Part shown: in pieces, positions 1 through 64,000 of the stretch | Position numbering within the stretch: the stretch's first letter is position 1 | Layout of the letters: every line of letters begins with the position of its first letter | IMG/VR virus record: IMGVR_UViG_3300032053_000004 | Coordinates: 64,001 to 128,000 of that record | Direction: 5' to 3' (one strand) | Length of the DNA: 64,000 bases | Source of the DNA: a virus | Lineage: Duplodnaviria; Caudoviricetes | Translations under genes and position numbers: made by a program | The notes under the pieces: generated by a model | The model's input: the letters and a program-made list of their open reading frames with translations, nothing else | Databases searched by the model: none | What the model was told of the DNA's origin: nothing

Positions 1-87
1 CTTTTACCATTACCTCTATTTCCATCTGAATCTGATCAGTCTCTTCTTGCTAGAATCCGATCTGAAATCAAAGTAGTTTTCGCCTAG
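1..87 (+). CDS. 3' end of a gene truncated by the window edge
   Basis: Frame 1 is open from base 1 (LLPLPLFPSESDQSLLARIRSEIKVVFA) to TAG at 85-87. Confidence 0.4.
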   Translation, partial: LLPLPLFPSESDQSLLARIRSEIKVVFA

Positions 88-98
88 TATAGTTTGTC

Positions 99-308
99 AT
101 GTCTGACAACCCAATGGTTTCTGCTGAAGGGCACCCGATCAAATTTGCGAAATGCAAACGTGGTTCTGATCGAGCCACCACAGGCCAAGAGTGTGACGGG
201 AATTTAGCGGAGATTCTTTCCCCTCCTGGTTCTAATATTGTGCACTTCAGATGTCATAAATGTAAACATGCCTGGATCATTCCAGTAGGAGGAACATCTC
301 CAATATGA
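99..308 (+). CDS. small Cys-rich (zinc-ribbon-like) protein
   Basis: 69 aa with Cys at KC...EC and FRCHKCKH; G-TATAGT lies 5 nt before the ATG. Confidence 0.6.
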   Translation: MSDNPMVSAEGHPIKFAKCKRGSDRATTGQECDGNLAEILSPPGSNIVHFRCHKCKHAWIIPVGGTSPI

Positions 309-532
309 ACTTTTTTTGCATGAAAGATAGCTCCTGTCTCGAATCGACAGGAACCGTTAATATACTTAGTTGTCCCGAATGTAATACTAAGTATTCAATA
401 ACTGTTAGTATAACTGAAATCAATGATGCAAATTCACGGGAATTCCCAACAACAAGAGAAAATCAAATCTCTTTTAATTTCCCCAACTCCTCCGAATCCA
501 ATAATGATTTGTGGAGCTCAGGGAATAGGTAA
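305..532 (+). CDS. small putative zinc-ribbon protein
   Basis: CxxxxxC and CPEC motifs; ATGA overlap with the upstream gene; 110-nt overlap with the next gene lowers confidence. Confidence 0.4.
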   Translation: MNFFCMKDSSCLESTGTVNILSCPECNTKYSITVSITEINDANSREFPTTRENQISFNFPNSSESNNDLWSSGNR

Positions 533-1208
533 ATTTTCTTATATAAAACAACTCGTATCAGAAATCAATTCAGATACAGATATTCTCTTTCCCGGTTTAG
601 ATGTTGACAGCGCGAGAGAATCCGTTAAATTTTCATGTTTAGCTCCCGTATTTAATGATTATAAATTCATAGTCATAAATGACGGTGATTTTTTGAGTCT
701 TCAGGCTCAGGATGCTTATTTAAAATCCTGTGAAGAATCCCCTGATTGGTCTATTTTCATTTTTATTGCTAGTGATTCGTCTCATATCTCTTCAGCTTTG
801 TTGAGCCGAATTAGAGAAACTATAAGATGGTCTATTTTATCAAATGAAGAAATGCGAAACTTCATATCTAAAGACGTAAATGAAAACGTCATGGATATTT
901 GTAGAGGCAGACCTGGGATATATGAAACGATAATAAATAATGAATCTCTACTCTCATTTTCATCAGATGTTTCTGAATTTTTGTCTGATATCCCTAGGTC
1001 TTCAATTATTCCTAGTGCTATTATTGAAGCAAAGAAATCTGATAAAAATTATCGTTCTATAATATCTAGAATATGTTTCCATACTGCATTGAAACTAAAT
1101 CATAATGTAGACCGCGTTTGTTCTGTATTAGATTTTGCATCCAATTTATCTAAATATCCCTCCTTAGATATTGAGTCTTATTGGATTAAAGCAACTTTAA
1201 ATATCTGA
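423..1208 (+). CDS. holB: DNA polymerase III delta-prime-like clamp loader subunit (AAA+)
   Basis: GAQGIGK P-loop; FIVINDGD..SLQAQDAYLKSCEESP and ALLSR match the HolB/DnaX iiIde..m...AqnalLKtlEEP...I.SR pattern. Confidence 0.8.
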   Translation: MMQIHGNSQQQEKIKSLLISPTPPNPIMICGAQGIGKFSYIKQLVSEINSDTDILFPGLDVDSARESVKFSCLAPVFNDYKFIVINDGDFLSLQAQDAYLKSCEESPDWSIFIFIASDSSHISSALLSRIRETIRWSILSNEEMRNFISKDVNENVMDICRGRPGIYETIINNESLLSFSSDVSEFLSDIPRSSIIPSAIIEAKKSDKNYRSIISRICFHTALKLNHNVDRVCSVLDFASNLSKYPSLDIESYWIKATLNI

Positions 1209-1231
1209 ACGAATGTAATTTATTTATATTC

Positions 1232-2074
1232 GTGACTGTTTTAGTTATTGAGGGTGATGATGATTTCTTAGTTGAGCGTGCGGCTCGAGAAGAAGCCATA
1301 TCTTATCTTTCAGAAAACGAAAGTTTGGAGTTTTTTCTTCCTGGTGATTCTGATTCTTTTCAAGAGTATTTAAATGTTCCTTCTTTTAAAGAAGAAAGAC
1401 GTTCTGTTGTTATTCACGGAGCAACATTAATCCCTGATATTAAAAATGACGATCTATTGATTTTTACAAAAATTGGACAGAAACTAGACGCAACTAAACA
1501 TAAAATTGTAACAATTCGTTCTCCAAAAAATGAAAACGAAATTCTTCAATGGGTTTTAAGAGAAGGGGAAACGCTCAATATAGATCTAACGCGAGTCGCG
1601 CATGCTCTTTTTGTGAGCTGCGGATCTTGTCTCCGCAAAATCGTCATGGAAATTGAGAAAATTTCAATGATAACTCAAAAAGGAGGCGTTGTTACTCAAG
1701 AAGAAGCGAAATCTGTTTTATGTTTTTCAGCTGATCTTAAACCCATTCAAATGCTTGAAGCCATATTAGAAGGAAATTCTGCTAAAACATTAGCTTATTT
1801 TGACAAATTTGAAGAAAATAATGATATTGGATGGATTTTATCATACATGCATCGTCATGTATCTCAAGCTCTTCAATTTAAAAAGTTCCCAAATTCTAAA
1901 GTCCCATTTTTTGCGAAAGAGCTTTCATTTAAAATGAAATCTTTATCTCGTAGTGTAGACACATTTTGTGAATTAGACGGTCTTTTTCGTTCTGGAAAAC
2001 CGTCAGCTCGTTTAGGTTTGGGGTTTGAACTCGTGAGAATGGCGGAGGATATTAAAAATGTTAAGAGTGGTTGA
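1232..2074 (+). CDS. holA: DNA polymerase III delta-like clamp loader subunit
   Basis: N-terminal LVIEGDDDFLV, then LRKIVMEIEKI and VVTQEEAKSV, as in HolA; adjacent to the delta-prime gene. Confidence 0.7.
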   Translation: MTVLVIEGDDDFLVERAAREEAISYLSENESLEFFLPGDSDSFQEYLNVPSFKEERRSVVIHGATLIPDIKNDDLLIFTKIGQKLDATKHKIVTIRSPKNENEILQWVLREGETLNIDLTRVAHALFVSCGSCLRKIVMEIEKISMITQKGGVVTQEEAKSVLCFSADLKPIQMLEAILEGNSAKTLAYFDKFEENNDIGWILSYMHRHVSQALQFKKFPNSKVPFFAKELSFKMKSLSRSVDTFCELDGLFRSGKPSARLGLGFELVRMAEDIKNVKSG

Positions 2075-4853
2075 TAGTTCTCAAATTGATCAAATTTCTT
2101 CAAACATTATGCTTGAAGCCGGTCACTGGCCTCGCGTTTTTACAGCAGAAGGCATACATCCATTTGAACAAATTGAATGGAAAATAGTAGACGCTCGTAT
2201 TGAAGGGAAGGGCGGAAACGTCGTTTTTGAGCAAAAAGGAGTAGAAGTTCCTATTTGGTGGGGTCAGTCCGCCATAAATATTGTTGCTGATAAATATATG
2301 AGGGTCATTAATGGAGTTAGAGAAAATTCTGTTAAGCAAATTTTTTCCCGCGTAGCATCGACGATCCGTAAATGGGCAACCGAACAAGAATATTTTAATG
2401 TTGAGAAAGATGCTCAAATTTTTGAAGAAGAGCTGATTTTTGCTTTACTCCATCAATATGGAGCATTTAATTCTCCTGTCTGGTTTAATTTGGGTGTTCC
2501 AGATAGGAAACAAGCAGCTTCTGCGTGTTTCATATCGAGTGTTGAAGATACGCTTGATAGTATCATGAATTTTCAATGTTCTGAATTAAAAATTTTTGCT
2601 TTTGGCTCCGGATCAGGTGCTAATTTATCTAAGATTCGTTCGTCTTATGAAAAACTTTCTTCAGGTTCTTACACATCCGGGCCTCTTTCTTGGATGAAAG
2701 GTCTTGATGATTATGCCGGGGCTATGAAATCTGGCGGATCTACTAGAAATGCCGCTAAAATGGTTGTTCTTGATATTGATCATCCTGATATCCTTGAGAC
2801 TAAGGATGGACGTCCTGGTTTCATTAAGGCTAAGTCAGCAGCCGAGCAAATTGCCCATGATTTGATTCAAAAAGCTGGGTATACCGGATCTTTCGACGAT
2901 CCGAATTCAGCCTATAAGATAGTTCCACTGCAAAATGCGAATAATTCGATCAGCATAACTAACTCCTTCATGCAAGCAGTTATAGATGATGGTCTTTGGC
3001 AAACCAAAGAACGTTTAACTGGCAAACCAGTTCACACATATAAAGCACGTGATGTTTGGAAAGAAATTTCCATCGCAGCTTGGAAATGTGCTGATCCTGG
3101 TGTTCAATTTAATGATACTATGAATGAATGGCATACTACTCCAAAATCAGGAAAAATACGTGCCTCTAATCCATGCTCAGAGTATTTGAATATCGACAAT
3201 ACGGCTTGTAATCTTTGCGCTATTAATTTAACTAAATTCTTCGAAGGAAAGAAATTTAATCACGAAAGATTTGAACAGTCTGTTCGTTTGTTCGTTACTT
3301 CACAAAACGCTATCATAGCTAAGGCTGAGTATCCGACTGATGAAATAACTAAGAATAGTATAACGAACCGCCCCATAGGTTTAAATTACGGGGATCTTGG
3401 TGCGTTACTTATGAAATTCGGATACGGTTATGATTCTGATGAAGGTCGTGCTATTGCTGCTCGTATGGCAAGCCTTATGACCGGTCATGCTTATTTGACT
3501 TCTGCTCGTCTTGCGGCTCGAGTCGGAGCTTTTGAAGAATTTAAAGATAATCGAGACGATATGATGCGAATTATGCGAAAGCATAAAGAAGCGGATTCAG
3601 TCATTCTTTCTCGGTGGAATTTAGAGAATGATCCGATTTCGGATGATGTAGTTTCTGCTAGTTCCAAACTTTGGGATGACGTTATAGATTTTGGCTTGAG
3701 ATATGGATATAGTGTTTCTCAGGCCACTCTCCAAGCTCCTCTTGGGACTATCTCTTTCTTGATGGAAATGAATACGACCGGAATCGAACCTGCATTTTCT
3801 CTTGTTTCATATAAGACTATGGTCGGCGGCGGCTTCATGAAGCTTGTTAATGGGGCTGTCCGCGATGCTCTTGTAAATCTCGGATATTCACAAGAGTCTA
3901 CTGAAGAGATATGTCAGTATATTCATGACAATGATTGTATTGAGGGAGCTCCCGGGTTTAAAGAAGAAGATTTACCAGTTTTTGACTGCGCCATGCCTTC
4001 TGGTAGATCTAAGAGATCTCTTTCTCCTATGGCCCATATTAAGATGATGGCAGCGATTCAGCCGCTCATTACGTGCGCCCAAAGTAAAACTGTTAATTTA
4101 CCTAATTCCGTAACTCCTGAGGATATTGGCAATGTTTATATGGAAGCTTGGAAGCTTGGTTTAAAATGTGTTGCTCTTTATCGAGATGGTTGTAAACTTT
4201 CGCAACCTCTTGCGACCAAAGAACGCTCTGATGAGCAGCATGATATTAAGATGGTTGATGAACCGAGGAAAGACATTGAGCTATCGTTCGGTGCTAAACG
4301 TCGTCCTATGCCGAATGACGCAGAAGGTACCAGACATGTATTTCACATTGATGGGTATAAAGGTTATATAATAGTAAACGAATATGCTGATAAAACTCCG
4401 GGAGAAGTCTTCCTAAGACTTGGAAAACCAGGATCGACAGTTGCCGGTTTGATTGATGGTTTTACTAAGCTTCTCAGTATTTCTCTTCAATTTGGTGTTC
4501 CTCTTCCGAAATTGATCCATAGTTTTGTCGACACGAAATTTGAACCGGCTGGATTTACTCAAAATCCGAATATTCGATTTGCTAAGAGTTTTTATGATTA
4601 TTTATTCAAGTATCTTGATCTTAAGTATTACGATGGGGAAAATACTGGTTTAAATTTGAAGAAACTTGTTGCTGAAGAAAGTGAGTCTATAACACCAAAT
4701 TCTGTTGATAGTTTATACCCGACTCCTATTCCTGTTGCTCCGATTAAAAAGAATCTTGATTCTCCCCCGTGTACACGGTGCGGATCCATTACGATTCGTA
4801 ATGGATCTTGCCATCTTTGTACAAATTGCGGCATAACAACAGGCTGTAGTTAG
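2058..4853 (+). CDS. nrdJ: class II (adenosylcobalamin-dependent) ribonucleotide reductase with fused C-terminal NrdJb/TSCPD-like domain and Zn ribbon
   Basis: FNSPVWFN, ASACF, TRNAAKM, SNPCSE, ACNL, APLGTIS, SKTVN, YRDGCK; C-terminal CTRC..CHLCTNC..GCS; strong SD GGAGG. Confidence 0.96.
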   Translation: MLRVVDSSQIDQISSNIMLEAGHWPRVFTAEGIHPFEQIEWKIVDARIEGKGGNVVFEQKGVEVPIWWGQSAINIVADKYMRVINGVRENSVKQIFSRVASTIRKWATEQEYFNVEKDAQIFEEELIFALLHQYGAFNSPVWFNLGVPDRKQAASACFISSVEDTLDSIMNFQCSELKIFAFGSGSGANLSKIRSSYEKLSSGSYTSGPLSWMKGLDDYAGAMKSGGSTRNAAKMVVLDIDHPDILETKDGRPGFIKAKSAAEQIAHDLIQKAGYTGSFDDPNSAYKIVPLQNANNSISITNSFMQAVIDDGLWQTKERLTGKPVHTYKARDVWKEISIAAWKCADPGVQFNDTMNEWHTTPKSGKIRASNPCSEYLNIDNTACNLCAINLTKFFEGKKFNHERFEQSVRLFVTSQNAIIAKAEYPTDEITKNSITNRPIGLNYGDLGALLMKFGYGYDSDEGRAIAARMASLMTGHAYLTSARLAARVGAFEEFKDNRDDMMRIMRKHKEADSVILSRWNLENDPISDDVVSASSKLWDDVIDFGLRYGYSVSQATLQAPLGTISFLMEMNTTGIEPAFSLVSYKTMVGGGFMKLVNGAVRDALVNLGYSQESTEEICQYIHDNDCIEGAPGFKEEDLPVFDCAMPSGRSKRSLSPMAHIKMMAAIQPLITCAQSKTVNLPNSVTPEDIGNVYMEAWKLGLKCVALYRDGCKLSQPLATKERSDEQHDIKMVDEPRKDIELSFGAKRRPMPNDAEGTRHVFHIDGYKGYIIVNEYADKTPGEVFLRLGKPGSTVAGLIDGFTKLLSISLQFGVPLPKLIHSFVDTKFEPAGFTQNPNIRFAKSFYDYLFKYLDLKYYDGENTGLNLKKLVAEESESITPNSVDSLYPTPIPVAPIKKNLDSPPCTRCGSITIRNGSCHLCTNCGITTGCS

Positions 4854-4904
4854 GTTTATATTTCCATAATTAATATGATTAGGTTTTTTTTGTTATTAGT
4901 TAAT

Positions 4905-5324
4905 ATGAACCCTTCTCAGGTCGTCCAGTCCCTTCGTCGTATAGCTGCTGCCATCCAAGCTTCAAAGAATCCTGACCGAAGGCTTGTGGCTCGGGATTTA
5001 AAGAAGATTATTTCTATTCTTTTGAACAAACCGAAATCCGAAACATTTTATGTTGATTGGGAAGGGAGAGGTTATACATCAGATTTAATGAAATCTGACA
5101 TTCAAATAATGAAAAAAACAATAGGAGAAGGACCAATTTATGCTGGAAGTATTGATGATTTTACAGGTGAGTATTTTAGTTCAACAGGCGGACCTATTGA
5201 AAATTTGATAATTTTAAGAGGTGGACTTAAGAATACTGACAGTAGTCCTTTCATGAGAGACAATGTTCTTTGGAGAAAATTTTCTAATTGGGATGAACTA
5301 ATAAATGAATTTCAATTGTTTTAA
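4905..5324 (+). CDS. unknown protein carrying the shared 43-aa N-terminal leader (copy 1)
   Basis: Start reassigned to ATG 4905 (MNPSQVVQSL..) by alignment with the 21010 and 49390 genes. Confidence 0.8.
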   Translation: MNPSQVVQSLRRIAAAIQASKNPDRRLVARDLKKIISILLNKPKSETFYVDWEGRGYTSDLMKSDIQIMKKTIGEGPIYAGSIDDFTGEYFSSTGGPIENLIILRGGLKNTDSSPFMRDNVLWRKFSNWDELINEFQLF

Positions 5325-5337
5325 GTAATGTTGTTTT

Positions 5338-5577
5338 ATGTCAGATAATGAACGTGATAGATATGCTTATGGATATGACGCCGGGACAATTGTAGATGGC
5401 GTCGTTCATTTGGATTTATCTACAAATAAATTTGTTCTCATAGATGACGATGGAGAGGTTTTTGACCCCAACGCTGTTTTACAAACATTAATGGGGAAAA
5501 AGGTTCGTATAACTATGATTTCTTTCGAATCCATGGAAGCTTTAGAAAAGCTTCTCGCAAATCAGCCTAAGAATTAA
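5338..5577 (+). CDS. hypothetical protein
   Basis: 79-aa ORF; G-TAATGT 6 nt before the ATG; shares TTAA with the stop of the convergent gene. Confidence 0.7.
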   Translation: MSDNERDRYAYGYDAGTIVDGVVHLDLSTNKFVLIDDDGEVFDPNAVLQTLMGKKVRITMISFESMEALEKLLANQPKN

Positions 5578-6695
5578 ACTTGATCATCACTAAGATTTTT
5601 CTCCAAATATGGGATGCAGTCGTTTCTTCTAGATATTAAAACTCTGCATCCCTTGTGTAAATTAAGATCTTTAAACATTGAAAGATTATGGAGAGAAACA
5701 TTTGTAATTGTTACTCCTCCTATATTTATGGGTTCAACAACCGCTACACCGGTTACACGACCTGAAGATCCGACCTGCCATTTCACATCTATAACTCTTG
5801 ATTCTCTCATTGAAGGATCAAATTTCCAGGCCACTTGACCGTTCGGACGAAGATTTAATTCTCCTAACTCTTGGAGATCATTTAAATTATTAACGGAAAC
5901 AACCATTCCATCGATTTCGTACGGAACACTTTCTCGATCTATACCTTTGAATATTTTAACTATATATTCTTTATCTGTACATGCGGCAGCCTCCGGGACT
6001 TCAAACCCTAAGGACTTGAGTTCCTTAAAAGCATATGATAATGTCGATGGTTGGTCTATTTCTTTTACCATCCAATATGCTAGAAAATTTAGATTAACAC
6101 AATCCTTTCCTCCACCTTTTTTGTCCCGGACTTTGCCTGCGGCAGTATTTCTTGGATTAGCGTAAGATTCTGAATATTTTTCTTCAAAAACTTTCTTGAG
6201 TATAACTATTTCGCCGCGAACTATGACATCTATTTCTATTGGAAGTTTTTTCGGTATACTTGGAACCTTTGACATATTTGATAGGACTTCTTCTCCTATC
6301 ATCCCATCCCCTCTAGTAACGGCCGATATTAACACGCCTTTTTGGTATACTAACTCCATGGAGGATCCATCTATTTTATGGGTTATATGGATAGACCCTG
6401 TGTTTAATTTCTCTGCCCATTCTAAAAATTCTGCCTCAGAATTAACTTTATTAAGGGATCCCATTGGTATTTTGTGCGGAACTTTTTCCCAGACAGAAAT
6501 TTCAGTTGGGGCTGCTCCGACCAAAATTAGTTCTTTATGATTAGGGTCGAGAGATTTTAATTCATCAATTAATGCATCATATTCTTGGTCCGACAATATT
6601 GTATTTAAATTATAATAACCTTCTCTGGCTTCTCGGATCTTTAAAGATAACTCTTCTATTCTTTCTGAGTTCATTTGATAATATTTTACATCCAT
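5574..6695 (-). CDS. ligA: NAD-dependent DNA ligase, N-terminal half (domain Ia, adenylation domain, OB fold)
   Basis: YY..LSDQEYD, HKIPMGSLNK, motif I KIDG, TRGDG..GE, VRGE, NPRNTAAG, YEIDGMV, AWKF, WQVGSSGRVT, SLHN; ends RRNDCIP, equivalent to RAGDVIP. Confidence 0.95.
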   Translation of the reverse strand: MDVKYYQMNSERIEELSLKIREAREGYYNLNTILSDQEYDALIDELKSLDPNHKELILVGAAPTEISVWEKVPHKIPMGSLNKVNSEAEFLEWAEKLNTGSIHITHKIDGSSMELVYQKGVLISAVTRGDGMIGEEVLSNMSKVPSIPKKLPIEIDVIVRGEIVILKKVFEEKYSESYANPRNTAAGKVRDKKGGGKDCVNLNFLAYWMVKEIDQPSTLSYAFKELKSLGFEVPEAAACTDKEYIVKIFKGIDRESVPYEIDGMVVSVNNLNDLQELGELNLRPNGQVAWKFDPSMRESRVIDVKWQVGSSGRVTGVAVVEPINIGGVTITNVSLHNLSMFKDLNLHKGCRVLISRRNDCIPYLEKNLSDDQV

Positions 6696-6727
6696 AAGCT
6701 ATTTGTTAATTATAATTTAGAGGAAAT
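6696..6727. promoter_or_regulatory. candidate bidirectional promoter
   Basis: 32-bp divergent gap containing the palindrome AATTATAATT (6708-6717), which gives TATAAT on both strands. Confidence 0.4.
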
Positions 6728-7228
6728 ATGTCTCATCCTACATTCTCAAAAATAGCGGCCGAAATTTCAGTCATGATTCAGTCTCGGACTAGAATCAAAA
6801 CCGCAGCTGAAAGAGACGCTGAATGGCATCGAGTTAATAGTTATATAGCGGACATTTTGAAAGATGTTCATATGACTTATGCTAAACTCGCCCGACTTCA
6901 GAGCGATTTTACTGGGGATGAACTCGTTCAATTAGAAGAATTATCTGAAAGGATTCTTTCTCTCGGTTCTTCAATGTCTAAATTTTCTAAGGCTTTCTAT
7001 GAAGGTCAGTTTAATATGCTTCCTGCGGATACCACGTTTGGTGGCGGTGGCGGTGGCGGTGGTGGCGCTGGGATGCCCGGAGGAGGTTCTCCAATGCCCG
7101 AGGGCGCACCGGGTGGTATAGATATCTTCGAAGAGGAAGAAACCGCCCCGGGATCGGAAGAAGAGGTAGAGGTTGTAGAGGAGGATGAAGGTCAGGGTCA
7201 GGAAGAAGAGGAAGAGGAAGAGGAATGA
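6728..7228 (+). CDS. unknown helical protein with Gly-run and acidic tail; putative internal virion protein
   Basis: SD GAGG; FSKIAAEIS and KTAA motifs; poly-Gly from GGTGGC repeats; Glu-rich C-terminus. Confidence 0.75.
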   Translation: MSHPTFSKIAAEISVMIQSRTRIKTAAERDAEWHRVNSYIADILKDVHMTYAKLARLQSDFTGDELVQLEELSERILSLGSSMSKFSKAFYEGQFNMLPADTTFGGGGGGGGGAGMPGGGSPMPEGAPGGIDIFEEEETAPGSEEEVEVVEEDEGQGQEEEEEEEE

Positions 7229-8025
7229 TCAATATATTTCGAATTGCCAGCAGAATTGCTGGCAAGAGTCTTCTTTTAATGGAAGAAATGGGATACAATC
7301 CATATATTCGTGTAGATAATATAAGTTATTTATTGCCTGAGGAGTGCAGCAGTAGTGAAATTATTGAATCTATATTCAATGCTTGGATAAAGTCTGGATT
7401 TTCAGGTGATTCTCTCATTTCTCAGAAAAAATTATTTGATACCCCAAGTAATTTTCTTCATGAAATTGAACATCTTGTTTTAGATCCTAATTTTGATTTA
7501 AGACTCCAAGCCCATAAATCAAAATTAACTGATTCTCCGTCTCATCATGGGATAGAATCTATGATGGAAGAAGTTATGACTCAACGTCTCTTTCGTTTCA
7601 TTCTTCCTGATGAAGCAGATTGTCATGATGCAATAGATAATAGTATATGGTTTTCACACAATAGTCGTTTAGAAAATGATAAACTGTTGGATATGATTTC
7701 TTCTGCTCCAATGTCTAATTCTACTTTAGAAAATATTAGAGATTCAGCTATATATAAAACAAAACAAAAATATGAGAATGGTGAGATAAATACTAGCCCG
7801 GATCGACCGGGGGTGATAGAAATGAATGTTCAAATCTTAATTGATTTTCTCATGAATGCTTTGAGCAAATTTGATATATGGAAAGAAATTATTTCTGATG
7901 AACAGGAAGAAAAATGGAGAAAATTTGCTCTTAATTTAAGAAATGAATTCAAGAAACTTTCTCGAATTTACGGAATTTCTATGGATTGGGATACTGATCG
8001 AATGATTCAATACGAAGAACAGTAG
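7225..8025 (+). CDS. putative zincin-like metallopeptidase with IASRIA N-terminus
   Basis: FLHEIEH (HExxH) with a downstream MMEEV; N-terminus MINIFRIASRIAG. Confidence 0.5.
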   Translation: MINIFRIASRIAGKSLLLMEEMGYNPYIRVDNISYLLPEECSSSEIIESIFNAWIKSGFSGDSLISQKKLFDTPSNFLHEIEHLVLDPNFDLRLQAHKSKLTDSPSHHGIESMMEEVMTQRLFRFILPDEADCHDAIDNSIWFSHNSRLENDKLLDMISSAPMSNSTLENIRDSAIYKTKQKYENGEINTSPDRPGVIEMNVQILIDFLMNALSKFDIWKEIISDEQEEKWRKFALNLRNEFKKLSRIYGISMDWDTDRMIQYEEQ

Positions 8026-8051
8026 ATATTATCTCAATTGTAAGTTGGTGC

Positions 8052-8849
8052 ATGGTCACACCGACTGTTGAATATTTTCAAATACCTAGTATATGTCCTG
8101 TTTGTTCCGGTCTTTTAACGATAGACGGGCAATTTTTATTTTGTAAGTCCAAAACTTGCCCTGGAAAGCTTTCCGGGGCAATAAGAGTATGGGTGGAACG
8201 TCTTGGGCTCCTTCATTGGGGTGATACTCTCATAGATAAACTATGTGAGAATAAGATTTCTTCCATATCTGATTTATATCGATTATCGATTGAAGATATT
8301 GCTTCCTGTTGTTCAGGAGTCAAATTTGCTGCTAAATGCCATAAAGTTCTACATTTAAATAAGTCAATTCCTTTACAATTATTGATTTCTGCCTTAAATA
8401 TTCCGAATTTAGGTATATCTACTGCTACTGACATAGTTTCATCAGGAATAAGCACTATTAGTTCACTTCTTAGTGTTTCTGTTGAAGATCTTGAAAAAGT
8501 TCCGAATGTTGGAAAATTAACTGCTCAAAAAATATATGATGGTATTCAAGAAAAAAGAGTAGTTATTCTTGAATTAGAAAGTGTGCTAAATATAATCGTT
8601 CCTACATCCGGTCCTCTTGTTAACTTATCATTCTGTATAACTGGTCCTCTTTCAAAACCTAGAAAAGCTATTGAAAAATTGATAATGGATGCTGGAGGAA
8701 CTGTTAAAAGTTCAGTCGGTTCAGGTGTAACCCACTTAGTGACCAACGTTCCAGACACGACTTCTTCAAAGATGCAAAACGCAAAGAAGCATGGGACTCA
8801 GGTTATTTCAGAGATCAATCTTTATTCGCTCATTGAGGCTACGAATTGA
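8052..8849 (+). CDS. ligA: NAD-dependent DNA ligase, C-terminal half (Zn finger, HhH, BRCT)
   Basis: PSICPVC...CKSKTC; GLLHWG, LNIPNLG and VPNVGKLTA HhH motifs; BRCT FCITG..R...IMDAGG...SV...VTHLV..SSKMQNAKKHG. Confidence 0.93.
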   Translation: MVTPTVEYFQIPSICPVCSGLLTIDGQFLFCKSKTCPGKLSGAIRVWVERLGLLHWGDTLIDKLCENKISSISDLYRLSIEDIASCCSGVKFAAKCHKVLHLNKSIPLQLLISALNIPNLGISTATDIVSSGISTISSLLSVSVEDLEKVPNVGKLTAQKIYDGIQEKRVVILELESVLNIIVPTSGPLVNLSFCITGPLSKPRKAIEKLIMDAGGTVKSSVGSGVTHLVTNVPDTTSSKMQNAKKHGTQVISEINLYSLIEATN

Positions 8850-11056
8850 TGGAACAACTTAATTGCAAGATTTCCAGCATTGTTTTTTCCAATAAACAAA
8901 CGGGGTTTTGTATATTAAAAGCAGTTCCTGAAGGTAAATCATCAATGATTACGGTCAGGGGTAATTTCCCTGGCGTTTCTATGAATATTGGACTCAAAGC
9001 CACTTTTACTGGTGAATTTGTTGAACATGCTAAGTTTGGACGTCAGCTTCAGGCTTCATCTTGCGAAATTAAACCGGAAAAAGGAAAAAACGGAGTAGTT
9101 TCTTATTTACTTTCTTGTGTTCCTTCTATAGGTCCTATAACAGCTTCTAAACTTTATGGACACTTTGGGGATGAACTTCTTACTATCTTAGAAACAGATA
9201 TTGAAAAAGTACGTGATCTCAAATTTTTAACTAAAACGCAGATAGAAGCCATTATCGATGAGTGGTCAGAGTCATCTGAAACTAGAACATCTTCAGTCTT
9301 CTTAAGAGATCTCGGTTTAAATTTCAATCAAATAAAACTAATTTACACAGCATTCAGGGCAGATACGAAAAAAGAAGTAACGGATGATCCTTATTCCATA
9401 TGTGAATTCCGTGGAATAGGTTTTATTACTGCCGACCAAATAGCTAGAAAATTGAACGTTGGAGTCGATGACCTTCGTCGAGTTCGCGCATTAATCCTTG
9501 CCGCCTTAAGGGATCTTTCTTCTATAGAAGGCCACTCTTGTGCCACTTCCGATCAAATCAAAAATTATATAAATCGAATGTTTAAGCGACAAGGAATTGA
9601 ATCTTTTTCTCACGGTGATTATGTGTCTGACGTTGCTTTTTACCCGTCACTTATTGAACTTGAAGCCTCGGAAGAGATCCACTCATATAATGGTTTCTTA
9701 TATTTAATGTCAAATTGGCAGTATGAATCTGAAATAGCTAAATACATATCTGCTATCGTAAATAACACTCCGAGAAATCTTGGGGATTTTGACTCTATTC
9801 TTTCTGAATTTGAAAAACTAAAGAATTTAGAACTTTCTGAAGATCAGAAAAAGGCTTTTTCTTTATTAAAGGATGGTCGTATTTGTGTTATTTCTGGATA
9901 TCCTGGAACTGGAAAAACTCTTCTTATGAGTGCTTTCGTTCATTTATTTGAGAAAAATAATATTGATTATACTCTTCTTGCTCCGACTGGTATTGCTGCA
10001 AAACGTTTGTCTCAATTAACCGGAAAATCAGCCTATACTATTCACAGAGCTCTTGGATGCGATAGAGAAGGAAATTGGGAATTTAATAGTAGTAATAAGT
10101 ATATTGTTGACGCAATCGTTTTAGATGAAAGCTCGATGGTAGACAATCAAACTTTCTACCATTTGATTTCTTCCATTTCTGACACAACTATAGTGGTTTT
10201 AGTCGGTGACGCTGCTCAGCTTCCTTCTGTCGGTTCTGGACAGGTTTTAAAAAGTTTCTTAAACAGTCCTAAAGTTCCTCATGTTAGTTTAACTCGTATT
10301 TATCGACAAGAACATCAGTCTGGAATTATTGATATTGCTCATAAAATTTTAAATGAAGAATTAGTTAACACAAAATTTGATGAGAAAAATGAGTTTTTGT
10401 TCTTAAATTTCAATATTGATGAAGTTGTCGATGAAATTAAGAAGATGACTTCTGTTATGTTAGTTAAAAATTCGAATTTTCAAGTCATATCCCCAGTTTA
10501 TGACGGAGAACTTGGTGTTGATAACTTAAATATTAAACTTCGGAGTGTTTTAAATCCTGGATATGAAAACCTTTCTAAATTAAAACATGGTACTACCGGT
10601 TTATATGAAGGTGATCGCATCATGATCATCAAAAATGATTACGGTAGAATGATTTTTAATGGAGATGTTGGAAAAGTTCATCGTATTTCAATCAAATCAG
10701 ATGAAGTTGAAGTAAAGATTTTTAATTGGTTTGATCAAGAGTCAAAAGTCTCAAGATATGTTGACAAAATTTTTACATTCACTATTGAAGAAGCTAGATA
10801 TATAATGAAAGTTGCTTATGCTTGTACGGCTCATAGAGCACAAGGACAAGAGTTCGATTATGTTCTCATGCCAATGACCATGGCTTATGGCCCAATGTTA
10901 TATAAGAATTTAATTTATACCGCGATTACTCGTGCTAGAAAGAAAGTTTTCATATTCGGTGACCCGAAAGCGTTTCGTTTCGCTATTCAAAACAATCGTG
11001 AAATGGATAGAAACACGAATCTGAAAAATTTAATTGAGGACAGTTTAAGTGTTTGA
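8846..11056 (+). CDS. recD2: RecD2 (RecD/TraA family) SF1B helicase
   Basis: N-terminal OB fold plus HhH (GIGFITADQIA); GYPGTGKT, LAPTGIAAKRL, VLDESSM, LVGDAAQLPSVG, LTRIYRQ, AYACTAHRAQGQE, YTAITRARK. Confidence 0.93.
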   Translation: MMEQLNCKISSIVFSNKQTGFCILKAVPEGKSSMITVRGNFPGVSMNIGLKATFTGEFVEHAKFGRQLQASSCEIKPEKGKNGVVSYLLSCVPSIGPITASKLYGHFGDELLTILETDIEKVRDLKFLTKTQIEAIIDEWSESSETRTSSVFLRDLGLNFNQIKLIYTAFRADTKKEVTDDPYSICEFRGIGFITADQIARKLNVGVDDLRRVRALILAALRDLSSIEGHSCATSDQIKNYINRMFKRQGIESFSHGDYVSDVAFYPSLIELEASEEIHSYNGFLYLMSNWQYESEIAKYISAIVNNTPRNLGDFDSILSEFEKLKNLELSEDQKKAFSLLKDGRICVISGYPGTGKTLLMSAFVHLFEKNNIDYTLLAPTGIAAKRLSQLTGKSAYTIHRALGCDREGNWEFNSSNKYIVDAIVLDESSMVDNQTFYHLISSISDTTIVVLVGDAAQLPSVGSGQVLKSFLNSPKVPHVSLTRIYRQEHQSGIIDIAHKILNEELVNTKFDEKNEFLFLNFNIDEVVDEIKKMTSVMLVKNSNFQVISPVYDGELGVDNLNIKLRSVLNPGYENLSKLKHGTTGLYEGDRIMIIKNDYGRMIFNGDVGKVHRISIKSDEVEVKIFNWFDQESKVSRYVDKIFTFTIEEARYIMKVAYACTAHRAQGQEFDYVLMPMTMAYGPMLYKNLIYTAITRARKKVFIFGDPKAFRFAIQNNREMDRNTNLKNLIEDSLSV

Positions 11057-11090
11057 ACAAGTATGTGTTTTCAACTGTATACTTGTTTAG

Positions 11091-12092
11091 ATGTCGGAAA
11101 TCAGATTTGTTACGTCTTCTGATGAACATTTAGCCGATAATCCCCCTGGATATCGAAAAGACGATTATAGAGCTTCCATCTTCAAGAAACTTGTTTATCA
11201 GGGTGTTTTAGCCAGGAAATATCAAGCTAACGCTCTTTTAAGGGGTGGGGACTTTTTTCACATAAAGGCTGCGAATAAAACGACCCATTCTACTGTTTCG
11301 ATTGCAGCTAGAATTCATCAAGAGTATTCGTGCCCAACTTATGCTCTAGCTGGGAATCACGATATAGTCTATAGTGATTTAGAGACTATTTCTCGTCAAC
11401 CTCTTGGGGTTATGTATAACACTGGTGTTTTTAAAAATCTGAGAGATGAAGTATTCGAAGATGACTCCCTAAAAGTTCGTGTTGTTGGGATCCCTTATAC
11501 GGCCGGTTTAGATCCTGATTTCCTTCGTCAACAGGTGTGTAAGTTGCCGGATGATGGGTATGTTATCGCTTTTGTCCATGCACTAGCATCCATGGCTCCG
11601 AGTGAGAAGATCCAGTCATTTTTTAATGAACCAATTTTTGATTATCGAGATTTAGTTTTTGAAGGATGTCCTGATGCTTATGTTTTCGGTCATTATCATA
11701 AAGATCAAGGTATCGTAGATCATCTCGGAGTTAAATTCGTTAATTTAGGCGCTGTTTCTCGTGGAGCTTTAACTTTTGAAAATTTGGAAAGAAAACCGAA
11801 GGTTTCTTTAATTAAAGTTAACTCTCAAGGTCTTTTTATTGAAGAGCATATAGTTCCGCATGAAGATTCGAGCCAAATTTTCGATTTGGAAAGAAAACAA
11901 CAAATCGATAGAGAAATGAAGTCTCTCTCTGATTTCGTTGAACAATTTAGACTTAATGCTGCCATGAGTAAAGATAATGATTTGAAATCTAGATTGAATG
12001 GGACTGATTGGAATCTTTTTAGTGATGATTTAAAATCTTTGGCTATGGAAATTATTGAAGCTGCTGAATCCGGATCGATAGTAGATGAATAA
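11091..12092 (+). CDS. Mre11/SbcD-like metallophosphoesterase nuclease
   Basis: SDEH, GGDFF, GNHD, FVH and FGHYH phosphoesterase motifs; NLGAVSR. Confidence 0.85.
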   Translation: MSEIRFVTSSDEHLADNPPGYRKDDYRASIFKKLVYQGVLARKYQANALLRGGDFFHIKAANKTTHSTVSIAARIHQEYSCPTYALAGNHDIVYSDLETISRQPLGVMYNTGVFKNLRDEVFEDDSLKVRVVGIPYTAGLDPDFLRQQVCKLPDDGYVIAFVHALASMAPSEKIQSFFNEPIFDYRDLVFEGCPDAYVFGHYHKDQGIVDHLGVKFVNLGAVSRGALTFENLERKPKVSLIKVNSQGLFIEEHIVPHEDSSQIFDLERKQQIDREMKSLSDFVEQFRLNAAMSKDNDLKSRLNGTDWNLFSDDLKSLAMEIIEAAESGSIVDE

Positions 12093-12921
12093 CTATTTGA
12101 GTTATTCTGGTCGTTATTCTTATATTCTTTGTCCAAAGAAATATGAATATTGCTATATTAAAAGACTTAAAGTTAAATCGAATCCTAAAGACGTCATGTT
12201 CGGTTCGGTTATTGGAAAAATATTTGAGTGGTTCTACAATAAAAAACTTTGGAGTTATCCTCAAAGCACTATTCTTTCTCTTATAGAACCGGCTTTAGAC
12301 GAAATTTCTGTTCAGGAAGGGTTCAATATTAGACAAACAGATCCTGAATTTGTTAAAAAGTTGATTGAAGAGCTTAATACTTATACAATTTCTACTATCG
12401 AAACTATTAAATCACATGGTTTTTTAACTTCAAATAGTCGATCTGAAATTGATTTAACAACTGATTACTATAGCCCAAAATATGATATGAAAATTCGTCT
12501 CGGAGGGCGAGTAGACTTCATCCATTATAAAGATGGAGAATCTTGGATTTTAGACGGAAAAGGCAGTAAGTATAGAGAACGTTATGTAGATTCTGAACAA
12601 TTGATATGGTACGCCGTTCAACACTACATATTATACCATATGGCTCCAACACGTCTTGGATTCATATTTTTCAAATTTCCGGAAGACCCGGTTAAATGGA
12701 TCGAGTATGACGATGATAGTATAAGAAAAAGTATAGATACGACCTTTAGCATTGTGAAGAAAATTCATTTAAGTATCTTTCCAGCCAATCCTTCTTCAGG
12801 ATGTCGTATGTGCGGGTATACGTCAAAATGTGAAGAAGGAACTAAATTTTTAGCGGCAAGAAAAGTAGAAACTGGTGGTCGAGTTGACGTTGACTCTTTT
12901 TTCGGTTTAGATCCAGTCTGA
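12085..12921 (+). CDS. PD-(D/E)XK Cas4/RecB-like exonuclease
   Basis: SYS..Y..CPKKY, GRVDFI, ILDGK, QLIWY; C-terminal CRMC....C. Confidence 0.85.
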   Translation: MNNYLSYSGRYSYILCPKKYEYCYIKRLKVKSNPKDVMFGSVIGKIFEWFYNKKLWSYPQSTILSLIEPALDEISVQEGFNIRQTDPEFVKKLIEELNTYTISTIETIKSHGFLTSNSRSEIDLTTDYYSPKYDMKIRLGGRVDFIHYKDGESWILDGKGSKYRERYVDSEQLIWYAVQHYILYHMAPTRLGFIFFKFPEDPVKWIEYDDDSIRKSIDTTFSIVKKIHLSIFPANPSSGCRMCGYTSKCEEGTKFLAARKVETGGRVDVDSFFGLDPV

Positions 12922-12930
12922 GGAGGCAAA

Positions 12931-13218
12931 ATGGGACAATCAATTGAAGATCTCGAAGCTACGTATAAAGATTTGGTAAATCGTCGTTCAGTCCTTGTTC
13001 AGGGGAAGCTCAGAGTTGACGCTGAGCTTGCTTCTCGTAAGCGAACCCTGAAGGATTTGATGGAAGAAGCTAAAAAGGCAGGATTTAATCCTGATGATCT
13101 CCCAGAAGAAATCAGAAAGGCTCGAGAAATACTTGTAACAAAAATGGATATTTTTTCTTCAGATATTAAAGAAACGGAACAGATCATGAAGCCTCTTATT
13201 CAAGAAATTGAAAAATAG
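12931..13218 (+). CDS. short coiled-coil protein
   Basis: 95 aa of heptad-like charged helix; SD GAGGAGG. Confidence 0.75.
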   Translation: MGQSIEDLEATYKDLVNRRSVLVQGKLRVDAELASRKRTLKDLMEEAKKAGFNPDDLPEEIRKAREILVTKMDIFSSDIKETEQIMKPLIQEIEK

Positions 13219-13232
13219 AGATTTCATAGAAC

Positions 13233-14342
13233 ATGCCTAAATATACTTTTCAAGCCCAAGAACTAAAACACTCTCTGGTCACTGTTCGGTCTGTGAAACC
13301 AGAAGAAGGAAATTTATATTTGAAGTTTTTTGGGTCAAATATGATTGTAGCTTCTGCTGATAAACGAAGATATGCTCAGTGTTCAGTCTCCGCATCGTCT
13401 ACTGATGCGGAGACTGATTATGAATCGGATTTCTTCGTTTTACCACTAGAACGAAGGTCATTATTTGAACATGACACTGATTTTGTAACCATATCAGTTT
13501 CTGATGTCATCAAAGTAAACGCTATTGAGAACGGTCAATCTAAGAAAGCTACATTAAAGAAAAGAGTCGGGTCAAAGTTTTCTTTAATTTCTTGTCCTTC
13601 CAGCCCATATCCTTCAATTGATTCAGGTGTTTTTAATGAAATACTTCAACATGTTTCTTGTTCTGCTTCAGTACGTGAAACGAAGACTGAAGAAGATATG
13701 AAAGTGAACCAAGTTCACTTTTTTTCTGAACATTTATGCGCTTCTTCTCAATCTAGATACCATGTAACTCACGTTTATTATTCGGGGCTTCTTTATGATT
13801 TTTCTTTAGTCAGTTCTGATATTCCTATCTTTAAGTCTTTTTGCGATAAGACTTCAGGTCCTATTAATATAATCCATGATGATAAGAAAATTTTCTTGTC
13901 GGGAAACAAGTCATTTGTTTCAACCAGTCGAGTTTCAATTCGTCGTCCTCAATTTGTATCTTTAGATAGAAGCGGATTTAAATATGAACTTGAAGTAAAC
14001 TCTGAATTCTTCAAGAATAGTTTCGATTGGGCGAAAGTTGCTATTGAAGGAACTAATAAAATCAGCATAGATTTTAAAAAACAGACCGGTGAGAATGGTA
14101 TAATGGATACTTACTATGGGTCAGATCTTATATCAAGTATTCCAATTTTGTTTAAAAACGGAGAATCGTTTCAAGCGGATTTTCCGGCCAGTGTATTTAT
14201 TAAAATATCTGGGCACATGGGTGAAGAACCGGTTCGTATGAAATATTCTCATTCGAGTTCTTCTAATTTGTTTGAAATTTCTCAAACAAGTAAAAACTCT
14301 ATGGAGACTGTCCATATGCTACAAAGTATGAGGACTAAATGA
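13233..14342 (+). CDS. probable DNA polymerase III beta sliding clamp
   Basis: 369 aa (DnaN-like size); MIVASADKRRY and LCASSQSRY resemble clamp vatDghRl repeats; YPSID; replisome context. Confidence 0.55.
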   Translation: MPKYTFQAQELKHSLVTVRSVKPEEGNLYLKFFGSNMIVASADKRRYAQCSVSASSTDAETDYESDFFVLPLERRSLFEHDTDFVTISVSDVIKVNAIENGQSKKATLKKRVGSKFSLISCPSSPYPSIDSGVFNEILQHVSCSASVRETKTEEDMKVNQVHFFSEHLCASSQSRYHVTHVYYSGLLYDFSLVSSDIPIFKSFCDKTSGPINIIHDDKKIFLSGNKSFVSTSRVSIRRPQFVSLDRSGFKYELEVNSEFFKNSFDWAKVAIEGTNKISIDFKKQTGENGIMDTYYGSDLISSIPILFKNGESFQADFPASVFIKISGHMGEEPVRMKYSHSSSSNLFEISQTSKNSMETVHMLQSMRTK

Positions 14343-14980
14343 ACTTGGCTCAAGATAAACTAGACGGCATAATACACAATATCGAGAAACTTAAAAATTA
14401 TCGAGAATTTCTTCAAAACCGAGTTAATTTAGCTTCTGCTGAAGAGTCTAAATTAAGACATAAAGCTGATCTTTATCAAAAATGTTCAGAAATATTTAAA
14501 TCGTGGCTTGAAGAATCTATTGAAAAGAATATAACTTCTATTTCTGATTTGGCTACAAATGGTCTTCACCACATCATATATGATCAAAATTTAGAGTTTA
14601 AAATTACTCAAGAGATAAAATATAATCGTTTATCAATGAAATTTTCTTTAGAACAAGAGGGTGTCGAGGGTGATCCTTTAGATTCATTTGGTGGTGGAGC
14701 GGCCGTCATAGTTTCTTTAGTTTTACGTCTCGCTGTCATGGCTCGTCTAGGTATGAAAGATCTTCTTATTTTAGATGAATCAATGGTTGCTCTTGCTAAT
14801 CATTATGTTCCGTTTGCAGCTTCTTTCATGCGACGTCTTTCTGAACAGACTGGGATAAATATTCTCATGGTTACTCATAACCCTGAGTTTCTTCAACAAG
14901 CACATACTGCTTATGAAGGAACAAAGGACGATAGTTTAAAACTCAAGAAAATTAGAACTGAGGGGCATCGTGAAGTCTAA
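14339..14980 (+). CDS. SbcC/Rad50-like ABC ATPase, C-terminal half only
   Basis: Coiled coil followed by signature SFGGG, Walker B LLILDES and H-loop MVTH; no Walker A. Confidence 0.85.
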   Translation: MNLAQDKLDGIIHNIEKLKNYREFLQNRVNLASAEESKLRHKADLYQKCSEIFKSWLEESIEKNITSISDLATNGLHHIIYDQNLEFKITQEIKYNRLSMKFSLEQEGVEGDPLDSFGGGAAVIVSLVLRLAVMARLGMKDLLILDESMVALANHYVPFAASFMRRLSEQTGINILMVTHNPEFLQQAHTAYEGTKDDSLKLKKIRTEGHREV

Positions 14981-15530
14981 ATCTGACATCTCAAAAAGAC
15001 TTAGAAACCTTCGCGTTAGGTACGCAAAGCGTTTCATTTCTTTCTCTCAGGAAAGAAAACCGGAAAATTGTTCTTTTAATTTTGAACATAAACCGAATGG
15101 AATATATAATAACTCCAATTTTATGGAGATAGATCGCGCCCCGAAGACAAGCGTCACTTTAGTAGTTATTAACCCGGAAACTCCAACTCGTTTATGCATG
15201 TATGGATCGGAAAATCCGGAAACTTGGAATGGTGTTATTTGCGATCGAGATGAAATTTCGAAATCTTGTAAATATTTTAATCCAAAGAAAAGATTAAATG
15301 AAGCTAGAGAAGAATTTCTCAGCATCATGTCAGATGACGAATATGTCTATGAAAATTATAAAGATATCGCCACCCTCCAGTGGGTTTTAGGCGATAGAAT
15401 CCATAAATCTGGTTTAAATTTATTTGAAAAATTCATTTTTTGGATCCAATCCGTAAAGCTTCGATTATTTAAACCAAAGCTTATCCCTTCTAATGTAAAT
15501 ATATGGGAAGAAGAAAATGATAATCCATAA
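14970..15530 (+). CDS. hypothetical protein with scattered Cys
   Basis: 186-aa ORF coupled to both neighbours; NC..NF.H, LCMYG, ICD...CKYF. Confidence 0.75.
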   Translation: MKSKSDISKRLRNLRVRYAKRFISFSQERKPENCSFNFEHKPNGIYNNSNFMEIDRAPKTSVTLVVINPETPTRLCMYGSENPETWNGVICDRDEISKSCKYFNPKKRLNEAREEFLSIMSDDEYVYENYKDIATLQWVLGDRIHKSGLNLFEKFIFWIQSVKLRLFKPKLIPSNVNIWEEENDNP

Positions 15531-16098
15531 TGTTCTTCATTATGACTTTCATATTAAAAAGAAAGACACTGCTTTACCTTTGGTAACGGAGTCTCCTGCT
15601 CAAGAGTCTTATTTTCCAGCAGTAATAAGTAATACTCGAGGAAAGTTCATAGTAATCGAAAAGATGGGGAAGGATAAACTTATAAGATCTGGAATATTTA
15701 CATATGATTCAGATAAAATTGACGATATTATTCCTGATCTTTTTAAATGTGCTTATGATCTATCTGTAAAACAAAACTGGTTAAATATTTTTCCTGACAT
15801 TGATTCAGCTTTTAAATATGTACAAAATTCTAGTGGGTTGACTATACAACCTCATGTTTGTTTAATTCCTGATTCCTGGAACATGAAGAAGATAGAGAAA
15901 ATTTTCAAAAAAGATAAACTTGATATAAATGATAGTAAAATAAAATATGATAAAATATGCTCCGTACATAAATGCAAAGTTTCTTTTCCTATTTTTCTTT
16001 CTCGTCCCGATTTCGTTGGGATGTATACTCAATTTATGGGAGGCTTGTCTTCTATTGTTTTACACAACATAAAACAAGGTATCTCGTTTGTTAAATGA
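15517..16098 (+). CDS. hypothetical protein
   Basis: 193-aa ORF, translationally coupled to its neighbours. Confidence 0.75.
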   Translation: MIIHNVLHYDFHIKKKDTALPLVTESPAQESYFPAVISNTRGKFIVIEKMGKDKLIRSGIFTYDSDKIDDIIPDLFKCAYDLSVKQNWLNIFPDIDSAFKYVQNSSGLTIQPHVCLIPDSWNMKKIEKIFKKDKLDINDSKIKYDKICSVHKCKVSFPIFLSRPDFVGMYTQFMGGLSSIVLHNIKQGISFVK

Positions 16099-16874
16099 GT
16101 TTTGTTGATAAATTTGTTGACTGGGCTTATGAAGGGTTGCTTCAAAGTCCGGAAGCCCAAGAATATCTTCTTGGTCGTGGCATATCGAAAGATCAGTGGA
16201 AAAGACATAAACTTGGATATGTAATTGGTGATTTTGAAGTTGATCCAGATTTAGACTCAAAACATAGTTTCATATGCTCAGAATCAAATAAAGAAACCGA
16301 ATGCGATAGTTGTAAATATAATAGGTGGTCTTCTTCTTGGGAATTACAAGAAGGGATTCGACATAAAGTAATAGGTAGTCGTATCAAAAATTGTGTTGTT
16401 TTCCCGTTAACAACTTATTCTGGGACGATCATTGGATTCCAAGTTCGTTCTCTTGTTGAAAAGTCATATGACACTTTTGCCGTAAAAAGGCGTCCGGAAG
16501 GTTATTTTTTCGGTATTGCCGCAAATATTGAGTCTATTTGGTCTAAGAAAGAAGTCTGGCTTGTTGAAGGCCCGGCAGATATGTTGATTATGGAGAGATT
16601 AGTTATTCCTAATGTTTTGGCATTGACTACAAACGCTGTTAACCCAAATCAGTTTAGGTTTTTAGAACGTTTTGTTCATACGATAAATATGTGTTTAGAT
16701 CTCGATAAAGCTGGGAGAGAAGGCGTCCATCGTTTTATGGAAAAAACCGGTGGACGATTTAAAATAAATGATATAAAGTATCCTAAAGCCAACGAAACTT
16801 CGAAAGATCCTGGGGATCTTTGGAAAAATTGGGGAGATACGAAATTTAAAAATTATTTTAATCGGAAAGTTTAG
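16095..16874 (+). CDS. dnaG: DnaG-type primase catalytic core (TOPRIM)
   Basis: EYLLGRGI..LGY, VVFPL...G.IIGFQ.R, LVEGPAD, LDLDKAG, KDPGDL; no N-terminal CHC2 Zn domain. Confidence 0.85.
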   Translation: MSFVDKFVDWAYEGLLQSPEAQEYLLGRGISKDQWKRHKLGYVIGDFEVDPDLDSKHSFICSESNKETECDSCKYNRWSSSWELQEGIRHKVIGSRIKNCVVFPLTTYSGTIIGFQVRSLVEKSYDTFAVKRRPEGYFFGIAANIESIWSKKEVWLVEGPADMLIMERLVIPNVLALTTNAVNPNQFRFLERFVHTINMCLDLDKAGREGVHRFMEKTGGRFKINDIKYPKANETSKDPGDLWKNWGDTKFKNYFNRKV

Positions 16875-16958
16875 TTTTTTATCATTCGGAAGGCTACTGA
16901 AGAAATTTTGAACATTTTCAGTTTGAACTGAAATTAAAATTCGATGTAATTTAAGATA

Positions 16959-18296
16959 ATGCTTGATATTAAATATCGTCCGAAATCTTTTAAAGAAGTT
17001 GTTGGCAATCTAGGTATCGTCAAACTTCTTCTAACTAGGAGTAAAAACAAAACTCTTGGTTCTCGTTCTATAATGTTTGGCGGTCCAAAGGGTTGTGGGA
17101 AAACAACTCTCGCTCGAATAGTTAGTCGAGCTATATATTGTGAAAATTTAAATGAAGGAGAACCCTGTAATTCTTGTATATATTGCCAATCTATAATTGA
17201 TGGGAGTTCTTCCAGCTTTGAAGAATTTGATGCTGCCTCCCAAGGAACTGTGGATAAGATTCGATCTATTGTTCAAGATCTTGATTATATTTCTCTTGAT
17301 GGGAAACCAAAAATTTGTATTTTGGACGAAGCTCAAAGACTTTCTGCTCAAGCCCAAGATGCTCTTCTTCGTCCTATAGAAGATAGGAGATTAGTTATTA
17401 TTTTATGCACAACTGAACCGAATAAAATTCGTCCTGCTGTTCGTTCAAGACTTGAAGAACATAGTGTATCCTCTCCTAATACAGATGATCTAGTTTCATT
17501 TTTGGTTAGAGTTTGCGATATAGAGTCCATAAAATATGACTTACCGGCTCTCAAGCTTTTACCGAATTTTTTAGAGAATTGTCCAAGAGTTTGTTTAAAT
17601 TCAATAGATACTATTTCTTCATATGGCCCAATATCTGTAGATGCAGTTCGTTCCTTTCTTAGGACTGAAAATTATGAATCTTTATCTCGATCTCTCACTT
17701 TTATGAAATTGGATCCCGCGAAGTCTTTTTCTTCTCTAGATAAACTGGAAGCCTCTGAAGGAGTGACTTGGATCCGTGATACTATTGTTTCCATCGTTGT
17801 AAATGAAATTCGAGTCCGAGTCGGGGCTAAATCGAAAATTAATACTAAAACTGATTTAGTTGATTTTTCATCCCATCAACTTTCAACTCTTGCTATGAAA
17901 CTTTCAGATTTAGATAAATTCAACATTTATGATTTGAGTTCAATTCTATTCTCTATACTAAATAAAGTTGAACTTGCTTCCGCTCCAGTTTTCGTTCCCT
18001 CCATTACTCCTACCTCTTCCTCTCCTATTCCAGTTTCTGTTCCCATATCATATAGAATACCGAAATCTGTTTCTAATGGAAAATCTGATTTTAAACAAAA
18101 AAAGTCTGTTGAAGTAGATGGGGTCATATATTCTTCGGAAGAAACATTGACTAGTTTGGATCATAAAATCGAGAAAGAATCTAATATTCATATTGAGCAA
18201 GAAAAATTAAGTTCTGTAGAGTATGATGGTAGGTTTCTACCTATTCCGGAGAAAGAATTTGCTCGTGGCCTTATCAAAAGAATTAAAGGTTCGTAA
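16959..18296 (+). CDS. dnaX: DNA polymerase III gamma/tau clamp loader ATPase
   Basis: KYRPKSFKEVVG, GPKGCGKTT, C....EPCNSCIYC, EFDAAS, ILDEAQRLS.QAQDALL, LCTTE, VRSR. Confidence 0.92.
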   Translation: MLDIKYRPKSFKEVVGNLGIVKLLLTRSKNKTLGSRSIMFGGPKGCGKTTLARIVSRAIYCENLNEGEPCNSCIYCQSIIDGSSSSFEEFDAASQGTVDKIRSIVQDLDYISLDGKPKICILDEAQRLSAQAQDALLRPIEDRRLVIILCTTEPNKIRPAVRSRLEEHSVSSPNTDDLVSFLVRVCDIESIKYDLPALKLLPNFLENCPRVCLNSIDTISSYGPISVDAVRSFLRTENYESLSRSLTFMKLDPAKSFSSLDKLEASEGVTWIRDTIVSIVVNEIRVRVGAKSKINTKTDLVDFSSHQLSTLAMKLSDLDKFNIYDLSSILFSILNKVELASAPVFVPSITPTSSSPIPVSVPISYRIPKSVSNGKSDFKQKKSVEVDGVIYSSEETLTSLDHKIEKESNIHIEQEKLSSVEYDGRFLPIPEKEFARGLIKRIKGS

Positions 18297-18918
18297 AGGG
18301 AAATCTAAGGTTAAAAAACCTGAACCTGTCCCGAAGCCGCAGATTAAAGCGCGTAGAAATTCTGAAATCCCGAAACCGCCTGATCCAAATTCTGAATCGA
18401 TAAAATGGGCTATTGTTGAACTTACTTCTACCGGGGAAAAAGAAAAAAATCTTTCTTTAGTAATCAAATCGATCCGTCATCTTTTGAAGAGCAAAGTGGA
18501 AGTGTTTATACCTTCGGTTTCTCAAAAAGTTAGAGATGAATCTCATATCATGCCATATTTGGAAGGATATATTTTCGTGAGACATACTGAAGGAACGAAT
18601 TATTCCAGAGTTCAAGATACTATGTATTTCAGATCAGTTCTATCTAGACCTGTCGATTCAGCTCGTAAAAGAATTCTTTGTTTACTTGATGATAAAGATT
18701 TGGATAGAACTCGTGACGGGATGAAAAAAGTTGGGTCCGGGGTTTTTAAAGAAAATGAAAATGTTAAAATAGTTAGAGGTAACTACAAAAATTTAATAGC
18801 TCAAGTCATCCAGTCTTATGAAGATGGCCAACACGTTCAGGTTTATGTAAAATTGTCCTCAAAACAGCTTTTGTTAGATTTTCCAGTTTCATATTTGGTA
18901 AAACATGAAGTTGAATAG
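18223..18918 (+). CDS. NusG-family transcription elongation factor (NGN + KOW)
   Basis: WAIV, VFIP, PYLEGYIFV (NGN domain); FKENENVKIVRGNYKN (KOW); start uncertain. Confidence 0.75.
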   Translation: MMVGFYLFRRKNLLVALSKELKVRKGKSKVKKPEPVPKPQIKARRNSEIPKPPDPNSESIKWAIVELTSTGEKEKNLSLVIKSIRHLLKSKVEVFIPSVSQKVRDESHIMPYLEGYIFVRHTEGTNYSRVQDTMYFRSVLSRPVDSARKRILCLLDDKDLDRTRDGMKKVGSGVFKENENVKIVRGNYKNLIAQVIQSYEDGQHVQVYVKLSSKQLLLDFPVSYLVKHEVE

Positions 18919-19858
18919 AAGCATTTTAGTTGATGGAAATAATCTTCTTCATCGTTCTAAATACGTATTTGTTACAAACAGACAAGAAGACCCACTAACT
19001 AATGATTTCGGCTATCCGACTGGTATCACATACGGAACTCTCTCCATACTTTTTTCTTGGATTTCAAAAATGCCTAAATGGGAAAAGGTCGTCTTTTTCC
19101 TTGACGGCTCTCCGACACGTCGTTTGGCTTTATACGAACAGTATAAAGAAGGTCGAGACAGTTCTGAACTTTTTGAAAATAGACCAATAACTCTTTGTGA
19201 TGGGACAGAGTGTCATTCAGAGCGCGATGTTTTAGTTCATATACTCAAACTTGTCGGTATCGATATTTATTTTAATCCAGATGAAGAAGCTGATGATCTA
19301 ATATCTAAATATGTAAAAACTAACCCCGGACATCATGTCATAATTTCTTCTGATAAAGATTTTTACCAATTAGTTGATGACAAAACTATTCTTTATAGAC
19401 CTGATGCACCTGGTAGCAGATTTTATGATTCTGAAAGAATTTTTAAAGAATTTGGAGTTTATCCAGAATTCGTTAGATTATATAAGAGTTTGATTGGTGA
19501 TAAATCCGATAATATAACTGGGGTACCGAGAATCCGTAAAAAAGTTGCTGCTGACTTAAGTATGAAGTATAAGACTGTGGAGTCTTTACTTTCTTCAAAT
19601 ATGTCTGAGTGTTCTGTTAAAGAAAAATCTTCAATCAAAGAACTTGAAGACAAAATTCGTTTAAATTATGAACTTGTCGGATTTTTTGATGAATTTGATC
19701 TATCCTCTTATCAACAAGAAGGTAAATCTGATTACGATTTAGCCAATAAAATATTAACTAAAGATCTGAATATTAAGGATATTAATGTTTCTTCTCTTAA
19801 AAAATCAGAGGGAAGAGTCATAATCTCTGATTTCTTCGGGTCTTTAGATTTAGTGTAA
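18905..19858 (+). CDS. 5'-3' exonuclease / flap endonuclease (Pol I N-terminal type)
   Basis: LVDGNNLLHR, YKEGR, EADDLI, SSDKDFYQL, LIGDKSDNITGV. Confidence 0.93.
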   Translation: MKLNRSILVDGNNLLHRSKYVFVTNRQEDPLTNDFGYPTGITYGTLSILFSWISKMPKWEKVVFFLDGSPTRRLALYEQYKEGRDSSELFENRPITLCDGTECHSERDVLVHILKLVGIDIYFNPDEEADDLISKYVKTNPGHHVIISSDKDFYQLVDDKTILYRPDAPGSRFYDSERIFKEFGVYPEFVRLYKSLIGDKSDNITGVPRIRKKVAADLSMKYKTVESLLSSNMSECSVKEKSSIKELEDKIRLNYELVGFFDEFDLSSYQQEGKSDYDLANKILTKDLNIKDINVSSLKKSEGRVIISDFFGSLDLV

Positions 19859-19866
19859 CATTTGAT

Positions 19867-20076
19867 ATGAGAGATATAGAAATACCAACATTTGAAGATA
19901 TTTATAACATCTCCCTTTTGGTTAAAAACGGATGGAAGCTTATTTTTGATGACAATTGGGAGCATCCTGAAAAATTAAAATATACTCCTAAAGACAAATG
20001 GGACTATAAAGGAGATGAAAGACCATCTCAAGATTACTGGCCTTATGAAGATGCTTTGGAAGAATTAAACAAATAG
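19867..20076 (+). CDS. small hypothetical protein
   Basis: 69 aa; G-TAACAT 5 nt before the ATG. Confidence 0.65.
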   Translation: MRDIEIPTFEDIYNISLLVKNGWKLIFDDNWEHPEKLKYTPKDKWDYKGDERPSQDYWPYEDALEELNK

Positions 20077-20100
20077 ATTGTTTTTTCAGTAGAGTTAAAA

Positions 20101-20204
20101 CGACGCTGTTGCTCTAGTTCAGCGTGATACCTATACAGAGAATTAAATCAGCTGCTCGGCTGAAACCCAGACCAATATTTACACAACGATCGGAAACCCC
20201 GATC
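20101..20204 (+). other. three-hairpin structured intergenic leader
   Basis: ACGCTG/CAGCGT (20103-20125), TCAGC/GCTGA (20148-20163), GATCGG/CCGATC (20188-20204). Confidence 0.3.
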
Positions 20205-20217
20205 AACTGGAGCATTC

Positions 20218-20985
20218 ATGTCCTCACACATTTTGATACAGAACCCTAGTGATATGTCCTCAAGATTTAGTACTCAGGACGGGCTCGGGCAGGAAGAATC
20301 TAACATTGAAGACGCTATGGGGGCTCTTATTGATCGGAGCCTAACCGTAAAAATTGAGGAGATTGATTATAAAAAATTAGAATTTGATGCAGTATCAAAA
20401 TACTTAGATAGAATTCCCGATAGAGAAGCCGATTTGATCCGGTTATATCATCGAGATAAGATGAAGCAAGAACAAATAGCAAGACTTTTTAGTATTACTC
20501 AAGCCGCCGTCTCTTATCGTTTACATCGTGGTATTAAGAGGATTCAATTTTTAAGGACTATTCCGGAACTTGATCAAGAAGAATTTGATGTTGATTTAGG
20601 CCATGTTTTTAATAATCAAGATCGAGAAATTCTTTGGCGGATGTATGAAACGACTTGTCAAAGTGAAATTGCTAAACAGATGGGTTTAACCCAAGGTCGG
20701 GTTCGTCATCGGTTTTTTAGGTCTTTGGCAAAGATAAAAGATCTTATTGCTGGCGAAGTTCGAGAAAAACAAACATATCTCGATGCCTTGAAAAAACATA
20801 ATAAGACGTCTGAGTACATTGAATCTGCTCAAACTGAACTTGATAATTGCATTGTAAATAGTAAATATGCTAGATATTATAGGGTATTCTTTGCCATTAG
20901 TGATAAACATTTCAACCTCTTACATGAGGTGAAATTTCCACAATTTGCTGATCGCGGCGACGCCCAGGTTTTGCCGATCGATTAA
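20218..20985 (+). CDS. protein with two tandem sigma70 region-4-like HTH domains
   Basis: IPDREADLIRLY...KQEQIARLFSITQAAVSYRLHRG and QDREILWRMY...QSEIAKQMGLTQGRVRHRFFR; SD GGAG. Confidence 0.75.
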   Translation: MSSHILIQNPSDMSSRFSTQDGLGQEESNIEDAMGALIDRSLTVKIEEIDYKKLEFDAVSKYLDRIPDREADLIRLYHRDKMKQEQIARLFSITQAAVSYRLHRGIKRIQFLRTIPELDQEEFDVDLGHVFNNQDREILWRMYETTCQSEIAKQMGLTQGRVRHRFFRSLAKIKDLIAGEVREKQTYLDALKKHNKTSEYIESAQTELDNCIVNSKYARYYRVFFAISDKHFNLLHEVKFPQFADRGDAQVLPID

Positions 20986-21009
20986 ATTTTTTTTTGATTT
21001 TAAATTAAT

Positions 21010-21510
21010 ATGAAGCCTTCACAAGTCGCTATGGCTCTACGCCATATCGCTTCAGCTATTCAGGCTTCAAAGAATCCTGATCGAAAGCTTGTGGCCCGGG
21101 ATTTAAAGAAAATAATCTCGGTTTTATTAAACAAACCTAGAGAATTAGTTCACAAAAAATTTGTTGAAGCGTGGAAAAAGATCACGGAACCGTTCCGTGA
21201 TCTGGGTGTTAGCGACGAGCCTCTTTACACTGATCCTAAACAAATACCATCCTCAAAAAGAATAAAATATATTGACTTCGGGGATGGATTGGTATTTGTT
21301 TTAAAAGCCCAACCTGGAGTTTATGATAATAAAGATGAGTATAGTATTATATTAGATTTTATGAATCCTATCACTAAATCAGTTGAGCGAGTTTATACAG
21401 GTCCAAAGTGTACCTTGGGAATAACTAAAGATGAATTTGCTGAAATGGTAGACGCAGCATCTGATATTATGAATAATAATCAAAAAAATAAAGCATTTGA
21501 TATAAATTGA
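21010..21510 (+). CDS. unknown protein carrying the shared 43-aa N-terminal leader (copy 2)
   Basis: MKPSQVAMALRHIASAIQASKNPDRKLVARDLKKIISVLLNKP followed by an unrelated C-terminus. Confidence 0.85.
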   Translation: MKPSQVAMALRHIASAIQASKNPDRKLVARDLKKIISVLLNKPRELVHKKFVEAWKKITEPFRDLGVSDEPLYTDPKQIPSSKRIKYIDFGDGLVFVLKAQPGVYDNKDEYSIILDFMNPITKSVERVYTGPKCTLGITKDEFAEMVDAASDIMNNNQKNKAFDIN

Positions 21511-21544
21511 TGTTTGGGCTTCTTTTAGCCTGTTCCGATGAATA

Positions 21545-22456
21545 ATGTCCTCGACTGTTGTAGGTGGCGGTTCATTTCAGTTCTCATTATCCTCTACTGG
21601 GGGTATTTGGCGCTGGTCTGTTCAGGCTGATAATATTCAAGGTGCTGGTCAATTTTATTCAGTCACTGATATTTTAACTCCATATGGGAAAATCATAGAC
21701 GCGGCCATTCCTCTCCCAGGGAATGTAGTTCTTTCCATGGCTGGTTCAATTGAACAAGTCATGCAACAGTTATCTTCTTATCTGGATGTTATTGGTCCGG
21801 TTATTTTCAATGTCATTGTAACTGAAGGCGGACCCCAAGTTATTGTGGGGGTTACTCAAATTCAGAATTCTGGAGCCATCGGTTCCTTCCTCACAGCTCT
21901 TTCTTCTTCAGATTCTCCTTGGCTGTTTTCTAACCCGACTGCCATAAGCGGGCTTGGGCGTGGACAATCGGGACAGTTTTCTTTAAAGATTAACCCTGGT
22001 ATCCTTTTGTTTACAGATTCGCCATATACCGGTCGCGTAAATCTCCAAAATAGTCAAAATTTGTCTACTGTTATTCCAATATTAGTAAATGTTACAGTTC
22101 TCCCAAGACCGGAAATTTTGGTTTCCCCAATAGTTATTAATCTATTTTTTAGTTTAATAACTGAATCTTCAAATGGTGCTCAACAACTCACTGTGACCAA
22201 CGATGGTCCTGTCGGATCTGTTTTGGATTTCACTACTGCTAAACTACAAAATAATAGCCCCTGGTTGGCTATCATACCCACCACAGGCGGTCCTTTAAAC
22301 GCTGGAGAGAGTTCCATCATAACTCTTTCCCTTATGAATTCTAATGTTCCGAGAATACCCGGAACATATTCTGATATACTTCGGGTGCAATCTTCTACTG
22401 CTTCCAACAATCCTATAGATGTGCCAGTCAATCTAATCGTGACTGGTCCGATTTGA
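21545..22456 (+). CDS. virion protein with two BACON/Ig-like beta-sandwich repeats
   Basis: Duplicated motif ..QIQNSG......SSDSPWL.. / ..TVTNDG......NNSPWL..P.TGG.L..GES; beta-strand-rich. Confidence 0.6.
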   Translation: MSSTVVGGGSFQFSLSSTGGIWRWSVQADNIQGAGQFYSVTDILTPYGKIIDAAIPLPGNVVLSMAGSIEQVMQQLSSYLDVIGPVIFNVIVTEGGPQVIVGVTQIQNSGAIGSFLTALSSSDSPWLFSNPTAISGLGRGQSGQFSLKINPGILLFTDSPYTGRVNLQNSQNLSTVIPILVNVTVLPRPEILVSPIVINLFFSLITESSNGAQQLTVTNDGPVGSVLDFTTAKLQNNSPWLAIIPTTGGPLNAGESSIITLSLMNSNVPRIPGTYSDILRVQSSTASNNPIDVPVNLIVTGPI

Positions 22457-22496
22457 TCCTAAGCTTGTTGTCTTCCGTGTTAATAGGTTAGGTAAT

Positions 22497-22754
22497 ATGG
22501 TACTCAAGATAGAGAATTTCCGGTTTTCATCGAGTTCAGTCGATGATTTCCCATCTCCTGATTCTTCAACCATAAGATCTGCCAGTGGGCGGGTCAGAAT
22601 CGCCAGTTTAAATGATCTTGGTGGTTTCCGTGTCGCAGAAGATGACACTTTAGTTCGTATTTCCCAAAAAGATTTTTGGAAATTAGGTCAAGACGAAAAC
22701 GGGTTTTTCATAGAAAGACTTGTTGATGACGATTTAGGTCCGATATTAGGATAA
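22497..22754 (+). CDS. small conserved-looking hypothetical protein
   Basis: 85 aa, first gene of the head-associated cluster. Confidence 0.75.
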   Translation: MVLKIENFRFSSSSVDDFPSPDSSTIRSASGRVRIASLNDLGGFRVAEDDTLVRISQKDFWKLGQDENGFFIERLVDDDLGPILG

Positions 22755-22757
22755 CTC

Positions 22758-24008
22758 ATGCCTATGGATATCCGTAAAGTAGCTTCCAGAGTTGCGATCG
22801 CTAGTGGTCAAGTTAGGACCGCTGGTGTTATTCAATTCCAAAAAGACCAAGGCCCGGTTCGACGTGACATCCGTGTTGATGGGTATGAATGGACTCCTGA
22901 TAGTCTCCGAAATCTAGCCAAAATCCTGTGGGCGTCTCAAAGAGCCCATAGTTATGCCATGTCGGCGTTTAGAATTTTTTCTAAAATGCCATCCTCTCAG
23001 TTCAGCCCTGATGGTCTCATGGGCGGTCGTGGATATATACAATCTATCAAAGATTTGCGTGCGAATTTAGCAAGCTCTGTTGAAATATTATCTTCTTTTA
23101 CTGATACTGTCCATGACGAGATAAACGCGGATCACTGGCGTACAGCTGGTGATTCAGAAGAAGTTTCAGAAGAAGTTTCGGACGCTGTTGAAGACGCTGC
23201 AGATATTAAAGCAAACCCTGAACAATTTGTAGAAAACGAATATACTGAAGAAATTAAGAATCCGGATCCGGATGATTATAATCCATCTGTTGAGTCGGAT
23301 GAGGAAGAAGAAGACGACGAAGAGGATGAAGATTCCTCCGGATTTTCGCAGACTTCTTCAAAAAGAGAAAAAGACGAAGAATTAAAAAAAAAGTTAAGTC
23401 AATCGGCTTTGCCGACTGATGAGAAAGAACAAAGCGTCGGTCTTTCTGATGTAGAAAAACTGATGCATACAACTTCTAGTTATGATGAAATCATCAAGAA
23501 AAAACATATAATTCGTCGTATTGCCAATTCTATCCAATCAATCCCTGGCGGACTATATCCGAACCCTGTTCTTGATCGTCGTGGCCCGGGAGCAGGTACT
23601 GGAGACTTCGGATCCGGTTATAATCCGCCTTGTGATGCTCCATCCGATGATCCGATGGGCGATGGTATGTCTAGCGGAGTTGAAGAAACTCAGTATTTAT
23701 ATGAAGGTCCTGATGCTAATGGAGATGGCGTTACAGGGTACGATGCTCCAACGACCGGGGATCTGACTAAATTAAAAACTTCTGCGGAAAGAGTTGCTAG
23801 AGTTGAAGGATATTCTTGGCTTCCTGGTTCCAGGAACGAGAAGAGTATGGATTATTATCAAAGAGGTTTATCCGATATTGATGTAGCATGGATGCGCGCC
23901 CATGATTCTCCCAATTTAGGAGAGATTGATCCTGACGCTGTGCAGCGGAGGAAAGATAGGGAAGTTTCCAGTCTATTTTGGGATAAAGGAATAAATCGTG
24001 CCTTCTAG
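22758..24008 (+). CDS. acidic putative internal head protein
   Basis: 416 aa; KVASRVA at the N-terminus, RTAG twice, D/E-rich tracts. Confidence 0.8.
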   Translation: MPMDIRKVASRVAIASGQVRTAGVIQFQKDQGPVRRDIRVDGYEWTPDSLRNLAKILWASQRAHSYAMSAFRIFSKMPSSQFSPDGLMGGRGYIQSIKDLRANLASSVEILSSFTDTVHDEINADHWRTAGDSEEVSEEVSDAVEDAADIKANPEQFVENEYTEEIKNPDPDDYNPSVESDEEEEDDEEDEDSSGFSQTSSKREKDEELKKKLSQSALPTDEKEQSVGLSDVEKLMHTTSSYDEIIKKKHIIRRIANSIQSIPGGLYPNPVLDRRGPGAGTGDFGSGYNPPCDAPSDDPMGDGMSSGVEETQYLYEGPDANGDGVTGYDAPTTGDLTKLKTSAERVARVEGYSWLPGSRNEKSMDYYQRGLSDIDVAWMRAHDSPNLGEIDPDAVQRRKDREVSSLFWDKGINRAF

Positions 24009-25146
24009 TTTACCTACAGAAAGTGCTCTTCCGAAAGCTGTTAAGGATTTCGGAATTGGCCCTTATGATGCTTCTTTATCCGATTCACTTCATGGGGAAG
24101 ACGATGAAGGTCGGGACGGTCCGAAAACATCTTTACCAGATGGTGGCGGATCAACTGCTATCTCCCCCGAACTTTTAATTAGTTATCCATCCAATAGTTC
24201 TCCTAGATCTTCATCTGCATTAATTCCTGGAGACTATGATAGACCGCCCTCTAGTCCTCATGATGACAGAAAAAGAGGAATTTATTTATCTCAATCCAAG
24301 CTTCCTGACGGGTTAGAACCCTCAGCAAGATCAGATTATTATGATCATATGACTACTGGACAAAATGGGAAACATCCTCCCGGGCAAAGTATAAATGATA
24401 TATGGCCCTCAGAAAACTCTGGGGTTTATGCTCAAGAAGATAAAGAGGGATGCGATTCACTCCCATCTCCTAATAAAAACGATTTTTCTCATGGAAATAC
24501 TTTAGAACCTTATGGAAACGCTTGGTCTGGTTATGGGGTTGAAGATTTAAGTCAATTTACTGGAGCTCCGAATGCTCCCGATTTATATTACGAGCAGACT
24601 AACGAGCCGAACTCTGGAGGTACGATTTTGTCGAACATTAAACCGTTTCATTTAAACTCGGTTCTTTCATCTTTCGCAAAAGATGAAATTTCTCTTGGAG
24701 AAACTGTAGATCAATTGGATATTTATTTGAATAGTGCAGACAAGGTTAAATCAAATTTAAAAGTGTCTAAGACAGCCACTGATTTGGAAGCTTCAGGTAA
24801 GCTTGCTTCTGAAGTTTTGAAAGAATATGGGAAGAAGGATTTAACTCGTCGTCAAATCCTTGAATACCTCCAAAATAATGGTCTCGGTCATAAACAGTTT
24901 TTAGCCAGTGATATTATACGGTGTCTTAAACACCGGCATGAAGTTTACGTACAGGATAATATGGATACCTTCCCAATCGCCAAAAACGCTAGTGAGAATA
25001 GTTTAAGAGGTATTCACGCACAGCTCGTGAATCTTCATGTTGCTCATTCTCATATCCCTGAAGCTTCCGAAATTCTTTTAGAGTGCTCTGCCAGGATAGC
25101 CAAATCAATGGCTTTGGCTGAAAAGTCCGAGAGTCAAAATGGCTAA
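23998..25146 (+). CDS. low-complexity putative head-associated protein
   Basis: 382 aa; S/P/D-rich N-half, then KTAT and a helical C-terminal domain. Confidence 0.75.
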   Translation: MPSSLPTESALPKAVKDFGIGPYDASLSDSLHGEDDEGRDGPKTSLPDGGGSTAISPELLISYPSNSSPRSSSALIPGDYDRPPSSPHDDRKRGIYLSQSKLPDGLEPSARSDYYDHMTTGQNGKHPPGQSINDIWPSENSGVYAQEDKEGCDSLPSPNKNDFSHGNTLEPYGNAWSGYGVEDLSQFTGAPNAPDLYYEQTNEPNSGGTILSNIKPFHLNSVLSSFAKDEISLGETVDQLDIYLNSADKVKSNLKVSKTATDLEASGKLASEVLKEYGKKDLTRRQILEYLQNNGLGHKQFLASDIIRCLKHRHEVYVQDNMDTFPIAKNASENSLRGIHAQLVNLHVAHSHIPEASEILLECSARIAKSMALAEKSESQNG

Positions 25147-27055
25147 GAAAATAGACGTATCAACCGGAATTGGTGATATAACGGACATCCTGAATGATCA
25201 GGGTGTTGCGGATCTTTCCTGGTTGAATGTCAGTGAAGCTGACTATAGAGCTTTGGAAACTCTTCCTAAGCAGAATCTTGATATGATTCCTGAGCTTTCT
25301 CATGCCTTGACTAGAGAGCCGGGTAGCAATGTCCCGTTTGTAATTCCTATACGTCCTAATGTTATTGTAAATCAACAACCGAGTCTTGGATGGAGTCCTC
25401 CTCGGGATACAACCTCTCCTGTTCGTGATCGGGTTTCCCGCCTTGTTATGGCCGGACATAAGCCGTCTGAAATTCAAGAGAAGCTTTCTCTTGAATTTTC
25501 TAATAAACAAATTCAGCTAGCCGGCTCCTTGATCAAGGAGGTTATCCAGGAGAGAGGTCTTCTGGGAAACGTTTATATAAATTCTGCTCATTTTCCTCGT
25601 TGTTCTCAAGGTTACTCAGAAGATAAAAAATTCGTAGCTTCTCACGCTAAGGAAGCTCTTTTTATTCTTGCAAAAGATGAGTGTGCTGGGTGCGTATGTG
25701 CTCGAGGCGGTACTTGTTCGGTATTTAAGAAGAGAATCACTAGTTCCATACCATATGATGATAAGACTCTTTCCTATTATTCTCCAAAATTAGCTTCCGA
25801 AGGGAAGACTATTTCTAAGGATGGTAATGCGAAGGTTCGTCTTCGTATGGCCTTCTTGGATAATCCAAGAAGAGTGTCTTCTGAGCCTGTCCTTAGGGTC
25901 CAAGAACAACACCATCCTAAACCCGTTCAAGCATCTGAAGCATCCGTCAAAGCCTATTTGGAGCGTGCGGCGACCCCTTCAACGAAGGTAGAACCTCTTC
26001 CAAGCCCGTCTTATATGGCTTATGCCCGCCGGATGATGGCAGGAGCTAATGATACTAAGATTTTAACCGGTTCCCCCGACCCTGATCTTCGGAAGCTTGC
26101 TGGTTTATATGGAATATTAGGACATACGTATCTAGATATGGATGTTCTTGGAGGATGTCGGAATACCGTTGCTTTTGTTAAAAAATATGGGTCTCCGGAT
26201 TTTATTATTCGCAGAAGAGCTGTTTGTGAAATATGTAAGGGGCTTCCTGACGGTGGTTGTGCCCAACTCTGCCATTCGTCAAGAATCGTTTCCAATACCC
26301 CTACTGTAGGGAAGGTTGCGTTTTTAGGCGCTGTTGAACGAGCAGTTCTTGAGAATCGTTTAACTACTAAATTAGCATCTTCTATTGTTTCTTCAATTAA
26401 ATCTGACTCTAATAATTGGGGTCGTTTAACTGCTACCATCAACCTTTTTAAGCCTGGGAATAAAGAAACCCCTATATATGAAAAGGGCAGCGTTTCTTTC
26501 TTCCATGGGAGCACCAGTTCTGAAAATACTTCTGTCGATATAGACCCTGAAGAAATTCGGAGATTTATATCTCATCTTATGAATACCGGAATGCGTGGTC
26601 AGAGTTTGACTTCTGCAGTCCTTAGTCGCTATACTAAATCAAATTTATCTGAAAATCCTACGGCAGTCCGTTCAGCGGCTGAAAACAATGGAATTCAAGG
26701 TTTCTATTATATAGATCCTACTGCTTATAACGATTACGGTCATGGTTGTACAGCGGGTTCTTCTCAATTTAGGAAGCGCGGAGCTAAATATATATTAGCT
26801 AGTTCTTCTTGCACCGGGTGTGTTCTTCAAACATCTCCTGGATGGTGCTCTAAATATGCTAAAGAAATGATCCGGCAGGTGCCGGAGTCAGTAAAAGCTG
26901 ATTTTAAGAAAAAGTCCCTACCGGTAATTCATGCCGCTGTTGAAAATCCGGTTGAAAAATATCAACTTGATGATGGCATGAATTTCGATGTTTCGGGTAG
27001 TTCGAAATCTGTTTTAGATATAAATATTTCGCATCCTGAATTGCAAAACATATAA
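25139..27055 (+). CDS. protein with three internal 4-Cys repeats (putative Zn or Fe-S)
   Basis: Three copies of G-x-x-G-x-x-Y-[IL]-[ND]...C...CxxC-x6-7-C. Confidence 0.8.
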   Translation: MAKKIDVSTGIGDITDILNDQGVADLSWLNVSEADYRALETLPKQNLDMIPELSHALTREPGSNVPFVIPIRPNVIVNQQPSLGWSPPRDTTSPVRDRVSRLVMAGHKPSEIQEKLSLEFSNKQIQLAGSLIKEVIQERGLLGNVYINSAHFPRCSQGYSEDKKFVASHAKEALFILAKDECAGCVCARGGTCSVFKKRITSSIPYDDKTLSYYSPKLASEGKTISKDGNAKVRLRMAFLDNPRRVSSEPVLRVQEQHHPKPVQASEASVKAYLERAATPSTKVEPLPSPSYMAYARRMMAGANDTKILTGSPDPDLRKLAGLYGILGHTYLDMDVLGGCRNTVAFVKKYGSPDFIIRRRAVCEICKGLPDGGCAQLCHSSRIVSNTPTVGKVAFLGAVERAVLENRLTTKLASSIVSSIKSDSNNWGRLTATINLFKPGNKETPIYEKGSVSFFHGSTSSENTSVDIDPEEIRRFISHLMNTGMRGQSLTSAVLSRYTKSNLSENPTAVRSAAENNGIQGFYYIDPTAYNDYGHGCTAGSSQFRKRGAKYILASSSCTGCVLQTSPGWCSKYAKEMIRQVPESVKADFKKKSLPVIHAAVENPVEKYQLDDGMNFDVSGSSKSVLDINISHPELQNI

Positions 27056-27077
27056 GTTTATAGTATAGTTTTAAAAT

Positions 27078-27647
27078 ATGGGTAATGTTTCGAACCGTAA
27101 TAATGGAAAAATCTTAAGATTACCTGGCGGATCGGAGGTAAATTCTTCAGATATAGGGGCAGAATATGTCGTTGGGCAAGGCGGGGACATGCCTTTGTCC
27201 GAAATCGTTGATCCAACTGACGCTAGTAAAGATTATAGAGAACGTGAGATATTTGTCCAAGATGAACAAATAGTTCAAGCTGTCATCAATAAATCTTCAA
27301 CCTCCGACTTAATTGATATTGTTTTATTAGAAATATCAGAAGAATTATCCCATCTAAAATGGGAGAGAAAACAATCAGCTCTGAATGGGAAATCAACCAT
27401 AAATCATACTATAGCTAGAATAGCTAGTCTTAAACAATTATCTGAAATTTTGATTAAAAGAAAAGAAATTAATTTAAATGATGATTTTAATTTAAAATCC
27501 CCCAAATTCCAAAAAGTATTTGAAATTTGGATGAATTTCTTCTATGACTCTATGGTTAAAGTTGGTGTAGACGAAAAAATCATAGATTTAGTTTTCAATC
27601 AAATGAAGGCAGATATGGTGGATTGGGAGCTTCAAATGAAGTCTTAA
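27078..27647 (+). CDS. helical protein, candidate terminase small subunit
   Basis: Product call rests on position upstream of TerL, size and predicted helicity only. Confidence 0.35.
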   Translation: MGNVSNRNNGKILRLPGGSEVNSSDIGAEYVVGQGGDMPLSEIVDPTDASKDYREREIFVQDEQIVQAVINKSSTSDLIDIVLLEISEELSHLKWERKQSALNGKSTINHTIARIASLKQLSEILIKRKEINLNDDFNLKSPKFQKVFEIWMNFFYDSMVKVGVDEKIIDLVFNQMKADMVDWELQMKS

Positions 27648-27660
27648 TGCTACTACCAAG

Positions 27661-28431
27661 GTGAATCCATTGATAGTTTATTGTCATATTCACGTTGAAT
27701 CAAACAGACGTTATATTGGTTTAACTAAACATTCCACCTTTTCAACGTGGAACAGACATGTTTATTCCGCAAATAAGATAAAGAATGGGAAATTTTATAT
27801 AACTAGTCATTTTTCGAATGCAATTAGAAAATATGGAAAGGATGCATTTTCCCATGAAATTTTAGGAAAAAATTTAACTTTGGAAGAAGCTAATGAATTA
27901 GAAAAAGAGAAAATTTTAGAATTTGATACTAGAAACCCAGAAAAGGGTTTTAATATAATGAAAGGAGGCGGATTTTATCAATCAAATAAAATAAAAAATC
28001 CTTGGGATAGACCAGAGTATAGAGCGAAGATGTTACCATTACTTCGTAAAACCCCAAAAACAAAAGCTAAAATATCCGCTTCTTTAATGGGCCACGTTAT
28101 GAATGAAGATACGAAGAAAAAAATATCTATCGCTGGTAAAGGAAAAATATTAAACTCTGAAATCAGGAAAAAAATCGCAGTATCAAATACTGGAAAATTT
28201 CATACTGTAGAATCGAAATTAAGAATGTCTAATATTCAAAAATCTATTGCGGCAACATCAGATTCTAAGGTTAAGAGATCAAAAGCGACTAAAGGCAGGA
28301 TTTTGAGTTTTGAAACTAAATTGAATTTATCGAAAATAAATACTGGAAAATCGATCTCTATTGAAACGCGATTAAAAATTTCCAATTCTATGAAGAAATA
28401 TAAAATGGAAAATTTATCATGCCTAGTGTAG
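27661..28431 (+). mobile_element. free-standing GIY-YIG homing endonuclease with NUMOD3-like repeats
   Basis: IVYCH......RYIG, AIRKYG, ANELE, GFN; repeated K.KIS.S..GK motifs; overlaps the TerL start. Confidence 0.9.
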
Positions 28432-30359
28432 AGAAGATCGAACAAAGCGTTTTAACGGGAACCATATCTGGTTTCTTGGATAAAAAACGATCTTCTCGAG
28501 CTCGAACCGAACAAGATTCAAATTTTCTAAATATTATTGATTTCATTGAAAGGTTTAAACTCCTACCTTATGGACTTTTTCCGGTTCAAAAATTTTTAGT
28601 CAAATTATATTATAGTATTCCCTTAGAAGATAAAGAAAAAACTATTAAAATAACTGATAGATTTAATACTAAAACTCTCTATAATTTGACTGAAGTTGAG
28701 TATCTTCATTATTTACACGACCAAGGTCGTTGCAATATTAAAGAACAAGATGAACGAATTCGAAATGAGTTAATTTTAGTTCTCGGAAGGCGTTCCGGTA
28801 AAAGTACTTTAAGTGCTCTTTTTGCAGTTTACGAAATGTATAAGCTTCTTTGTCGGGGAAACCCTCAAGCTTATTACGGTCTTCCTGCTGGTAACGAAAT
28901 ATTGCTTTTTTGTGTTGCTAACGATAAAGATCAAGCCTCTATCGTATATAACGAAATGAGTGGTCATATTGAGCAGATGGATTTCTTTAAATTTGCTCGA
29001 GCTAATTTTACTCAAACATATATTAGATTTAGAACTGATGCTGATAGACAAAAATTCGGAGAACGTGGAAAAGCTACTTTAAAAGCTACTTTCAAGAGTT
29101 CTATTGCTAAAGGCCTCCGTGGTCGCGGAACTATTCTTTTAATTTTAGACGAGCTTGCATTCTTTGTTGATAAGGGTAACTCTTCCGGAGAAAAAGTTTA
29201 CCGAGCGATTGTTCCTTCTACTGCTGCATTTTCTCCTAAAGACCCGATTAATAGACATATTCCACTAGGCCCATCTGACGGAAAAGTTGTTTCTATTTCA
29301 TCTCCCGATGCTAAAGAAGGGTTTTTTTATAAATTATATCAAACCTCTATGGAAAACTCTCCGGCCTCTAGAAATATGCTTATGATTCAAGCTCCGACTT
29401 GGGAAGTGAATCCAACTATTTCCAGTGATTATTATGAAGTTGAATATAGTAAAGATCCGAAGAAATTTGGAACTGAATTTGGGTCTGAGTTCTCTGACCG
29501 TGTTCGTGGTTGGATAGAAGATTCTAAAGATTTAACCGATTGCATAATTCCTGACCTTCGTCCTAAAACTCGTGGGATTCCGAGAAAGCCTCACTTTGCC
29601 GGGGTAGACTTTGGAATAGTTAACGACGGAACTAGTGTATCTATAACTCATTTAAATAATGGGAAAATTGAACTTGCATATCATGAAGTTTGGTATGCAA
29701 AAAAGAAATGGAAAGAATCAAACCCACATCTAGAGCATCCTCTTGTAGATTATGCGTTAACTCTTCAAGACAGAAACCGATTAGACCTCGATGCCATATC
29801 TGAGTGGCTAAAGATTCTTGCTAAAAATTTCTTTATTTATAAAGGAATTTTTGATCAATGGGCAGGTCCCGTTTTTGAGCAGGCGTTACATAAAAATGGT
29901 CTGACTCAGTTTGAACAACGAAATTTCTTTCCAACTGATTCTTCTAATATGTATCAGACATTCAAAATGTTTATGTACAATAAACAATTAGCACTATATG
30001 ACTGGCCTGTTCCTGAAGCTATATCATTTGATGCTAGTGCTTCCGTATTTCGTCATTCTCCGTTAATCTCAGAAATTCTTGAACTTCAGGCTTCTTCTGA
30101 AGGTAAAAATATAATTATAGTAGAAGCTCCGAAGGTTCCTGGAAAACACGATGATCAGTCTGACTCTATAGCTCGAAGTGTTCTTTTAGCTTCGGAGTAT
30201 ATTAAAGCTAACCCTGGTATATTGGAACATAACGTCACTATGTCAAATTTACCCCCAGGCGGGCCGTCTACCGGTTATCATCAATATTTGAAAATGAGGA
30301 ACAGGATGCATGGAGTTGTCCGGGAAAGAATTCCTCCTAGAATTCAGCGACGTCGCTGA
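28419..30359 (+). CDS. terL: terminase large subunit
   Basis: LFPVQK Q-motif, LGRRSGKS Walker A, LILDELAF Walker B, ISSP; nuclease motifs GVDFG, FDQW, HDDQSD. Confidence 0.95.
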   Translation: MPSVEKIEQSVLTGTISGFLDKKRSSRARTEQDSNFLNIIDFIERFKLLPYGLFPVQKFLVKLYYSIPLEDKEKTIKITDRFNTKTLYNLTEVEYLHYLHDQGRCNIKEQDERIRNELILVLGRRSGKSTLSALFAVYEMYKLLCRGNPQAYYGLPAGNEILLFCVANDKDQASIVYNEMSGHIEQMDFFKFARANFTQTYIRFRTDADRQKFGERGKATLKATFKSSIAKGLRGRGTILLILDELAFFVDKGNSSGEKVYRAIVPSTAAFSPKDPINRHIPLGPSDGKVVSISSPDAKEGFFYKLYQTSMENSPASRNMLMIQAPTWEVNPTISSDYYEVEYSKDPKKFGTEFGSEFSDRVRGWIEDSKDLTDCIIPDLRPKTRGIPRKPHFAGVDFGIVNDGTSVSITHLNNGKIELAYHEVWYAKKKWKESNPHLEHPLVDYALTLQDRNRLDLDAISEWLKILAKNFFIYKGIFDQWAGPVFEQALHKNGLTQFEQRNFFPTDSSNMYQTFKMFMYNKQLALYDWPVPEAISFDASASVFRHSPLISEILELQASSEGKNIIIVEAPKVPGKHDDQSDSIARSVLLASEYIKANPGILEHNVTMSNLPPGGPSTGYHQYLKMRNRMHGVVRERIPPRIQRRR

Positions 30360-30380
30360 ATTGCTTATGCTCCATTACTG

Positions 30381-30647
30381 TTGATGGATGATTTAGGTCT
30401 TAAGGATACTATTGCTTGGCGGATAATTCGTCAAGTAGTAGATCATACTTGGGGTGATGAAGAATTTGACGATGAAGAATTTTTAGAGTTGTGTGTTAAC
30501 TTTGTGAAAAATGGCGGCTCTTGGCAAGCTCTTATGGACGGGGATATGGATAGCGTTAAAGCTCTTGAGAATTCTATAGACTCTTTTATGAAAGAAAGAT
30601 CTAAATCGGATGACCCGTCTGACCTTAAAGAATTTCTAAATTGGTAA
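30381..30647 (+). CDS. small acidic hypothetical protein
   Basis: 88-aa ORF between TerL and portal (TTG 30381 or ATG 30384). Confidence 0.7.
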   Translation: MMDDLGLKDTIAWRIIRQVVDHTWGDEEFDDEEFLELCVNFVKNGGSWQALMDGDMDSVKALENSIDSFMKERSKSDDPSDLKEFLNW

Positions 30648-30985
30648 GGTTGTCCGTGGTTAAGAATAATCTCGCTAATAACCTCGAAATCCAAGAAAAA
30701 GTCGAAGAAATACTCTCAGCACTTAAAAGTGTTCAATCTGATATTGATCACCAAGACTCCTCATTAAATAATATTATGATTAATCTTTCAAGGTTGGAAA
30801 GAACTATTAAATCGGACCGGAATCTAAGACGGTTTAGGTTTGATAAAAGAATTCATTTAGATACTTTTCTAAAATCTATACAATCTATGAAATCCCAGCT
30901 TTCCAAGACCTCTAAAGATATGGAAAAGGTTTGCGCTTCTCATAAGGATTCTTCGTGGATACCTGAAGAATCGGTATTTGAATAA
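30641..30985 (+). CDS. small helical hypothetical protein
   Basis: 114-aa ORF whose stop overlaps the portal start. Confidence 0.65.
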   Translation: MVRLSVVKNNLANNLEIQEKVEEILSALKSVQSDIDHQDSSLNNIMINLSRLERTIKSDRNLRRFRFDKRIHLDTFLKSIQSMKSQLSKTSKDMEKVCASHKDSSWIPEESVFE

Positions 30986-32799
30986 TGGCAAGTAAGAAAA
31001 AAATAGGGGTTAACCCTGCTGCTCAAACAACTAGTGGCGGAAGAGTCATTAAACACGTTGATGAACAGGAAGTGCCGAAAAGGCGCTTGACTCGTTTAGA
31101 GAAACAAGCTCGTCGTGAGATGTCTCAGTCTATTCGTTTAGCAACTGGTGGTGGTGGGAATGGGAATTTCGGGAACGCTGGAAGTTCTTCCATAACCAAT
31201 GCTGATTTTTCTTTTTATAGCCCGCAGTTATCTACAGATTTCCTTGAACTCCCCCAATCAGAACGTGAAAAAAGAGAACTTTTTCGTTTTTGGTACAATA
31301 CCCACCCTATAGTTGGAGCAGCCATAGATTTTCATACAGATGTTCCTATGAGCAAGGTTCGTCTTTCCCTTCCTAAAGGGAAAGACATGAAAAGAAATCG
31401 TCAGATTCAACATTTTTACGAGAACATGTGTAAACGTCTGAGGCTTTTTCAGACTTTATATGATGCTACTCATGAATACTGGCTACACGGGAATGTGTTT
31501 GTTTTTTGTGAAGATCAGGAAGTTGATATTCCTGAAGAAATGCTTGTTGACGTAAAACAGGAAGAGGTCGGAGAAGTCGATTATGCCGGGAGGCCTCAAA
31601 AACGTATTGAAGTAGTAAGAGAACCAAAATCTCAATCTGAACAAATTTCAGCTATCAAAGATTATGTTGCAAAACATTATGAAGGATGGCAACGTCTTCA
31701 AATTTTACCCCCGGAACAAGTTAAACTTGAGGTGTTTCAATATACGAACAAAGTTAAGATGGAGCTCATACCATCTGAAAAAGATCGTTTAGTTGTCTTA
31801 AGAGCCCAAGAACAGCATGATGAGGAGGCTGCTCGTATCGCAGATGATATCCCTGAACAGATCAGGGAAAATCTTCTTAACGGTCAGCCAATACCGTTAA
31901 ACTCCAGTCCTTATGATGACTTTTTCTGTTCTTCTTTTTGTTATCATTTAGCGCATAAGAAAAGTCCATATGATGATCGTGGTATTTCAATTCTCGAGAG
32001 ATGCTTAAGAACTCTCCTATATAGTGATAAACTTCGTCAGTCTCAGACGAGTATAGCGAGTCGTGCTATGACGCCCAAACGTGTTGTTTGGGCGGATAAG
32101 ATGAGCTCTACAGACGTTGATGACTTAAGAGACCAAGTAGACCAAGCCCTAATAGATCCTGATTTTAGCATCATAACGAACTTTGAAGTCCATTGGGACG
32201 AGATAGGATCCAGAGACCGTCTTCTCGATCTCGGGACGGAGTATGAAATAAACAACAAACTTCTCATGATTGGGCTTAGAGTCACTGAACCTATGCTCAC
32301 CGGGGAGTCTTCATATTCTGGAGAAAGAATTCATTTAGATGTTATGAACACTATGTATCTGCTATATCGTGAAACTATATGTGAATTTGTTGAGCAATAT
32401 TTATTTGCCCCGGTGGCTGAAAAGAAGGGTTTCTTTGAAGAGGATGAATATGGAAATAGGAATCTTCTATATCCTAAATTACAATTTACTCGTTTAGCTC
32501 TCCGCGACAATACTGAACTTCAGGATTTCATGTTTAATCTTTATCAAAAAGGGTCTTTACCTATTTCTTTTATTCTTGATCTCCTCAATATTGATTCTGA
32601 TGAAGCTTCTGCTCAACTCAAGAAAGATATGTTTACCCCGAATGATTCTAAGTTTAATGATTTGATAACGAAAATTCTTGAATCGGTTGGTGAAGAAATA
32701 GCTAAAGAAACTGATGTTAAAGAGAGACTTATCAAAAATATGGGACTAAAAACGGTAACTAAAAAAGGAGATCGGTTTGCTGAAAAGGAGGAGGGCTAG
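30985..32799 (+). CDS. portal protein
   Basis: 604 aa downstream of TerL; HPIVGAAIDFH, YWLHGNVF, RGISIL, LKLQFTRL resemble portal motifs. Confidence 0.8.
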   Translation: MASKKKIGVNPAAQTTSGGRVIKHVDEQEVPKRRLTRLEKQARREMSQSIRLATGGGGNGNFGNAGSSSITNADFSFYSPQLSTDFLELPQSEREKRELFRFWYNTHPIVGAAIDFHTDVPMSKVRLSLPKGKDMKRNRQIQHFYENMCKRLRLFQTLYDATHEYWLHGNVFVFCEDQEVDIPEEMLVDVKQEEVGEVDYAGRPQKRIEVVREPKSQSEQISAIKDYVAKHYEGWQRLQILPPEQVKLEVFQYTNKVKMELIPSEKDRLVVLRAQEQHDEEAARIADDIPEQIRENLLNGQPIPLNSSPYDDFFCSSFCYHLAHKKSPYDDRGISILERCLRTLLYSDKLRQSQTSIASRAMTPKRVVWADKMSSTDVDDLRDQVDQALIDPDFSIITNFEVHWDEIGSRDRLLDLGTEYEINNKLLMIGLRVTEPMLTGESSYSGERIHLDVMNTMYLLYRETICEFVEQYLFAPVAEKKGFFEEDEYGNRNLLYPKLQFTRLALRDNTELQDFMFNLYQKGSLPISFILDLLNIDSDEASAQLKKDMFTPNDSKFNDLITKILESVGEEIAKETDVKERLIKNMGLKTVTKKGDRFAEKEEG

Positions 32800-32836
32800 A
32801 ATTAAGCTTGTTGTGAAATATTGATTATGTACCGGC

Positions 32837-35473
32837 ATGCGATTTTTACAATCCGATTCTTCATTGAGTCCGAGCGAAAAGGAAGAAAAAGAAGTCGAAA
32901 GACTGATAGGACGGAAGCCTGCTCCAAGTAGAAAATCTGCCCCGAGAAAAGGTCCTAAATTTGATAATAGAAGAAAAAGGATGAAAACTGACGACTCAGA
33001 TACTAAATCTGGGGATAAAGATCTATCTATGAAAAATTCCTCTTTAGCCGATTTGGCCTTAAGAGTTTTCATTTCTACTACAATAGCTGCTGATGAACCT
33101 GATAAATTTGAAGACATTCTTAAATACCCTGGAAGGATTCATGATAATGAATCCTTTGAATATAAATATAAATATGTAGTAGACAAATTAGAAAAACTTG
33201 ACCCTGAAAAATTAAAATTATTTAAAAATACATACGATATACCATTTGGTAAATATATTAAAGAAAAGAAATGGGACATAATTGATTTTGAATTAGGTAA
33301 GGCTTTAAGTTATATTAAAAAAGAAGAAAAAAGCAAGAAAAGCCCGGAAGAAATCCTTGAAGAGAAAGTAGAAAATAAGAAAGATATAAGTAAGAAGAAA
33401 AAAGATCTATTTTTTAAATTTAAGAGAGTTTCTCCAAAACTCGCTGAAGAATTTGAAAATACCGAACTCAATGAAGAAAAATTAGATGAAATAAAGTCTG
33501 ACGCTTTAGATGGTAAGCTTCGTAATAAATTATCTAAAACAAATGATGTTGGAGAAATCCTATCATTAGTTGAGAGAAGATGGCCAGAGGGTTCTTCTCT
33601 TTCATTTGGTATTAAATATAATATTTTAAACGCTTTAAATGATCGTATTGAAGATATGGGGGATTCTATACCAACTTGGTTATACGCTTCTTTTTTCAAA
33701 ACTAGCCCGGATGTTGAAGAATTACATAATAAAATAATTGAAAATTCTGAACACGGGTCTGATTCCTTCAATAAAATTAGACCCGGAGATTTATTAATAT
33801 TTGCAACCATAGCATCCCTCTTCCAAAAATTAAGTAAAAATCCTAATGTTGATGCTAAAAATCTTTCCCTTAAAAAGGATATTGATGTTGTAAGAAAACA
33901 AATAGAGTCAGAATCAGAATTGATTTCTGATACCCAAGCTTTCATGAAAGCTTGGGATCAAGCTGCTGAACAATTTAAAACCCATGAAGGGAAAGAAGGA
34001 TGGAAATGGGATGATGGTCATGGTAAATTATTAAAAAGTGTTGAGAGTTTATTTAATCTTAAGAATGAAGAGAAAAAATCTGAAGTTGATCCCTTTCTGT
34101 TGATGGAAAACTTTAGAGATAAAATTACTAAAAAATATGGTAAACTACCTAAAGAAGCAGAAAATATGTATAACGGATTAATGAGAAAGAGTAAACAAGC
34201 TTCTAATAAAGCTTCTGTTTCAGGACCAATGTCTGTTAAGACGGCAACTTTCCATGGATTGGTTGAACAGGGCCATCCTTCTGGTCCAACTAATACTGGA
34301 TATAAATCTTATCATAAGAGATATTTCGGTAAACCTCAATATGAATCTATACTTAAATTTGCTAAGGAATTATTAGATGAGGATTGGTTTAAATATGGAT
34401 GGGATGATGGTTCTATTGATGCCCAGCAGAGGGCAGCTTTAGATATATCCATTCAGACCGGCGATGATAATTTATATCAGAGTAAGATAGACGCAGAAAC
34501 ATATGATATGTTATTGAACAGACTTGCTGGGTGGGGTCACGATTCATTTTCAGAAACTGTTTTCCCTGTGGAAAAAGGTTCCAGACGGAGCGCATCGATC
34601 ATGCAAAATCAGATCAAGAACATACTTCGCATAGCCAGTGATATACGTAATGATAATCCGAAGGCTGCCTTCGAGATCGTAAAGAATCTGCGTTCTTTAG
34701 TTGGAAGAACTGCTGAGGACCAGCAGCAAGGTCAGCAACAGGAGCAGCAAGGCCAGCAGCAAGAGCAGCAGGGTGGGAAGAATATAAAAGATAAAAAAGA
34801 TTCTGGGTTTAATAGGGAGGATGAAGAAATACTTGATGAAACAGAACAAAATGTTTTTAAAGGTGGAGAGCATAATCCTCAAAAGACCATAAACGATCTT
34901 AAGGAAGCTTTAGATAGTTTAGATATTGACGATTTTGTTTCGGCTTTTGAAGAATTAGGAAGTCTTGCTGATTTTTTGAAAAAAAATAAAGGTAAAAAAG
35001 AGGCTTCTGTTAATCACAAAATTGCTATAATGGAAGCCCTAGAAGGCTTAGAAGATATATCTGAAGATGAAATAGAGAAGGCCTTTAAGAACATGCAGAA
35101 GGTTCTTAAAGATGACATTGATGATCCGAAGGATATTGACTCGGAAGACATTGAAAAGTTGATAAAAGACATGATAGACCAACTCAGTAAAGATGTTAAA
35201 CCCTCTTCAAAAGAGGCTTCGGAAGCAACTGTTGGGGTTGGCGTTTTAATACGTCTAGCCCATAATAATCCAGGGATTCGTCGGGTTCTTCTTCCTGTCA
35301 TCTTGGCAGCGAAAAAGAAACCCAGTAAGAAAAAGAAGCCCGTTCCTCCAGCTTTCTTGAAAGGCAAGAAAGATAAGAAGGAAGAGGACAAGAATAAGCC
35401 GAAAACTTCTAAGAAGAAAAAGAAGAAGAAGGTTTCTTCGGTTATCCTTACGAAGGAAGACGGAAACTGGTGA
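32837..35473 (+). CDS. large charged putative internal head/core protein
   Basis: 878 aa; K/E-rich with a Q-run after RTAE, several [KR]xA motifs and a Lys-rich C-terminal tail. Confidence 0.8.
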   Translation: MRFLQSDSSLSPSEKEEKEVERLIGRKPAPSRKSAPRKGPKFDNRRKRMKTDDSDTKSGDKDLSMKNSSLADLALRVFISTTIAADEPDKFEDILKYPGRIHDNESFEYKYKYVVDKLEKLDPEKLKLFKNTYDIPFGKYIKEKKWDIIDFELGKALSYIKKEEKSKKSPEEILEEKVENKKDISKKKKDLFFKFKRVSPKLAEEFENTELNEEKLDEIKSDALDGKLRNKLSKTNDVGEILSLVERRWPEGSSLSFGIKYNILNALNDRIEDMGDSIPTWLYASFFKTSPDVEELHNKIIENSEHGSDSFNKIRPGDLLIFATIASLFQKLSKNPNVDAKNLSLKKDIDVVRKQIESESELISDTQAFMKAWDQAAEQFKTHEGKEGWKWDDGHGKLLKSVESLFNLKNEEKKSEVDPFLLMENFRDKITKKYGKLPKEAENMYNGLMRKSKQASNKASVSGPMSVKTATFHGLVEQGHPSGPTNTGYKSYHKRYFGKPQYESILKFAKELLDEDWFKYGWDDGSIDAQQRAALDISIQTGDDNLYQSKIDAETYDMLLNRLAGWGHDSFSETVFPVEKGSRRSASIMQNQIKNILRIASDIRNDNPKAAFEIVKNLRSLVGRTAEDQQQGQQQEQQGQQQEQQGGKNIKDKKDSGFNREDEEILDETEQNVFKGGEHNPQKTINDLKEALDSLDIDDFVSAFEELGSLADFLKKNKGKKEASVNHKIAIMEALEGLEDISEDEIEKAFKNMQKVLKDDIDDPKDIDSEDIEKLIKDMIDQLSKDVKPSSKEASEATVGVGVLIRLAHNNPGIRRVLLPVILAAKKKPSKKKKPVPPAFLKGKKDKKEEDKNKPKTSKKKKKKKVSSVILTKEDGNW

Positions 35474-35517
35474 TTGATGGGGCTTCTATGCTGAAGCCAA
35501 ATAGGACGGAGATTTCA

Positions 35518-36000
35518 ATGGACAAGACTACGGCCAACAAAATTTTAACTGCTCTCGATCGCACTGCTGACGAGATCCAGACCCTCATAAAATCCAAGAA
35601 GATTGATCCGAAGGTAGCCGCTCAGGTTATCAAGAATATCGATTCTTTTGCGGATAAGTTTGAGGTTACGGCTTTTGGTGCGAAGAATCTCGCATCTCGC
35701 AAGGCGAAGGTTATCCAGCAGGATAACGATGAGCCATACATGAAGGCTTTTGAAAACACTGTCGGTCCTCTTCAGACAGAGCCTGATGAGCCGTACATGA
35801 AGAAGATCGGTCCTTCTTTTAATTCGAAGGAAATTAACACTTATGACACGGACCGTTCATCTGTGGTAGAGAACCGGAATGAATATGATGTTCGTGATCT
35901 GAGCGAATGGACCGATAAGACCAAGAAGCAACCTTCTTGGGAGCACGGTTCGTCCGGGAAGAGCACGCGTCAGGGTTCGTCTAAAACTTGGGCCCCCTGA
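35518..36000 (+). CDS. putative head-associated protein
   Basis: Probable start MDKTTANK at 35518 (SD GGAG); internal repeat DEPYMK twice. Confidence 0.75.
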   Translation: MDKTTANKILTALDRTADEIQTLIKSKKIDPKVAAQVIKNIDSFADKFEVTAFGAKNLASRKAKVIQQDNDEPYMKAFENTVGPLQTEPDEPYMKKIGPSFNSKEINTYDTDRSSVVENRNEYDVRDLSEWTDKTKKQPSWEHGSSGKSTRQGSSKTWAP

Positions 36001-36024
36001 TCATCCCATCAAGGGAAGCAAAAT

Positions 36025-36732
36025 ATGTTCCGGAGAGCCTTTGTTGACGATCAACTTTTAGCCCGTGAATTTCACACGGGTGATTTTGTTCGTCATTCAG
36101 ATCTCCACGATCTACTTTTGTCTCCTTATGCTGGACGGGTTCTTTATTCAAACCCAGATACAGGCAAAGTTTCTGTCCAATGGCCATGGGGGGCCGAACA
36201 AGACTCTCCGTCCCAGCTTGTTCGGCTCAATATGGAATTATTGGAGTTCTTCCCTCCAATGCTAATTGATCAAAGTTACTCCTCCTGGGAAGGAGCGAGA
36301 AACATTGATGATAAACAGACTTTAAAAGAAGATGACAAGTGGCGTAAGTCTCTAGCTTCTCGAGTGGCTTCTCGTTTTGAGGAAGCTACTGGCCCTATTT
36401 GGCGTTCTGCCTGTAAAGCTTGGCGTCAAGGGAAGAACGAAATACAAGCTTTTACGAGTCTCCATTCTATTTTCGGAGATCAATTCGGGACCGACACGGT
36501 TCGTTTAACTGTCTCAAATTTATACGAACATAGTCGCAGGCTTTCCATATACTATAAGAATAATAAAAGAAAATATAAAGTAACTCAAAAAGAAAAAAAT
36601 TCAGGAGACTTGAAATGCCCTCGATGTAGGACTCCAGGCTCCATTAAGCCAAGAGTTTACCGTCAGGGAAAACGTGTTCTTCAGTGTAGAAACTGCGGAT
36701 TTTCCATACATCCCGGTGATCTTGTAAAATAG
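36025..36732 (+). CDS. protein with SH3/KOW-like N-domain and C-terminal Zn ribbon
   Basis: FHTGDFVR...GRV...GKVSVQWP; LASRVASRF; CPRC...CRNC. Confidence 0.75.
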   Translation: MFRRAFVDDQLLAREFHTGDFVRHSDLHDLLLSPYAGRVLYSNPDTGKVSVQWPWGAEQDSPSQLVRLNMELLEFFPPMLIDQSYSSWEGARNIDDKQTLKEDDKWRKSLASRVASRFEEATGPIWRSACKAWRQGKNEIQAFTSLHSIFGDQFGTDTVRLTVSNLYEHSRRLSIYYKNNKRKYKVTQKEKNSGDLKCPRCRTPGSIKPRVYRQGKRVLQCRNCGFSIHPGDLVK

Positions 36733-36755
36733 AAGTTTTATGACACCGTTCAAGT

Positions 36756-36985
36756 GTGAAAATCTGGACAGTTTATTGTCATACTCATATTGAATCAGGC
36801 CGTAAATACATAGGGCTTACTTCTCAAACTATGGAGAAGCGTTGGAATCTGTCATTAGTAAAGAATTGTGGAAAAATCCGGAATTTAGGTCTAAAGGTTT
36901 AAATAGTCTTAAACTAGCTTTTAAAAAATCTCAAATATTAGAATCAAAAATATCTCAAAAGTGTGTAAAATATGTAATAAAATAA
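36756..36985 (+). pseudogene. decayed GIY-YIG homing endonuclease remnant
   Basis: GTG 36756 gives VKIWTVYCHTHIESGRKYIGLTSQTMEKRWN; a second frame from 36851 gives ISKELWKNPEFRSK...; not in the ORF track. Confidence 0.8.
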
Positions 36986-37020
36986 GAAAACTTAATAGAA
37001 CTTTGATTTGTGTTTAGTAT

Positions 37021-38007
37021 GTGAATCAGAATTTGCAAAATCTTCTTAAGATTTCGAATGAGATTGACCCTGTTCTCGGGGAATCTCTGAGAAAGAATCT
37101 TATTAATATAACTAAATTTAAGAAGATTTCTGTCGTAAACCCTGACGTTCAAAAATTTGAAGAGCGTCTTCAGACTCTCGTAAATTCTCTAAAATCAGTC
37201 AATAAAGATATCAAGAAGGCTCTTGATAATTTAGACGTTGAAGAAATTGATGAATGGTTTACTAAAGAACTTGATAAAATTAATGAATTAGATGAAGCGG
37301 CTGAAAGAATAGAAGTTTCTAAATTTAGCAGTATTGCTTCCCGTATAGCTGAAATAGAAGATACTGCCGGTATTAAAGACTGGGTTAAGAACAAGTTCAA
37401 GAAAAAGCCAAAAGCCGAACCAAAATCAGAAGAATCTGAATCTATGGCTCCGTCCTATCAAATGGATGAGAGTCGGATGGATGATTTTGTTGAAGGCAAA
37501 GATGATTGGGGCGATGCTTCTGCTTACATAGAAGCGGAATCCCGTGAAAAGAATGAGTTACTAGGTGAAATTGATAATTTCCTAAAAGAGTTTAAAGAGA
37601 CAGAAAAAGGTAAGCCTGTCAGGAAAAATCTTGAAAAACTTTTCGAAAAGTCCAAAGGCCTAATTAAGCGTGGAGAGAAGTTCGTAAAAGGTTTCCGTGA
37701 TCACCTAAAAGAACCCGGGGCTTGGCTCCCTCGTGATGAGGAGAAGTCCGATGCCAAGCCGAAAAATCTCAAGAAAACTGTTGAGCATTATTCTGATATG
37801 CTCCGGGAAAATCTCGGAGACGAAGATAAAACCATCCAGTCTTTAAGAGAATTCTTTAAAGCTGTCGGACCCATGATCAAAGAAGAAAAACAGGCTTCTA
37901 CTACTTCTTCCATCATAAAACAACTTTCTAGAAAAGCTTCTGAAGACCCTTCTTTGAGGAAGAAGCTCATACCCATAATCAATTTAGCCTTGAATTTCAA
38001 TTCTTAA
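37021..38007 (+). CDS. charged putative internal head protein
   Basis: 328 aa; SIASRIAE, KQAS, and C-terminal LSRKASEDPSLRKKLIPII. Confidence 0.8.
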   Translation: MNQNLQNLLKISNEIDPVLGESLRKNLINITKFKKISVVNPDVQKFEERLQTLVNSLKSVNKDIKKALDNLDVEEIDEWFTKELDKINELDEAAERIEVSKFSSIASRIAEIEDTAGIKDWVKNKFKKKPKAEPKSEESESMAPSYQMDESRMDDFVEGKDDWGDASAYIEAESREKNELLGEIDNFLKEFKETEKGKPVRKNLEKLFEKSKGLIKRGEKFVKGFRDHLKEPGAWLPRDEEKSDAKPKNLKKTVEHYSDMLRENLGDEDKTIQSLREFFKAVGPMIKEEKQASTTSSIIKQLSRKASEDPSLRKKLIPIINLALNFNS

Positions 38008-38028
38008 TAGTATGGTTTTTCCAGGAAC

Positions 38029-39552
38029 ATGGCCTGGAAAAAGACCGCTAAAGCTATAGTTACTCATAATAATATTCAGTTTGATGAGTGGATGGATGAA
38101 CTCCGTCGTAATAACGAGGGGGCCGTACCTGAATCTCAAATAACTCGAGTAGCTAAAACAGTTTTACGTAAGGCTGACCCGAAGCAGTTTCTTTTAAGTC
38201 ATGCGACTATAGTCGCATCAGTTGATACTTTTACTCCGAAAAATGCTAAGACTGGGCGTCAAATGGCCCAGGGAATCCAAATTGATGTCAGATATCCGAA
38301 TTTCCGGATCAATAAAGAATGTCAAGAATTAATCAATAATAATGGAGATGCCTGGGATCGTTCTTTGCTTCTTTCTACGTATCGAACCTTCATAGGTGCT
38401 CAAAATTATTTAGAGCATATACAAGTTCCAGAGCTCTCAAAGGGATTTATTGTTGACGCTATTGCCCGTGATTTAGGTCATACTTGCTATATAGATATAT
38501 TAGTCGCTACTGATAGGAAACATCAAAAATTAGTTAATGATATTTTATCTGGGGATATTTCTGGTCTTTCAATGGGTTGTGTCTCTCTTTTTACTATTTG
38601 TACGAAATGTGGGAACGTAGCTGCTGACGACACTCAACTTTGTCCGTGTATTCAATATGAAGGAAAAGGAACCATTTTCAAAGATGAAAATGGGATGGAC
38701 AGTAAAATTGCTGAACTTGTCGGACATGTGAGTTCGCCAAATTCTAATCAATTTATTGAAGCTTCTTGGGTTCGTAACCCTGCCTTCCGTGGAGCTGTTC
38801 GTCGAAATATATTAAATCCCAACACGGATCAAATTGCGGCTAAACTTGATGTTGCTTCTCAAGTTTATGAAATACGTTCATCTCAACCATTACCTGACGG
38901 TTTGAAGAAAGCGGCTTCAGTTAGATTTGCAGAAGGGCAAGAAGATGATTCCGCCCAAGATGATTCCGCCCAAGATGATTCGGATTCTCAAGATCAATCT
39001 CAAGATCAGGGTGATGAATCATCAGACTCCGGGGCTGAATCTAAGATTGATGAACTTGTAAACAAAACTCAAGAGCTTTTGCTTGAGGGAATTGTTAAAT
39101 CCTTAACTGATAAACTCGGTCCAAAGCCGGAAGATGTCGGATTTGTACAAGCTCCTATTGATTTAACTAACGAAAACGACAATCTAGTCAGATCTTCAAT
39201 AGATTTTAATCGAAAGCTTCAGAAGGCTTTCCCGAAAAATGTTAAGTTGGTTAAATGGGCGACTCGAGCTTATAAAATTGTACATGAAGGTGGAGTAAAA
39301 TCCATTCGTGCAAACAAAATGAATCCACGTGATTTAGTCGCACTTTCTTGGATTGAAGACCGAATAAACAATAAAGTTTATAGTCCAATTTTATATAAAG
39401 CAGTCATGTCTGCCGGGCCGATCATCAAGTATCCAAGCCCAAAATCTTATTTGGCAGCTTGCAGAGTTAGGATTGGAAGAAACGTCTCTAATAAAGAGTC
39501 TAAGTTTCTTATTTGGAAGGGGAAAATTGCGTCTTTTGCAATTTCCAATTGA
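38029..39552 (+). CDS. prohead (capsid maturation) serine protease with C-terminal extension
   Basis: NYLEH, LSMGC and FIEASWVRNPAF resemble HK97/U35-type protease motifs; directly upstream of scaffold and MCP. Confidence 0.8.
   Translation: MAWKKTAKAIVTHNNIQFDEWMDELRRNNEGAVPESQITRVAKTVLRKADPKQFLLSHATIVASVDTFTPKNAKTGRQMAQGIQIDVRYPNFRINKECQELINNNGDAWDRSLLLSTYRTFIGAQNYLEHIQVPELSKGFIVDAIARDLGHTCYIDILVATDRKHQKLVNDILSGDISGLSMGCVSLFTICTKCGNVAADDTQLCPCIQYEGKGTIFKDENGMDSKIAELVGHVSSPNSNQFIEASWVRNPAFRGAVRRNILNPNTDQIAAKLDVASQVYEIRSSQPLPDGLKKAASVRFAEGQEDDSAQDDSAQDDSDSQDQSQDQGDESSDSGAESKIDELVNKTQELLLEGIVKSLTDKLGPKPEDVGFVQAPIDLTNENDNLVRSSIDFNRKLQKAFPKNVKLVKWATRAYKIVHEGGVKSIRANKMNPRDLVALSWIEDRINNKVYSPILYKAVMSAGPIIKYPSPKSYLAACRVRIGRNVSNKESKFLIWKGKIASFAISN
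38942..38981 (+). repeat. 15-nt tandem repeat (QDDSA)
   Basis: AAGATGATTCCGCCC x2 plus a partial third copy. Confidence 0.9.
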
Positions 39553-39672
39553 TGGACTTTTCATGATGAAATTTGATAAGCAGCGGTTTCTGACAATTTC
39601 GAAATTATCAGGCAAAACCGTGAATAGTTTTAAGACATTGATAAACTCGGTCTCTCAGGAGGCGAACTGAAC

Positions 39673-40911
39673 ATGCGCCAGCGTTCAACTTGGATCCGAT
39701 CAGCAAATGCACTACCCACTGCCCCGAAAGGGAAAGGGCGTCGTGCGGATATCTACAATATGAACCAGGAGCATCCACAGCCGTCTCCTGTTGAATACGA
39801 GAACGGAAGTCCGGACTCATGGGCAGAATCTCTTGCTCCGTATTCTCATATTGAAAAAGAATACGAAGGCGGCCATGTTAAGCGTAATGAGCTTAACTTT
39901 GCTGAATTCCGCGATGATACGTGGGATCACAAAGATGCCGATAAGTGGAACGGCAAAGGCAAGTACGATAACCATCGTAGTGCTTCCGAGCGTAAGGCTC
40001 AGGCTTGTGAGAAATTGGCGCGTGGTCTTCTTAAGACTGCCAATCCTAAGCTGATTGAAGATCAGGCTCTTGATTTCATGTGCCTTCCTCCTAACGTTGT
40101 AACGGCGACGATCAAGCGGATTCAGGAGACTTCTCCTGCAGCGCTTGCCCCCGCGAATCGTTACAATCGTGCATTGGCTTGCACTAAGCTTTCAGCTAAG
40201 ATGCTCGGAGACGAAGCTCCGGAGAATCTCGTTGAGAAGCTTGCCACGTTGTTCATGAATATTGATGACCCGACTCTGAAGTCCATGGTTCGGGTTGTTG
40301 CCTCGGTTCGTTTTGCTGAGCAGGATGAACAAGAGGAGCAACAGGAGCAACAGGGCCAGCAGGAGCAGCAGGGCCAGGATGAAGAGCAGCAGCAGGAGCA
40401 ACAGGGCCAGCAGGAGCAACAGGGCCAGCAGGAGCAACAGGGCCAGGATGAAGAGCAAGAGGAACAGCAAGAACAGCAAGCGCAAAATGAAGAATGCGCT
40501 ACTGGTTTGACGTCTGAAGAGATGTCCATGCTGGACCAAATGCTCAACCCGGGAATGGGTCAAGAAGCTCCGGGAATGGGTCAAGAAGCTCCGGGAGCTG
40601 AAGTTTCTCCACCGGCCATGCCAGCGATGGCCAGCGATTTCTCCATCTCCTTTGACGGAGATGATGACGGCTCAGAAGGTCTCCCTCATATATCGTCACT
40701 TGACGTTTTGTTCAATGACGATCCTGAGGTCCAGGCTCAACGTGAAATCGTTGCCGCTTCTCAGGAGCAACGGGCTCGTGAGCAAGGTGGATACTCGATC
40801 AGTCGTACTGCCTCTGCTAAGGGCGCAAAAAAGCTTGGTCAAGTCACTAAGCCCAAGGCCTCGAGCATTGATACGGCGCTCGAGAATCTCTGGGAGCGCC
40901 CAGGCGCGTGA
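39673..40911 (+). CDS. scaffolding protein (putative)
   Basis: Lies between protease and MCP; helical with a Q/E low-complexity tract; SD GGAGG. Confidence 0.7.
   Translation: MRQRSTWIRSANALPTAPKGKGRRADIYNMNQEHPQPSPVEYENGSPDSWAESLAPYSHIEKEYEGGHVKRNELNFAEFRDDTWDHKDADKWNGKGKYDNHRSASERKAQACEKLARGLLKTANPKLIEDQALDFMCLPPNVVTATIKRIQETSPAALAPANRYNRALACTKLSAKMLGDEAPENLVEKLATLFMNIDDPTLKSMVRVVASVRFAEQDEQEEQQEQQGQQEQQGQDEEQQQEQQGQQEQQGQQEQQGQDEEQEEQQEQQAQNEECATGLTSEEMSMLDQMLNPGMGQEAPGMGQEAPGAEVSPPAMPAMASDFSISFDGDDDGSEGLPHISSLDVLFNDDPEVQAQREIVAASQEQRAREQGGYSISRTASAKGAKKLGQVTKPKASSIDTALENLWERPGA
40318..40488 (+). repeat. Gln/Glu-rich tandem coding repeat (EQQGQQ)n
   Basis: Repeated GGAGCAACAGGGCCAGCA-type units. 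Confidence 0.9.
40549..40596 (+). repeat. 21-nt tandem repeat (PGMGQEA)
   Basis: CCGGGAATGGGTCAAGAAGCT x2 plus CCGGGA. Confidence 0.9.
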
Positions 40912-40915
40912 AATT

Positions 40916-40960
40916 CTGGTCTGTCCTTCATGATCCGAAAGGAAGTGAAGGACAGACTGG
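40916..40960 (+). other. long RNA hairpin just after the scaffold stop
   Basis: GTCTGTCCTTCA (40919-30) pairs with TGAAGGACAGAC (40946-57); internal loop and TCC-GAAA-GGA cap; no U-tract. Confidence 0.7.
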
Positions 40961-41129
40961 CGAGATTGAATACTCAAACGTAGATAATTCTAACAGCGAC
41001 GGAGGTCTTAGCGGGATAACTGGAAGGTTCAGAAGAAATAATAGAATTCGCAACTAGGTTGGACTGAATTCGTTGTTTTGGAAGAATTGAAAGTATGTTC
41101 TAGCTTGGACCGAAGGAGACTGGGTTAAA

Positions 41130-41798
41130 ATGGGAACGATTGGTGGACAGGCATCGGGCGATTTTCGCCTCTCAACAAGTGCCCTGCGTATTCTGTATTC
41201 GCTCATAAAGGACTCAATTGAAGTTCTTGCGACGGATGCGTTTACTCAGGCAAACCCGTCTGTGGTGATCACGCCTTCAGCTCGTTCGACGACGCTTCCT
41301 GCTAACGTAAAGCGGGGCGTTCTCGGTGGGTCGATTGCGTTTGTTCGCCCAGACATTGGCTCGAACACCGTTGGTGGTGCGGCCGTTACGGGTGGTGGTG
41401 CATTCTTTGCACGTACTCGCCCTCTCGGTCTGTTCATCAACGATTCTCTGGGTAATGCCTATGAGAATACACCAGGCGTGGCATCCGGTAAGGGTCCATT
41501 CCTTCGCGGTGGCTCGATTGGATTGAAGGTCTATGAGACCCAGGTCCAGACGACTGTCGGTGGCGGCGTTGTTGGTACGGCGTTAGTTTATAACGTCGGT
41601 GATATCCTTTACGCTAGCGTAAATGGATTTGCCACCAATCGCTGGCAGGACTCATACGAGACGCAATGGATTACCGTTGCGACAACTGGTTCTGGCGCGG
41701 CTGGCGCGGCCATTGAGCCGGACGTAACTCGTGTTGGTGTTGTCATTTCGCCCCCGGATGCTAACAGCACCGAAATTTTCATAGCTCTCTATCTCTAA
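41130..41798 (+). CDS. putative head decoration/cement protein
   Basis: 222 aa, G/A/V/T-rich, immediately upstream of MCP; SD GAAGGAG. Confidence 0.55.
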   Translation: MGTIGGQASGDFRLSTSALRILYSLIKDSIEVLATDAFTQANPSVVITPSARSTTLPANVKRGVLGGSIAFVRPDIGSNTVGGAAVTGGGAFFARTRPLGLFINDSLGNAYENTPGVASGKGPFLRGGSIGLKVYETQVQTTVGGGVVGTALVYNVGDILYASVNGFATNRWQDSYETQWITVATTGSGAAGAAIEPDVTRVGVVISPPDANSTEIFIALYL

Positions 41799-41823
41799 TA
41801 GATAGAAGGAGAAAGCATACCAA

Positions 41824-42708
41824 ATGTTCGGCGTTCAAGCAGTTGATAACTCCGTTAAGGAGTCAGTCGTTGACAAATTCATTGGTAGCCCGTCAGGACG
41901 TAAGCGTCTTGCGGCTTCCATGGTCCAGCCGCTCCGTGAGCGGAGGGACTACTCGTCCGTTGGCCGTAAGACCTTTTTGGTTGAACAGCTTCCGGATGGC
42001 GCTCTCCCGATTTACGATAAGGACCCCGATGTGGTCGCTTACGTGATCGGTGAGGAAGGCGAGTCGATCACCGCCGTGGCTAAGCCACGCCGTGTGATTT
42101 TCCCGCTTTTCGAGATCGCGGCCCTCCCCAAGGCCCCACTTACGCAGGTTAAGGAGCGTCGCTACGACCTTCTCAAGCGTATGCAGGATCTTGGTAAGGC
42201 TCAGATCCAGGCCGCAGAAGACGATCGAGTTTTCTCGATTCTCGATGCGATCGCGGTTAACGGATTCGACTCGCTTCCGGGCGGGACGAACCCGGATATC
42301 CCGGTTGTGGCTCCGCTCTCGCCGGCCGTCCTCGCGGACGCGTACGCCGAGATCGAGCGTCACGATCTCCGGGTGGCCCGCGTTTACCTGAACGCTACGG
42401 ATTATGCTGATATCCGTAAGTTCGGTCGCGACGTCCTGGACATTGAGTCCCAGGCGTCCCTCTGGAAGACCGGTATGATGGCAACTGGGTGGAACGCCCA
42501 GTTCATCGTGTCGCGTCTCGTTCCCGCAGGTGTCGTGTATTGTTGCTGCGAGCCCGAGAACTTCGGTCGAATCCCGGTCCGTACGGAGCTTACGGTTCTC
42601 TCGGCGGACAATCCCGAAGACCGGACAATCGGATTCTCGATGTTTGAGAACCTTGGGATTGGAGCATTCAATCCCCGCGGTCTCGTTCGTCTGATCATCA
42701 CCCGCTGA
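41824..42708 (+). CDS. major capsid protein (HK97-fold presumed)
   Basis: 294 aa after protease, scaffold and decoration genes; strong SD; strongly biased codons; followed by a terminator; C-terminal GIGAFNPRGLVRL. Confidence 0.85.
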   Translation: MFGVQAVDNSVKESVVDKFIGSPSGRKRLAASMVQPLRERRDYSSVGRKTFLVEQLPDGALPIYDKDPDVVAYVIGEEGESITAVAKPRRVIFPLFEIAALPKAPLTQVKERRYDLLKRMQDLGKAQIQAAEDDRVFSILDAIAVNGFDSLPGGTNPDIPVVAPLSPAVLADAYAEIERHDLRVARVYLNATDYADIRKFGRDVLDIESQASLWKTGMMATGWNAQFIVSRLVPAGVVYCCCEPENFGRIPVRTELTVLSADNPEDRTIGFSMFENLGIGAFNPRGLVRLIITR

Positions 42709-42712
42709 AGAT

Positions 42713-42779
42713 GAGCCCGAAAGGGCTCTCTCAACTAAGCCCCGGCGGACTTTAGTTCACCGGGGCTTAGTTGTATTTT
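42713..42779 (+). terminator. tandem hairpins / rho-independent terminator after MCP
   Basis: GAGCCC-GAAA-GGGCTC (42713-28), then a perfect 13-bp stem AACTAAGCCCCGG/CCGGGGCTTAGTT (42733-72) followed by GTATTTT. Confidence 0.85.
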
Positions 42780-42786
42780 ATATTAA

Positions 42787-42945
42787 ATGGAATGTGATTA
42801 TATTATAAATATAGATCCTGGTCCGACCGAACCAGGATCTAATGGAGAAAAGAGAAATTTTATCATAAATAGATGCACATTAAAGGCAGCTTTTTTCTTT
42901 ATCATGGAACAACAGTTAATCATGAGATGTCAACGACGACTCTAA
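42787..42945 (+). CDS. possible 52-aa ORF
   Basis: ATG 42787 to TAA 42945 with G-TATTTT 7 nt upstream; contains an 11-bp inverted repeat (42812-42841); below the ORF-track cutoff. Confidence 0.25.
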   Translation: MECDYIINIDPGPTEPGSNGEKRNFIINRCTLKAAFFFIMEQQLIMRCQRRL

Positions 42946-43036
42946 AGAAGTAGTTATTTATATTAGAGGGAAAAAAGCCATACTTATTTCTGAAGAAGAG
43001 GCCAAAACTTTTGAAGTTCTCAGTGTATAGTGTAGT

Positions 43037-43348
43037 ATGAGATCGATTTTAATTGAAGATGGTGATATATTTATAATTCTTAAAAAACGGAAGGAATCTA
43101 TGGTTCCTACCATTAAAATTGAAAATGAGTCAGGACTCTTAGGGATGATCTCCAAGTTTTCTTTTGAGATTTCTGCAGATAAATTTGTTCCTAAGATTGA
43201 GGTTGATGTTTGTTCAGATCTCACAGAAGAAGCTTGGAAAAATCTGTCTGAGTCTTCTAAAGAAGTTATATTCAAGACGGTCGGTGCCTTCTTCAATTTT
43301 ACCGGGGTAAAGATTTTGTCTCCGAACTACAAAGAAGAAATTAAATGA
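43037..43348 (+). CDS. hypothetical protein
   Basis: 103 aa; G-TATAGT 5 nt before the ATG. Confidence 0.7.
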   Translation: MRSILIEDGDIFIILKKRKESMVPTIKIENESGLLGMISKFSFEISADKFVPKIEVDVCSDLTEEAWKNLSESSKEVIFKTVGAFFNFTGVKILSPNYKEEIK

Positions 43349-43899
43349 AATTAAAAAGTTTTTCCGGACTGACCCGTAGAAGTGCATATGAGAAATATGA
43401 GTCAGACCAAAGTTTAGCAACGGAAGAAATTCCCACTCCTGAAGATTTGTCTGAAGAACAAAAAGATATATATCGTCAAATATATGCATCGTCAAATAAT
43501 CGGAACTTAGGATTCACAGAATCCATGGCAGATGTTATTTCTCGAAGTCCTGAATTATATAAACAATTTCTGGAAAAACATCGACATTTTACCATTAATA
43601 CCATCGGGTGCTTATTAGCCAACAATCCGAATCTTCAATCTCTTTCCCATGATGTTTTGATACAAGTTCTCTCCCTCCCTGGGGATGAGATCAGTTCTAT
43701 TTCTCAAATTTCTCACTGTTTACAGAGTTCTAATTACAAATTAACCCGAGAAGATGTCCCGGAACTTTTAGACATTGCTCATACAACAGAAGTTATAGGT
43801 AAAGAAACCATCATAGATGATTTGGAAAATCCCCAAGCATCGCAAGCATCAAACCCTGGATATTCTTCTCAACCTTTCCCAATGCAACCTCTTCGTTAA
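43345..43899 (+). CDS. hypothetical protein
   Basis: 184 aa; ATGA-type coupling to the upstream gene. Confidence 0.75.
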   Translation: MKLKSFSGLTRRSAYEKYESDQSLATEEIPTPEDLSEEQKDIYRQIYASSNNRNLGFTESMADVISRSPELYKQFLEKHRHFTINTIGCLLANNPNLQSLSHDVLIQVLSLPGDEISSISQISHCLQSSNYKLTREDVPELLDIAHTTEVIGKETIIDDLENPQASQASNPGYSSQPFPMQPLR

Positions 43900-43922
43900 C
43901 TCTTTCATGCTGTTTTAAATAT

Positions 43923-45092
43923 GTGAACTTTTTTGACATCGCTCGAAAAATATTTTCAGCCGATCCCGAGAAGAAAAAGGGGCCGGGACCGGCAGCCGCA
44001 AAAACTCTTCTTAAAGAATTAATATCAGATCATTTAGACAAATTGGAGGAAGAACATCTGAAATCATCGGATGTTGAACCTCGGACTATTTCTCAACTCG
44101 AGCTCAATTTTCTTCTTAAAAAAATTAGAACTTCTCCTTATTACAGCATACTTTTTAAAGGTGATGACGAAAGATCTCATAAATTTGTTCAGGAATTTTT
44201 ATATGATTTAAATAAAGAAGACTTAAGGAAATCAAGGAAAAATAAAGAAAACTCAAGGAAAAAGGATCAGTGGATCATGGATTATTCAAGAGATCCGATT
44301 AAGCGTGCAAACGTTGCTTCTCTCATAAAACAGATCGCTTTTAAAATATCAAGCGATAGAACTCTTTCGAATTCTGTTCGAGATGCTTTCGTTTTTGACG
44401 CTGCCCAGGTAGTACCCGGGGAGCTTTCTAATGGCTTGTATGACACAAATCCTGCAGGAAAAGGATTTGACGTTCATGGTAAAAAAGGATTCGTATCTTT
44501 TGCTATAAAAGCAGACTCTTTTTCATCAAACTATTTAATAGGAGGGATTCTATTTAAATTAGAATATGACTCTAGCTTATATAAATCAGAATCTGATGAC
44601 TCTGGAAAATATCCCACTGGGCTCAAACATTCAAAGGGTTTGCAGACTGTCACATTTAGTACAAAAGCTGGATACTATAATAAACTTTTAGAAGGTGGTT
44701 ATTCTTCTCCTAAAGATTTAGGTGGATATATAATTGATCTTGATGATCAAGAAAATATAATCGATTCAATTATTGTTGATCCAGCTAAGTTTAAAGCTGG
44801 TGTTAATGGAATAGTAAATGATGTTCTTTCAAATCCTCCTCCCAGCTCTCAGTCTACTAAATATAAAGGTGTTGTTTTAAAAAAACAACAACAACAAATA
44901 GCACCGACAACTAGTGCAAGAGCACTCTTGCAGTGGATTGTAGGTCAAAAACAAACTGAAGTATTTGGTAGTCAAATAAATAATCTTGCTCAAGCTTTAT
45001 CTGCAGGGTCTGGATCTTCATTTGCAACAGAACACCAAAAAGTAACTGACTATTTCAAAAATCGTAATTGGGTGATAAATCATAATAAATGA
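43923..45092 (+). CDS. putative internal virion/cargo protein
   Basis: 389 aa; N-terminus NFFDIARKIF and internal IKQIAFKIS motif. Confidence 0.75.
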   Translation: MNFFDIARKIFSADPEKKKGPGPAAAKTLLKELISDHLDKLEEEHLKSSDVEPRTISQLELNFLLKKIRTSPYYSILFKGDDERSHKFVQEFLYDLNKEDLRKSRKNKENSRKKDQWIMDYSRDPIKRANVASLIKQIAFKISSDRTLSNSVRDAFVFDAAQVVPGELSNGLYDTNPAGKGFDVHGKKGFVSFAIKADSFSSNYLIGGILFKLEYDSSLYKSESDDSGKYPTGLKHSKGLQTVTFSTKAGYYNKLLEGGYSSPKDLGGYIIDLDDQENIIDSIIVDPAKFKAGVNGIVNDVLSNPPPSSQSTKYKGVVLKKQQQQIAPTTSARALLQWIVGQKQTEVFGSQINNLAQALSAGSGSSFATEHQKVTDYFKNRNWVINHNK

Positions 45093-45355
45093 AAAATTAT
45101 TATGCGAAAGATGAGGGTTTGAATTGGGAAATGTCTCAGGCTTTGGCTGAGACATTTCTTAACGGTGCTAAGAAACTTCAGAATGCTGCAAAGCAAGAAG
45201 ATTCTCAAAAATTTTTGAGGATACTTATTATAATTTTTCAAGATTCTATTGATTTGTTTGAGCAAATGGGACTTAGTGGTGCTTCTTCTTCTATGAAGAC
45301 AGTTTTGAATAAACTTAAATCGGACAAAAGGGAAATATTAACTAAAGCTAAATAA
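45089..45355 (+). CDS. small helical hypothetical protein
   Basis: 88-aa coupled ORF. Confidence 0.65.
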   Translation: MKNYYAKDEGLNWEMSQALAETFLNGAKKLQNAAKQEDSQKFLRILIIIFQDSIDLFEQMGLSGASSSMKTVLNKLKSDKREILTKAK

Positions 45356-45369
45356 CTGTAATTTTTCGT

Positions 45370-45591
45370 ATGAAAAATGGAGATTATTTTCGTGTAATAA
45401 ACGAAAAATCTAAATATTTTAATTATTATGGAAAAATAATTCGTTCAGGCCCTCCGGGGCAAGCTAAATGTTTAGTTCAAAATAGAAATATGGATTTGAG
45501 TGACGATATAGGAGGTATGGTTAATTTTGATTTATCGGAACTTATCATAGCAAATGATGAAGTTGAAACTTATAAGCTCTTAAATAGTTAA
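45370..45591 (+). CDS. small KOW/SH3-like protein
   Basis: MKNGDYFRVI.....YFNYYGKII pattern; G-TAATTT 5 nt before the ATG. Confidence 0.55.
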   Translation: MKNGDYFRVINEKSKYFNYYGKIIRSGPPGQAKCLVQNRNMDLSDDIGGMVNFDLSELIIANDEVETYKLLNS

Positions 45592-45782
45592 TTAAGTTCT
45601 TCGGAGCCTTCAAATAATTCTTTTTCAGCTAAAAGCTCAACTTTATACCCATCAGCGGTGAATTCTGAAATTACCCAGTCCATTTTTGAAACATAATCAG
45701 GGATACTATCTATGTCTAGAATACGTTCTTGAATACGTTCTTTTCCTTCTTTCTTTATTCTGAGAGTTATTAAAATCTTCAC
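45588..45782 (-). CDS. small hypothetical protein
   Basis: 64 aa; G-TAAAGT 5 nt before the GTG. Confidence 0.65.
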   Translation of the reverse strand: MKILITLRIKKEGKERIQERILDIDSIPDYVSKMDWVISEFTADGYKVELLAEKELFEGSEELN

Positions 45783-45807
45783 CCGGTACTTTACTGTCTT
45801 TCGGTTT

Positions 45808-46152
45808 TTAAACCGAAAGAAGAGCCATCGTCGTTTCTTCGTCGGAGGCTCGTCGGAGCTTTTCTAAAATAACTTCTTCTGGACCATAAAAAAAGAATAC
45901 TTCTCGTCCAAATTTATGATAAAATATTTCTCGTCCTTCTGCCTTTTCTTGAAAATTCACGCCTCTTAAGAAAATATTGTAAGGGCTGCTCGTATCAGAT
46001 TCTTTTCTATATTTGTTGGCCCTGTCAGATAAAGTTGAGTCTGACAGTTTATATAATAATCTTTCCCCTATACTCTCGTCCGTAACATTTTTCCCAGCTA
46101 TGGAAGTTAGTCTTCGGAATTCTTTATCTATTGATTTCGACTGCTTTACCAT
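45808..46152 (-). CDS. hypothetical protein
   Basis: 114-aa ORF in the minus-strand block. Confidence 0.7.
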   Translation of the reverse strand: MVKQSKSIDKEFRRLTSIAGKNVTDESIGERLLYKLSDSTLSDRANKYRKESDTSSPYNIFLRGVNFQEKAEGREIFYHKFGREVFFFYGPEEVILEKLRRASDEETTMALLSV

Positions 46153-46190
46153 ATACTAATATACAATTTTCGATCTCTCATTTACAAAGA

Positions 46191-46514
46191 CTAAGAGTCA
46201 ACGACTTCTTCGCATAAAGCTTCATTCATCATTTTCTCAATTTCTTCTTTTTCCATTCCCGATTTAATTGCTGCTTTCATTGCTTCATTAAGGGCAAATT
46301 TTGGATTAATAAAATTTCCGAAATTTGTATTTCCAATAGTTATATGTTGCCCTCCAGGCATTCCATTATATGGGATAGTTTGTTGACCCATCGGATCTAT
46401 TATCCAAGTTCCGTTCATATTCGGATATATAGCGGTATCCCCAATAGTAATCGTTGTTTGAGAAATATTTGTTGATGTTTGAGGAATATACAAGTTGTGA
46501 TCACCTAATGACAT
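46191..46514 (-). CDS. hypothetical protein
   Basis: 107 aa; SD GGAGG. Confidence 0.7.
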   Translation of the reverse strand: MSLGDHNLYIPQTSTNISQTTITIGDTAIYPNMNGTWIIDPMGQQTIPYNGMPGGQHITIGNTNFGNFINPKFALNEAMKAAIKSGMEKEEIEKMMNEALCEEVVDS

Positions 46515-46532
46515 GTTGGCCTCCGTAAAACT

Positions 46533-48461
46533 TTACTTTTCTTGAGCAAATCCTCCTAGTGGGGTGACTTGCTCTTCGTCATTTATCTCGTATGGGGATA
46601 TGTCTCTTGATGGAATGAAGTCATCATCTTCAGACCCTTTCCCATTTACTCCAGGTTTTCCATAAACAGGCTGCTCTTTTTTCCCCTTAATTAATTCTTC
46701 TTCGGTTATCCAGCCTCGATTTCCCATAACATCCATATTCATTCTTAAAAATAGCATTCTGTCTTGCGATAACTCAGATCCTTCCACAAATTTAACAGAT
46801 TTCGGGTTCGGGAGAATAGACGCTAAAAACATTGATTGGCTGAGACTTAGTTGATAAGGCTCTTTCTTAAAATAATAATAGGATGCTGGTCCTATTCCGT
46901 ATAAATTCGGACCATATTCGATTATGTTTAGATAGGTTTCTATAATTTGGTCTTTAGATAAAGACTGTTCAAGCCATTTGGCTAAAACAAGCTCTTGTAA
47001 TTTTCTCGCGATGTTTTTATTTCTATCTAGCCAAAGATTTTTGGCTAATTGCATTGTTATAGTGCTTCCTCCTCGTATAAATTTCCCGAACACTAAATTA
47101 TCTCTTAAAGAACCTTCTAAGGCTTGAAATATGATCCCGCCATGCTTTCGAAACCCCGGATCTTCGAATAATCGAACTCCTAATTCTACATATGGAGACA
47201 TTTCGGATATTGGAGTCCAGTCAGATGTCCCTGGACCTACAATAACTTCTTTCGGTTTCCCGTCTGAAGAGTATATCTTATGCTTAAATGTCTTTCTAAA
47301 TCTTTTCGTATCAAGTTCTTCTGGAACTTTTGTTATACTGCAGTCTATTTTTTGTTGAATCCAAGCGTCTGATTTGCTTAATCTTCCAAAATTCTTGTAA
47401 TCATATAATATTTTTATTTTTCCTTTTATTTTTCCATCAGATTCAATCCCTTTAATTTTTTCGTTCATTCCATCGGGAATTGAGTCTAGCAAATTTTGAC
47501 AAGGAGTTTCGGGTAAATCAATTTCGAAAAGAATTAAATATTTATCCTTGCTGAAAGATATCGGTGTTTTAATTTTCATGAATTCTAACATATTATCTGT
47601 GTGTAATATTGTTCCATCTAAACTTATATGCCCTGTTGTTTCTATTTTAAATTTTGGTATATCTATGGTCTCTTTGGATAAAACCCTATGGTTTATCTTG
47701 ATCGGACCAATTTCCGCATTTGTTTTGAATTCTATTTTTTCTCCTTCATCTAATTTTAAAAATATGTTAGAATCTATAGATGTACATTCTAAATCCACAA
47801 GTTTGGGAGGATTTTCTTTTGAACATTCTTTCAATAGTTTAAAAGAGATCCCAGACTCATTCGGATTTATTGATATTTTTGCTGGTCCATAAGAATTTAT
47901 GGAGAAAGATTCAATTTCTGTTTTGAATTTAGATACTTTTTCATAAATTCTAAAAAGTTTTTCTAAATTTCTCGGTTCTTCTGATTTTTCTTTTTTCTTA
48001 GTTTTTATTGATAACTCTTTGGAATTTATAGATTTTATTTGTTTTTGATTCAATTCTATTTTTGTATTTTTTGAATTTATAACGAAAGACTCATTCTCAA
48101 ATAAAATTCTTTCCATATCTATGAATATTTGTTCTCCAATTTTCTTTATATTCCGAACATTAGTTATGAATTTTCCTCTCTTATCAGTATAAATAACCTC
48201 TCCTGCTCCTGTCTCTATATTTTGACTTGTAAAATTAATCTTTAATAGTTTGAATTTAGCGTTATTTTTATTTTTATCAAATACTTGAACATCTGATATT
48301 TTCACTTCATGCAGAGACGGCCAAGCCCACCCCATCTTTACTTCTAAATCAAATTCTTGAGCTTTTGCTTTAATTTTTGTATGAGCAAAAGAATTAAACC
48401 AAATTAAAGCGATTGATATTATTATGAATAGGAATATTGAAAACTTGATCAGTTTTTTCAC
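46533..48461 (-). CDS. membrane-anchored monofunctional peptidoglycan transglycosylase (GT51)
   Basis: N-terminal TM helix; GT51 motifs EDPGFRKHGG, GGSTITMQLAKN, RKLQE, KDQIIETYLN, LASILPNP; no transpeptidase domain; start moved to GTG 48461. Confidence 0.92.
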   Translation of the reverse strand: MKKLIKFSIFLFIIISIALIWFNSFAHTKIKAKAQEFDLEVKMGWAWPSLHEVKISDVQVFDKNKNNAKFKLLKINFTSQNIETGAGEVIYTDKRGKFITNVRNIKKIGEQIFIDMERILFENESFVINSKNTKIELNQKQIKSINSKELSIKTKKKEKSEEPRNLEKLFRIYEKVSKFKTEIESFSINSYGPAKISINPNESGISFKLLKECSKENPPKLVDLECTSIDSNIFLKLDEGEKIEFKTNAEIGPIKINHRVLSKETIDIPKFKIETTGHISLDGTILHTDNMLEFMKIKTPISFSKDKYLILFEIDLPETPCQNLLDSIPDGMNEKIKGIESDGKIKGKIKILYDYKNFGRLSKSDAWIQQKIDCSITKVPEELDTKRFRKTFKHKIYSSDGKPKEVIVGPGTSDWTPISEMSPYVELGVRLFEDPGFRKHGGIIFQALEGSLRDNLVFGKFIRGGSTITMQLAKNLWLDRNKNIARKLQELVLAKWLEQSLSKDQIIETYLNIIEYGPNLYGIGPASYYYFKKEPYQLSLSQSMFLASILPNPKSVKFVEGSELSQDRMLFLRMNMDVMGNRGWITEEELIKGKKEQPVYGKPGVNGKGSEDDDFIPSRDISPYEINDEEQVTPLGGFAQEK

Positions 48462-48474
48462 ATGAGAAAGTACA

Positions 48475-49017
48475 TCACGAAGCTGCAATTTTTGCTGCTA
48501 TGACCCGAATTTTTTCTTGAACTTCGTGGATTAAAGCAATTTTCTTTATAGAACCTGTTCTCCCCATATCGTTTATTATTTCTTTCGCAACTGATCCTAT
48601 CAGATCTGTTGTTATATACTTCTTTACGATTTTTTCAAGATATGGGTCATCTTCTTGTTCTGAAAAAGGTATTTCACTTGGTGGAACTGGTTTTGCTGCA
48701 AGTGCGTAATCGAGATCACCTTGCAGTTTTCTTACCATCAATTTTAAAGTAGAATCTTTTGGTCTAATAAAAATATCTTTAACTATTGAATTACTAATTT
48801 CGTCATCTAGTATTCTTTCCGCATCTTGACGAATTTTAACCGGGTCTTTTTGACTTTTTGCTGGCATACCTTGAGTTATATTTTGAAATATTAAATTGAC
48901 TAATGTTTCATTTAATGAATCTAAAGCGTCGTATATAGCTCCTTCTATTAATTTGGTTCCAAATTCTTTTTGAAGATAGTCTTGTAAATCGTGGCTGAGT
49001 GCAGCAATTCTTCCCAT
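48475..49017 (-). CDS. helical hypothetical protein ending in an IAAKIA motif
   Basis: Probable start ATG 49017; C-terminus RTGSIKKIA...IRVIAAKIAAS. Confidence 0.7.
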   Translation of the reverse strand: MGRIAALSHDLQDYLQKEFGTKLIEGAIYDALDSLNETLVNLIFQNITQGMPAKSQKDPVKIRQDAERILDDEISNSIVKDIFIRPKDSTLKLMVRKLQGDLDYALAAKPVPPSEIPFSEQEDDPYLEKIVKKYITTDLIGSVAKEIINDMGRTGSIKKIALIHEVQEKIRVIAAKIAAS

Positions 49018-49040
49018 GAAAACCACAATTTACAAGAATT

Positions 49041-49328
49041 TTATGCTTCAAGCATTTCTCTGGTCAGAAGAATTTCCTTTAGTGGAAACTCACTCTCCCA
49101 GTCTATACTTATCCTAGATCCATCCCAAATCATGGGGACTGAGATATCATCCGTAAGGAGACGCCCGGAGAACGATCTCAGGTATTCCATTGTCTCTATG
49201 AGATCGTCTGGACACTCTATAGATATTTCGTTTGAAGACGCGTCCGTTAGGAGAATATTATATATCCCATTGGAATGAGGTCCTTTCGGCTGCAGTCTAG
49301 TGATTTCGATTAATTTATAATTTTTCAT
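49041..49328 (-). CDS. hypothetical protein
   Basis: 95 aa; G-TAAAAT 5 nt before the ATG. Confidence 0.7.
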   Translation of the reverse strand: MKNYKLIEITRLQPKGPHSNGIYNILLTDASSNEISIECPDDLIETMEYLRSFSGRLLTDDISVPMIWDGSRISIDWESEFPLKEILLTREMLEA

Positions 49329-49389
49329 AAAATATTTTACTCTTGAATAGATTTGATTTACATGGACTTTTGATAATCTTTTGTATCTG

Positions 49390-49848
49390 ATGACACCCGA
49401 TCAAGTTGCCAAGGCTCTTCTCCAAATTGCTGATGGGATTGAGAAATCGAAGAAGCCTCAAGTTTCTTTGGTGGCTCAAGATATATCTAAAGTTATTTCT
49501 GAGATTAGCGCTTCCCCTATTCAGATAAGGAAAGCCGCTTGGAGGGTAAGTGGGCCCCCCGCTTCTTTCACTGTTCGTTCTTCTAAAAAATCTGCGGAAG
49601 AAACCTGTCGCAGAATAGCTGGCTTGATGATGCGTCTTGCAGAAGACGAGGAACTTGGTCCTTGGGATTTAGAAGAAGGCGAGCGAACTGAAGATAAATG
49701 GGAAGACGCTCGTAAAGAAACTTCAAACGAGGAAAAACTCGAGTCTAAGTTGAAATTTCTTAAGCGCCAAATAGATAAATTTATAAGTGCTATTAAGAGT
49801 GGTGAAGAACCTGAGGGAGAATCTGAAGTTTTTACTTCCGCTAAATAA
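49390..49848 (+). CDS. unknown protein carrying a divergent copy of the 43-aa leader (copy 3)
   Basis: MTPDQVAKALLQIADGIEKSKKPQVSLVAQDISKVISEISASP aligns without gaps to copies 1 and 2; then RKAA and an acidic tail. Confidence 0.8.
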   Translation: MTPDQVAKALLQIADGIEKSKKPQVSLVAQDISKVISEISASPIQIRKAAWRVSGPPASFTVRSSKKSAEETCRRIAGLMMRLAEDEELGPWDLEEGERTEDKWEDARKETSNEEKLESKLKFLKRQIDKFISAIKSGEEPEGESEVFTSAK

Positions 49849-49921
49849 TATTTTAAAGCTTTTATAACCGACGTTCCATCATTACAGTACAATTTATCAG
49901 GCCAATAAGGAGGTCTGATAG

Positions 49922-50968
49922 ATGGAAGCTATTATTTGGAAACGTGGTGATTATCAAAAGTTTTACGCCAATATGAAAGTGCGTATTGGCGCTAATACTC
50001 ATAATCTTGTTGCTATTGAAGCTGGAGACGAACTTGAATATGATGGGACTATGCTCCGCTATGCTGGAGCAGAGGTTCCCCAACCTTCACTTCGTGGGGC
50101 GGTGAAGGCTGGATGGCTTTCTTCCGCTTCCGATCAACAAGGCGTCCATATAGCTACTACTAACCCAAGTAGGAACATAGCTAAAGCTCAAACAGTTAAT
50201 ACTGATCTTTCCCGAGTCCAGCGTGGAGTTCCGAGGGTTATGGAGACGGATTCTCTTGATGAAGAGACTGTTCTTCGAGTTGATGATCGCGGGCGTGATA
50301 ATGGGACTAGGCACGGGGACCGGAAAATTTTGACATCCTCGGATCGTCGTTCTGTTAGGGGCATGGAAGTACAAAATAGTGCTGATGATTCTCAAGATGG
50401 GGCCCCTGTTGGTCGTATCAGATCAGCGGCAAAAGCTTCTTTTGATGTTTCAAAAGATACTGCGTATAGCAATACGATGAGGAAGTTGAATGAGCCTGAT
50501 GCAATAGGTAAGGCTAAAATAAATAAAATTACTAGAGAAGGTGTTGAAATAACTACTAATGTCGGGAGAGTCGACCGAACAATTACGGAAGATATCGGAG
50601 ATGAAGGGGTAACCGTTGCCTCAGTCCGTCATACCTCTAGAGCATCAAGCGAAGGTATTGATATAGAGGATACTAGTGGAACTCATCGGAAAGCCGATAA
50701 GAAATCTCAAAAAGTAGAATCGTATAGAAATGAAACAACGGATCTGGTAATAAATACGAAAATCCCTGCAAGGGTTAGAATTGCTAGACACATAGACCCC
50801 AGTTTCCCGGCCAGTTGGCCCTTTGAAGGGAAAATGGCGGAGAGACTTGAACGTGTGAAGAACTATGACTCACTTTCTCCTCTTTTCCTCGAGGCTCTTT
50901 ATGCGGCCGAAGGCGATAATTTTAGGAAAGTTCTCCATACTGAATATTCAAAACAATTTCCTAAGTAA
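49922..50968 (+). CDS. hypothetical protein (globular termini, low-complexity middle)
   Basis: 348 aa; SD AAGGAGG with GTACAAT upstream. Confidence 0.8.
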   Translation: MEAIIWKRGDYQKFYANMKVRIGANTHNLVAIEAGDELEYDGTMLRYAGAEVPQPSLRGAVKAGWLSSASDQQGVHIATTNPSRNIAKAQTVNTDLSRVQRGVPRVMETDSLDEETVLRVDDRGRDNGTRHGDRKILTSSDRRSVRGMEVQNSADDSQDGAPVGRIRSAAKASFDVSKDTAYSNTMRKLNEPDAIGKAKINKITREGVEITTNVGRVDRTITEDIGDEGVTVASVRHTSRASSEGIDIEDTSGTHRKADKKSQKVESYRNETTDLVINTKIPARVRIARHIDPSFPASWPFEGKMAERLERVKNYDSLSPLFLEALYAAEGDNFRKVLHTEYSKQFPK

Positions 50969-50992
50969 ACCATTTATCGGCTCGTCTGAACG

Positions 50993-51355
50993 ATGAGCCA
51001 TAATAAAACTGCTGGCATAACGATATATATACAAGAGGAACTTTCCGACGCTCGTTTGCGTTGTGATGAACTCAAGTCTTATATTGTTAAAGCCATAAAT
51101 CTAATTCATTCTAGCGATAAGAAGGATCATATATATGCCGTAGCCGGAGATCTCGTTCATGCTGCTCCAGAAGCTTTGCTTAAACTGGAGAGAGCTCTCG
51201 AGGCTACGGCTATGGCTGTAAATAAAATGGATTATGAAGAGTTGCGCCAAATTCTTCGTCCCGAAAAAGTCGATGAACTTGAAAGAGTTTTAGATGATAT
51301 AAGAATAAATATACCCCGGAGAACTGGGGATAAAATGAAATTTAACGAGGATTGA
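50993..51355 (+). CDS. helical hypothetical protein
   Basis: 120 aa; N-terminal KTAG. Confidence 0.75.
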   Translation: MSHNKTAGITIYIQEELSDARLRCDELKSYIVKAINLIHSSDKKDHIYAVAGDLVHAAPEALLKLERALEATAMAVNKMDYEELRQILRPEKVDELERVLDDIRINIPRRTGDKMKFNED

Positions 51356-52782
51356 ACTTAGTGTATGTTTGTGGTGTGAACGAGAAAGGATTGGATAACA
51401 AATCAAAGATTAGTATTAACTGTATATGTGGAAAATTGTTTCTTATTTCGTTTAAACAGTTAAAACACAATAAGAAAATTAATAGATCAAATATTTGTAG
51501 AAGTTGTTCAATCAAAAAACTCTGGGAAAACCCTGATTATAGAATTAGGGTTAATGATTCTCTTAAATCGCTTGATAAAACACTGTTAAAACAAAAAATA
51601 TCTAAAAAATCCAAGTTAATGTGGGAAAATTCTGAATACAGGGAAAATCAAAAAAATATCCATACGAGTTCCGACTATATTAAAGAGACTTCTGAACGAT
51701 CAAAAAAACTATGGGACAATGATGATTTCAGAACAAATCAACTAAAGATAAGAAACGATCCGATTTGGATTGAAAAACAATCCAAATCTATGAAGAAACT
51801 ATGGGAAAACTCTGACTATCAAAATAGAGTTTCTAGTTCTTTATCAAAAGTTTTCATTAAGGGTTACAAGTCATCACTGGAAATAGTTACGCATAATATA
51901 CTTGAGTCCATGCATGTTCGTTTTGAAGAGCAAAAACCTTTAGGCCCTTATATTTTTGATTTTTTCTTACCAGAACATGATACTTTCATAGAATGTCAAG
52001 GTGAATACTGGCACTCAATCAAAAAGGCTTCGTCTAAAGACGCTTCTAAGTTTTCTTACTTTGAAAAATCTCGTCCTAATTCTAAAATTTTATATTTGCA
52101 TGAACGAGATTTTTTAAATCCGAAGATTGTAGAGAAAAAAATAGAAGAAATACTGAAAATTAAAATTAAAGTTGATATCGTTGATTTTTCTTTTTCTGAA
52201 GTAATACTGAAGGAGTTGGACCCTAAGATAAAGAATAAATCACACAATTCCTTACCGAAAGAATTTTTAGACTCATTCCATTATGCTCAGTTCGGTAGGT
52301 CATCCAAGGTAATATATGGAGCTTTTTTGAAAGAGAAATTAATTTCTGTTTGTAAATTTTCTACTCCTATAAGAAAAGAAGTTGCAACTTCTTTAAATTA
52401 TTCTTACTCGGAAGTTTTAGAACTCGATCGTTTTTGCATACATCCGGAGTATCAAAAGAAAAACTTCGCCTCTTGGTTTATTTCGAAGTGTATGAAAATG
52501 GTTTTTGAGAAATACTTAAAGATCAATCATTTAGTATCATTCGCTGATTCGACCTATGGACACTCCGGGGTCATATATAAAGCCGCAAATTGGAAAGAAA
52601 TTGGAAATACTAAGCCAGATTATCATTACATAAATGATGGCGGTTGGATATTGCATAAAAAAACTCTTTATAATCATGCGGTTAAAATGGGGAAAAATGA
52701 AAAAGGGTACTCATCAGAGTATGGATATAAGAAAGTATATGGAAAGTTAAAAACAAAATTTATATTTTCTCGGTTTAATTGA
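51352..52782 (+). CDS. fusion: Zn ribbon + WxNxxYR repeats + Vsr/DUF559-like endonuclease + Mom-like GNAT acyltransferase
   Basis: CICG..CRSC; LWENPDYR, MWENSEYR, LWDNDDFR, LWENSDYQ; GPYIFDFF...FIECQGEYWH; ELDRF...LVSFAD...GHSGVIYKAANW..IG. Confidence 0.8.
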   Translation: MNLVYVCGVNEKGLDNKSKISINCICGKLFLISFKQLKHNKKINRSNICRSCSIKKLWENPDYRIRVNDSLKSLDKTLLKQKISKKSKLMWENSEYRENQKNIHTSSDYIKETSERSKKLWDNDDFRTNQLKIRNDPIWIEKQSKSMKKLWENSDYQNRVSSSLSKVFIKGYKSSLEIVTHNILESMHVRFEEQKPLGPYIFDFFLPEHDTFIECQGEYWHSIKKASSKDASKFSYFEKSRPNSKILYLHERDFLNPKIVEKKIEEILKIKIKVDIVDFSFSEVILKELDPKIKNKSHNSLPKEFLDSFHYAQFGRSSKVIYGAFLKEKLISVCKFSTPIRKEVATSLNYSYSEVLELDRFCIHPEYQKKNFASWFISKCMKMVFEKYLKINHLVSFADSTYGHSGVIYKAANWKEIGNTKPDYHYINDGGWILHKKTLYNHAVKMGKNEKGYSSEYGYKKVYGKLKTKFIFSRFN

Positions 52783-52794
52783 GAATTTATTTAG

Positions 52795-53850
52795 ATGTCC
52801 AGTAATTCTCCTCGTGGTTTTATATTATCTGATGCGGCAATGTATGCGTTTGAGTGTCAAGAAGTATATCCTGATTTATTGAGTTTTGCTGTTGCAATTC
52901 CCGATCATTTAAAACAGTTATTTTTAGTCCCAGTTACGGTTGAACCGATGTCGATTGCATCGGTGGCTTCTCGTGTTGCATTTGATGATAGTGGGGCCGG
53001 ATATGAAACAGATTCGGCTGATTTGTTTGGGACCAAAACTTTTGTTGTTGAAAATGATCCGGAGCCAACCGTAACGGATTCCGACCCCGGATCTATGTTT
53101 GATATTGATGGATATTGGGGAAAGACCCATCAAGATGATGGGACGGACGAAAATTGGCAAGTCCCGTCAGACACAAGTTACATGTCTGACATTGATATCA
53201 CCAATTATTGGTCTTACCCTTATAGATCTGAAGAAAAACCTCGTCATTCTTCATTACGGCAAGTAGCATTCTTCAAATTGTCTCTTAAACCTGAGAGGCT
53301 AATTACTGAAGTCCCGAAGAAAATCAAAGAAAATGCGGAAGTTTGTTCTGTTAGTTTAGTATCATATGATAAGCGTGGTCGGATTTTTTCTTTTAAAGTT
53401 GATTGCGGGAATAAACCGAAAAATGTCCGAGCTTCTTTAACTAGTTTAAATGAAGTTGCTATGACTTGTTCTTGTCCGTTCTGGAGATGGAACGGACCCG
53501 AATTTAATGCTAAATCAAATAAATTTTTGCTAGGAAAACCTAACGGAAAGGCTTCTCCTCCGAATGTTCGTGATCCTGATCGGGAGTTTTGGCTCTGTAA
53601 GCATACTTTTGCTGTTTTAAAACGTTTAGACACTTTCGTCCAACAGATAGTTGATGAAAACTGGGGTTTGGACGATGATGATCTTCTTAGAGAAATAGAC
53701 GAAGAATGGGATAGATTAATTGCAGTTTCTGAAGAGACTTCAGAAGAACTAGAAGAAGAAAACCCAGAGATAGAAGTTAAAATTGAGGAGGAGGAACCAG
53801 AGGAGGAACCCGAGGTTGAGGAGGAACCTGAGGAGGAATTGAAAAAGTAA
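52795..53850 (+). CDS. SWIM zinc-finger protein with acidic termini
   Basis: MTCSCPFW...LCKH (CxC-xn-CxH); SVASRVA motif; Glu-rich tail. Confidence 0.8.
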   Translation: MSSNSPRGFILSDAAMYAFECQEVYPDLLSFAVAIPDHLKQLFLVPVTVEPMSIASVASRVAFDDSGAGYETDSADLFGTKTFVVENDPEPTVTDSDPGSMFDIDGYWGKTHQDDGTDENWQVPSDTSYMSDIDITNYWSYPYRSEEKPRHSSLRQVAFFKLSLKPERLITEVPKKIKENAEVCSVSLVSYDKRGRIFSFKVDCGNKPKNVRASLTSLNEVAMTCSCPFWRWNGPEFNAKSNKFLLGKPNGKASPPNVRDPDREFWLCKHTFAVLKRLDTFVQQIVDENWGLDDDDLLREIDEEWDRLIAVSEETSEELEEENPEIEVKIEEEEPEEEPEVEEEPEEELKK

Positions 53851-53869
53851 AGTATTCTAAGAGGTCATT

Positions 53870-54265
53870 GTGCAATACGATTACGCTTGTTCAAAATGCA
53901 AAAACGTCCAAGAAGAAAGTTGTTCTGTAAAGGATTTTAAGGATTTCCATCCTAAATGTAATAAATGTAAATCTTCATGTAATTATCAATTTAATCCATC
54001 TGGCATACAATTTGTTTTAAAAGATGGGCCGTCCGGATCTTGGCCATCTAAAGGTAATAGGATTAAAGGACAAATGAATAAAAAGAACGATCAAATGATC
54101 CGTCGCCAACGGGATCGTTATGGTGAGGGTCAAAAAGCTATACCAAATTTTGAAGGTAAAGAAACTGAGTCTTGGAGAGAGGCTAAAAATATAGCCATGA
54201 AGGAACGCGGGGCTCAATCCGCGGCCACTTACGATAAAATCATCAAAAAAGACAAGAGAGTTTGA
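53870..54265 (+). CDS. FmdB-family zinc-ribbon protein
   Basis: YDYACSKC.....CNKC......PSGIQFVLKG-like segment, GSWP. Confidence 0.8.
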   Translation: MQYDYACSKCKNVQEESCSVKDFKDFHPKCNKCKSSCNYQFNPSGIQFVLKDGPSGSWPSKGNRIKGQMNKKNDQMIRRQRDRYGEGQKAIPNFEGKETESWREAKNIAMKERGAQSAATYDKIIKKDKRV

Positions 54266-54290
54266 TTTTTAATATCCTGTTTTATCCGAG

Positions 54291-54932
54291 ATGGCTAGAA
54301 TTTTTAGTGTTTACAGGCGTAAAAATAAGTTAGTTGACTTGAATTGGCCTTATCGGCCGGGTGTTGCTAGCTATCGAATGAAATTTGCTGGTAATTTTGA
54401 CGGGGTATTTGCTTTATTTGAGACCGTTTCCTTAAATGGAAAACAATCTTTAACCGTCCTAAATAACGGTTATACTGATAATCAATTTCGTGGTAAAACG
54501 AGATTTTTATTTAATCCAGATGATTATACAGCTTCTGGGTTGGATGATACCAAACCAATGTATATAAAGTTAGCCCCGGTAGATTTTGCTGGAGTCATCG
54601 GGGCTGACGAGGCCATGCAGTTAATTCTTCCATACAGCCCGGAGCCGAATCGAGCTTTGGTTTTGAATGGAAATGCTCCTACTCCAGGCCCTCTTGAAAT
54701 TCAACTCCCAATGCTTGTCCATAATATGATATTTACAAATTTAGACCCTGCCAACGTACTTAACGTTTCTTTTGAACCGACCGGTCCTGTATATGAAATT
54801 GGACCTTTGGCTACTACTAGTTCCATATATCCTTCAATATATCCTAACGCTAGTCAATTATTCATATCTGGAGCAGGTGGGGTCGTACCCATTAACGTTC
54901 TAGCATCGATCAGAAATAACCCAACCACTTGA
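54291..54932 (+). CDS. putative virion structural protein
   Basis: 213 aa, beta-rich, start of the structural cluster. Confidence 0.6.
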   Translation: MARIFSVYRRKNKLVDLNWPYRPGVASYRMKFAGNFDGVFALFETVSLNGKQSLTVLNNGYTDNQFRGKTRFLFNPDDYTASGLDDTKPMYIKLAPVDFAGVIGADEAMQLILPYSPEPNRALVLNGNAPTPGPLEIQLPMLVHNMIFTNLDPANVLNVSFEPTGPVYEIGPLATTSSIYPSIYPNASQLFISGAGGVVPINVLASIRNNPTT

Positions 54933-54969
54933 TTCGATTTTTATTACACAGTTACATCAGGAGATAGCG

Positions 54970-55521
54970 ATGTCGATCACCCTCTTTAGAGTCACGAATC
55001 AACAAACTTTAAACCGATCTATATTGATAGATAAGTGTGATGATGGTCAGTCTAACTCCCCTGGGTATGCTCAGAGGGCGAAGCAGAGGGTGTATATTCC
55101 TTATGTTAATCCCCTAAATACTGCCGTTAAAGGTTATACGGATTTCGTTCCTTCTGATCGAGTCCTTCTTTCAGCAAATAATGGAACTATTGCCGGTTTA
55201 ACTACTGCTGGTCGGGTTTCTTTGGCCGTATTTGCCTCTTCTTTGATTGCAACCCCAGTAATAACTGGAGACGCTCTCGCCGGCGCAAGTACAACTGTAA
55301 CCGGTACGACTTTCGTCTCTCTCGCTCCTGATATAACTTATATAACCCTGACTAATCTTGTTGCAGTATCTCAAACTATTCCTCAGACAAGCTTTACAGT
55401 TCTTAATGCAACTACGATTACTTTCCTTGATGCCACATCGACTATTGGCGTCCCCGCAGCCGGATGGACAGCTAAAGTGTTTGCTAATTCGAAGTTTAGC
55501 AATACTTTCACTCTTGTGTAG
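54970..55521 (+). CDS. putative virion protein with C-terminal IPT/Ig-like segment
   Basis: PVIT...ST.VTGTTF..T.TSFTVLNATTITF; SD AGGAG. Confidence 0.6.
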   Translation: MSITLFRVTNQQTLNRSILIDKCDDGQSNSPGYAQRAKQRVYIPYVNPLNTAVKGYTDFVPSDRVLLSANNGTIAGLTTAGRVSLAVFASSLIATPVITGDALAGASTTVTGTTFVSLAPDITYITLTNLVAVSQTIPQTSFTVLNATTITFLDATSTIGVPAAGWTAKVFANSKFSNTFTLV

Positions 55522-55582
55522 TCCTTTATAGGATCGTCTGGGTGCCTTTAGAATCTAACCCCAAGGTAATGAGGTAAGGAAA

Positions 55583-56395
55583 ATGCGCGTAGGATTTGTT
55601 CGATCAGACATTAGTCATCTTTACTTGAACGACATTGAAAATCGCTCTCAACGAGCTTTTTCGATGGAACCGGCTGGGCAAAGCCGTTATTTCCATCAGC
55701 CGACAAGTGCAGAGATCACTACGACTCTGAACACGTACGCTTTCCTATCTGTTCTTGCAACAGATGTGGCGGCAACTGTCGATACGTCAGTTAACAATAC
55801 GCTTCGAATTCGGAAGCTTGCCGCTGACGCATTTTCGATCATTGCTGTTCCTGCCGGCGTTGCTACGGCTAAGACGGATATCCGAGATTCTTTGAATCTC
55901 TCCTTCATAAATCTCGGGCTTCCATTTGTGGCTTCGATTACTGCACCGAATAAATTGCAGATAGATACGGCCGGTACGAATGCTGGTCCGACTGCTCGTA
56001 TGGAGATTGATTCCGTTGCTAACGGATCAACTCTTAACACGGCAGTCGGGTTCCCGGTTGGCGTTACGATCGTTTCTGGTATTTCGGCTGCCACTTTGAT
56101 CGCCACCGTTTACCCAACGTCAGTCACGATCAACGTGAGTACTGCCGCTATTACGGCCCTTTCAACGTTCGTGTTGCTTAGCGCGACGAAGCAAACGAAT
56201 TTGGTGAATGGAATTGCGAACACGATAGCTCCGCAGCTTGTGGAGTCTGGTCCTGTTCTTCTTTCGTTCGTTTACGGTGTGATTTCGAAACTTCGCTCGG
56301 CTACTTTCCAGCCTGGTGGAACTCGTTCTGGACTTCCAGCTGGAATCGCAGCTGCCGTGGTTCAGAATGATGGCGTGACAGTATATACTGTTTAG
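55583..56395 (+). CDS. abundant virion structural protein (putative)
   Basis: A/T/V-rich; codon style like MCP; strong SD; followed by a strong hairpin. Confidence 0.6.
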   Translation: MRVGFVRSDISHLYLNDIENRSQRAFSMEPAGQSRYFHQPTSAEITTTLNTYAFLSVLATDVAATVDTSVNNTLRIRKLAADAFSIIAVPAGVATAKTDIRDSLNLSFINLGLPFVASITAPNKLQIDTAGTNAGPTARMEIDSVANGSTLNTAVGFPVGVTIVSGISAATLIATVYPTSVTINVSTAAITALSTFVLLSATKQTNLVNGIANTIAPQLVESGPVLLSFVYGVISKLRSATFQPGGTRSGLPAGIAAAVVQNDGVTVYTV

Positions 56396-56426
56396 TCCAA
56401 TATGGATTTGGTTCTGTATGAACCCA

Positions 56427-56456
56427 AGATGAACCCTCCATTTGGAGGGTTCATCT
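56427..56456 (+). terminator. perfect hairpin, probable terminator
   Basis: AGATGAACCCTCC-ATTT-GGAGGGTTCATCT, 13-bp stem; U-tract weak. Confidence 0.7.
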
Positions 56457-56493
56457 GTATTAGACTTCTGTTTAGTATAGTCTTATAGATAAG

Positions 56494-56736
56494 ATGTCAG
56501 ACATACTAGACGAAGAACTTGAGACTCATGATATTTATTTATCAGCTTATTTGCTGATTTCCGGTTGTGTTTTAGTCAGACAACGTATGCAGGGTGCTCG
56601 TAAATATTTCATTTTTAAAAATCCGGCCGGCTCTATTAAAGATCTCCAAACGGCTTATTATTCAAATCAAACTTCTGTTAAACCACATCAATATGCGCAA
56701 CAGATAGTGGCTGTGAAGCAGATGTGCTTCAGCTAA
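56494..56736 (+). CDS. small hypothetical protein (DUF5659-like by eye)
   Basis: ETHDIYLSAYL...G...YFIF pattern. Confidence 0.6.
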   Translation: MSDILDEELETHDIYLSAYLLISGCVLVRQRMQGARKYFIFKNPAGSIKDLQTAYYSNQTSVKPHQYAQQIVAVKQMCFS

Positions 56737-56785
56737 ACGTTTGTTCAGTATTTACCCTCTAAGATTAATTTTCTTAATAAGGTTT

Positions 56786-57454
56786 ATGATGCACGGAGTA
56801 TCTATTTATGAATCGTATGACGGTCCGCCAATAGACGCGACCGAGTTCTGTCTTCATTCTGGGAATATAAACACTAGAAAAACAATTCTCGATAGTTTAT
56901 ATGGCCGATTTAAAAGTATCAGTGCTCATCTACCATCGTTTCTTCCTAGTTCTCAAATTGCTCAAGAAGTAGCTTTTGATGATGGAAGAATTGATTATTT
57001 TGTAGCTCATGTGACTAAGTATACCCCCTTCGCTGAATGGAAAAAGTACTTAGAACCAGGTAAGCGTATACTATTTGAAAATCATAATCAAGATTGGCAC
57101 CCGACAGATGCTGGTTGGTGTCGAGCTTCAGATTTTTCACCTATTGTAGACGCAGGTCATGAAATTTGTTTGGATTTAGGGCATATTTTATATAGTTGTT
57201 ATTCTCGTGGGAATATCGGAGAATCAGAACAAATATTTCAAGAATTTCTACAATTACCGATTGCTTCTGTTCATGTTCATACAATGGATTCTACTATGGA
57301 CCATAGTTTGACTGGTTATGACATAGGCCCTTGGGTTCGGGCTATTGAGACGAAATGGCCTAAAGCTATTTTATTGGTGGAAGTCATGGACCCAAAATAT
57401 TCGGTTGAAGATAAAATCCAAGCTTTATCGGCTTGGAGTACCATTTCTGGTTAG
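56786..57454 (+). CDS. xylose-isomerase/AP-endonuclease-2-like TIM barrel metalloenzyme
   Basis: ILFEN, CLDLGH, VHVH..D...DH and LVEV metal-ligand spacing; start probably ATG 56786. Confidence 0.7.
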   Translation: MMHGVSIYESYDGPPIDATEFCLHSGNINTRKTILDSLYGRFKSISAHLPSFLPSSQIAQEVAFDDGRIDYFVAHVTKYTPFAEWKKYLEPGKRILFENHNQDWHPTDAGWCRASDFSPIVDAGHEICLDLGHILYSCYSRGNIGESEQIFQEFLQLPIASVHVHTMDSTMDHSLTGYDIGPWVRAIETKWPKAILLVEVMDPKYSVEDKIQALSAWSTISG

Positions 57455-57476
57455 CTCTTTATCATCGTTTAAATGT

Positions 57477-57881
57477 ATGAGCCGTCTTTTACCAGCAGGC
57501 ACAGTCGTGTATGATATAACGGAAGTATTTTTTCCCGTTAATACTGTGAATCGGGTTTCCGGTTTAACCTATTCTTCAGTCATATCGACAAATTTTGTAA
57601 ATAATAACCCATTGAATTGGCCAATTGCTGACGGGACAGCAATTCAAAGCGGTCAGATTCTTTCTGGAAAAATTTATTTTAATGAAATTTCCGGAAATCC
57701 TGGTTTTTATTCCATTCGGTTCTTACCGGACCGAATGGGCTTTTGGAGGTTGGTACTGAATTTCGCTGCATATAGCACTGAATTTTCTGCAGACTATGAT
57801 ATAATCCCGGCTGGAGCCTTTACCCCAAGTGCTTCAACTGGTGGTTTAACTGCTTCTTTTCTCAACAATTCAACTTGCTAA
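57477..57881 (+). CDS. putative virion Ig-like protein
   Basis: Start reassigned to MSRLLPAG; YFNEISGNPGFYSIRFLPDR.GFWRL beta pattern. Confidence 0.6.
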   Translation: MSRLLPAGTVVYDITEVFFPVNTVNRVSGLTYSSVISTNFVNNNPLNWPIADGTAIQSGQILSGKIYFNEISGNPGFYSIRFLPDRMGFWRLVLNFAAYSTEFSADYDIIPAGAFTPSASTGGLTASFLNNSTC

Positions 57882-57884
57882 AAA

Positions 57885-59153
57885 ATGGCAATTTTTCTTG
57901 TCGGATCAACTTTAACTCGTGGAGATTTACAGATCAAACTCCACAACGATCTTGGTTATCTCCAAGATGGGATAGACGTACGTTGGTCAATAACTACATT
58001 TAATGGAGAACCCGTATCAGGTTCAAAACTTCCCGCCATAAAACAAGATACGGGAACTTATTATGCTCCATGGCAGTCTAACGTTAAAAACGGAAACTAT
58101 ATAATTAAATGGGAATATCAAGAAAATCATTGTGAATCTGTAAAATGTGCAGAGCAAAATTTCTTTATTGTTGATCCTTCAAGCTATAATTGTAATCCTT
58201 GTCGTGTTTGTGATACTGGTTTCCCAGAAAAAGGCGGGTATGCTTTCTTAACCGGTTCTCTTTTAGGAAGGAACGATCTTCCTCTTTATTTGAAAAACAG
58301 TGCCGGTTTACCTGCTGATGCTTTCATGGTTTTTTGGACCATTTTGAATGCAGCAGGTCGTCCTATCAACCCACGAACGATTGCTGATCGTGCGACAATA
58401 GGGGAATATTTTGCAAGTTGGTTTGTTGCTGTTCAAAGTGGGGATTATAGGATAAAGTGGGATTGGCAAGAAACTTCTGATTCTCCTCAAACTTCATCTT
58501 GTATTGATTTTTCTGTCATAAATCCGCCGCTTCCATACGCAGTTATGATTTTAGTACCATGCAATGTTATTACTCCTGATTGCGCTCTTAATCCGATAGT
58601 TGTTCCTGGCGTTCTTGTTGCGTGTTGTGATCAGGTCCGTGTTTGTCCAACACCGATGGCTCCTTGTCCTTGTCCTTCTCCAATTTTTGCAACGATTCCT
58701 ATTCCTATGCCAGGTCCTTCAAATTGTTGTGATTTTGAGATCCCGAGAGTTGTTCATCTCGCTTCTCAAGCTTTACCATCGGGCGGTGGATACACGAATC
58801 AACCATCGTACATAATCCCTTCTGGTGTTAGAAAAATTTGTTTTTATATCAATTATACACGTGGTGTTGTTGGCGGTTTTGCAACTTATAGAATCATGTG
58901 GGGGAATGGAACAGAAGAAACTCAAGAAACTTTGATTGATACCTTCGTAGTTGGAGATGATCAAAATGCTTCTCAAGCCATGTTCTTACAAGATCTAGAA
59001 GGTCCTATACCTCAGTCTAACTCTTCAGTTAATTTTATGATTGAAGTCAGCGTTCCCGGAGGACCTAAGACAGTAAGAGTTTTAGCAGCTGAAAAAGGAA
59101 AACCGGGATCACCGGGAACTACTGCAATAACTTTAACAGCCTCTTCGGATTAA
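57885..59153 (+). CDS. virion protein with two tandem Ig-like repeats, Cys/Pro linker and C-terminal beta domain
   Basis: LTRGDL.I.L.N..G...G.YYA.W.....GNY.IKWEYQ is duplicated as LGRNDL...KN..G...GEYFA.W.....GDYRIKWDWQ. Confidence 0.75.
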   Translation: MAIFLVGSTLTRGDLQIKLHNDLGYLQDGIDVRWSITTFNGEPVSGSKLPAIKQDTGTYYAPWQSNVKNGNYIIKWEYQENHCESVKCAEQNFFIVDPSSYNCNPCRVCDTGFPEKGGYAFLTGSLLGRNDLPLYLKNSAGLPADAFMVFWTILNAAGRPINPRTIADRATIGEYFASWFVAVQSGDYRIKWDWQETSDSPQTSSCIDFSVINPPLPYAVMILVPCNVITPDCALNPIVVPGVLVACCDQVRVCPTPMAPCPCPSPIFATIPIPMPGPSNCCDFEIPRVVHLASQALPSGGGYTNQPSYIIPSGVRKICFYINYTRGVVGGFATYRIMWGNGTEETQETLIDTFVVGDDQNASQAMFLQDLEGPIPQSNSSVNFMIEVSVPGGPKTVRVLAAEKGKPGSPGTTAITLTASSD

Positions 59154-59156
59154 TTT

Positions 59157-62100
59157 TTGTCAGTAGACAACCCAAGAGGTGCAAGAGGCTTTATCGGACC
59201 GACAGGCCCGGCTGGATCGACAGGTCCAACGGGCGCTATTGGGCCTGTCGGTACTCAAGGCTCTCCGGGTGCTCCTGGTCCAACTGGTCCAACTGGTGCT
59301 ATTGGTCCTATTGGTACTCAAGGTGTTACTGGGCCTCAAGGATCTCCAGGCCCCACAGGCCCGATAGGTCCGACAGGTCCGACAGGTCCGCAGGGTTCAC
59401 CTGGTTCACCTGGTTCCACTGGATTGATTGGACCTCAGGGGTCTCCTGGTTCACCTGGTCCCACAGGGCCTCAAGGTTCTCCCGGTGTAACCGGTTTAAC
59501 CGGAGCAACGGGTCCTCAAGGTTCCCCTGGTTCCCCTGGTTCCCCTGGCCCCACAGGACCTCAGGGATCACCTGGATCACCTGGCCCCACTGGACCTCGA
59601 GGAACTCAAGGGTCACCTGGTCCAACAGGACCACAGGGGTCTCCTGGTTCCCCCGGCCCCACTGGTGTAACAGGGCCTCAGGGCTCTCCTGGTTCCCCCG
59701 GCCCCACTGGACCCCAGGGTTCTCCTGGCCCCACTGGACCTCAAGGATCGCCGGGTAGTCCTGGTCCAACTGGACCACAAGGTTCACCTGGTTCACCTGG
59801 TTCACCTGGATCACCTGGCCCAACTGGCCCACGTGGTTCTCCCGGTTCACCTGGTTCTCCCGGTTCACCTGGTTCTCCCGGCCCCACTGGACCCCAGGGT
59901 TCTCCTGGCCCCACAGGGCTTCAAGGAACCCAGGGTTCACCTGGTTCTCCTGGACCAACTGGACCAACTGGACCCCAGGGTTCTCCTGGCCCTACAGGCC
60001 CTCAGGGTTCTCCAGGTTCTCCTGGCCCAACTGGTCCTACTGGACCCCAGGGATCACCTGGCCCCACTGGACCCCAGGGTTCTCCTGGCCTGCGTGGGGT
60101 TACTGGAGCTACCGGTCCAACCGGAGCGCGTGGCCCCACTGGACCAACGGGGCCAGTTGGACCAACGGGGCCTCAGGGTTCTCCTGGTAGTCCCGGTCCT
60201 ACTGGTCTGCAAGGCCCGATAGGATCCCCTGGTCCAACCGGTCCTCAAGGTTCTCTTGGATCCCCAGGTCCCGCCGGTCTACAAGGGCCGGTTGGTTCAC
60301 CTGGATTAACTGGACCTCAAGGCCCTCAGGGTTCTCCTGGCCCAACAGGACCAACAGGACCAATTGGTCCTGTACCTTCTTTTTATCCTGCTCCTGTTAG
60401 TACAGCTGTCTTTTCTGGTTTTCAGGCTACACATTCAATATTCACTTCAATTCCTAGCTCTTATATATCTTTAAATTTAAATTCTGAAGCTGATATTATT
60501 TCTTTCTTAAATGTTGCTATTGATTCTTCTGGTGGATCGGTAAACAACACTCCAATAATAAGAATTGTTATCGATAACATACCTGGACCCGAATTTCAAT
60601 TATTCAACGCAAACGCTCAACCTGAAAATTCTTCGGCGGCTTATGTTCTTCGTCGTCCTGCTGGCGTTCACACTTTATGGGGAGAGTGGCGTCGCTCGGC
60701 TGGTAATCGAGTTATGGTTTTGGAGAATGGCTCTCTCGTAGCTTTCTCCAATCAAGGGGTTCAAGGAGCGACTGGCCCACAAGGGCCAACCGGTCCCGCA
60801 GGTGCAACCGGTTCCCAAGGATTAATAGGTTCTCAAGGATTCCAAGGTTCTCCTGGTCCTATTGGACCTCAAGGTGCAACAGGACTGGTCGGACCGACAG
60901 GACCGATTGGTTCTCCAGGCCCGACAGGTCCTCAAGGTGCAACTGGTTTAGCAGGTGAAACTGGTCCTATCGGTCCTCAAGGAACTCAAGGAACAACAGG
61001 AACTCAAGGAGCAACAGGTGTCCAAGGCGTAACTGGATCGACAGGTCCTCAAGGCTCGATTGGTTCCCAAGGATCACCCGGGCCACCTGGTCCAACTGGT
61101 GCCCAGGGTGCAACTGGTGCCCAGGGTGCAACTGGTGTCCAGGGTGCAACTGGATCGACAGGTCCTATCGGTCCACAAGGAACTCAGGGTTCTCCAGGGC
61201 CAACCGGTCCGCAAGGTTCTCCAGGATCAACTGGTGCTGCAGGGTCTACGGGTGTTACAGGACCGCAGGGAAACCCTGGCTCACCGGGTCCTACTGGTCC
61301 AACCGGTCCTCAGGGTTCTCCCGGTCCGACTGGACCTCAAGGATCACCAGGTTCAACCGGACCACAAGGTTCCCCTGGTTCTCCAGGATCGACTGGCGCA
61401 GCAGGTTCCACAGGTCCTCAGGGTTCCCCTGGCTCACCTGGCCCCACTGGACCTCAGGGTTCCCCTGGGTCTCCAGGTCCGACTGGTCCTGCTGGGTCCA
61501 CTGGTGTTACTGGGCCCCAAGGCTCACCGGGGTCTCCAGGACCAACAGGTCCTCAGGGTTCCCCTGGGTCTCCAGGTCCGACTGGTCCTGCTGGAGCCAC
61601 TGGAGCCACGGGTCCTCAGGGCTCTCCAGGTCCTACAGGCCCAGTGGGTCCGACTGGAGTAACTGGGGCCACAGGGCCACAGGGTTCACCTGGTTCTCCA
61701 GGGCCAACTGGCGCACCGGGTCAGACCGGGGTTACTGGACCTCAAGGTTCACCCGGTCCGACTGGTCCTCAGGGTTCACCCGGTAGTACAGGACCAACAG
61801 GTCCTCAGGGTTCCCCTGGCTCACCTGGCCCCACTGGACCTCAGGGTTCCCCTGGGTCTCCAGGTCCGATTGGTCCTCAAGGTTTCCCAGGCTCACCAGG
61901 TCCAACTGGCGCCGCTGGCCCCCAAGGAAGTCCAGGTTCTCCAGGGCCAACTGGCGCAGCTGGGCCTACCGGTGTTACAGGTGCGACTGGGCCTCAAGGT
62001 TCACCTGGGTCTCCTGGCCCCACAGGCCCTCAAGGCTCACCTGGCCCCACAGGCCAAGCTGGTGCTACTGGCGCTCAAGGAAGCTCCGGATCCCCAGGGC

Positions 62101-64000
62101 CTACAGGAGCAGCAGGTCCAACAGGTCCAACAGGTTCCATCGGTCCTCAAGGAACTCAAGGAACTCAAGGTTCACTTGGCTCCCCAGGCCCAACGGGACC
62201 TCAAGGCTCCCCTGGACCGACAGGTCCCCAAGGTCTCACGGGTGTAACTGGTCCACAAGGCTCACCAGGTCCAACTGGTGCAGCAGGTTTTACTGGGGTT
62301 ACTGGACCTCAGGGTTCACCTGGTCCCACCGGTCCGGCAGGGCCTACTGGCGTTACGGGGCCTCAAGGTTCTCCTGGTCCGACTGGCCCACAGGGTTCTC
62401 CAGGAAGTCCTGGACCCACGGGAGCAGCAGGTCCAACCGGAGTTATTGGAGCCACTGGGCCTCAAGGTAGTCCTGGACTTACGGGACCGCAGGGCTCACC
62501 CGGTCTTACAGGTCCTCAAGGAAGTCCAGGCTCCCCAGGTCCAACGGGTCCTGCTGGATCTACTGGAGTAACGGGAGCAGCTGGCCCCGCAGGTGTCACT
62601 GGTGCAACTGGTCCTCAGGGTAGTCCAGGAAGTCCTGGGGCTACTGGACCTCAAGGATCACCTGGATCGCCAGGACCTACTGGACCTCAAGGCTCCCCAG
62701 GCTTGCCTGGCCCGACTGGACCTCAAGGCTCACCAGGCAGTCCGGGATCGCCTGGCCCTACGGGGCCACAAGGTAGTCCTGGTCCAACAGGACCACAAGG
62801 CTCACTTGGTTCTCCGGGCCCAACAGGTCCCCAGGGATCTCCTGGTAGTCCAGGTGTAACTGGAGTGGCCGGGCCTATTGGTGCAACTGGAGCTACTGGT
62901 CCTCAAGGCTCCCCCGGTCCTACTGGTCCTCTTGGATCTCCAGGTCCCATTGGACCTCAAGGGTCTCCTGGATCACCTGGCCCCACTGGTGCTGCGGGTC
63001 CACAAGGGTCTCCTGGAAGTCCAGGCCCCACTGGAGCAGCTGGCCCCACAGGTGTCACTGGTGCGACTGGGCCTCAAGGCTCACCTGGGCCACAAGGACC
63101 TCAGGGAACTCAAGGTAGCCCTGGTCCCACTGGGCCTCAGGGCTCACCAGGCTCGCCTGGTCCCACTGGAGCTATTGGAGCTATTGGAGCCACTGGTCCT
63201 CAAGGCTCCCCCGGTCCTACTGGTCCTCAGGGATCACCTGGCCCCACAGGCCCCTTAGGTAGCCCAGGAACACAGGGATCCCCAGGCTCGCCTGGTCCTA
63301 CTGGTCCACAGGGCTCTCCAGGACCTACTGGTCCACAGGGAAGTCCAGGTAGCCCTGGACCAACGGGTGCTGCTGGACTTACTGGTGTTACAGGCGCTAC
63401 TGGTCCACAGGGCTCTCCAGGACCTACTGGTCCACAAGGTTCACTAGGTAGTCCTGGTCCAACCGGTCCTCAGGGTAGTCCGGGATCAGCGGGGCCTCAG
63501 GGTTCGCCAGGACCAACCGGACCTCAAGGAGCAACTGGACCGCAAGGTTCAACAGGGCCACAAGGATCTCTTGGATCCCCAGGACCAACTGGGCCTCAGG
63601 GATCACCAGGACCAACTGGTATAGCTGGCCCCACTGGTGTCACAGGAGCAACTGGACCTCAAGGGTCACCTGGGTCCCCAGGTCCGACTGGTCCTCAGGG
63701 ATCACCTGGTAGCCCTGGACCAACCGGTCCGCAAGGTTCCCTTGGATCCCCTGGACCAACGGGAGCTGCTGGAGCCACAGGTGTCACTGGAGCCACTGGA
63801 CCTCAGGGTTCTCCGGGTCCAACCGGACCTCAAGGTTCTCCAGGTTCACTTGGCCCCACTGGGCCTCAGGGTAGCCTGGGTCCCACAGGGCCACAAGGTA
63901 GCCCTGGTTCTCCAGGTCCAACTGGCCCTCAAGGATCACCAGGAAGTCCTGGTCCTACAGGAGCAGCTGGCCCTACTGGTGTTACCGGTGCCACAGGCCC
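59157..64000 (+). CDS. very long collagen-like fibre protein with an internal globular domain (3'-truncated, missed by the ORF track)
   Basis: Frame open from TTG 59157 ([16 protein letters not shown]..) and still in Gly-X-Y phase at base 64000; about 128-aa non-collagen beta domain at 60375-60755. Confidence 0.93.
59178..60374 (+). repeat. collagen Gly-X-Y block 1 (about 133 triplets)
   Basis: Gly codons at 59178 and 60366 are 1188 nt = 132x9 apart; GPT/GPQ/GSP dominate. Confidence 0.95.
60756..64000 (+). repeat. collagen Gly-X-Y block 2 (at least about 360 triplets)
   Basis: Gly codons at 60756 and 63960 are 3204 nt = 356x9 apart. Confidence 0.95.

Follow-up and report, generated by a model that had tools for sequence, protein, structure and literature searches.

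A predicted membrane-anchored, monofunctional GT51 peptidoglycan glycosyltransferase encoded in a lineage of huge phages

The gene and its surroundings

The stretch of DNA analysed here (64,000 nucleotides, called the window below) belongs to a metagenomic record, a fragment of 202 kb that is 47% complete, the genome of the phage having a size of roughly 400 kb. Inside this plus-strand genome lies a minus-strand block with a gene for a protein of 651 amino acids, in which a transmembrane (TM) anchor, a tentatively AsmA-like beta domain and a GT51 domain follow one another.

46533..48488, minus strand: GT51 gene, an ORF of 651 aa with a TTG start at 48488 and its stop at 46533-46535
45588..49328, minus strand: block of six ORFs including the GT51 gene, inside a plus-strand genome
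49922..54932, plus strand: conserved block with the genes for 348-aa, 120-aa, 351-aa, 131-aa and 213-aa proteins and a Mom-HNH gene
51352-52782, plus strand: the mobile Mom-HNH gene within the conserved block

The end given for the gene in the original prediction, 48461, corresponds to a GTG codon in frame at residue 10 and represents an alternative start (MKKLIKF...). The leaderless-type start formerly ascribed to the gene is not supported: its start codon directly adjoins or overlaps the stop codon of the ORF before it, which runs in the same direction, and although no SD motif precedes it, the same applies to 31 of the 48 other genes here. No copy of the CGTATC-N7-start promoter motif was found upstream of the GT51 start, nor is this motif enriched in the window, and a scan for sigma-70 promoters and terminators between 45.2 and 50 kb returned no more sites than shuffled sequence. 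The GC content of the gene (0.33) is like that of its flanks.

The minus-strand block among small genes was described correctly in the original prediction. Its five small ORFs are orphans: relatives have no homologues of them near GT51, and Pfam yielded no match for any of them nor for the conserved 348-aa and 351-aa neighbours. PHROGs returned for the GT51 protein only a weak similarity to phrog_33002 (unknown function, 1.4e-8) and nothing for the neighbours. It is the border of the conserved plus-strand block that forms the GT51 slot in relatives. This block directly and divergently adjoins GT51 in six independent huge-phage contigs (L003, L004, L006, L007, L008 and L010), lies about 3.7 kb from it in a seventh (L031) and is present in others (G028 and G027) with GT51 absent from the slot. 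The gene therefore is phage-encoded, as had been claimed, and sits in a variable accessory slot that borders on a conserved block of structural genes.

Domain architecture of the predicted protein

The features of the protein, in the order of its residues, map to the minus strand as follows.

48390..48452, minus strand: single N-terminal TM helix, about residues 13-33
47229..48353, minus strand: all-beta N-domain, tentatively DUF748/AsmA-like, residues 46-420 (~380 residues)
47499-47501, minus strand: C330, an invariant Cys
47340-47342, minus strand: C383, an invariant Cys
46665..47228, minus strand: GT51 peptidoglycan glycosyltransferase domain, residues 421-608, delimited by Pfam, PDB alignments, Foldseek and conservation
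47163-47165, minus strand: catalytic E442 in GT51 motif 1
47160-47162, minus strand: D443 in GT51 motif 1
46992-46994, minus strand: second Glu, E499, in RKLQE
46536..46664, minus strand: C-terminal tail, residues 609-651, acidic and disordered (pLDDT <50 from residue 621), with no Pfam match

The only Pfam domain in the 651-aa protein is PF00912 (Transgly), which matches residues 421-580 with an E-value of 1.1e-44 and 152.5 bits against a cut-off of 27 (156 bits in the genome-wide search). Sequence matches of the GT51 part in the PDB are the GT domains of class A PBPs and S. aureus MGT. In these alignments FEDPGFRKHGG corresponds to EDxxFxxHG of motif 1, E442 and D443 falling on the ED of S. 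aureus PBP2, A. baumannii PBP1a and Aquifex PGT, while GGSTITMQ (segment GGSTITMQLAKNLW) corresponds to GxSTxTQQ of motif 2 and RKLQE, which holds E499, to RKxxE of motif 3. KDQIIETYLN represents motif 4 (KxxILExYLN), and nearly every position of motifs 2-4 is at least 90% conserved in the family alignment. E442, D443 and E499 are unchanged across 32 relatives, and motifs 1-4 with both catalytic Glu residues are invariant among these sequences and across phages of 36-68% GC. The claim of an intact catalytic Glu in motif 1 thus holds, whereas the broader claim that all five GT51 motifs are intact is supported for motifs 1-4 only: for motif 5 (RRxxVL) just the loose and degenerate match DRMLFL at about residues 575-581 is present, in a stretch that is gapped and poorly conserved in the family alignment. 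The AF2 model predicts the lysozyme-like, two-lobed GT51 fold with pLDDT >90 over most of the domain, and Foldseek aligns this part with 3NB6, 3D3H and 2OQO (Aquifex PGT) at an E-value of 5e-10 and target TM-scores of 0.81-0.84.

The earlier statement that a transpeptidase is missing was corroborated by searches of the protein, the 202-kb record and five complete relatives, none of which revealed the acyl-serine transpeptidase PF00905; a search for a phage transpeptidase, L,D-transpeptidase or SEDS partner gene found none either. Class A PBPs (PBP1a/1b, S. aureus PBP2, Aquifex PBP1a 2OQO/3NB6) provide the best GT51 matches (E 1e-21 to 1e-22) but possess a C-terminal transpeptidase domain, in place of which only about 43 disordered residues follow the GT51 domain of the phage protein. 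The phage protein agrees with E. coli MtgA and S. aureus MGT/SgtB (3VMQ, 3HZS) in that GT51 is the lone catalytic domain, a single anchor lies at the N-terminus and a transpeptidase is lacking, and also in motifs 1-4 and fold. However, these monofunctional enzymes are small (about 240-270 aa for MtgA and MGT), match the phage protein in sequence only at E 1e-14 and carry their TM segment directly before GT51, where the phage protein has ~380 beta residues in between.

The TM anchor of the original prediction is found in the hydropathy scan as the only segment above 1.6, at residues ~13-33; the AF2 helix spans residues 3-45, and a similar N-terminal anchor opens all phage and bacterial homologues. 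The long beta-rich region was likewise recovered, residues 48-417 being all-beta in the AF2 model. Since GT51 dominates the Foldseek matches of the whole model, the N-domain had to be modelled separately (residues 1-425, AF2 pLDDT 84.7). Its top Foldseek matches are weak (E 1e-3 to 5e-3) and comprise LPD-3/BLTP1 (probability 1.0, E 1.3e-3), the Vps13 N-terminus, LptDE and TamB. VIA placed LptC/LptA/LptH at Z 7-8, with overall values of 7-8.8, which is a generic beta-sheet range that porins reach too. DUF748 (PF05359) was matched in 9 of 44 aligned family members (best 8e-12) and is already annotated on many bacterial relatives in precomputed form, whereas the window N-domain gave no match at E 0.1 and the protein stays below the Pfam threshold for DUF748. 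There is thus weak evidence, from profiles and models, that the N-domain is DUF748/AsmA-like with a bridge-like lipid-transfer fold. It would share a TM anchor and a long repetitive beta-sheet with AsmA-like and bridge-like proteins (TamB, YhdP, DUF748; LPD-3/BLTP1, Vps13) and the Lpt proteins, but it is much shorter, is fused to an enzyme and scores weakly.

The beta domain and GT51 should face the periplasm, with the protein as a bitopic component of the inner membrane, because an N-terminal anchor is found in all GT51 and AsmA-like proteins and because of the invariant Cys pair; C330 and C383 likely form a periplasmic disulfide. Taken from sequence and model, the gene is predicted to encode an intact, membrane-anchored, monofunctional GT51 enzyme. 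A monofunctional GT51 with intact catalytic residues is a synthase-type enzyme and not a lysin, and the original prediction of a wall-building enzyme is in agreement with this and with the selection on the gene described below.

Distribution among phages and origin in Myxococcota

The gene was found at 34 IMG/VR loci, mostly on contigs of 130-512 kb, and a second contig carries a 99.7%-identical copy. In 17 of 25 GT51-bearing records the TerL protein is 47-65% identical to that of the window. Among 14 near-complete genomes of the terminase clade, picked by TerL, 7 have the GT51 gene; half of the complete clade members do without it, and the gene is therefore dispensable. The distribution in related phages, which had been proposed as a check, thus turned out to be wide, and the spread across a whole clade of 300-510-kb phages had been missed in the original prediction. 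In four pairs of close phages the dN/dS of the gene was 0.08-0.16 overall, 0.02-0.15 for GT51 and 0.13-0.17 for the N-domain, which indicates that the gene is kept under purifying selection.

On the cellular side, the best 80 matches among 185,579 species genomes are all from Myxococcota, mostly Polyangia, and have the same architecture. The nearest relatives are chromosomal Polyangia proteins of 770-830 aa (Sorangium, Polyangium, Labilithrix, Sandaracinus, Pendulispora brunnea), uncharacterised DUF748-GT51 proteins listed as 'transglycosylase domain-containing proteins'. They show the same order of TM, beta domain and GT51, the conserved Cys pair and no transpeptidase, are 31-41% identical to the phage protein over residues ~200-640 and form its nearest clade in the tree. 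Unlike the phage gene, they reside in genomes of ~70% GC and in a housekeeping context, conserved on the chromosome, with a TadA-like deaminase and a PDZ-thioredoxin; their N-region has about 540-600 aa compared to 365-510 aa in phages.

A phylogeny against bacterial GT51 enzymes had been suggested for identification of the donor. In the tree, which includes metagenomic 'meta' rows, the AsmA-like-GT51 family stands apart from class A PBPs with a support of 100, and the phage rows fall among those of Myxococcota and group with one subclade of Polyangiaceae (SH-aLRT 95). The donor side is thus Myxococcota, and the phylogeny indicates that the whole two-domain protein was acquired from a chromosomal Polyangia family. 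The identity of the N-domain, presumably DUF748/AsmA-like and inherited together with GT51 from this protein family, had escaped the original prediction. Apart from a single exception (G022), the two groups of the TerL tree recur in the GT51 tree. As judged from the trees, the transfer predates the split of the two terminase subclades in the 300-510-kb phage lineage and was followed by mostly vertical inheritance, shortening, full adaptation of base composition and repeated loss; the gene also appears to have been swapped between phages at least once. For this uncultured phage clade the phylogeny of the gene provides a first, weak clue to a host (Polyangia), though the GC content of this phage is 33-38% and that of Polyangia about 70%.

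Our literature search on jumbo- and huge-phage transglycosylases, phage GT51 and DUF748/AsmA-like fusions retrieved no paper on a phage GT51 or on the fusion. GenBank matches of phage GT51 were rejected as precedents, being class-A-PBP-like genes in doubtful contexts: the 731-aa 'mtgA' of Microcystis phage MaAM05 adjoins glyS, the 722-aa PBP of MW462191 adjoins a LysE transporter gene, and many others lie on short contaminant contigs.

Possible roles during infection

Because the phages carry an intact and selectively kept gene for building wall glycan, they probably maintain the wall of the infected host or remodel it. By analogy, we tentatively favour the reading, quite possible though short of probable, that the protein is an active periplasmic glycan polymerase which sustains or thickens the host wall and thereby controls lysis timing or excludes other phages. 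During a long infection of a diderm host, the phage GT51 would polymerise host lipid II into glycan strands, which host transpeptidases would cross-link, so that the sacculus could stay intact or gain in density during the shutdown of host gene expression. A wall maintained in this way would prevent premature lysis, and competing phages or the lysins of these phages would find it more difficult to breach. The AsmA-like domain, in turn, would probably position or regulate GT51 relative to membrane and wall, or handle the lipid-linked substrate. Phages are known for cutting peptidoglycan, and a conserved, selected polymerase in a huge-phage lineage implies that these phages may actively maintain or rebuild the wall. 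Wall synthesis by a phage would add a novel way of manipulating a host and might offer a new handle on the timing of lysis and on competition between phages.

The analogy is to Audmula, an anti-phage protein from a lactococcal plasmid that is likewise of the membrane-anchored transglycosylase type (PMC11381338, PMC12184496). Audmula, with TM segments and a GT51-like domain, leads to a thicker wall and an about threefold slower lysis by endolysin, and it intervenes at the lysis step, once the DNA has been injected (PMC12184496). It is the only experimental model for an extra GT51 during infection, but it is encoded by a bacterium with a Gram-positive host background and acts for the host, whereas the phage GT51 gene lies in phage genomes. 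The membrane module of Audmula, described as polytopic, differs from the one TM helix and putative AsmA-like domain of the phage protein. Of the roles named in the original prediction, a delay of lysis and superinfection exclusion may thus claim an experimental precedent in Audmula (PMC12184496), while repair of the injection site has none.

The fate of the glycan strands allows for a different pathway. Since the search revealed neither a transpeptidase nor a SEDS partner in the phages, the strands may stay uncross-linked unless host enzymes act on them. Lipid II could then be converted into uncross-linked glycan that is degraded by host lytic transglycosylases, which would drain the pools of lipid II and undecaprenyl phosphate. 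The host would cease to grow, to divide or to make surface polymers, and the wall may even be primed for lysis. The monofunctional enzyme with its conserved catalytic residues and the lack of a detectable phage transpeptidase, L,D-transpeptidase or SEDS gene are in line with such a takeover, and Cho, Uehara and Bernhardt reportedly described in 2014 that, in E. coli treated with beta-lactams, polymerisation uncoupled from cross-linking turns into a futile cycle with toxic effect. We nevertheless regard this alternative as rather unlikely: the bacterial parent proteins are monofunctional as well and reside in housekeeping contexts, so that the architecture itself is not toxic, host class B PBPs are able to cross-link strands made by monofunctional GT51 enzymes, and Audmula thickens the wall.

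It also appears unlikely to us that the gene is a moron-type gene dedicated to superinfection exclusion, whose wall product or beta domain keeps the tails of rivals from penetrating or their DNA from entering and leaves the lysis timing of the carrier unaffected. Its opposite-strand orientation, its place in a variable accessory slot, its presence/absence polymorphism, the predicted membrane-anchored and periplasmic protein and the occurrence of GT51-like proteins in bacterial defence contexts (PMC12184496) would fit such a function; however, Audmula works after DNA injection, at lysis, and the huge phages are apparently lytic, which limits any benefit of exclusion to the infection period.

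The beta domain could alternatively do the actual work, transferring lipid or tethering membranes, with GT51 as a mere binding module for lipid II or glycan. We consider this very improbable: the N-domain weakly resembles bridge-like lipid-transfer proteins and is itself under purifying selection, but selection constrains GT51 more than any other part of the gene, with both catalytic Glu residues and motifs 1-4 invariant across phages of widely differing GC. Moreover, the beta domain of ~375 residues is shorter than AsmA-like proteins that span the periplasm. Finally, that host DNA was misassembled into the phage contig or that the gene is a decaying pseudogene, for which the incompleteness of the metagenomic fragment might speak, is effectively refuted by the recurrence of the gene in one and the same slot, next to identical neighbours of phage type, on six independent contigs from different samples (some of them DTR-closed; a seventh shares it loosely), by the near-identical second copy, by a GC content equal to the flanks and by the open frame with its low dN/dS.

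An extension of the favoured reading, that of a glycan polymerase serving the host wall, goes further and is doubtful at present: AsmA-like-GT51 proteins might form an undescribed class of wall synthases in which a groove of the lipid-transfer type feeds or positions lipid-linked substrate for a polymerase held off the inner membrane, co-opted by the 300-510-kb phages for lysis timing or exclusion of rivals. If this is true, the phage protein would represent a synthetic counterpart of endolysins. In any case, attention is drawn to an uncharacterised bacterial family that combines AsmA-like and GT51 domains in hundreds of sequence clusters, mostly from Myxococcota, and that would tie a lipid-transfer-type fold to cell-wall synthesis.

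Note that a partner gene conserved alongside GT51 in both phage subclades was not found. In subclade B, GT51 lies near the genes for a vWA protein and a nucleoside deoxyribosyltransferase-like protein, a linkage that is not fixed, and in some genomes of this subclade an M15/PG-binding endolysin-like gene is also found nearby, equally loosely linked.

Architecture of the window protein

The gene is an open reading frame of 651 aa when counted from a TTG start. In the original prediction it ended at 48461, and this position turned out to be an internal, in-frame GTG (residue 10), from which the alternative N-terminus MKKLIKF..., typical of the homologues, would be read.

46533-48488, minus strand: anchored protein with a peptidoglycan glycosyltransferase (GT51) domain

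The leaderless start that had been proposed is not indicated, since the start codon is abutted or overlapped by the stop of a co-directional 183-aa ORF upstream and, as in most window genes, no Shine-Dalgarno motif is present. Such a motif was found in 17 of the 48 window genes and is strongest at structural genes, e.g. at 39673, 41130, 41824 and 49922. A fixed-distance CGTATC promoter was neither enriched within the window nor present upstream of the GT51 start. The strongest Shine-Dalgarno sites of the window (CAGGAGG, GAAGGAGA) belong to three genes in a GC-rich stretch (39673-42708, plus strand; GC 0.52 at 40-42 kb) that probably encodes the major capsid protein and other highly expressed head proteins; neither Pfam nor PHROG gave a match for its 412-aa ORF.

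PF00912 (Transgly) is the sole Pfam domain of the window protein (residues 421-580, E 1.1e-44, 152 bits at a cut-off of 27) and is followed only by about 43 acidic, disordered residues, which confirms that the protein lacks a transpeptidase. Among PDB sequences, class A PBPs matched best through their glycosyltransferase domains (A. baumannii PBP1a, S. aureus PBP2 and Aquifex PBP1a; E ~1e-21 to 1e-22), and S. aureus MGT matched with E ~1e-14. In the PDB alignments the motifs EDxxFxxHG, GxSTxTQQ and RKxxE fall on FEDPGFRKHGG, GGSTITMQLAKN and RKLQE of the window protein. An AF2 model computed from an alignment of 32 sequences has a pLDDT mostly above 90 in its GT51 part, which can be overlaid on GT51 structures from Aquifex and S. 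aureus (target TM-scores 0.69-0.84). Glu442, Asp443, Glu499 and the greater part of motifs 2-4 do not vary across a 32-sequence alignment of the window protein, 22 phage homologues and nine short phage-type metagenomic proteins. The assertion that all five GT51 motifs are intact is therefore borne out for the catalytic residues and for most of motifs 2-4, but finds no support for motif 5, which is matched only loosely in the window protein and is not conserved in the family.

The protein has one hydrophobic segment (about residues 13-33). Residues 46-420, modelled alone with 44 homologues, form a continuous antiparallel beta meander (pLDDT 84.7). The top Foldseek matches of this N-domain, weak and in one direction, were bridge-like lipid-transfer or Lpt-type beta structures: LPD-3/BLTP1 (E 1.3e-3, probability 1.0), the Vps13 N-terminus, LptDE and TamB. 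VIA-align yielded Z-scores of 7-8.8, a generic range reached by porins (high rmsd) and LptC/LptA/LptH (rmsd 3.4-4.3 Å) alike. Pfam DUF748 was matched by nine of 44 aligned family members (best 8e-12), with the window protein itself below threshold, and many bacterial relatives carry a precomputed DUF748 annotation. Cys330 and Cys383 are invariant in all aligned phage and bacterial members, which is consistent with a disulfide bond in the oxidising environment of the periplasm. On the basis of the hydrophobic segment, the N-domain and DUF748 matches and the cysteine pair, we read the protein as a predicted transmembrane anchor, a DUF748/AsmA-like domain and a GT51 domain, with everything beyond the anchor presumably located in the periplasm. 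The AsmA-like domain may be a regulator or spacer, or may handle the lipid-linked substrate.

Bacterial relatives and the phage locus

When 185,579 prokaryotic species, each represented by one genome, were scanned with a sequence pattern, about 600 matches were obtained. The best 80 all came from Myxococcota (mainly Polyangiaceae, Sorangium, Labilithrix and Sandaracinus) and included complete chromosomes of 12-15 Mb. The Myxococcota genes encode proteins of 770-830 aa with a layout matching the window protein, and their neighbours are conserved housekeeping genes.

L045, L048, L050, L063, L111 and other Polyangia loci: AsmA-like-GT51 gene; next gene downstream, on the other strand, TadA-like deaminase, followed by PDZ-thioredoxin/redoxin and VWA-CoxE protein

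The periplasmic thiol oxidoreductase near the bacterial gene may be linked to the invariant cysteine pair. A profile of the N-domain alone found 637 clusters (at 50% identity) with E <1e-30; nearly all of the best 150 measure 740-830 aa and so have room for a GT51 domain behind the N-domain. AsmA-like-GT51 proteins thus constitute a sizeable family. In a 116-row tree this family is separate from class A PBPs (support 100). The phage rows are nested among the Myxococcota, where they share a clade of 54 rows (support 95) with one Polyangiaceae subclade. All 35 phage and phage-like rows group together in the best tree, but the support of 43 is too weak to establish or reject a single origin. This nesting, together with the chromosomal context, argues for transfer from bacteria to phage, and the donor lineage provides a weak clue to the host. 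A GC mismatch does not exclude a Myxococcota-like host, as illustrated by phiKZ with a GC content of ~37% vs ~66% in its host.

In the literature we found neither a GT51 encoded by a phage, nor a fusion of an AsmA-like/DUF748 domain to GT51, nor its bacterial family described. 'Phage' GT51 records in GenBank were rejected as precedent, being class-A-PBP-like genes in doubtful contexts. The enzyme class is known; its combination of domains and its viral setting are new.

The source IMG/VR virus record (202 kb, estimated 47% complete; the window covers bases 64001-128000) encodes terminase, portal, prohead protease, clamp loader, class II RNR and RecD2 on the plus strand of the window. The GC content of the GT51 gene (0.33) equals that of its flanks, and a second contig from another sample carries a 99.7%-identical copy. 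In six related phage loci (L003, L004, L006, L007, L008, L010) GT51 directly and divergently adjoins homologues of a conserved block of window genes.

Conserved-block genes whose homologues adjoin GT51 (synteny)
49922-50968, plus strand
50993-51355, plus strand
52795-53850, plus strand
53870-54265, plus strand
54291-54932, plus strand

In L031, homologues of the first two lie ~3.7 kb from GT51; the window differs from the syntenic loci solely by three extra small ORFs between GT51 and the block. GC match, second copy and synteny across huge-phage contigs bear out that the gene is phage-encoded, and the synteny excludes an assembly artefact with host DNA. G028 (DTR-closed, complete) and G027 lack GT51 and keep the block with other genes at its border, which indicates that the slot is a variable accessory site.

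The block is split beside the slot by a gene missing there in most relatives (51352-52782, plus strand), whose 476-aa product has HNH/homing-endonuclease-like PHROG matches and a Mom-family domain (PF25680, 2.5e-23). In subclade-B phages an endolysin-like Peptidase_M15_4 and PG_binding_1 protein is encoded 3-4 kb from GT51 (L019, 10418-11347, minus strand; also L015, L017, L020, L021 and L035), so that wall-building and wall-cutting enzymes share a neighbourhood there, along with a vWA protein (783 aa), a nucleoside 2-deoxyribosyltransferase-like protein and a NUDIX-NrtR regulator.

Distribution and inheritance among phages

GT51 homologues were identified at 34 IMG/VR loci, mostly on contigs of 130-512 kb. 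The terminase large subunit (TerL) is 47-65% identical to that of the window in 17 of 25 GT51-bearing records. When clade contigs were picked by TerL alone, PF00912 was present in 12 of 23 with at least 250 kb and, within these, in 7 of the 14 with at least 90% completeness. In a ten-genome comparison the TerL and GT51 trees share the same deep split into group A (window, G001, G005, G006) and group B (G008, G013, G014, G016, G017), and both recover the pair G013 and G008; the sole conflict is G022, whose TerL is of type A and whose GT51 is of type B. The proteins measure 650-720 aa in group A and nearly all 530-600 aa in the other phage branch, and local GC ranges from 0.36 to 0.68 across phage loci. 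In four close pairs the dN/dS of the gene as a whole was 0.08-0.16; its GT51 part gave 0.02-0.15 and its N-domain 0.13-0.17. Taken together, the patchy presence, the trees with their one conflict, and the lengths, GC values and dN/dS ratios indicate that the gene was acquired long ago, was then passed on mostly vertically while its composition ameliorated, was lost repeatedly, moved from one phage to another at least once, and is still under purifying selection in both domains.

No match to the window TerL was found in two GT51-bearing records, G011 (L016; 392 kb, CheckV completeness 91%) and G020 (L028; 169,027 bp, 100%, with inverted terminal repeats), and the GT51 gene may thus occur outside the main phage clade; these records may represent other phage lineages or have terminases that are too divergent or split. 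In G003, G015, G018, G023, G024 and G025, TerL matches as two pieces in one frame of 1118-1205 aa, vs 646 aa in the window, which suggests an intein or other insertion.

Presumed role and other genes of the window

The comparisons establish, at the level of sequence, an intact and selected GT51 catalytic apparatus together with a membrane anchor. Neither a transpeptidase nor a SEDS polymerase was found in five complete relatives, and neither a transpeptidase nor a YkuD-type L,D-transpeptidase in the 202-kb record of the window itself. We assume that the phage enzyme would polymerise host lipid II in the periplasm and that host transpeptidases would cross-link the resulting strands, so that the sacculus would be maintained or become denser through a long infection. 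Such a role has a single experimental analogue, Audmula, a lactococcal transmembrane transglycosylase-type defence protein; the wall is thicker with Audmula (27.2 vs 22.6 nm), and Audmula cells are lysed about three times more slowly by the phage c2 endolysin (PMC12184496). Alternatively, the enzyme could be a sink for lipid II or undecaprenyl-phosphate by which the host is arrested, or could serve superinfection exclusion alone. A non-catalytic role of the GT51 domain is at odds with its invariant catalytic residues.

Other plus-strand genes of the window include the RNR and RecD2 genes named above and a very large ORF.

2058-4853, plus strand: class II (B12-dependent) ribonucleotide reductase with TSCPD domain
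8846-11056, plus strand: full RecD2-type helicase (OB, HHH, SH3 and UvrD_C modules)
59157-63998, plus strand, running past the window end: ORF of at least 1614 aa, almost all collagen triple-helix repeats (Pfam Collagen, E 2e-225)

The last of these probably encodes a fibre or decoration protein; its local GC is 0.58-0.63, vs 0.33-0.40 in the phage otherwise.

Follow-up and report, generated by a model that had tools for sequence, protein, structure and literature searches.

A jumbo-phage gene predicted to join an EDxHD-type nuclease to a Mom-family domain varies in presence at a single intergenic slot

Type IIG and IIC enzymes such as MmeI and BcgI carry nuclease, modification enzyme and target recognition in a single polypeptide. 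To our knowledge, Mom is the sole enzyme known to hypermodify DNA by way of a charged tRNA, and it has been studied only in phage Mu. Mu Mom by itself modifies about 20% of dA, within a short SAS motif; its anti-restriction role is established, and an AF3 model places its insertion in the DNA major groove. The original prediction for the locus described here cited Mom as a GNAT-fold enzyme that hypermodifies adenine and protects against restriction, a statement that is correct but dated, the donor now being Gly-tRNA(Gly) and not acyl-CoA (PMC13219725). The same study describes the substrate choice of GNAT enzymes as unpredictable from structure. On the nuclease side, the nearest solved relative, I-Bth0305I, makes double-strand breaks as a homodimer, and Vsr is a nicking enzyme (PMC3239194). 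Fusions of a REase domain to Mom have already been published for group 2 jumbo phages, where they were predicted to be a restriction-modification analogue (Iyer et al. 2021, Viruses 13:63; PMC7824862), so that the novelty attached to the fusion in the original prediction was overrated.

Domain architecture of the fusion protein

The ORF at 51352–52782 (plus strand, as are all features given below) of the window, the 64,000-nt stretch of phage DNA analyzed in full, encodes 476 aa from a TTG codon; the public gene call for an identical protein is 473 aa long, which fits GTG at 51361 as the start. Our analysis confirms it as a jumbo-phage gene whose sequence predicts an arm, a cutter and a Mom-type enzyme in a single chain. 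The structure model of the whole protein has a mean pLDDT of 90 and Mu Mom (8bv8) as its top PDB match, and the family alignment, profiles and model together bear out all four modules of the original prediction, namely a zinc ribbon, W repeats, a Vsr-like nuclease and a Mom domain. The N-terminal C4 zinc ribbon (51406–51513, aa 19–54) is built on C24, C26, C49 and C52, which are conserved in 37–38 of 39 family members; it forms two beta-hairpin strands in the model and gives a weak Zn_ribbon_CSL match in a Pfam scan. It is followed by a helical repeat array (51499–51861, aa 50–170) that we presume to be the DNA-binding arm. The "four to five" repeats first proposed are better described as four canonical WxNxxYR units with degenerate units between them, at W58 (WENPDYR), W91 (WENSEYR), W121 (WDNDDFR) and W151 (WENSDYQ), all within an eight-helix run spanning residues 50–169 of the model. 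A DUF7487 lead for the N-terminus, from a Protein Atlas feature search (score <=0.90), gained no support from Pfam scans of the region and was dropped, and Pfam scans of the protein found no NUMOD match.

The nuclease (51865–52155, aa 172–268) is predicted to be a PD-(D/E)XK enzyme of the EDxHD homing-endonuclease family. A profile built from 39 family domains and compared with PDB structures matched the catalytic domain of I-Bth0305I (3r3p) with an E-value of 7.1e-15 over 96 positions, as against 0.007 for the DUF559-like structure 3hrl and 0.26 for Vsr, and Foldseek likewise ranks 3r3p first (TM 0.84 by target) and Vsr (1cw0) second. The "homing-endonuclease-like" label of the original prediction is well founded in this respect. 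A Pfam scan gave no above-cut-off match of the nuclease to DUF559 (PF04480), Vsr (PF03852) or MTES_1575 (PF18741); the DUF559 score is 17.8 bits for the whole protein and 20.1 bits for the domain alone, below the cut-off of 20.6 bits. Relatives show sub-threshold matches to the same three models, and one of them (P0013) passes the DUF559 cut-off. By these comparisons the nuclease fits the Vsr-like group yet none of the PF04480, PF03852 and PF18741 models.

The key residues of the nuclease, chosen by conservation and with roles taken from PMC3239194, are E177, D203, E214, Q216, H221, D230 and K233. [quoted passage not shown] All five motif residues are kept in 32–39 of the 39 members, with D203 in 39, E214, H221 and D230 in 38 each, and Q, N or H at the Q216 position in every member. 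As read from the alignment, the position of E177, the counterpart of I-Bth0305I E170, holds Glu in roughly two thirds of members.

The C-terminal domain (52189–52779, aa 280–476) is Mom-like and of GNAT type, as originally predicted. It matches the Mom family PF25680 over aa 303–450 (E 2.5e-23; 83.3 bits, the cut-off being 27.1), PHROG 1384 "Mom-like" (E 1.9e-27) and, directly by phmmer, Mu Mom itself (E 4e-8), and the best Foldseek hit of the model in the PDB is again 8bv8 (E 9.6e-12, with 212 columns aligned to a target of 222 residues). Both the GNAT fold and the Mom-specific HTH-like insertion are present in the model (pLDDT 90). The protein also has the ELxR and SFAD...GHxGxIYxAxNW motifs, and family members show no variation at most of their positions. 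Seven of eight functionally important Mu Mom residues are conserved: H58, Y59, R111, S124, D149, Y159 and W181 map to H310, Y311, R360, S374, D399, Y409 and W432, of which the first six are invariant (39/39) and the last is aromatic (W/Y/F) in 36 of 39 members. No motif of the family is more strongly conserved than the region of W432 and HKKT (435–438), the latter invariant.

Catalytic residues are conserved in the nuclease and Mom domains alike, as the original prediction supposed, with the single exception of an Arg specific to Mu. The position of Mu R151, whose R151A variant is inactive, is occupied here by T401 and is Thr in 37 of 39 members, a substitution that counts against the proposed Mom activity. 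The paralog in the same genome retains Arg at this position. The standalone Mom-like proteins encoded by SerPounce, LP-114 and HGTV-1 are likewise without this Arg and have in common with the present protein the GH-x-G that follows, which suggests that R151 marks the Mu lineage and not the Mom family as a whole. The Thr state is common among the Mom-like proteins of cultured phages, and no characterized enzyme of this Thr branch was identified in our analysis.

These features bear on the idea that one of the two domains acts otherwise than it appears to, the Vsr-like domain only nicking or binding DNA, or the GNAT domain targeting something other than DNA, as with charged tRNA and TacT-type toxins. 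The nicking activity of Vsr, the unpredictable substrates of GNAT enzymes and T401 in place of an essential Arg all lend this idea some weight. An ESMFold2-based self-association test of two copies of the protein scored 0.00, a value that counts neither for nor against self-association, so that the dimer needed for double-strand breaks is a presumed one. We nevertheless hold the idea to be highly improbable, given that every residue of the EDxHD set is conserved and that I-Bth0305I breaks both strands as a homodimer, and given that the Mom domain retains the invariant HKKT motif and the very insertion that lies in the major groove in the Mu model.

Family distribution and the insertion slot

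The fusion recurs far beyond chance, in a family of at least 400 clusters (50% identity) matching at E<=1e-30 and at least 565 IMG/VR loci. It is often multi-copy in phage contigs of 170–430 kb, with two to three copies in many jumbo contigs, and 76 IMG/VR loci fall into 63 distinct contexts, often adjoining core genes such as those for a sigma factor, a tail sheath or a protease/portal. No GenBank phage was matched by a megablast search with the locus, and tblastn against cultured phages matched the Mom part only, with no full-length match. The basic unit of the W repeat is 17 residues across the family, in arrays of 0 to 14 units, and a search with residues 1–290, which shows the existence of such relatives and not their frequency, found the same arm on GIY-YIG endonucleases and on one Mom-less DUF559 nuclease. 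In a paralog from the same genome, DUF4379 zinc fingers precede the nuclease-Mom core, and both of the Mom domains found in the 202-kb record are fused to a nuclease (the genome scan for PF25680 gives the protein described here 86 bits). As judged from these architectures, the family has swappable DNA-binding arms on a constant nuclease-Mom core, a modularity of the homing type. Pfam labels such as "GerD" and "STI1" on relatives proved to be spurious matches to repeat regions.

At its own locus, a single intergenic slot, some genomes carry the gene and others that are otherwise identical lack it, with exact boundaries. In contigs from three sediment runs (X19, X20 and X23; absence was counted from gap-bridging contigs alone, uncovered gene parts in X19–X23 being left out of the count), position 51351 is connected directly to 52803, with the 1451-bp segment 51352–52802 absent and 11 nt (AGAGAAATGAA) in its place, and the bridging contigs have 0 mismatches over the 952 nt upstream of the junction. 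Run X21 has a loose contig end consistent with the empty allele, and run X19 has a gene-internal contig besides its empty-allele contig. The flanking genes, upstream at 50993–51355 (120 aa) and downstream at 52795–53850 (351 aa), both with no assigned function, are intact in occupied and empty alleles and differ between the two in the last codons of the former and the first codons of the latter, which in the empty allele meet in a native-looking ATGA stop/start overlap. No co-conversion tract was seen beside the insertion in the sediment contigs, a point against the homing reading developed below.

More distant relatives extend this pattern. The syntenic relative L004, whose flanks are 64% and 60% identical, has both flanking genes abutting at an empty slot and a 33%-identical paralog two genes away, in a gap that is just 25 bp long in the window, whereas L092 and L094 have orthologs at this slot that are 53% and 49% identical. 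In the latter two, the divergence of the gene is about equal to that of its flanks, a pattern that vertical inheritance over a long period, with occasional loss, would explain as well. The gene itself has a GC content of 30% as against 37–44% in its neighbors, which is explained by the richness of the protein in Lys, Asn and Ile; a recent foreign origin on grounds of base composition was rejected, GC3 being equal (28% in the gene vs 30%). The high-GC end of the window was likewise considered as foreign DNA and rejected, as that region is a collagen-repeat ORF. Promoter and terminator scans found sites no more numerous than in shuffled sequence. An Rfam scan of 50800–53000 returned chance-level matches only and found no group I or II intron, indicating that the ORF is free-standing and not intron-borne. 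The natural empty allele, the empty slot in L004 and the slot orthologs in L092 and L094, together with the varied contexts and multiple copies of the family, support the view, raised in the original prediction, that the gene behaves as a mobile selfish gene, with contig data that fit gain or loss equally.

A different role for the protein has to be weighed against this behavior. In the proposal of Iyer et al. (PMC7824862, section 3.4.7), which overlaps with the cut-and-protect reading developed below, it would be a weapon, an analogue of restriction-modification systems in a single chain, with Mom marking the whole phage genome, the nuclease degrading unmodified host or superinfecting DNA, and mobility incidental and without site-specific homing. 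The extent of modification by Mu Mom makes a genome-wide mark plausible, the several paralogs of a genome could equal several specificities, and the nuclease-Mom core stays fused over hundreds of diverged clusters with varied arms. We consider this proposal improbable: the nearest characterized relative of the nuclease is a homing endonuclease and not a restriction enzyme, repeat arms that reach 14 units point to targets that are long and rare, gene-less strains coexist with carriers in one sample, and presence or absence is precise at one slot where orthologs recur in diverged relatives.

A possible cut-and-protect element

The reading that we prefer, to which we give about an even chance, is that this gene of a group-2-type jumbo phage encodes a site-specific endonuclease and is mobile as a free-standing element, acting by cutting and protecting. 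During co-infection, the nuclease, positioned by the arm, would cut the empty junction or a nearby site in a gene-less relative, and recombinational repair off the carrier genome would copy the gene into the cut relative. The Mom domain on the same arm would move an aminoacyl group onto the N6 of adenine in double-stranded DNA, and we infer that DNA of the carrier, once marked in this way, would resist the protein's own nuclease and perhaps host restriction as well. The outcome would be a single-chain selfish element that is Type IIG-like, with momylation replacing methylation.

The insertion splits the empty-allele junction, so that self-immunity at the home site needs no Mom, and a further alternative builds on this disruption of the target, which would leave self-protection unneeded. 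It holds that the nuclease drives mobility and that Mom is uncoupled cargo, a passenger with a general anti-restriction function and no role in self-immunity. Mom-less versions with repeats and nuclease exist, as do standalone Mom proteins, and the established function of Mu Mom is of this kind. Cargo could, however, be a separate gene, yet nuclease and Mom form a single chain in every close relative and in both Mom-bearing genes of the 202-kb record, their core survives arm swaps, and a site-specific arm would be a poorly designed tether for genome-wide protection. On balance, we regard passenger status for Mom as quite doubtful.

A broader claim, which we put forward as unlikely, extends the cut-and-protect reading to the family at large, as the first homing-type mobile element with its own epigenetic immunity, in which the W-repeat arm would set both specificities. 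If so, the arm would direct a double-strand cut together with a site-directed, Mom-type adenine mark and permit invasion without target-site polymorphism, and the 17-residue W-repeat arrays would be a modular DNA reader, yielding natural retargetable enzymes for site-specific hypermodification. If the arm is modular, these proteins may also find use as tools for modifying DNA at chosen sites. Mom domains of jumbo phages are, in hundreds of cases, joined to what is predicted to be a homing-endonuclease module, and in wild phage populations the gene is gained or lost at an exactly defined site. The system offers a testable setting in which to ask whether chemical immunity can travel with a selfish nuclease, how a single DNA-binding arm couples the specificity of modification to that of cleavage, and what influence elements of this kind have on recombination boundaries in huge phages. 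The occupied and empty junction sequences are now known and can be used directly in designing assays of cleavage and protection.

Relationship to described systems

The REase-Mom fusions of Iyer, Anantharaman, Krishnan, Burroughs and Aravind (2021) match the protein described here both in kind and in the type of phage that carries them, and were read as a pairing of modification with cutting. That work, which is all computational prediction, calls the nuclease a "REase fold" only and makes no mention of Vsr/EDxHD homing endonucleases, mobility, empty sites or variable DNA-binding arms; what is new here is the homing-endonuclease identity predicted for the nuclease and the natural empty allele.

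Each half of the protein has a clear counterpart elsewhere. I-Bth0305I (Taylor et al. 2011) has a homologous catalytic domain with conserved motif residues and the same bipartite plan, with a DNA-binding region N-terminal to the nuclease, and the EDxHD family includes free-standing phage genes. I-Bth0305I is, however, intron-encoded, binds DNA through NUMOD/HTH elements and has no modification domain, in contrast to the free-standing gene described here, with its zinc ribbon, 17-residue W repeats and Mom GNAT placed after the nuclease. Mu Mom shares the GNAT fold, the Mom-specific insertion and seven conserved residues; it differs in that it stands alone, has 231 aa, comes from a temperate phage and is elaborately regulated. 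Identity to it is about 20%, and in place of its R151 the protein described here has Thr, followed three residues later by a conserved His, as most Mom-like proteins of cultured phages do.

In genomic habit, the gene resembles the T4-like free-standing homing genes (seg, mob; Hef), which are also intergenic, lie beside conserved core genes, are patchy among close relatives and occur in several copies per genome, although their GIY-YIG, HNH or EDxHD nucleases come without a DNA-modifying domain. In domain order, nuclease, modification and recognition modules lie on one chain as in Type IIG-like enzymes, and in Type IIG and IIC systems the cutting and protecting modules likewise share one DNA-reading part. 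Those enzymes pair a SAM-dependent methyltransferase with a TRD, whereas the modification module here is a predicted GNAT aminoacyl/acyl transferase combined with repeat or zinc-finger arms, no methyltransferase domain being found in the protein by Pfam, and the two share no sequence relationship outside the PD-(D/E)XK superfamily.

Architecture of the nuclease-Mom protein

The ORF at 51352-52782 (plus strand) encodes 476 amino acids from a TTG start, and an identical public protein of 473 aa fits a GTG start at 51361. Its IMG/VR source record (202,143 bp, with the window at 64001-128000; approximately 47% complete according to CheckV) represents a phage that was found again in many sediment metagenomes, and most genes in the window allow no annotation. 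GC content is 35-40% except at the window end, where a value of 50-63% is accounted for by an ORF open at its 3' end (59157-63998, at least 1614 aa) that carries dense collagen triple-helix repeats (PF01391, E 2e-225).

An AlphaFold2 model of the whole protein, derived from a 39-member family alignment (mean pLDDT 90), begins with a zinc ribbon, a small beta structure spanning residues 19-54 whose four cysteines (C24, C26, C49 and C52) are retained in 37-38 of the 39 members, followed by an arm of eight successive helices (residues 50-169). Both elements had been predicted, the arm as four to five WxNxxYR repeats, and four canonical motifs are indeed located within the helical run: WENPDYR (W58), WENSEYR (W91), WDNDDFR (W121) and WENSDYQ (W151). 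Across 699 units from 178 relatives, the most frequent spacing is 17 residues and the consensus is S-x3-K-x-L-W-x-(D/N)-P-E-(Y/F)-R-x-K, with 0 to 14 canonical units per family member. This 17-residue WxDPEYR array is an undescribed module that has no Pfam model; the GerD and STI1 labels that Pfam places on it in some relatives are mislabels.

Residues 172-268 form an alpha/beta nuclease domain for which Pfam returned sub-threshold matches only, to DUF559 and MTES_1575 and in relatives also to Vsr. A profile of the domain matched PDB 3r3p (E 7.1e-15), with E values of 0.007 for the DUF559-like 3hrl and 0.26 for Vsr. When the domain was modeled on its own (pLDDT 89), Foldseek again ranked 3r3p first (TM 0.84 by target), followed by the Vsr-DNA complex 1cw0. 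The Vsr-like fold of the original prediction is thus borne out, although the DUF559 and Vsr assignments remain sub-threshold in Pfam, and its homing-endonuclease character is made specific as 3r3p is the catalytic domain of I-Bth0305I, the intron-encoded homing endonuclease that is the prototype of the EDxHD family (PMC3239194). Equivalent residues in I-Bth0305I and Vsr are D196 and D51, N208 and H64, H213 and H69, and D222 and D97 (PMC3239194). [quoted passage not shown] These positions are retained in 32-39 of the 39 members, and G217 and K233 are invariant.

The predicted C-terminal Mom-like domain is equally well defined, with residues 280-476 matching Pfam PF25680 (E 2.5e-23) and PHROG 1384 ('Mom-like DNA modification protein'). 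Mu Mom (8bv8) was found by phmmer at E 4e-8 and is the best PDB match of the full model (E 9.6e-12), with generic GNATs ranking lower. Numbered as in the 2026 paper (PMC13219725), the residues that matter in Mu Mom are H58, Y59, R111, S124, D149, R151, Y159 and W181; each is numbered 10 lower in the 2020 paper (PMC7261163). They map, in order, to H310, Y311, R360, S374, D399, T401, Y409 and W432, all conserved except T401 and six of them in 39/39 members. Catalytic residues are therefore retained in both enzymes, apart from the replacement of Mu R151 by T401. A non-standard role for either domain appears very improbable. T401 together with H404 is no defect of the nuclease-Mom protein: Bacillus phage SerPounce, Listeria phage LP-114 and halovirus HGTV-1 encode standalone Mom-like proteins with the same D-S-(T/S/G)-x-G-H-x-G-x-I-Y form.

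A stable core with exchangeable arms

A phmmer search of 1.84 billion cluster representatives gave 3257 matches at E<=1e-3, at least 400 of them at E<=1e-30, and the matches listed extend over repeats, nuclease and Mom. All 120 proteins listed by a word-indexed search carry PF25680; many come from contigs 170-430 kb long, and several lie together on one contig. In IMG/VR, the proposed survey of fusion frequency showed that at least 565 of 598 candidate stretches encode a relative, and many jumbo contigs carry two or three copies. PHROGs places proteins of this architecture under phrog_559 ('HNH endonuclease') and phrog_3339 ('homing endonuclease').

Each of the two Mom domains in the 202-kb record is part of a nuclease fusion. 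The second of these genes, outside the window (G000:C1:171083-172873, or L002:577-2367; 596 aa), replaces the W repeats with three DUF4379 treble-clef zinc fingers; an MTES_1575-type nuclease follows, and the Mom domain behind it has the arginine found in Mu. A paralog on the related contig L004 has yet another zinc-ribbon N-terminus. These different N-termini on the same core indicate that the nuclease-Mom unit is stable and is paired with DNA-binding arms that can be interchanged. In other proteins, the W-repeat arm is found C-terminal to GIY-YIG domains, one such protein being named at source 'group I intron endonuclease', and N-terminal to the DUF559 nuclease of a protein that lacks Mom (metagenomic carriers P0244-P0246), and is thus common to other homing-type nucleases. 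As nuclease and Mom remain fused while the arm is exchanged, our reading is that the two act on the same sites in a coupled way. A homing gene carrying Mom as uncoupled anti-restriction cargo is, in our assessment, unlikely.

Occupied and empty sites

The gene lies between genes of 120 and 351 aa, sharing 4 nt with the first and leaving 12 nt before the second. The question of empty alleles was answered by contigs from three sediment metagenome runs (X19, X20 and X23) that connect 51351 to 52803, with 1451 bp absent and 11 other letters (AGAGAAATGAA) instead; a loose contig end in X21 agrees. The 952 nt upstream are identical, and downstream the sequences differ only within an acidic repeat at a distance of approximately 1 kb. 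A low-depth X19 contig from inside the gene places both alleles in that sample. Both neighbors are intact in either form. In the empty allele, the stop codon of the upstream gene and the start codon of the downstream gene overlap (ATGA); the upstream protein ends in KFNEEEK (KFNED when occupied) and the downstream protein begins with MNNSPRG (MSSNSPRG when occupied).

On L004 (182,739 bp), orthologs of the flanking genes (64% and 60% identical) directly abut, forming an empty slot. Two genes downstream, its 621-aa paralog (L004:7558-9423, 33% identity) is inserted between orthologs of the 131-aa (53870-54265, 53% identical) and 213-aa (54291-54932, 36%) genes, a position taken up in the window by just a 25-bp spacer, which makes this a second occupied/empty pair, reciprocal to the first. 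The closest homologs, P0003 (53%) and P0004 (49%), occupy the original slot in two relatives, L092 (flanks 68% and 54% identical) and L094 (55% and 50%). The 76 IMG/VR loci compared show 63 distinct neighbor pairs, recurrent neighbors being core genes (sigma-factor-like, tail sheath, prohead protease/portal and a baseplate-like protein). An Rfam scan of 50800-53000 found no intron RNA, so the gene is not intron-borne.

Within the neighborhood, the 351-aa downstream gene (52795-53850) and its orthologs conserve C-x-C ... C-x-H (CSCPFWRW ... WLCKH), resembling a SWIM-type zinc finger, with no matches in Pfam or PHROGs. Its acidic Glu/Pro-rich C-terminal tail varies within the population, through a 24-nt repeat-unit insertion at 53799 in three runs and, at 53504-53817, replacement of 312 nt by 363 other letters in one run. 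A 651-aa protein at 46533-48488 (minus strand) has a peptidoglycan glycosyltransferase domain (Transgly, PF00912, E 1e-44), a cell-wall enzyme of synthetic rather than lytic type kept at the same place in L092 and L094. Adjoining the Transgly gene, the first called gene of L092 and L093 (1-129, cut) is Acb1 / 2',5'-RNA-ligase-like (2H phosphoesterase), possibly with an anti-CBASS type function.

Proposed homing with self-protection

The precise presence or absence of the gene at one slot upholds the mobility part of the selfish-element reading originally offered. We give roughly even credence to a combination of homing with Mom self-protection, in which the EDxHD domain would cleave DNA in the way put forward for Vsr and I-Bth0305I, with Mg2+ and a histidine as general base, the arm would place the nuclease on or close to the empty junction, and recombinational repair would copy the gene into the cut site. 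In Mu, Mom takes glycine from Gly-tRNA(Gly) and attaches it to N6 of dA in double-stranded DNA (PMC13219725), at SAS motifs; by analogy, the Mom domain may mark adenines, leaving carrier DNA immune to its own nuclease and perhaps also to host restriction. A weapon analogous to restriction-modification, as advanced by Iyer et al., we consider somewhat doubtful. Both this and the uncoupled-cargo alternative differ from homing with self-protection mainly in the target of the nuclease and in whether momylation blocks cleavage.

The nuclease-Mom fusion as such was already known, through prediction only (Iyer et al., PMC7824862), and the interest lies in the functional coupling of nuclease and Mom. 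That paper does not place the nuclease among the EDxHD homing endonucleases, describe swappable arms or their occurrence on GIY-YIG endonucleases, or present the mobility evidence, of which the natural empty allele is part. Like this gene, free-standing phage homing endonuclease genes are patchy yet site-faithful, intergenic beside conserved genes and present in multiple copies per genome.
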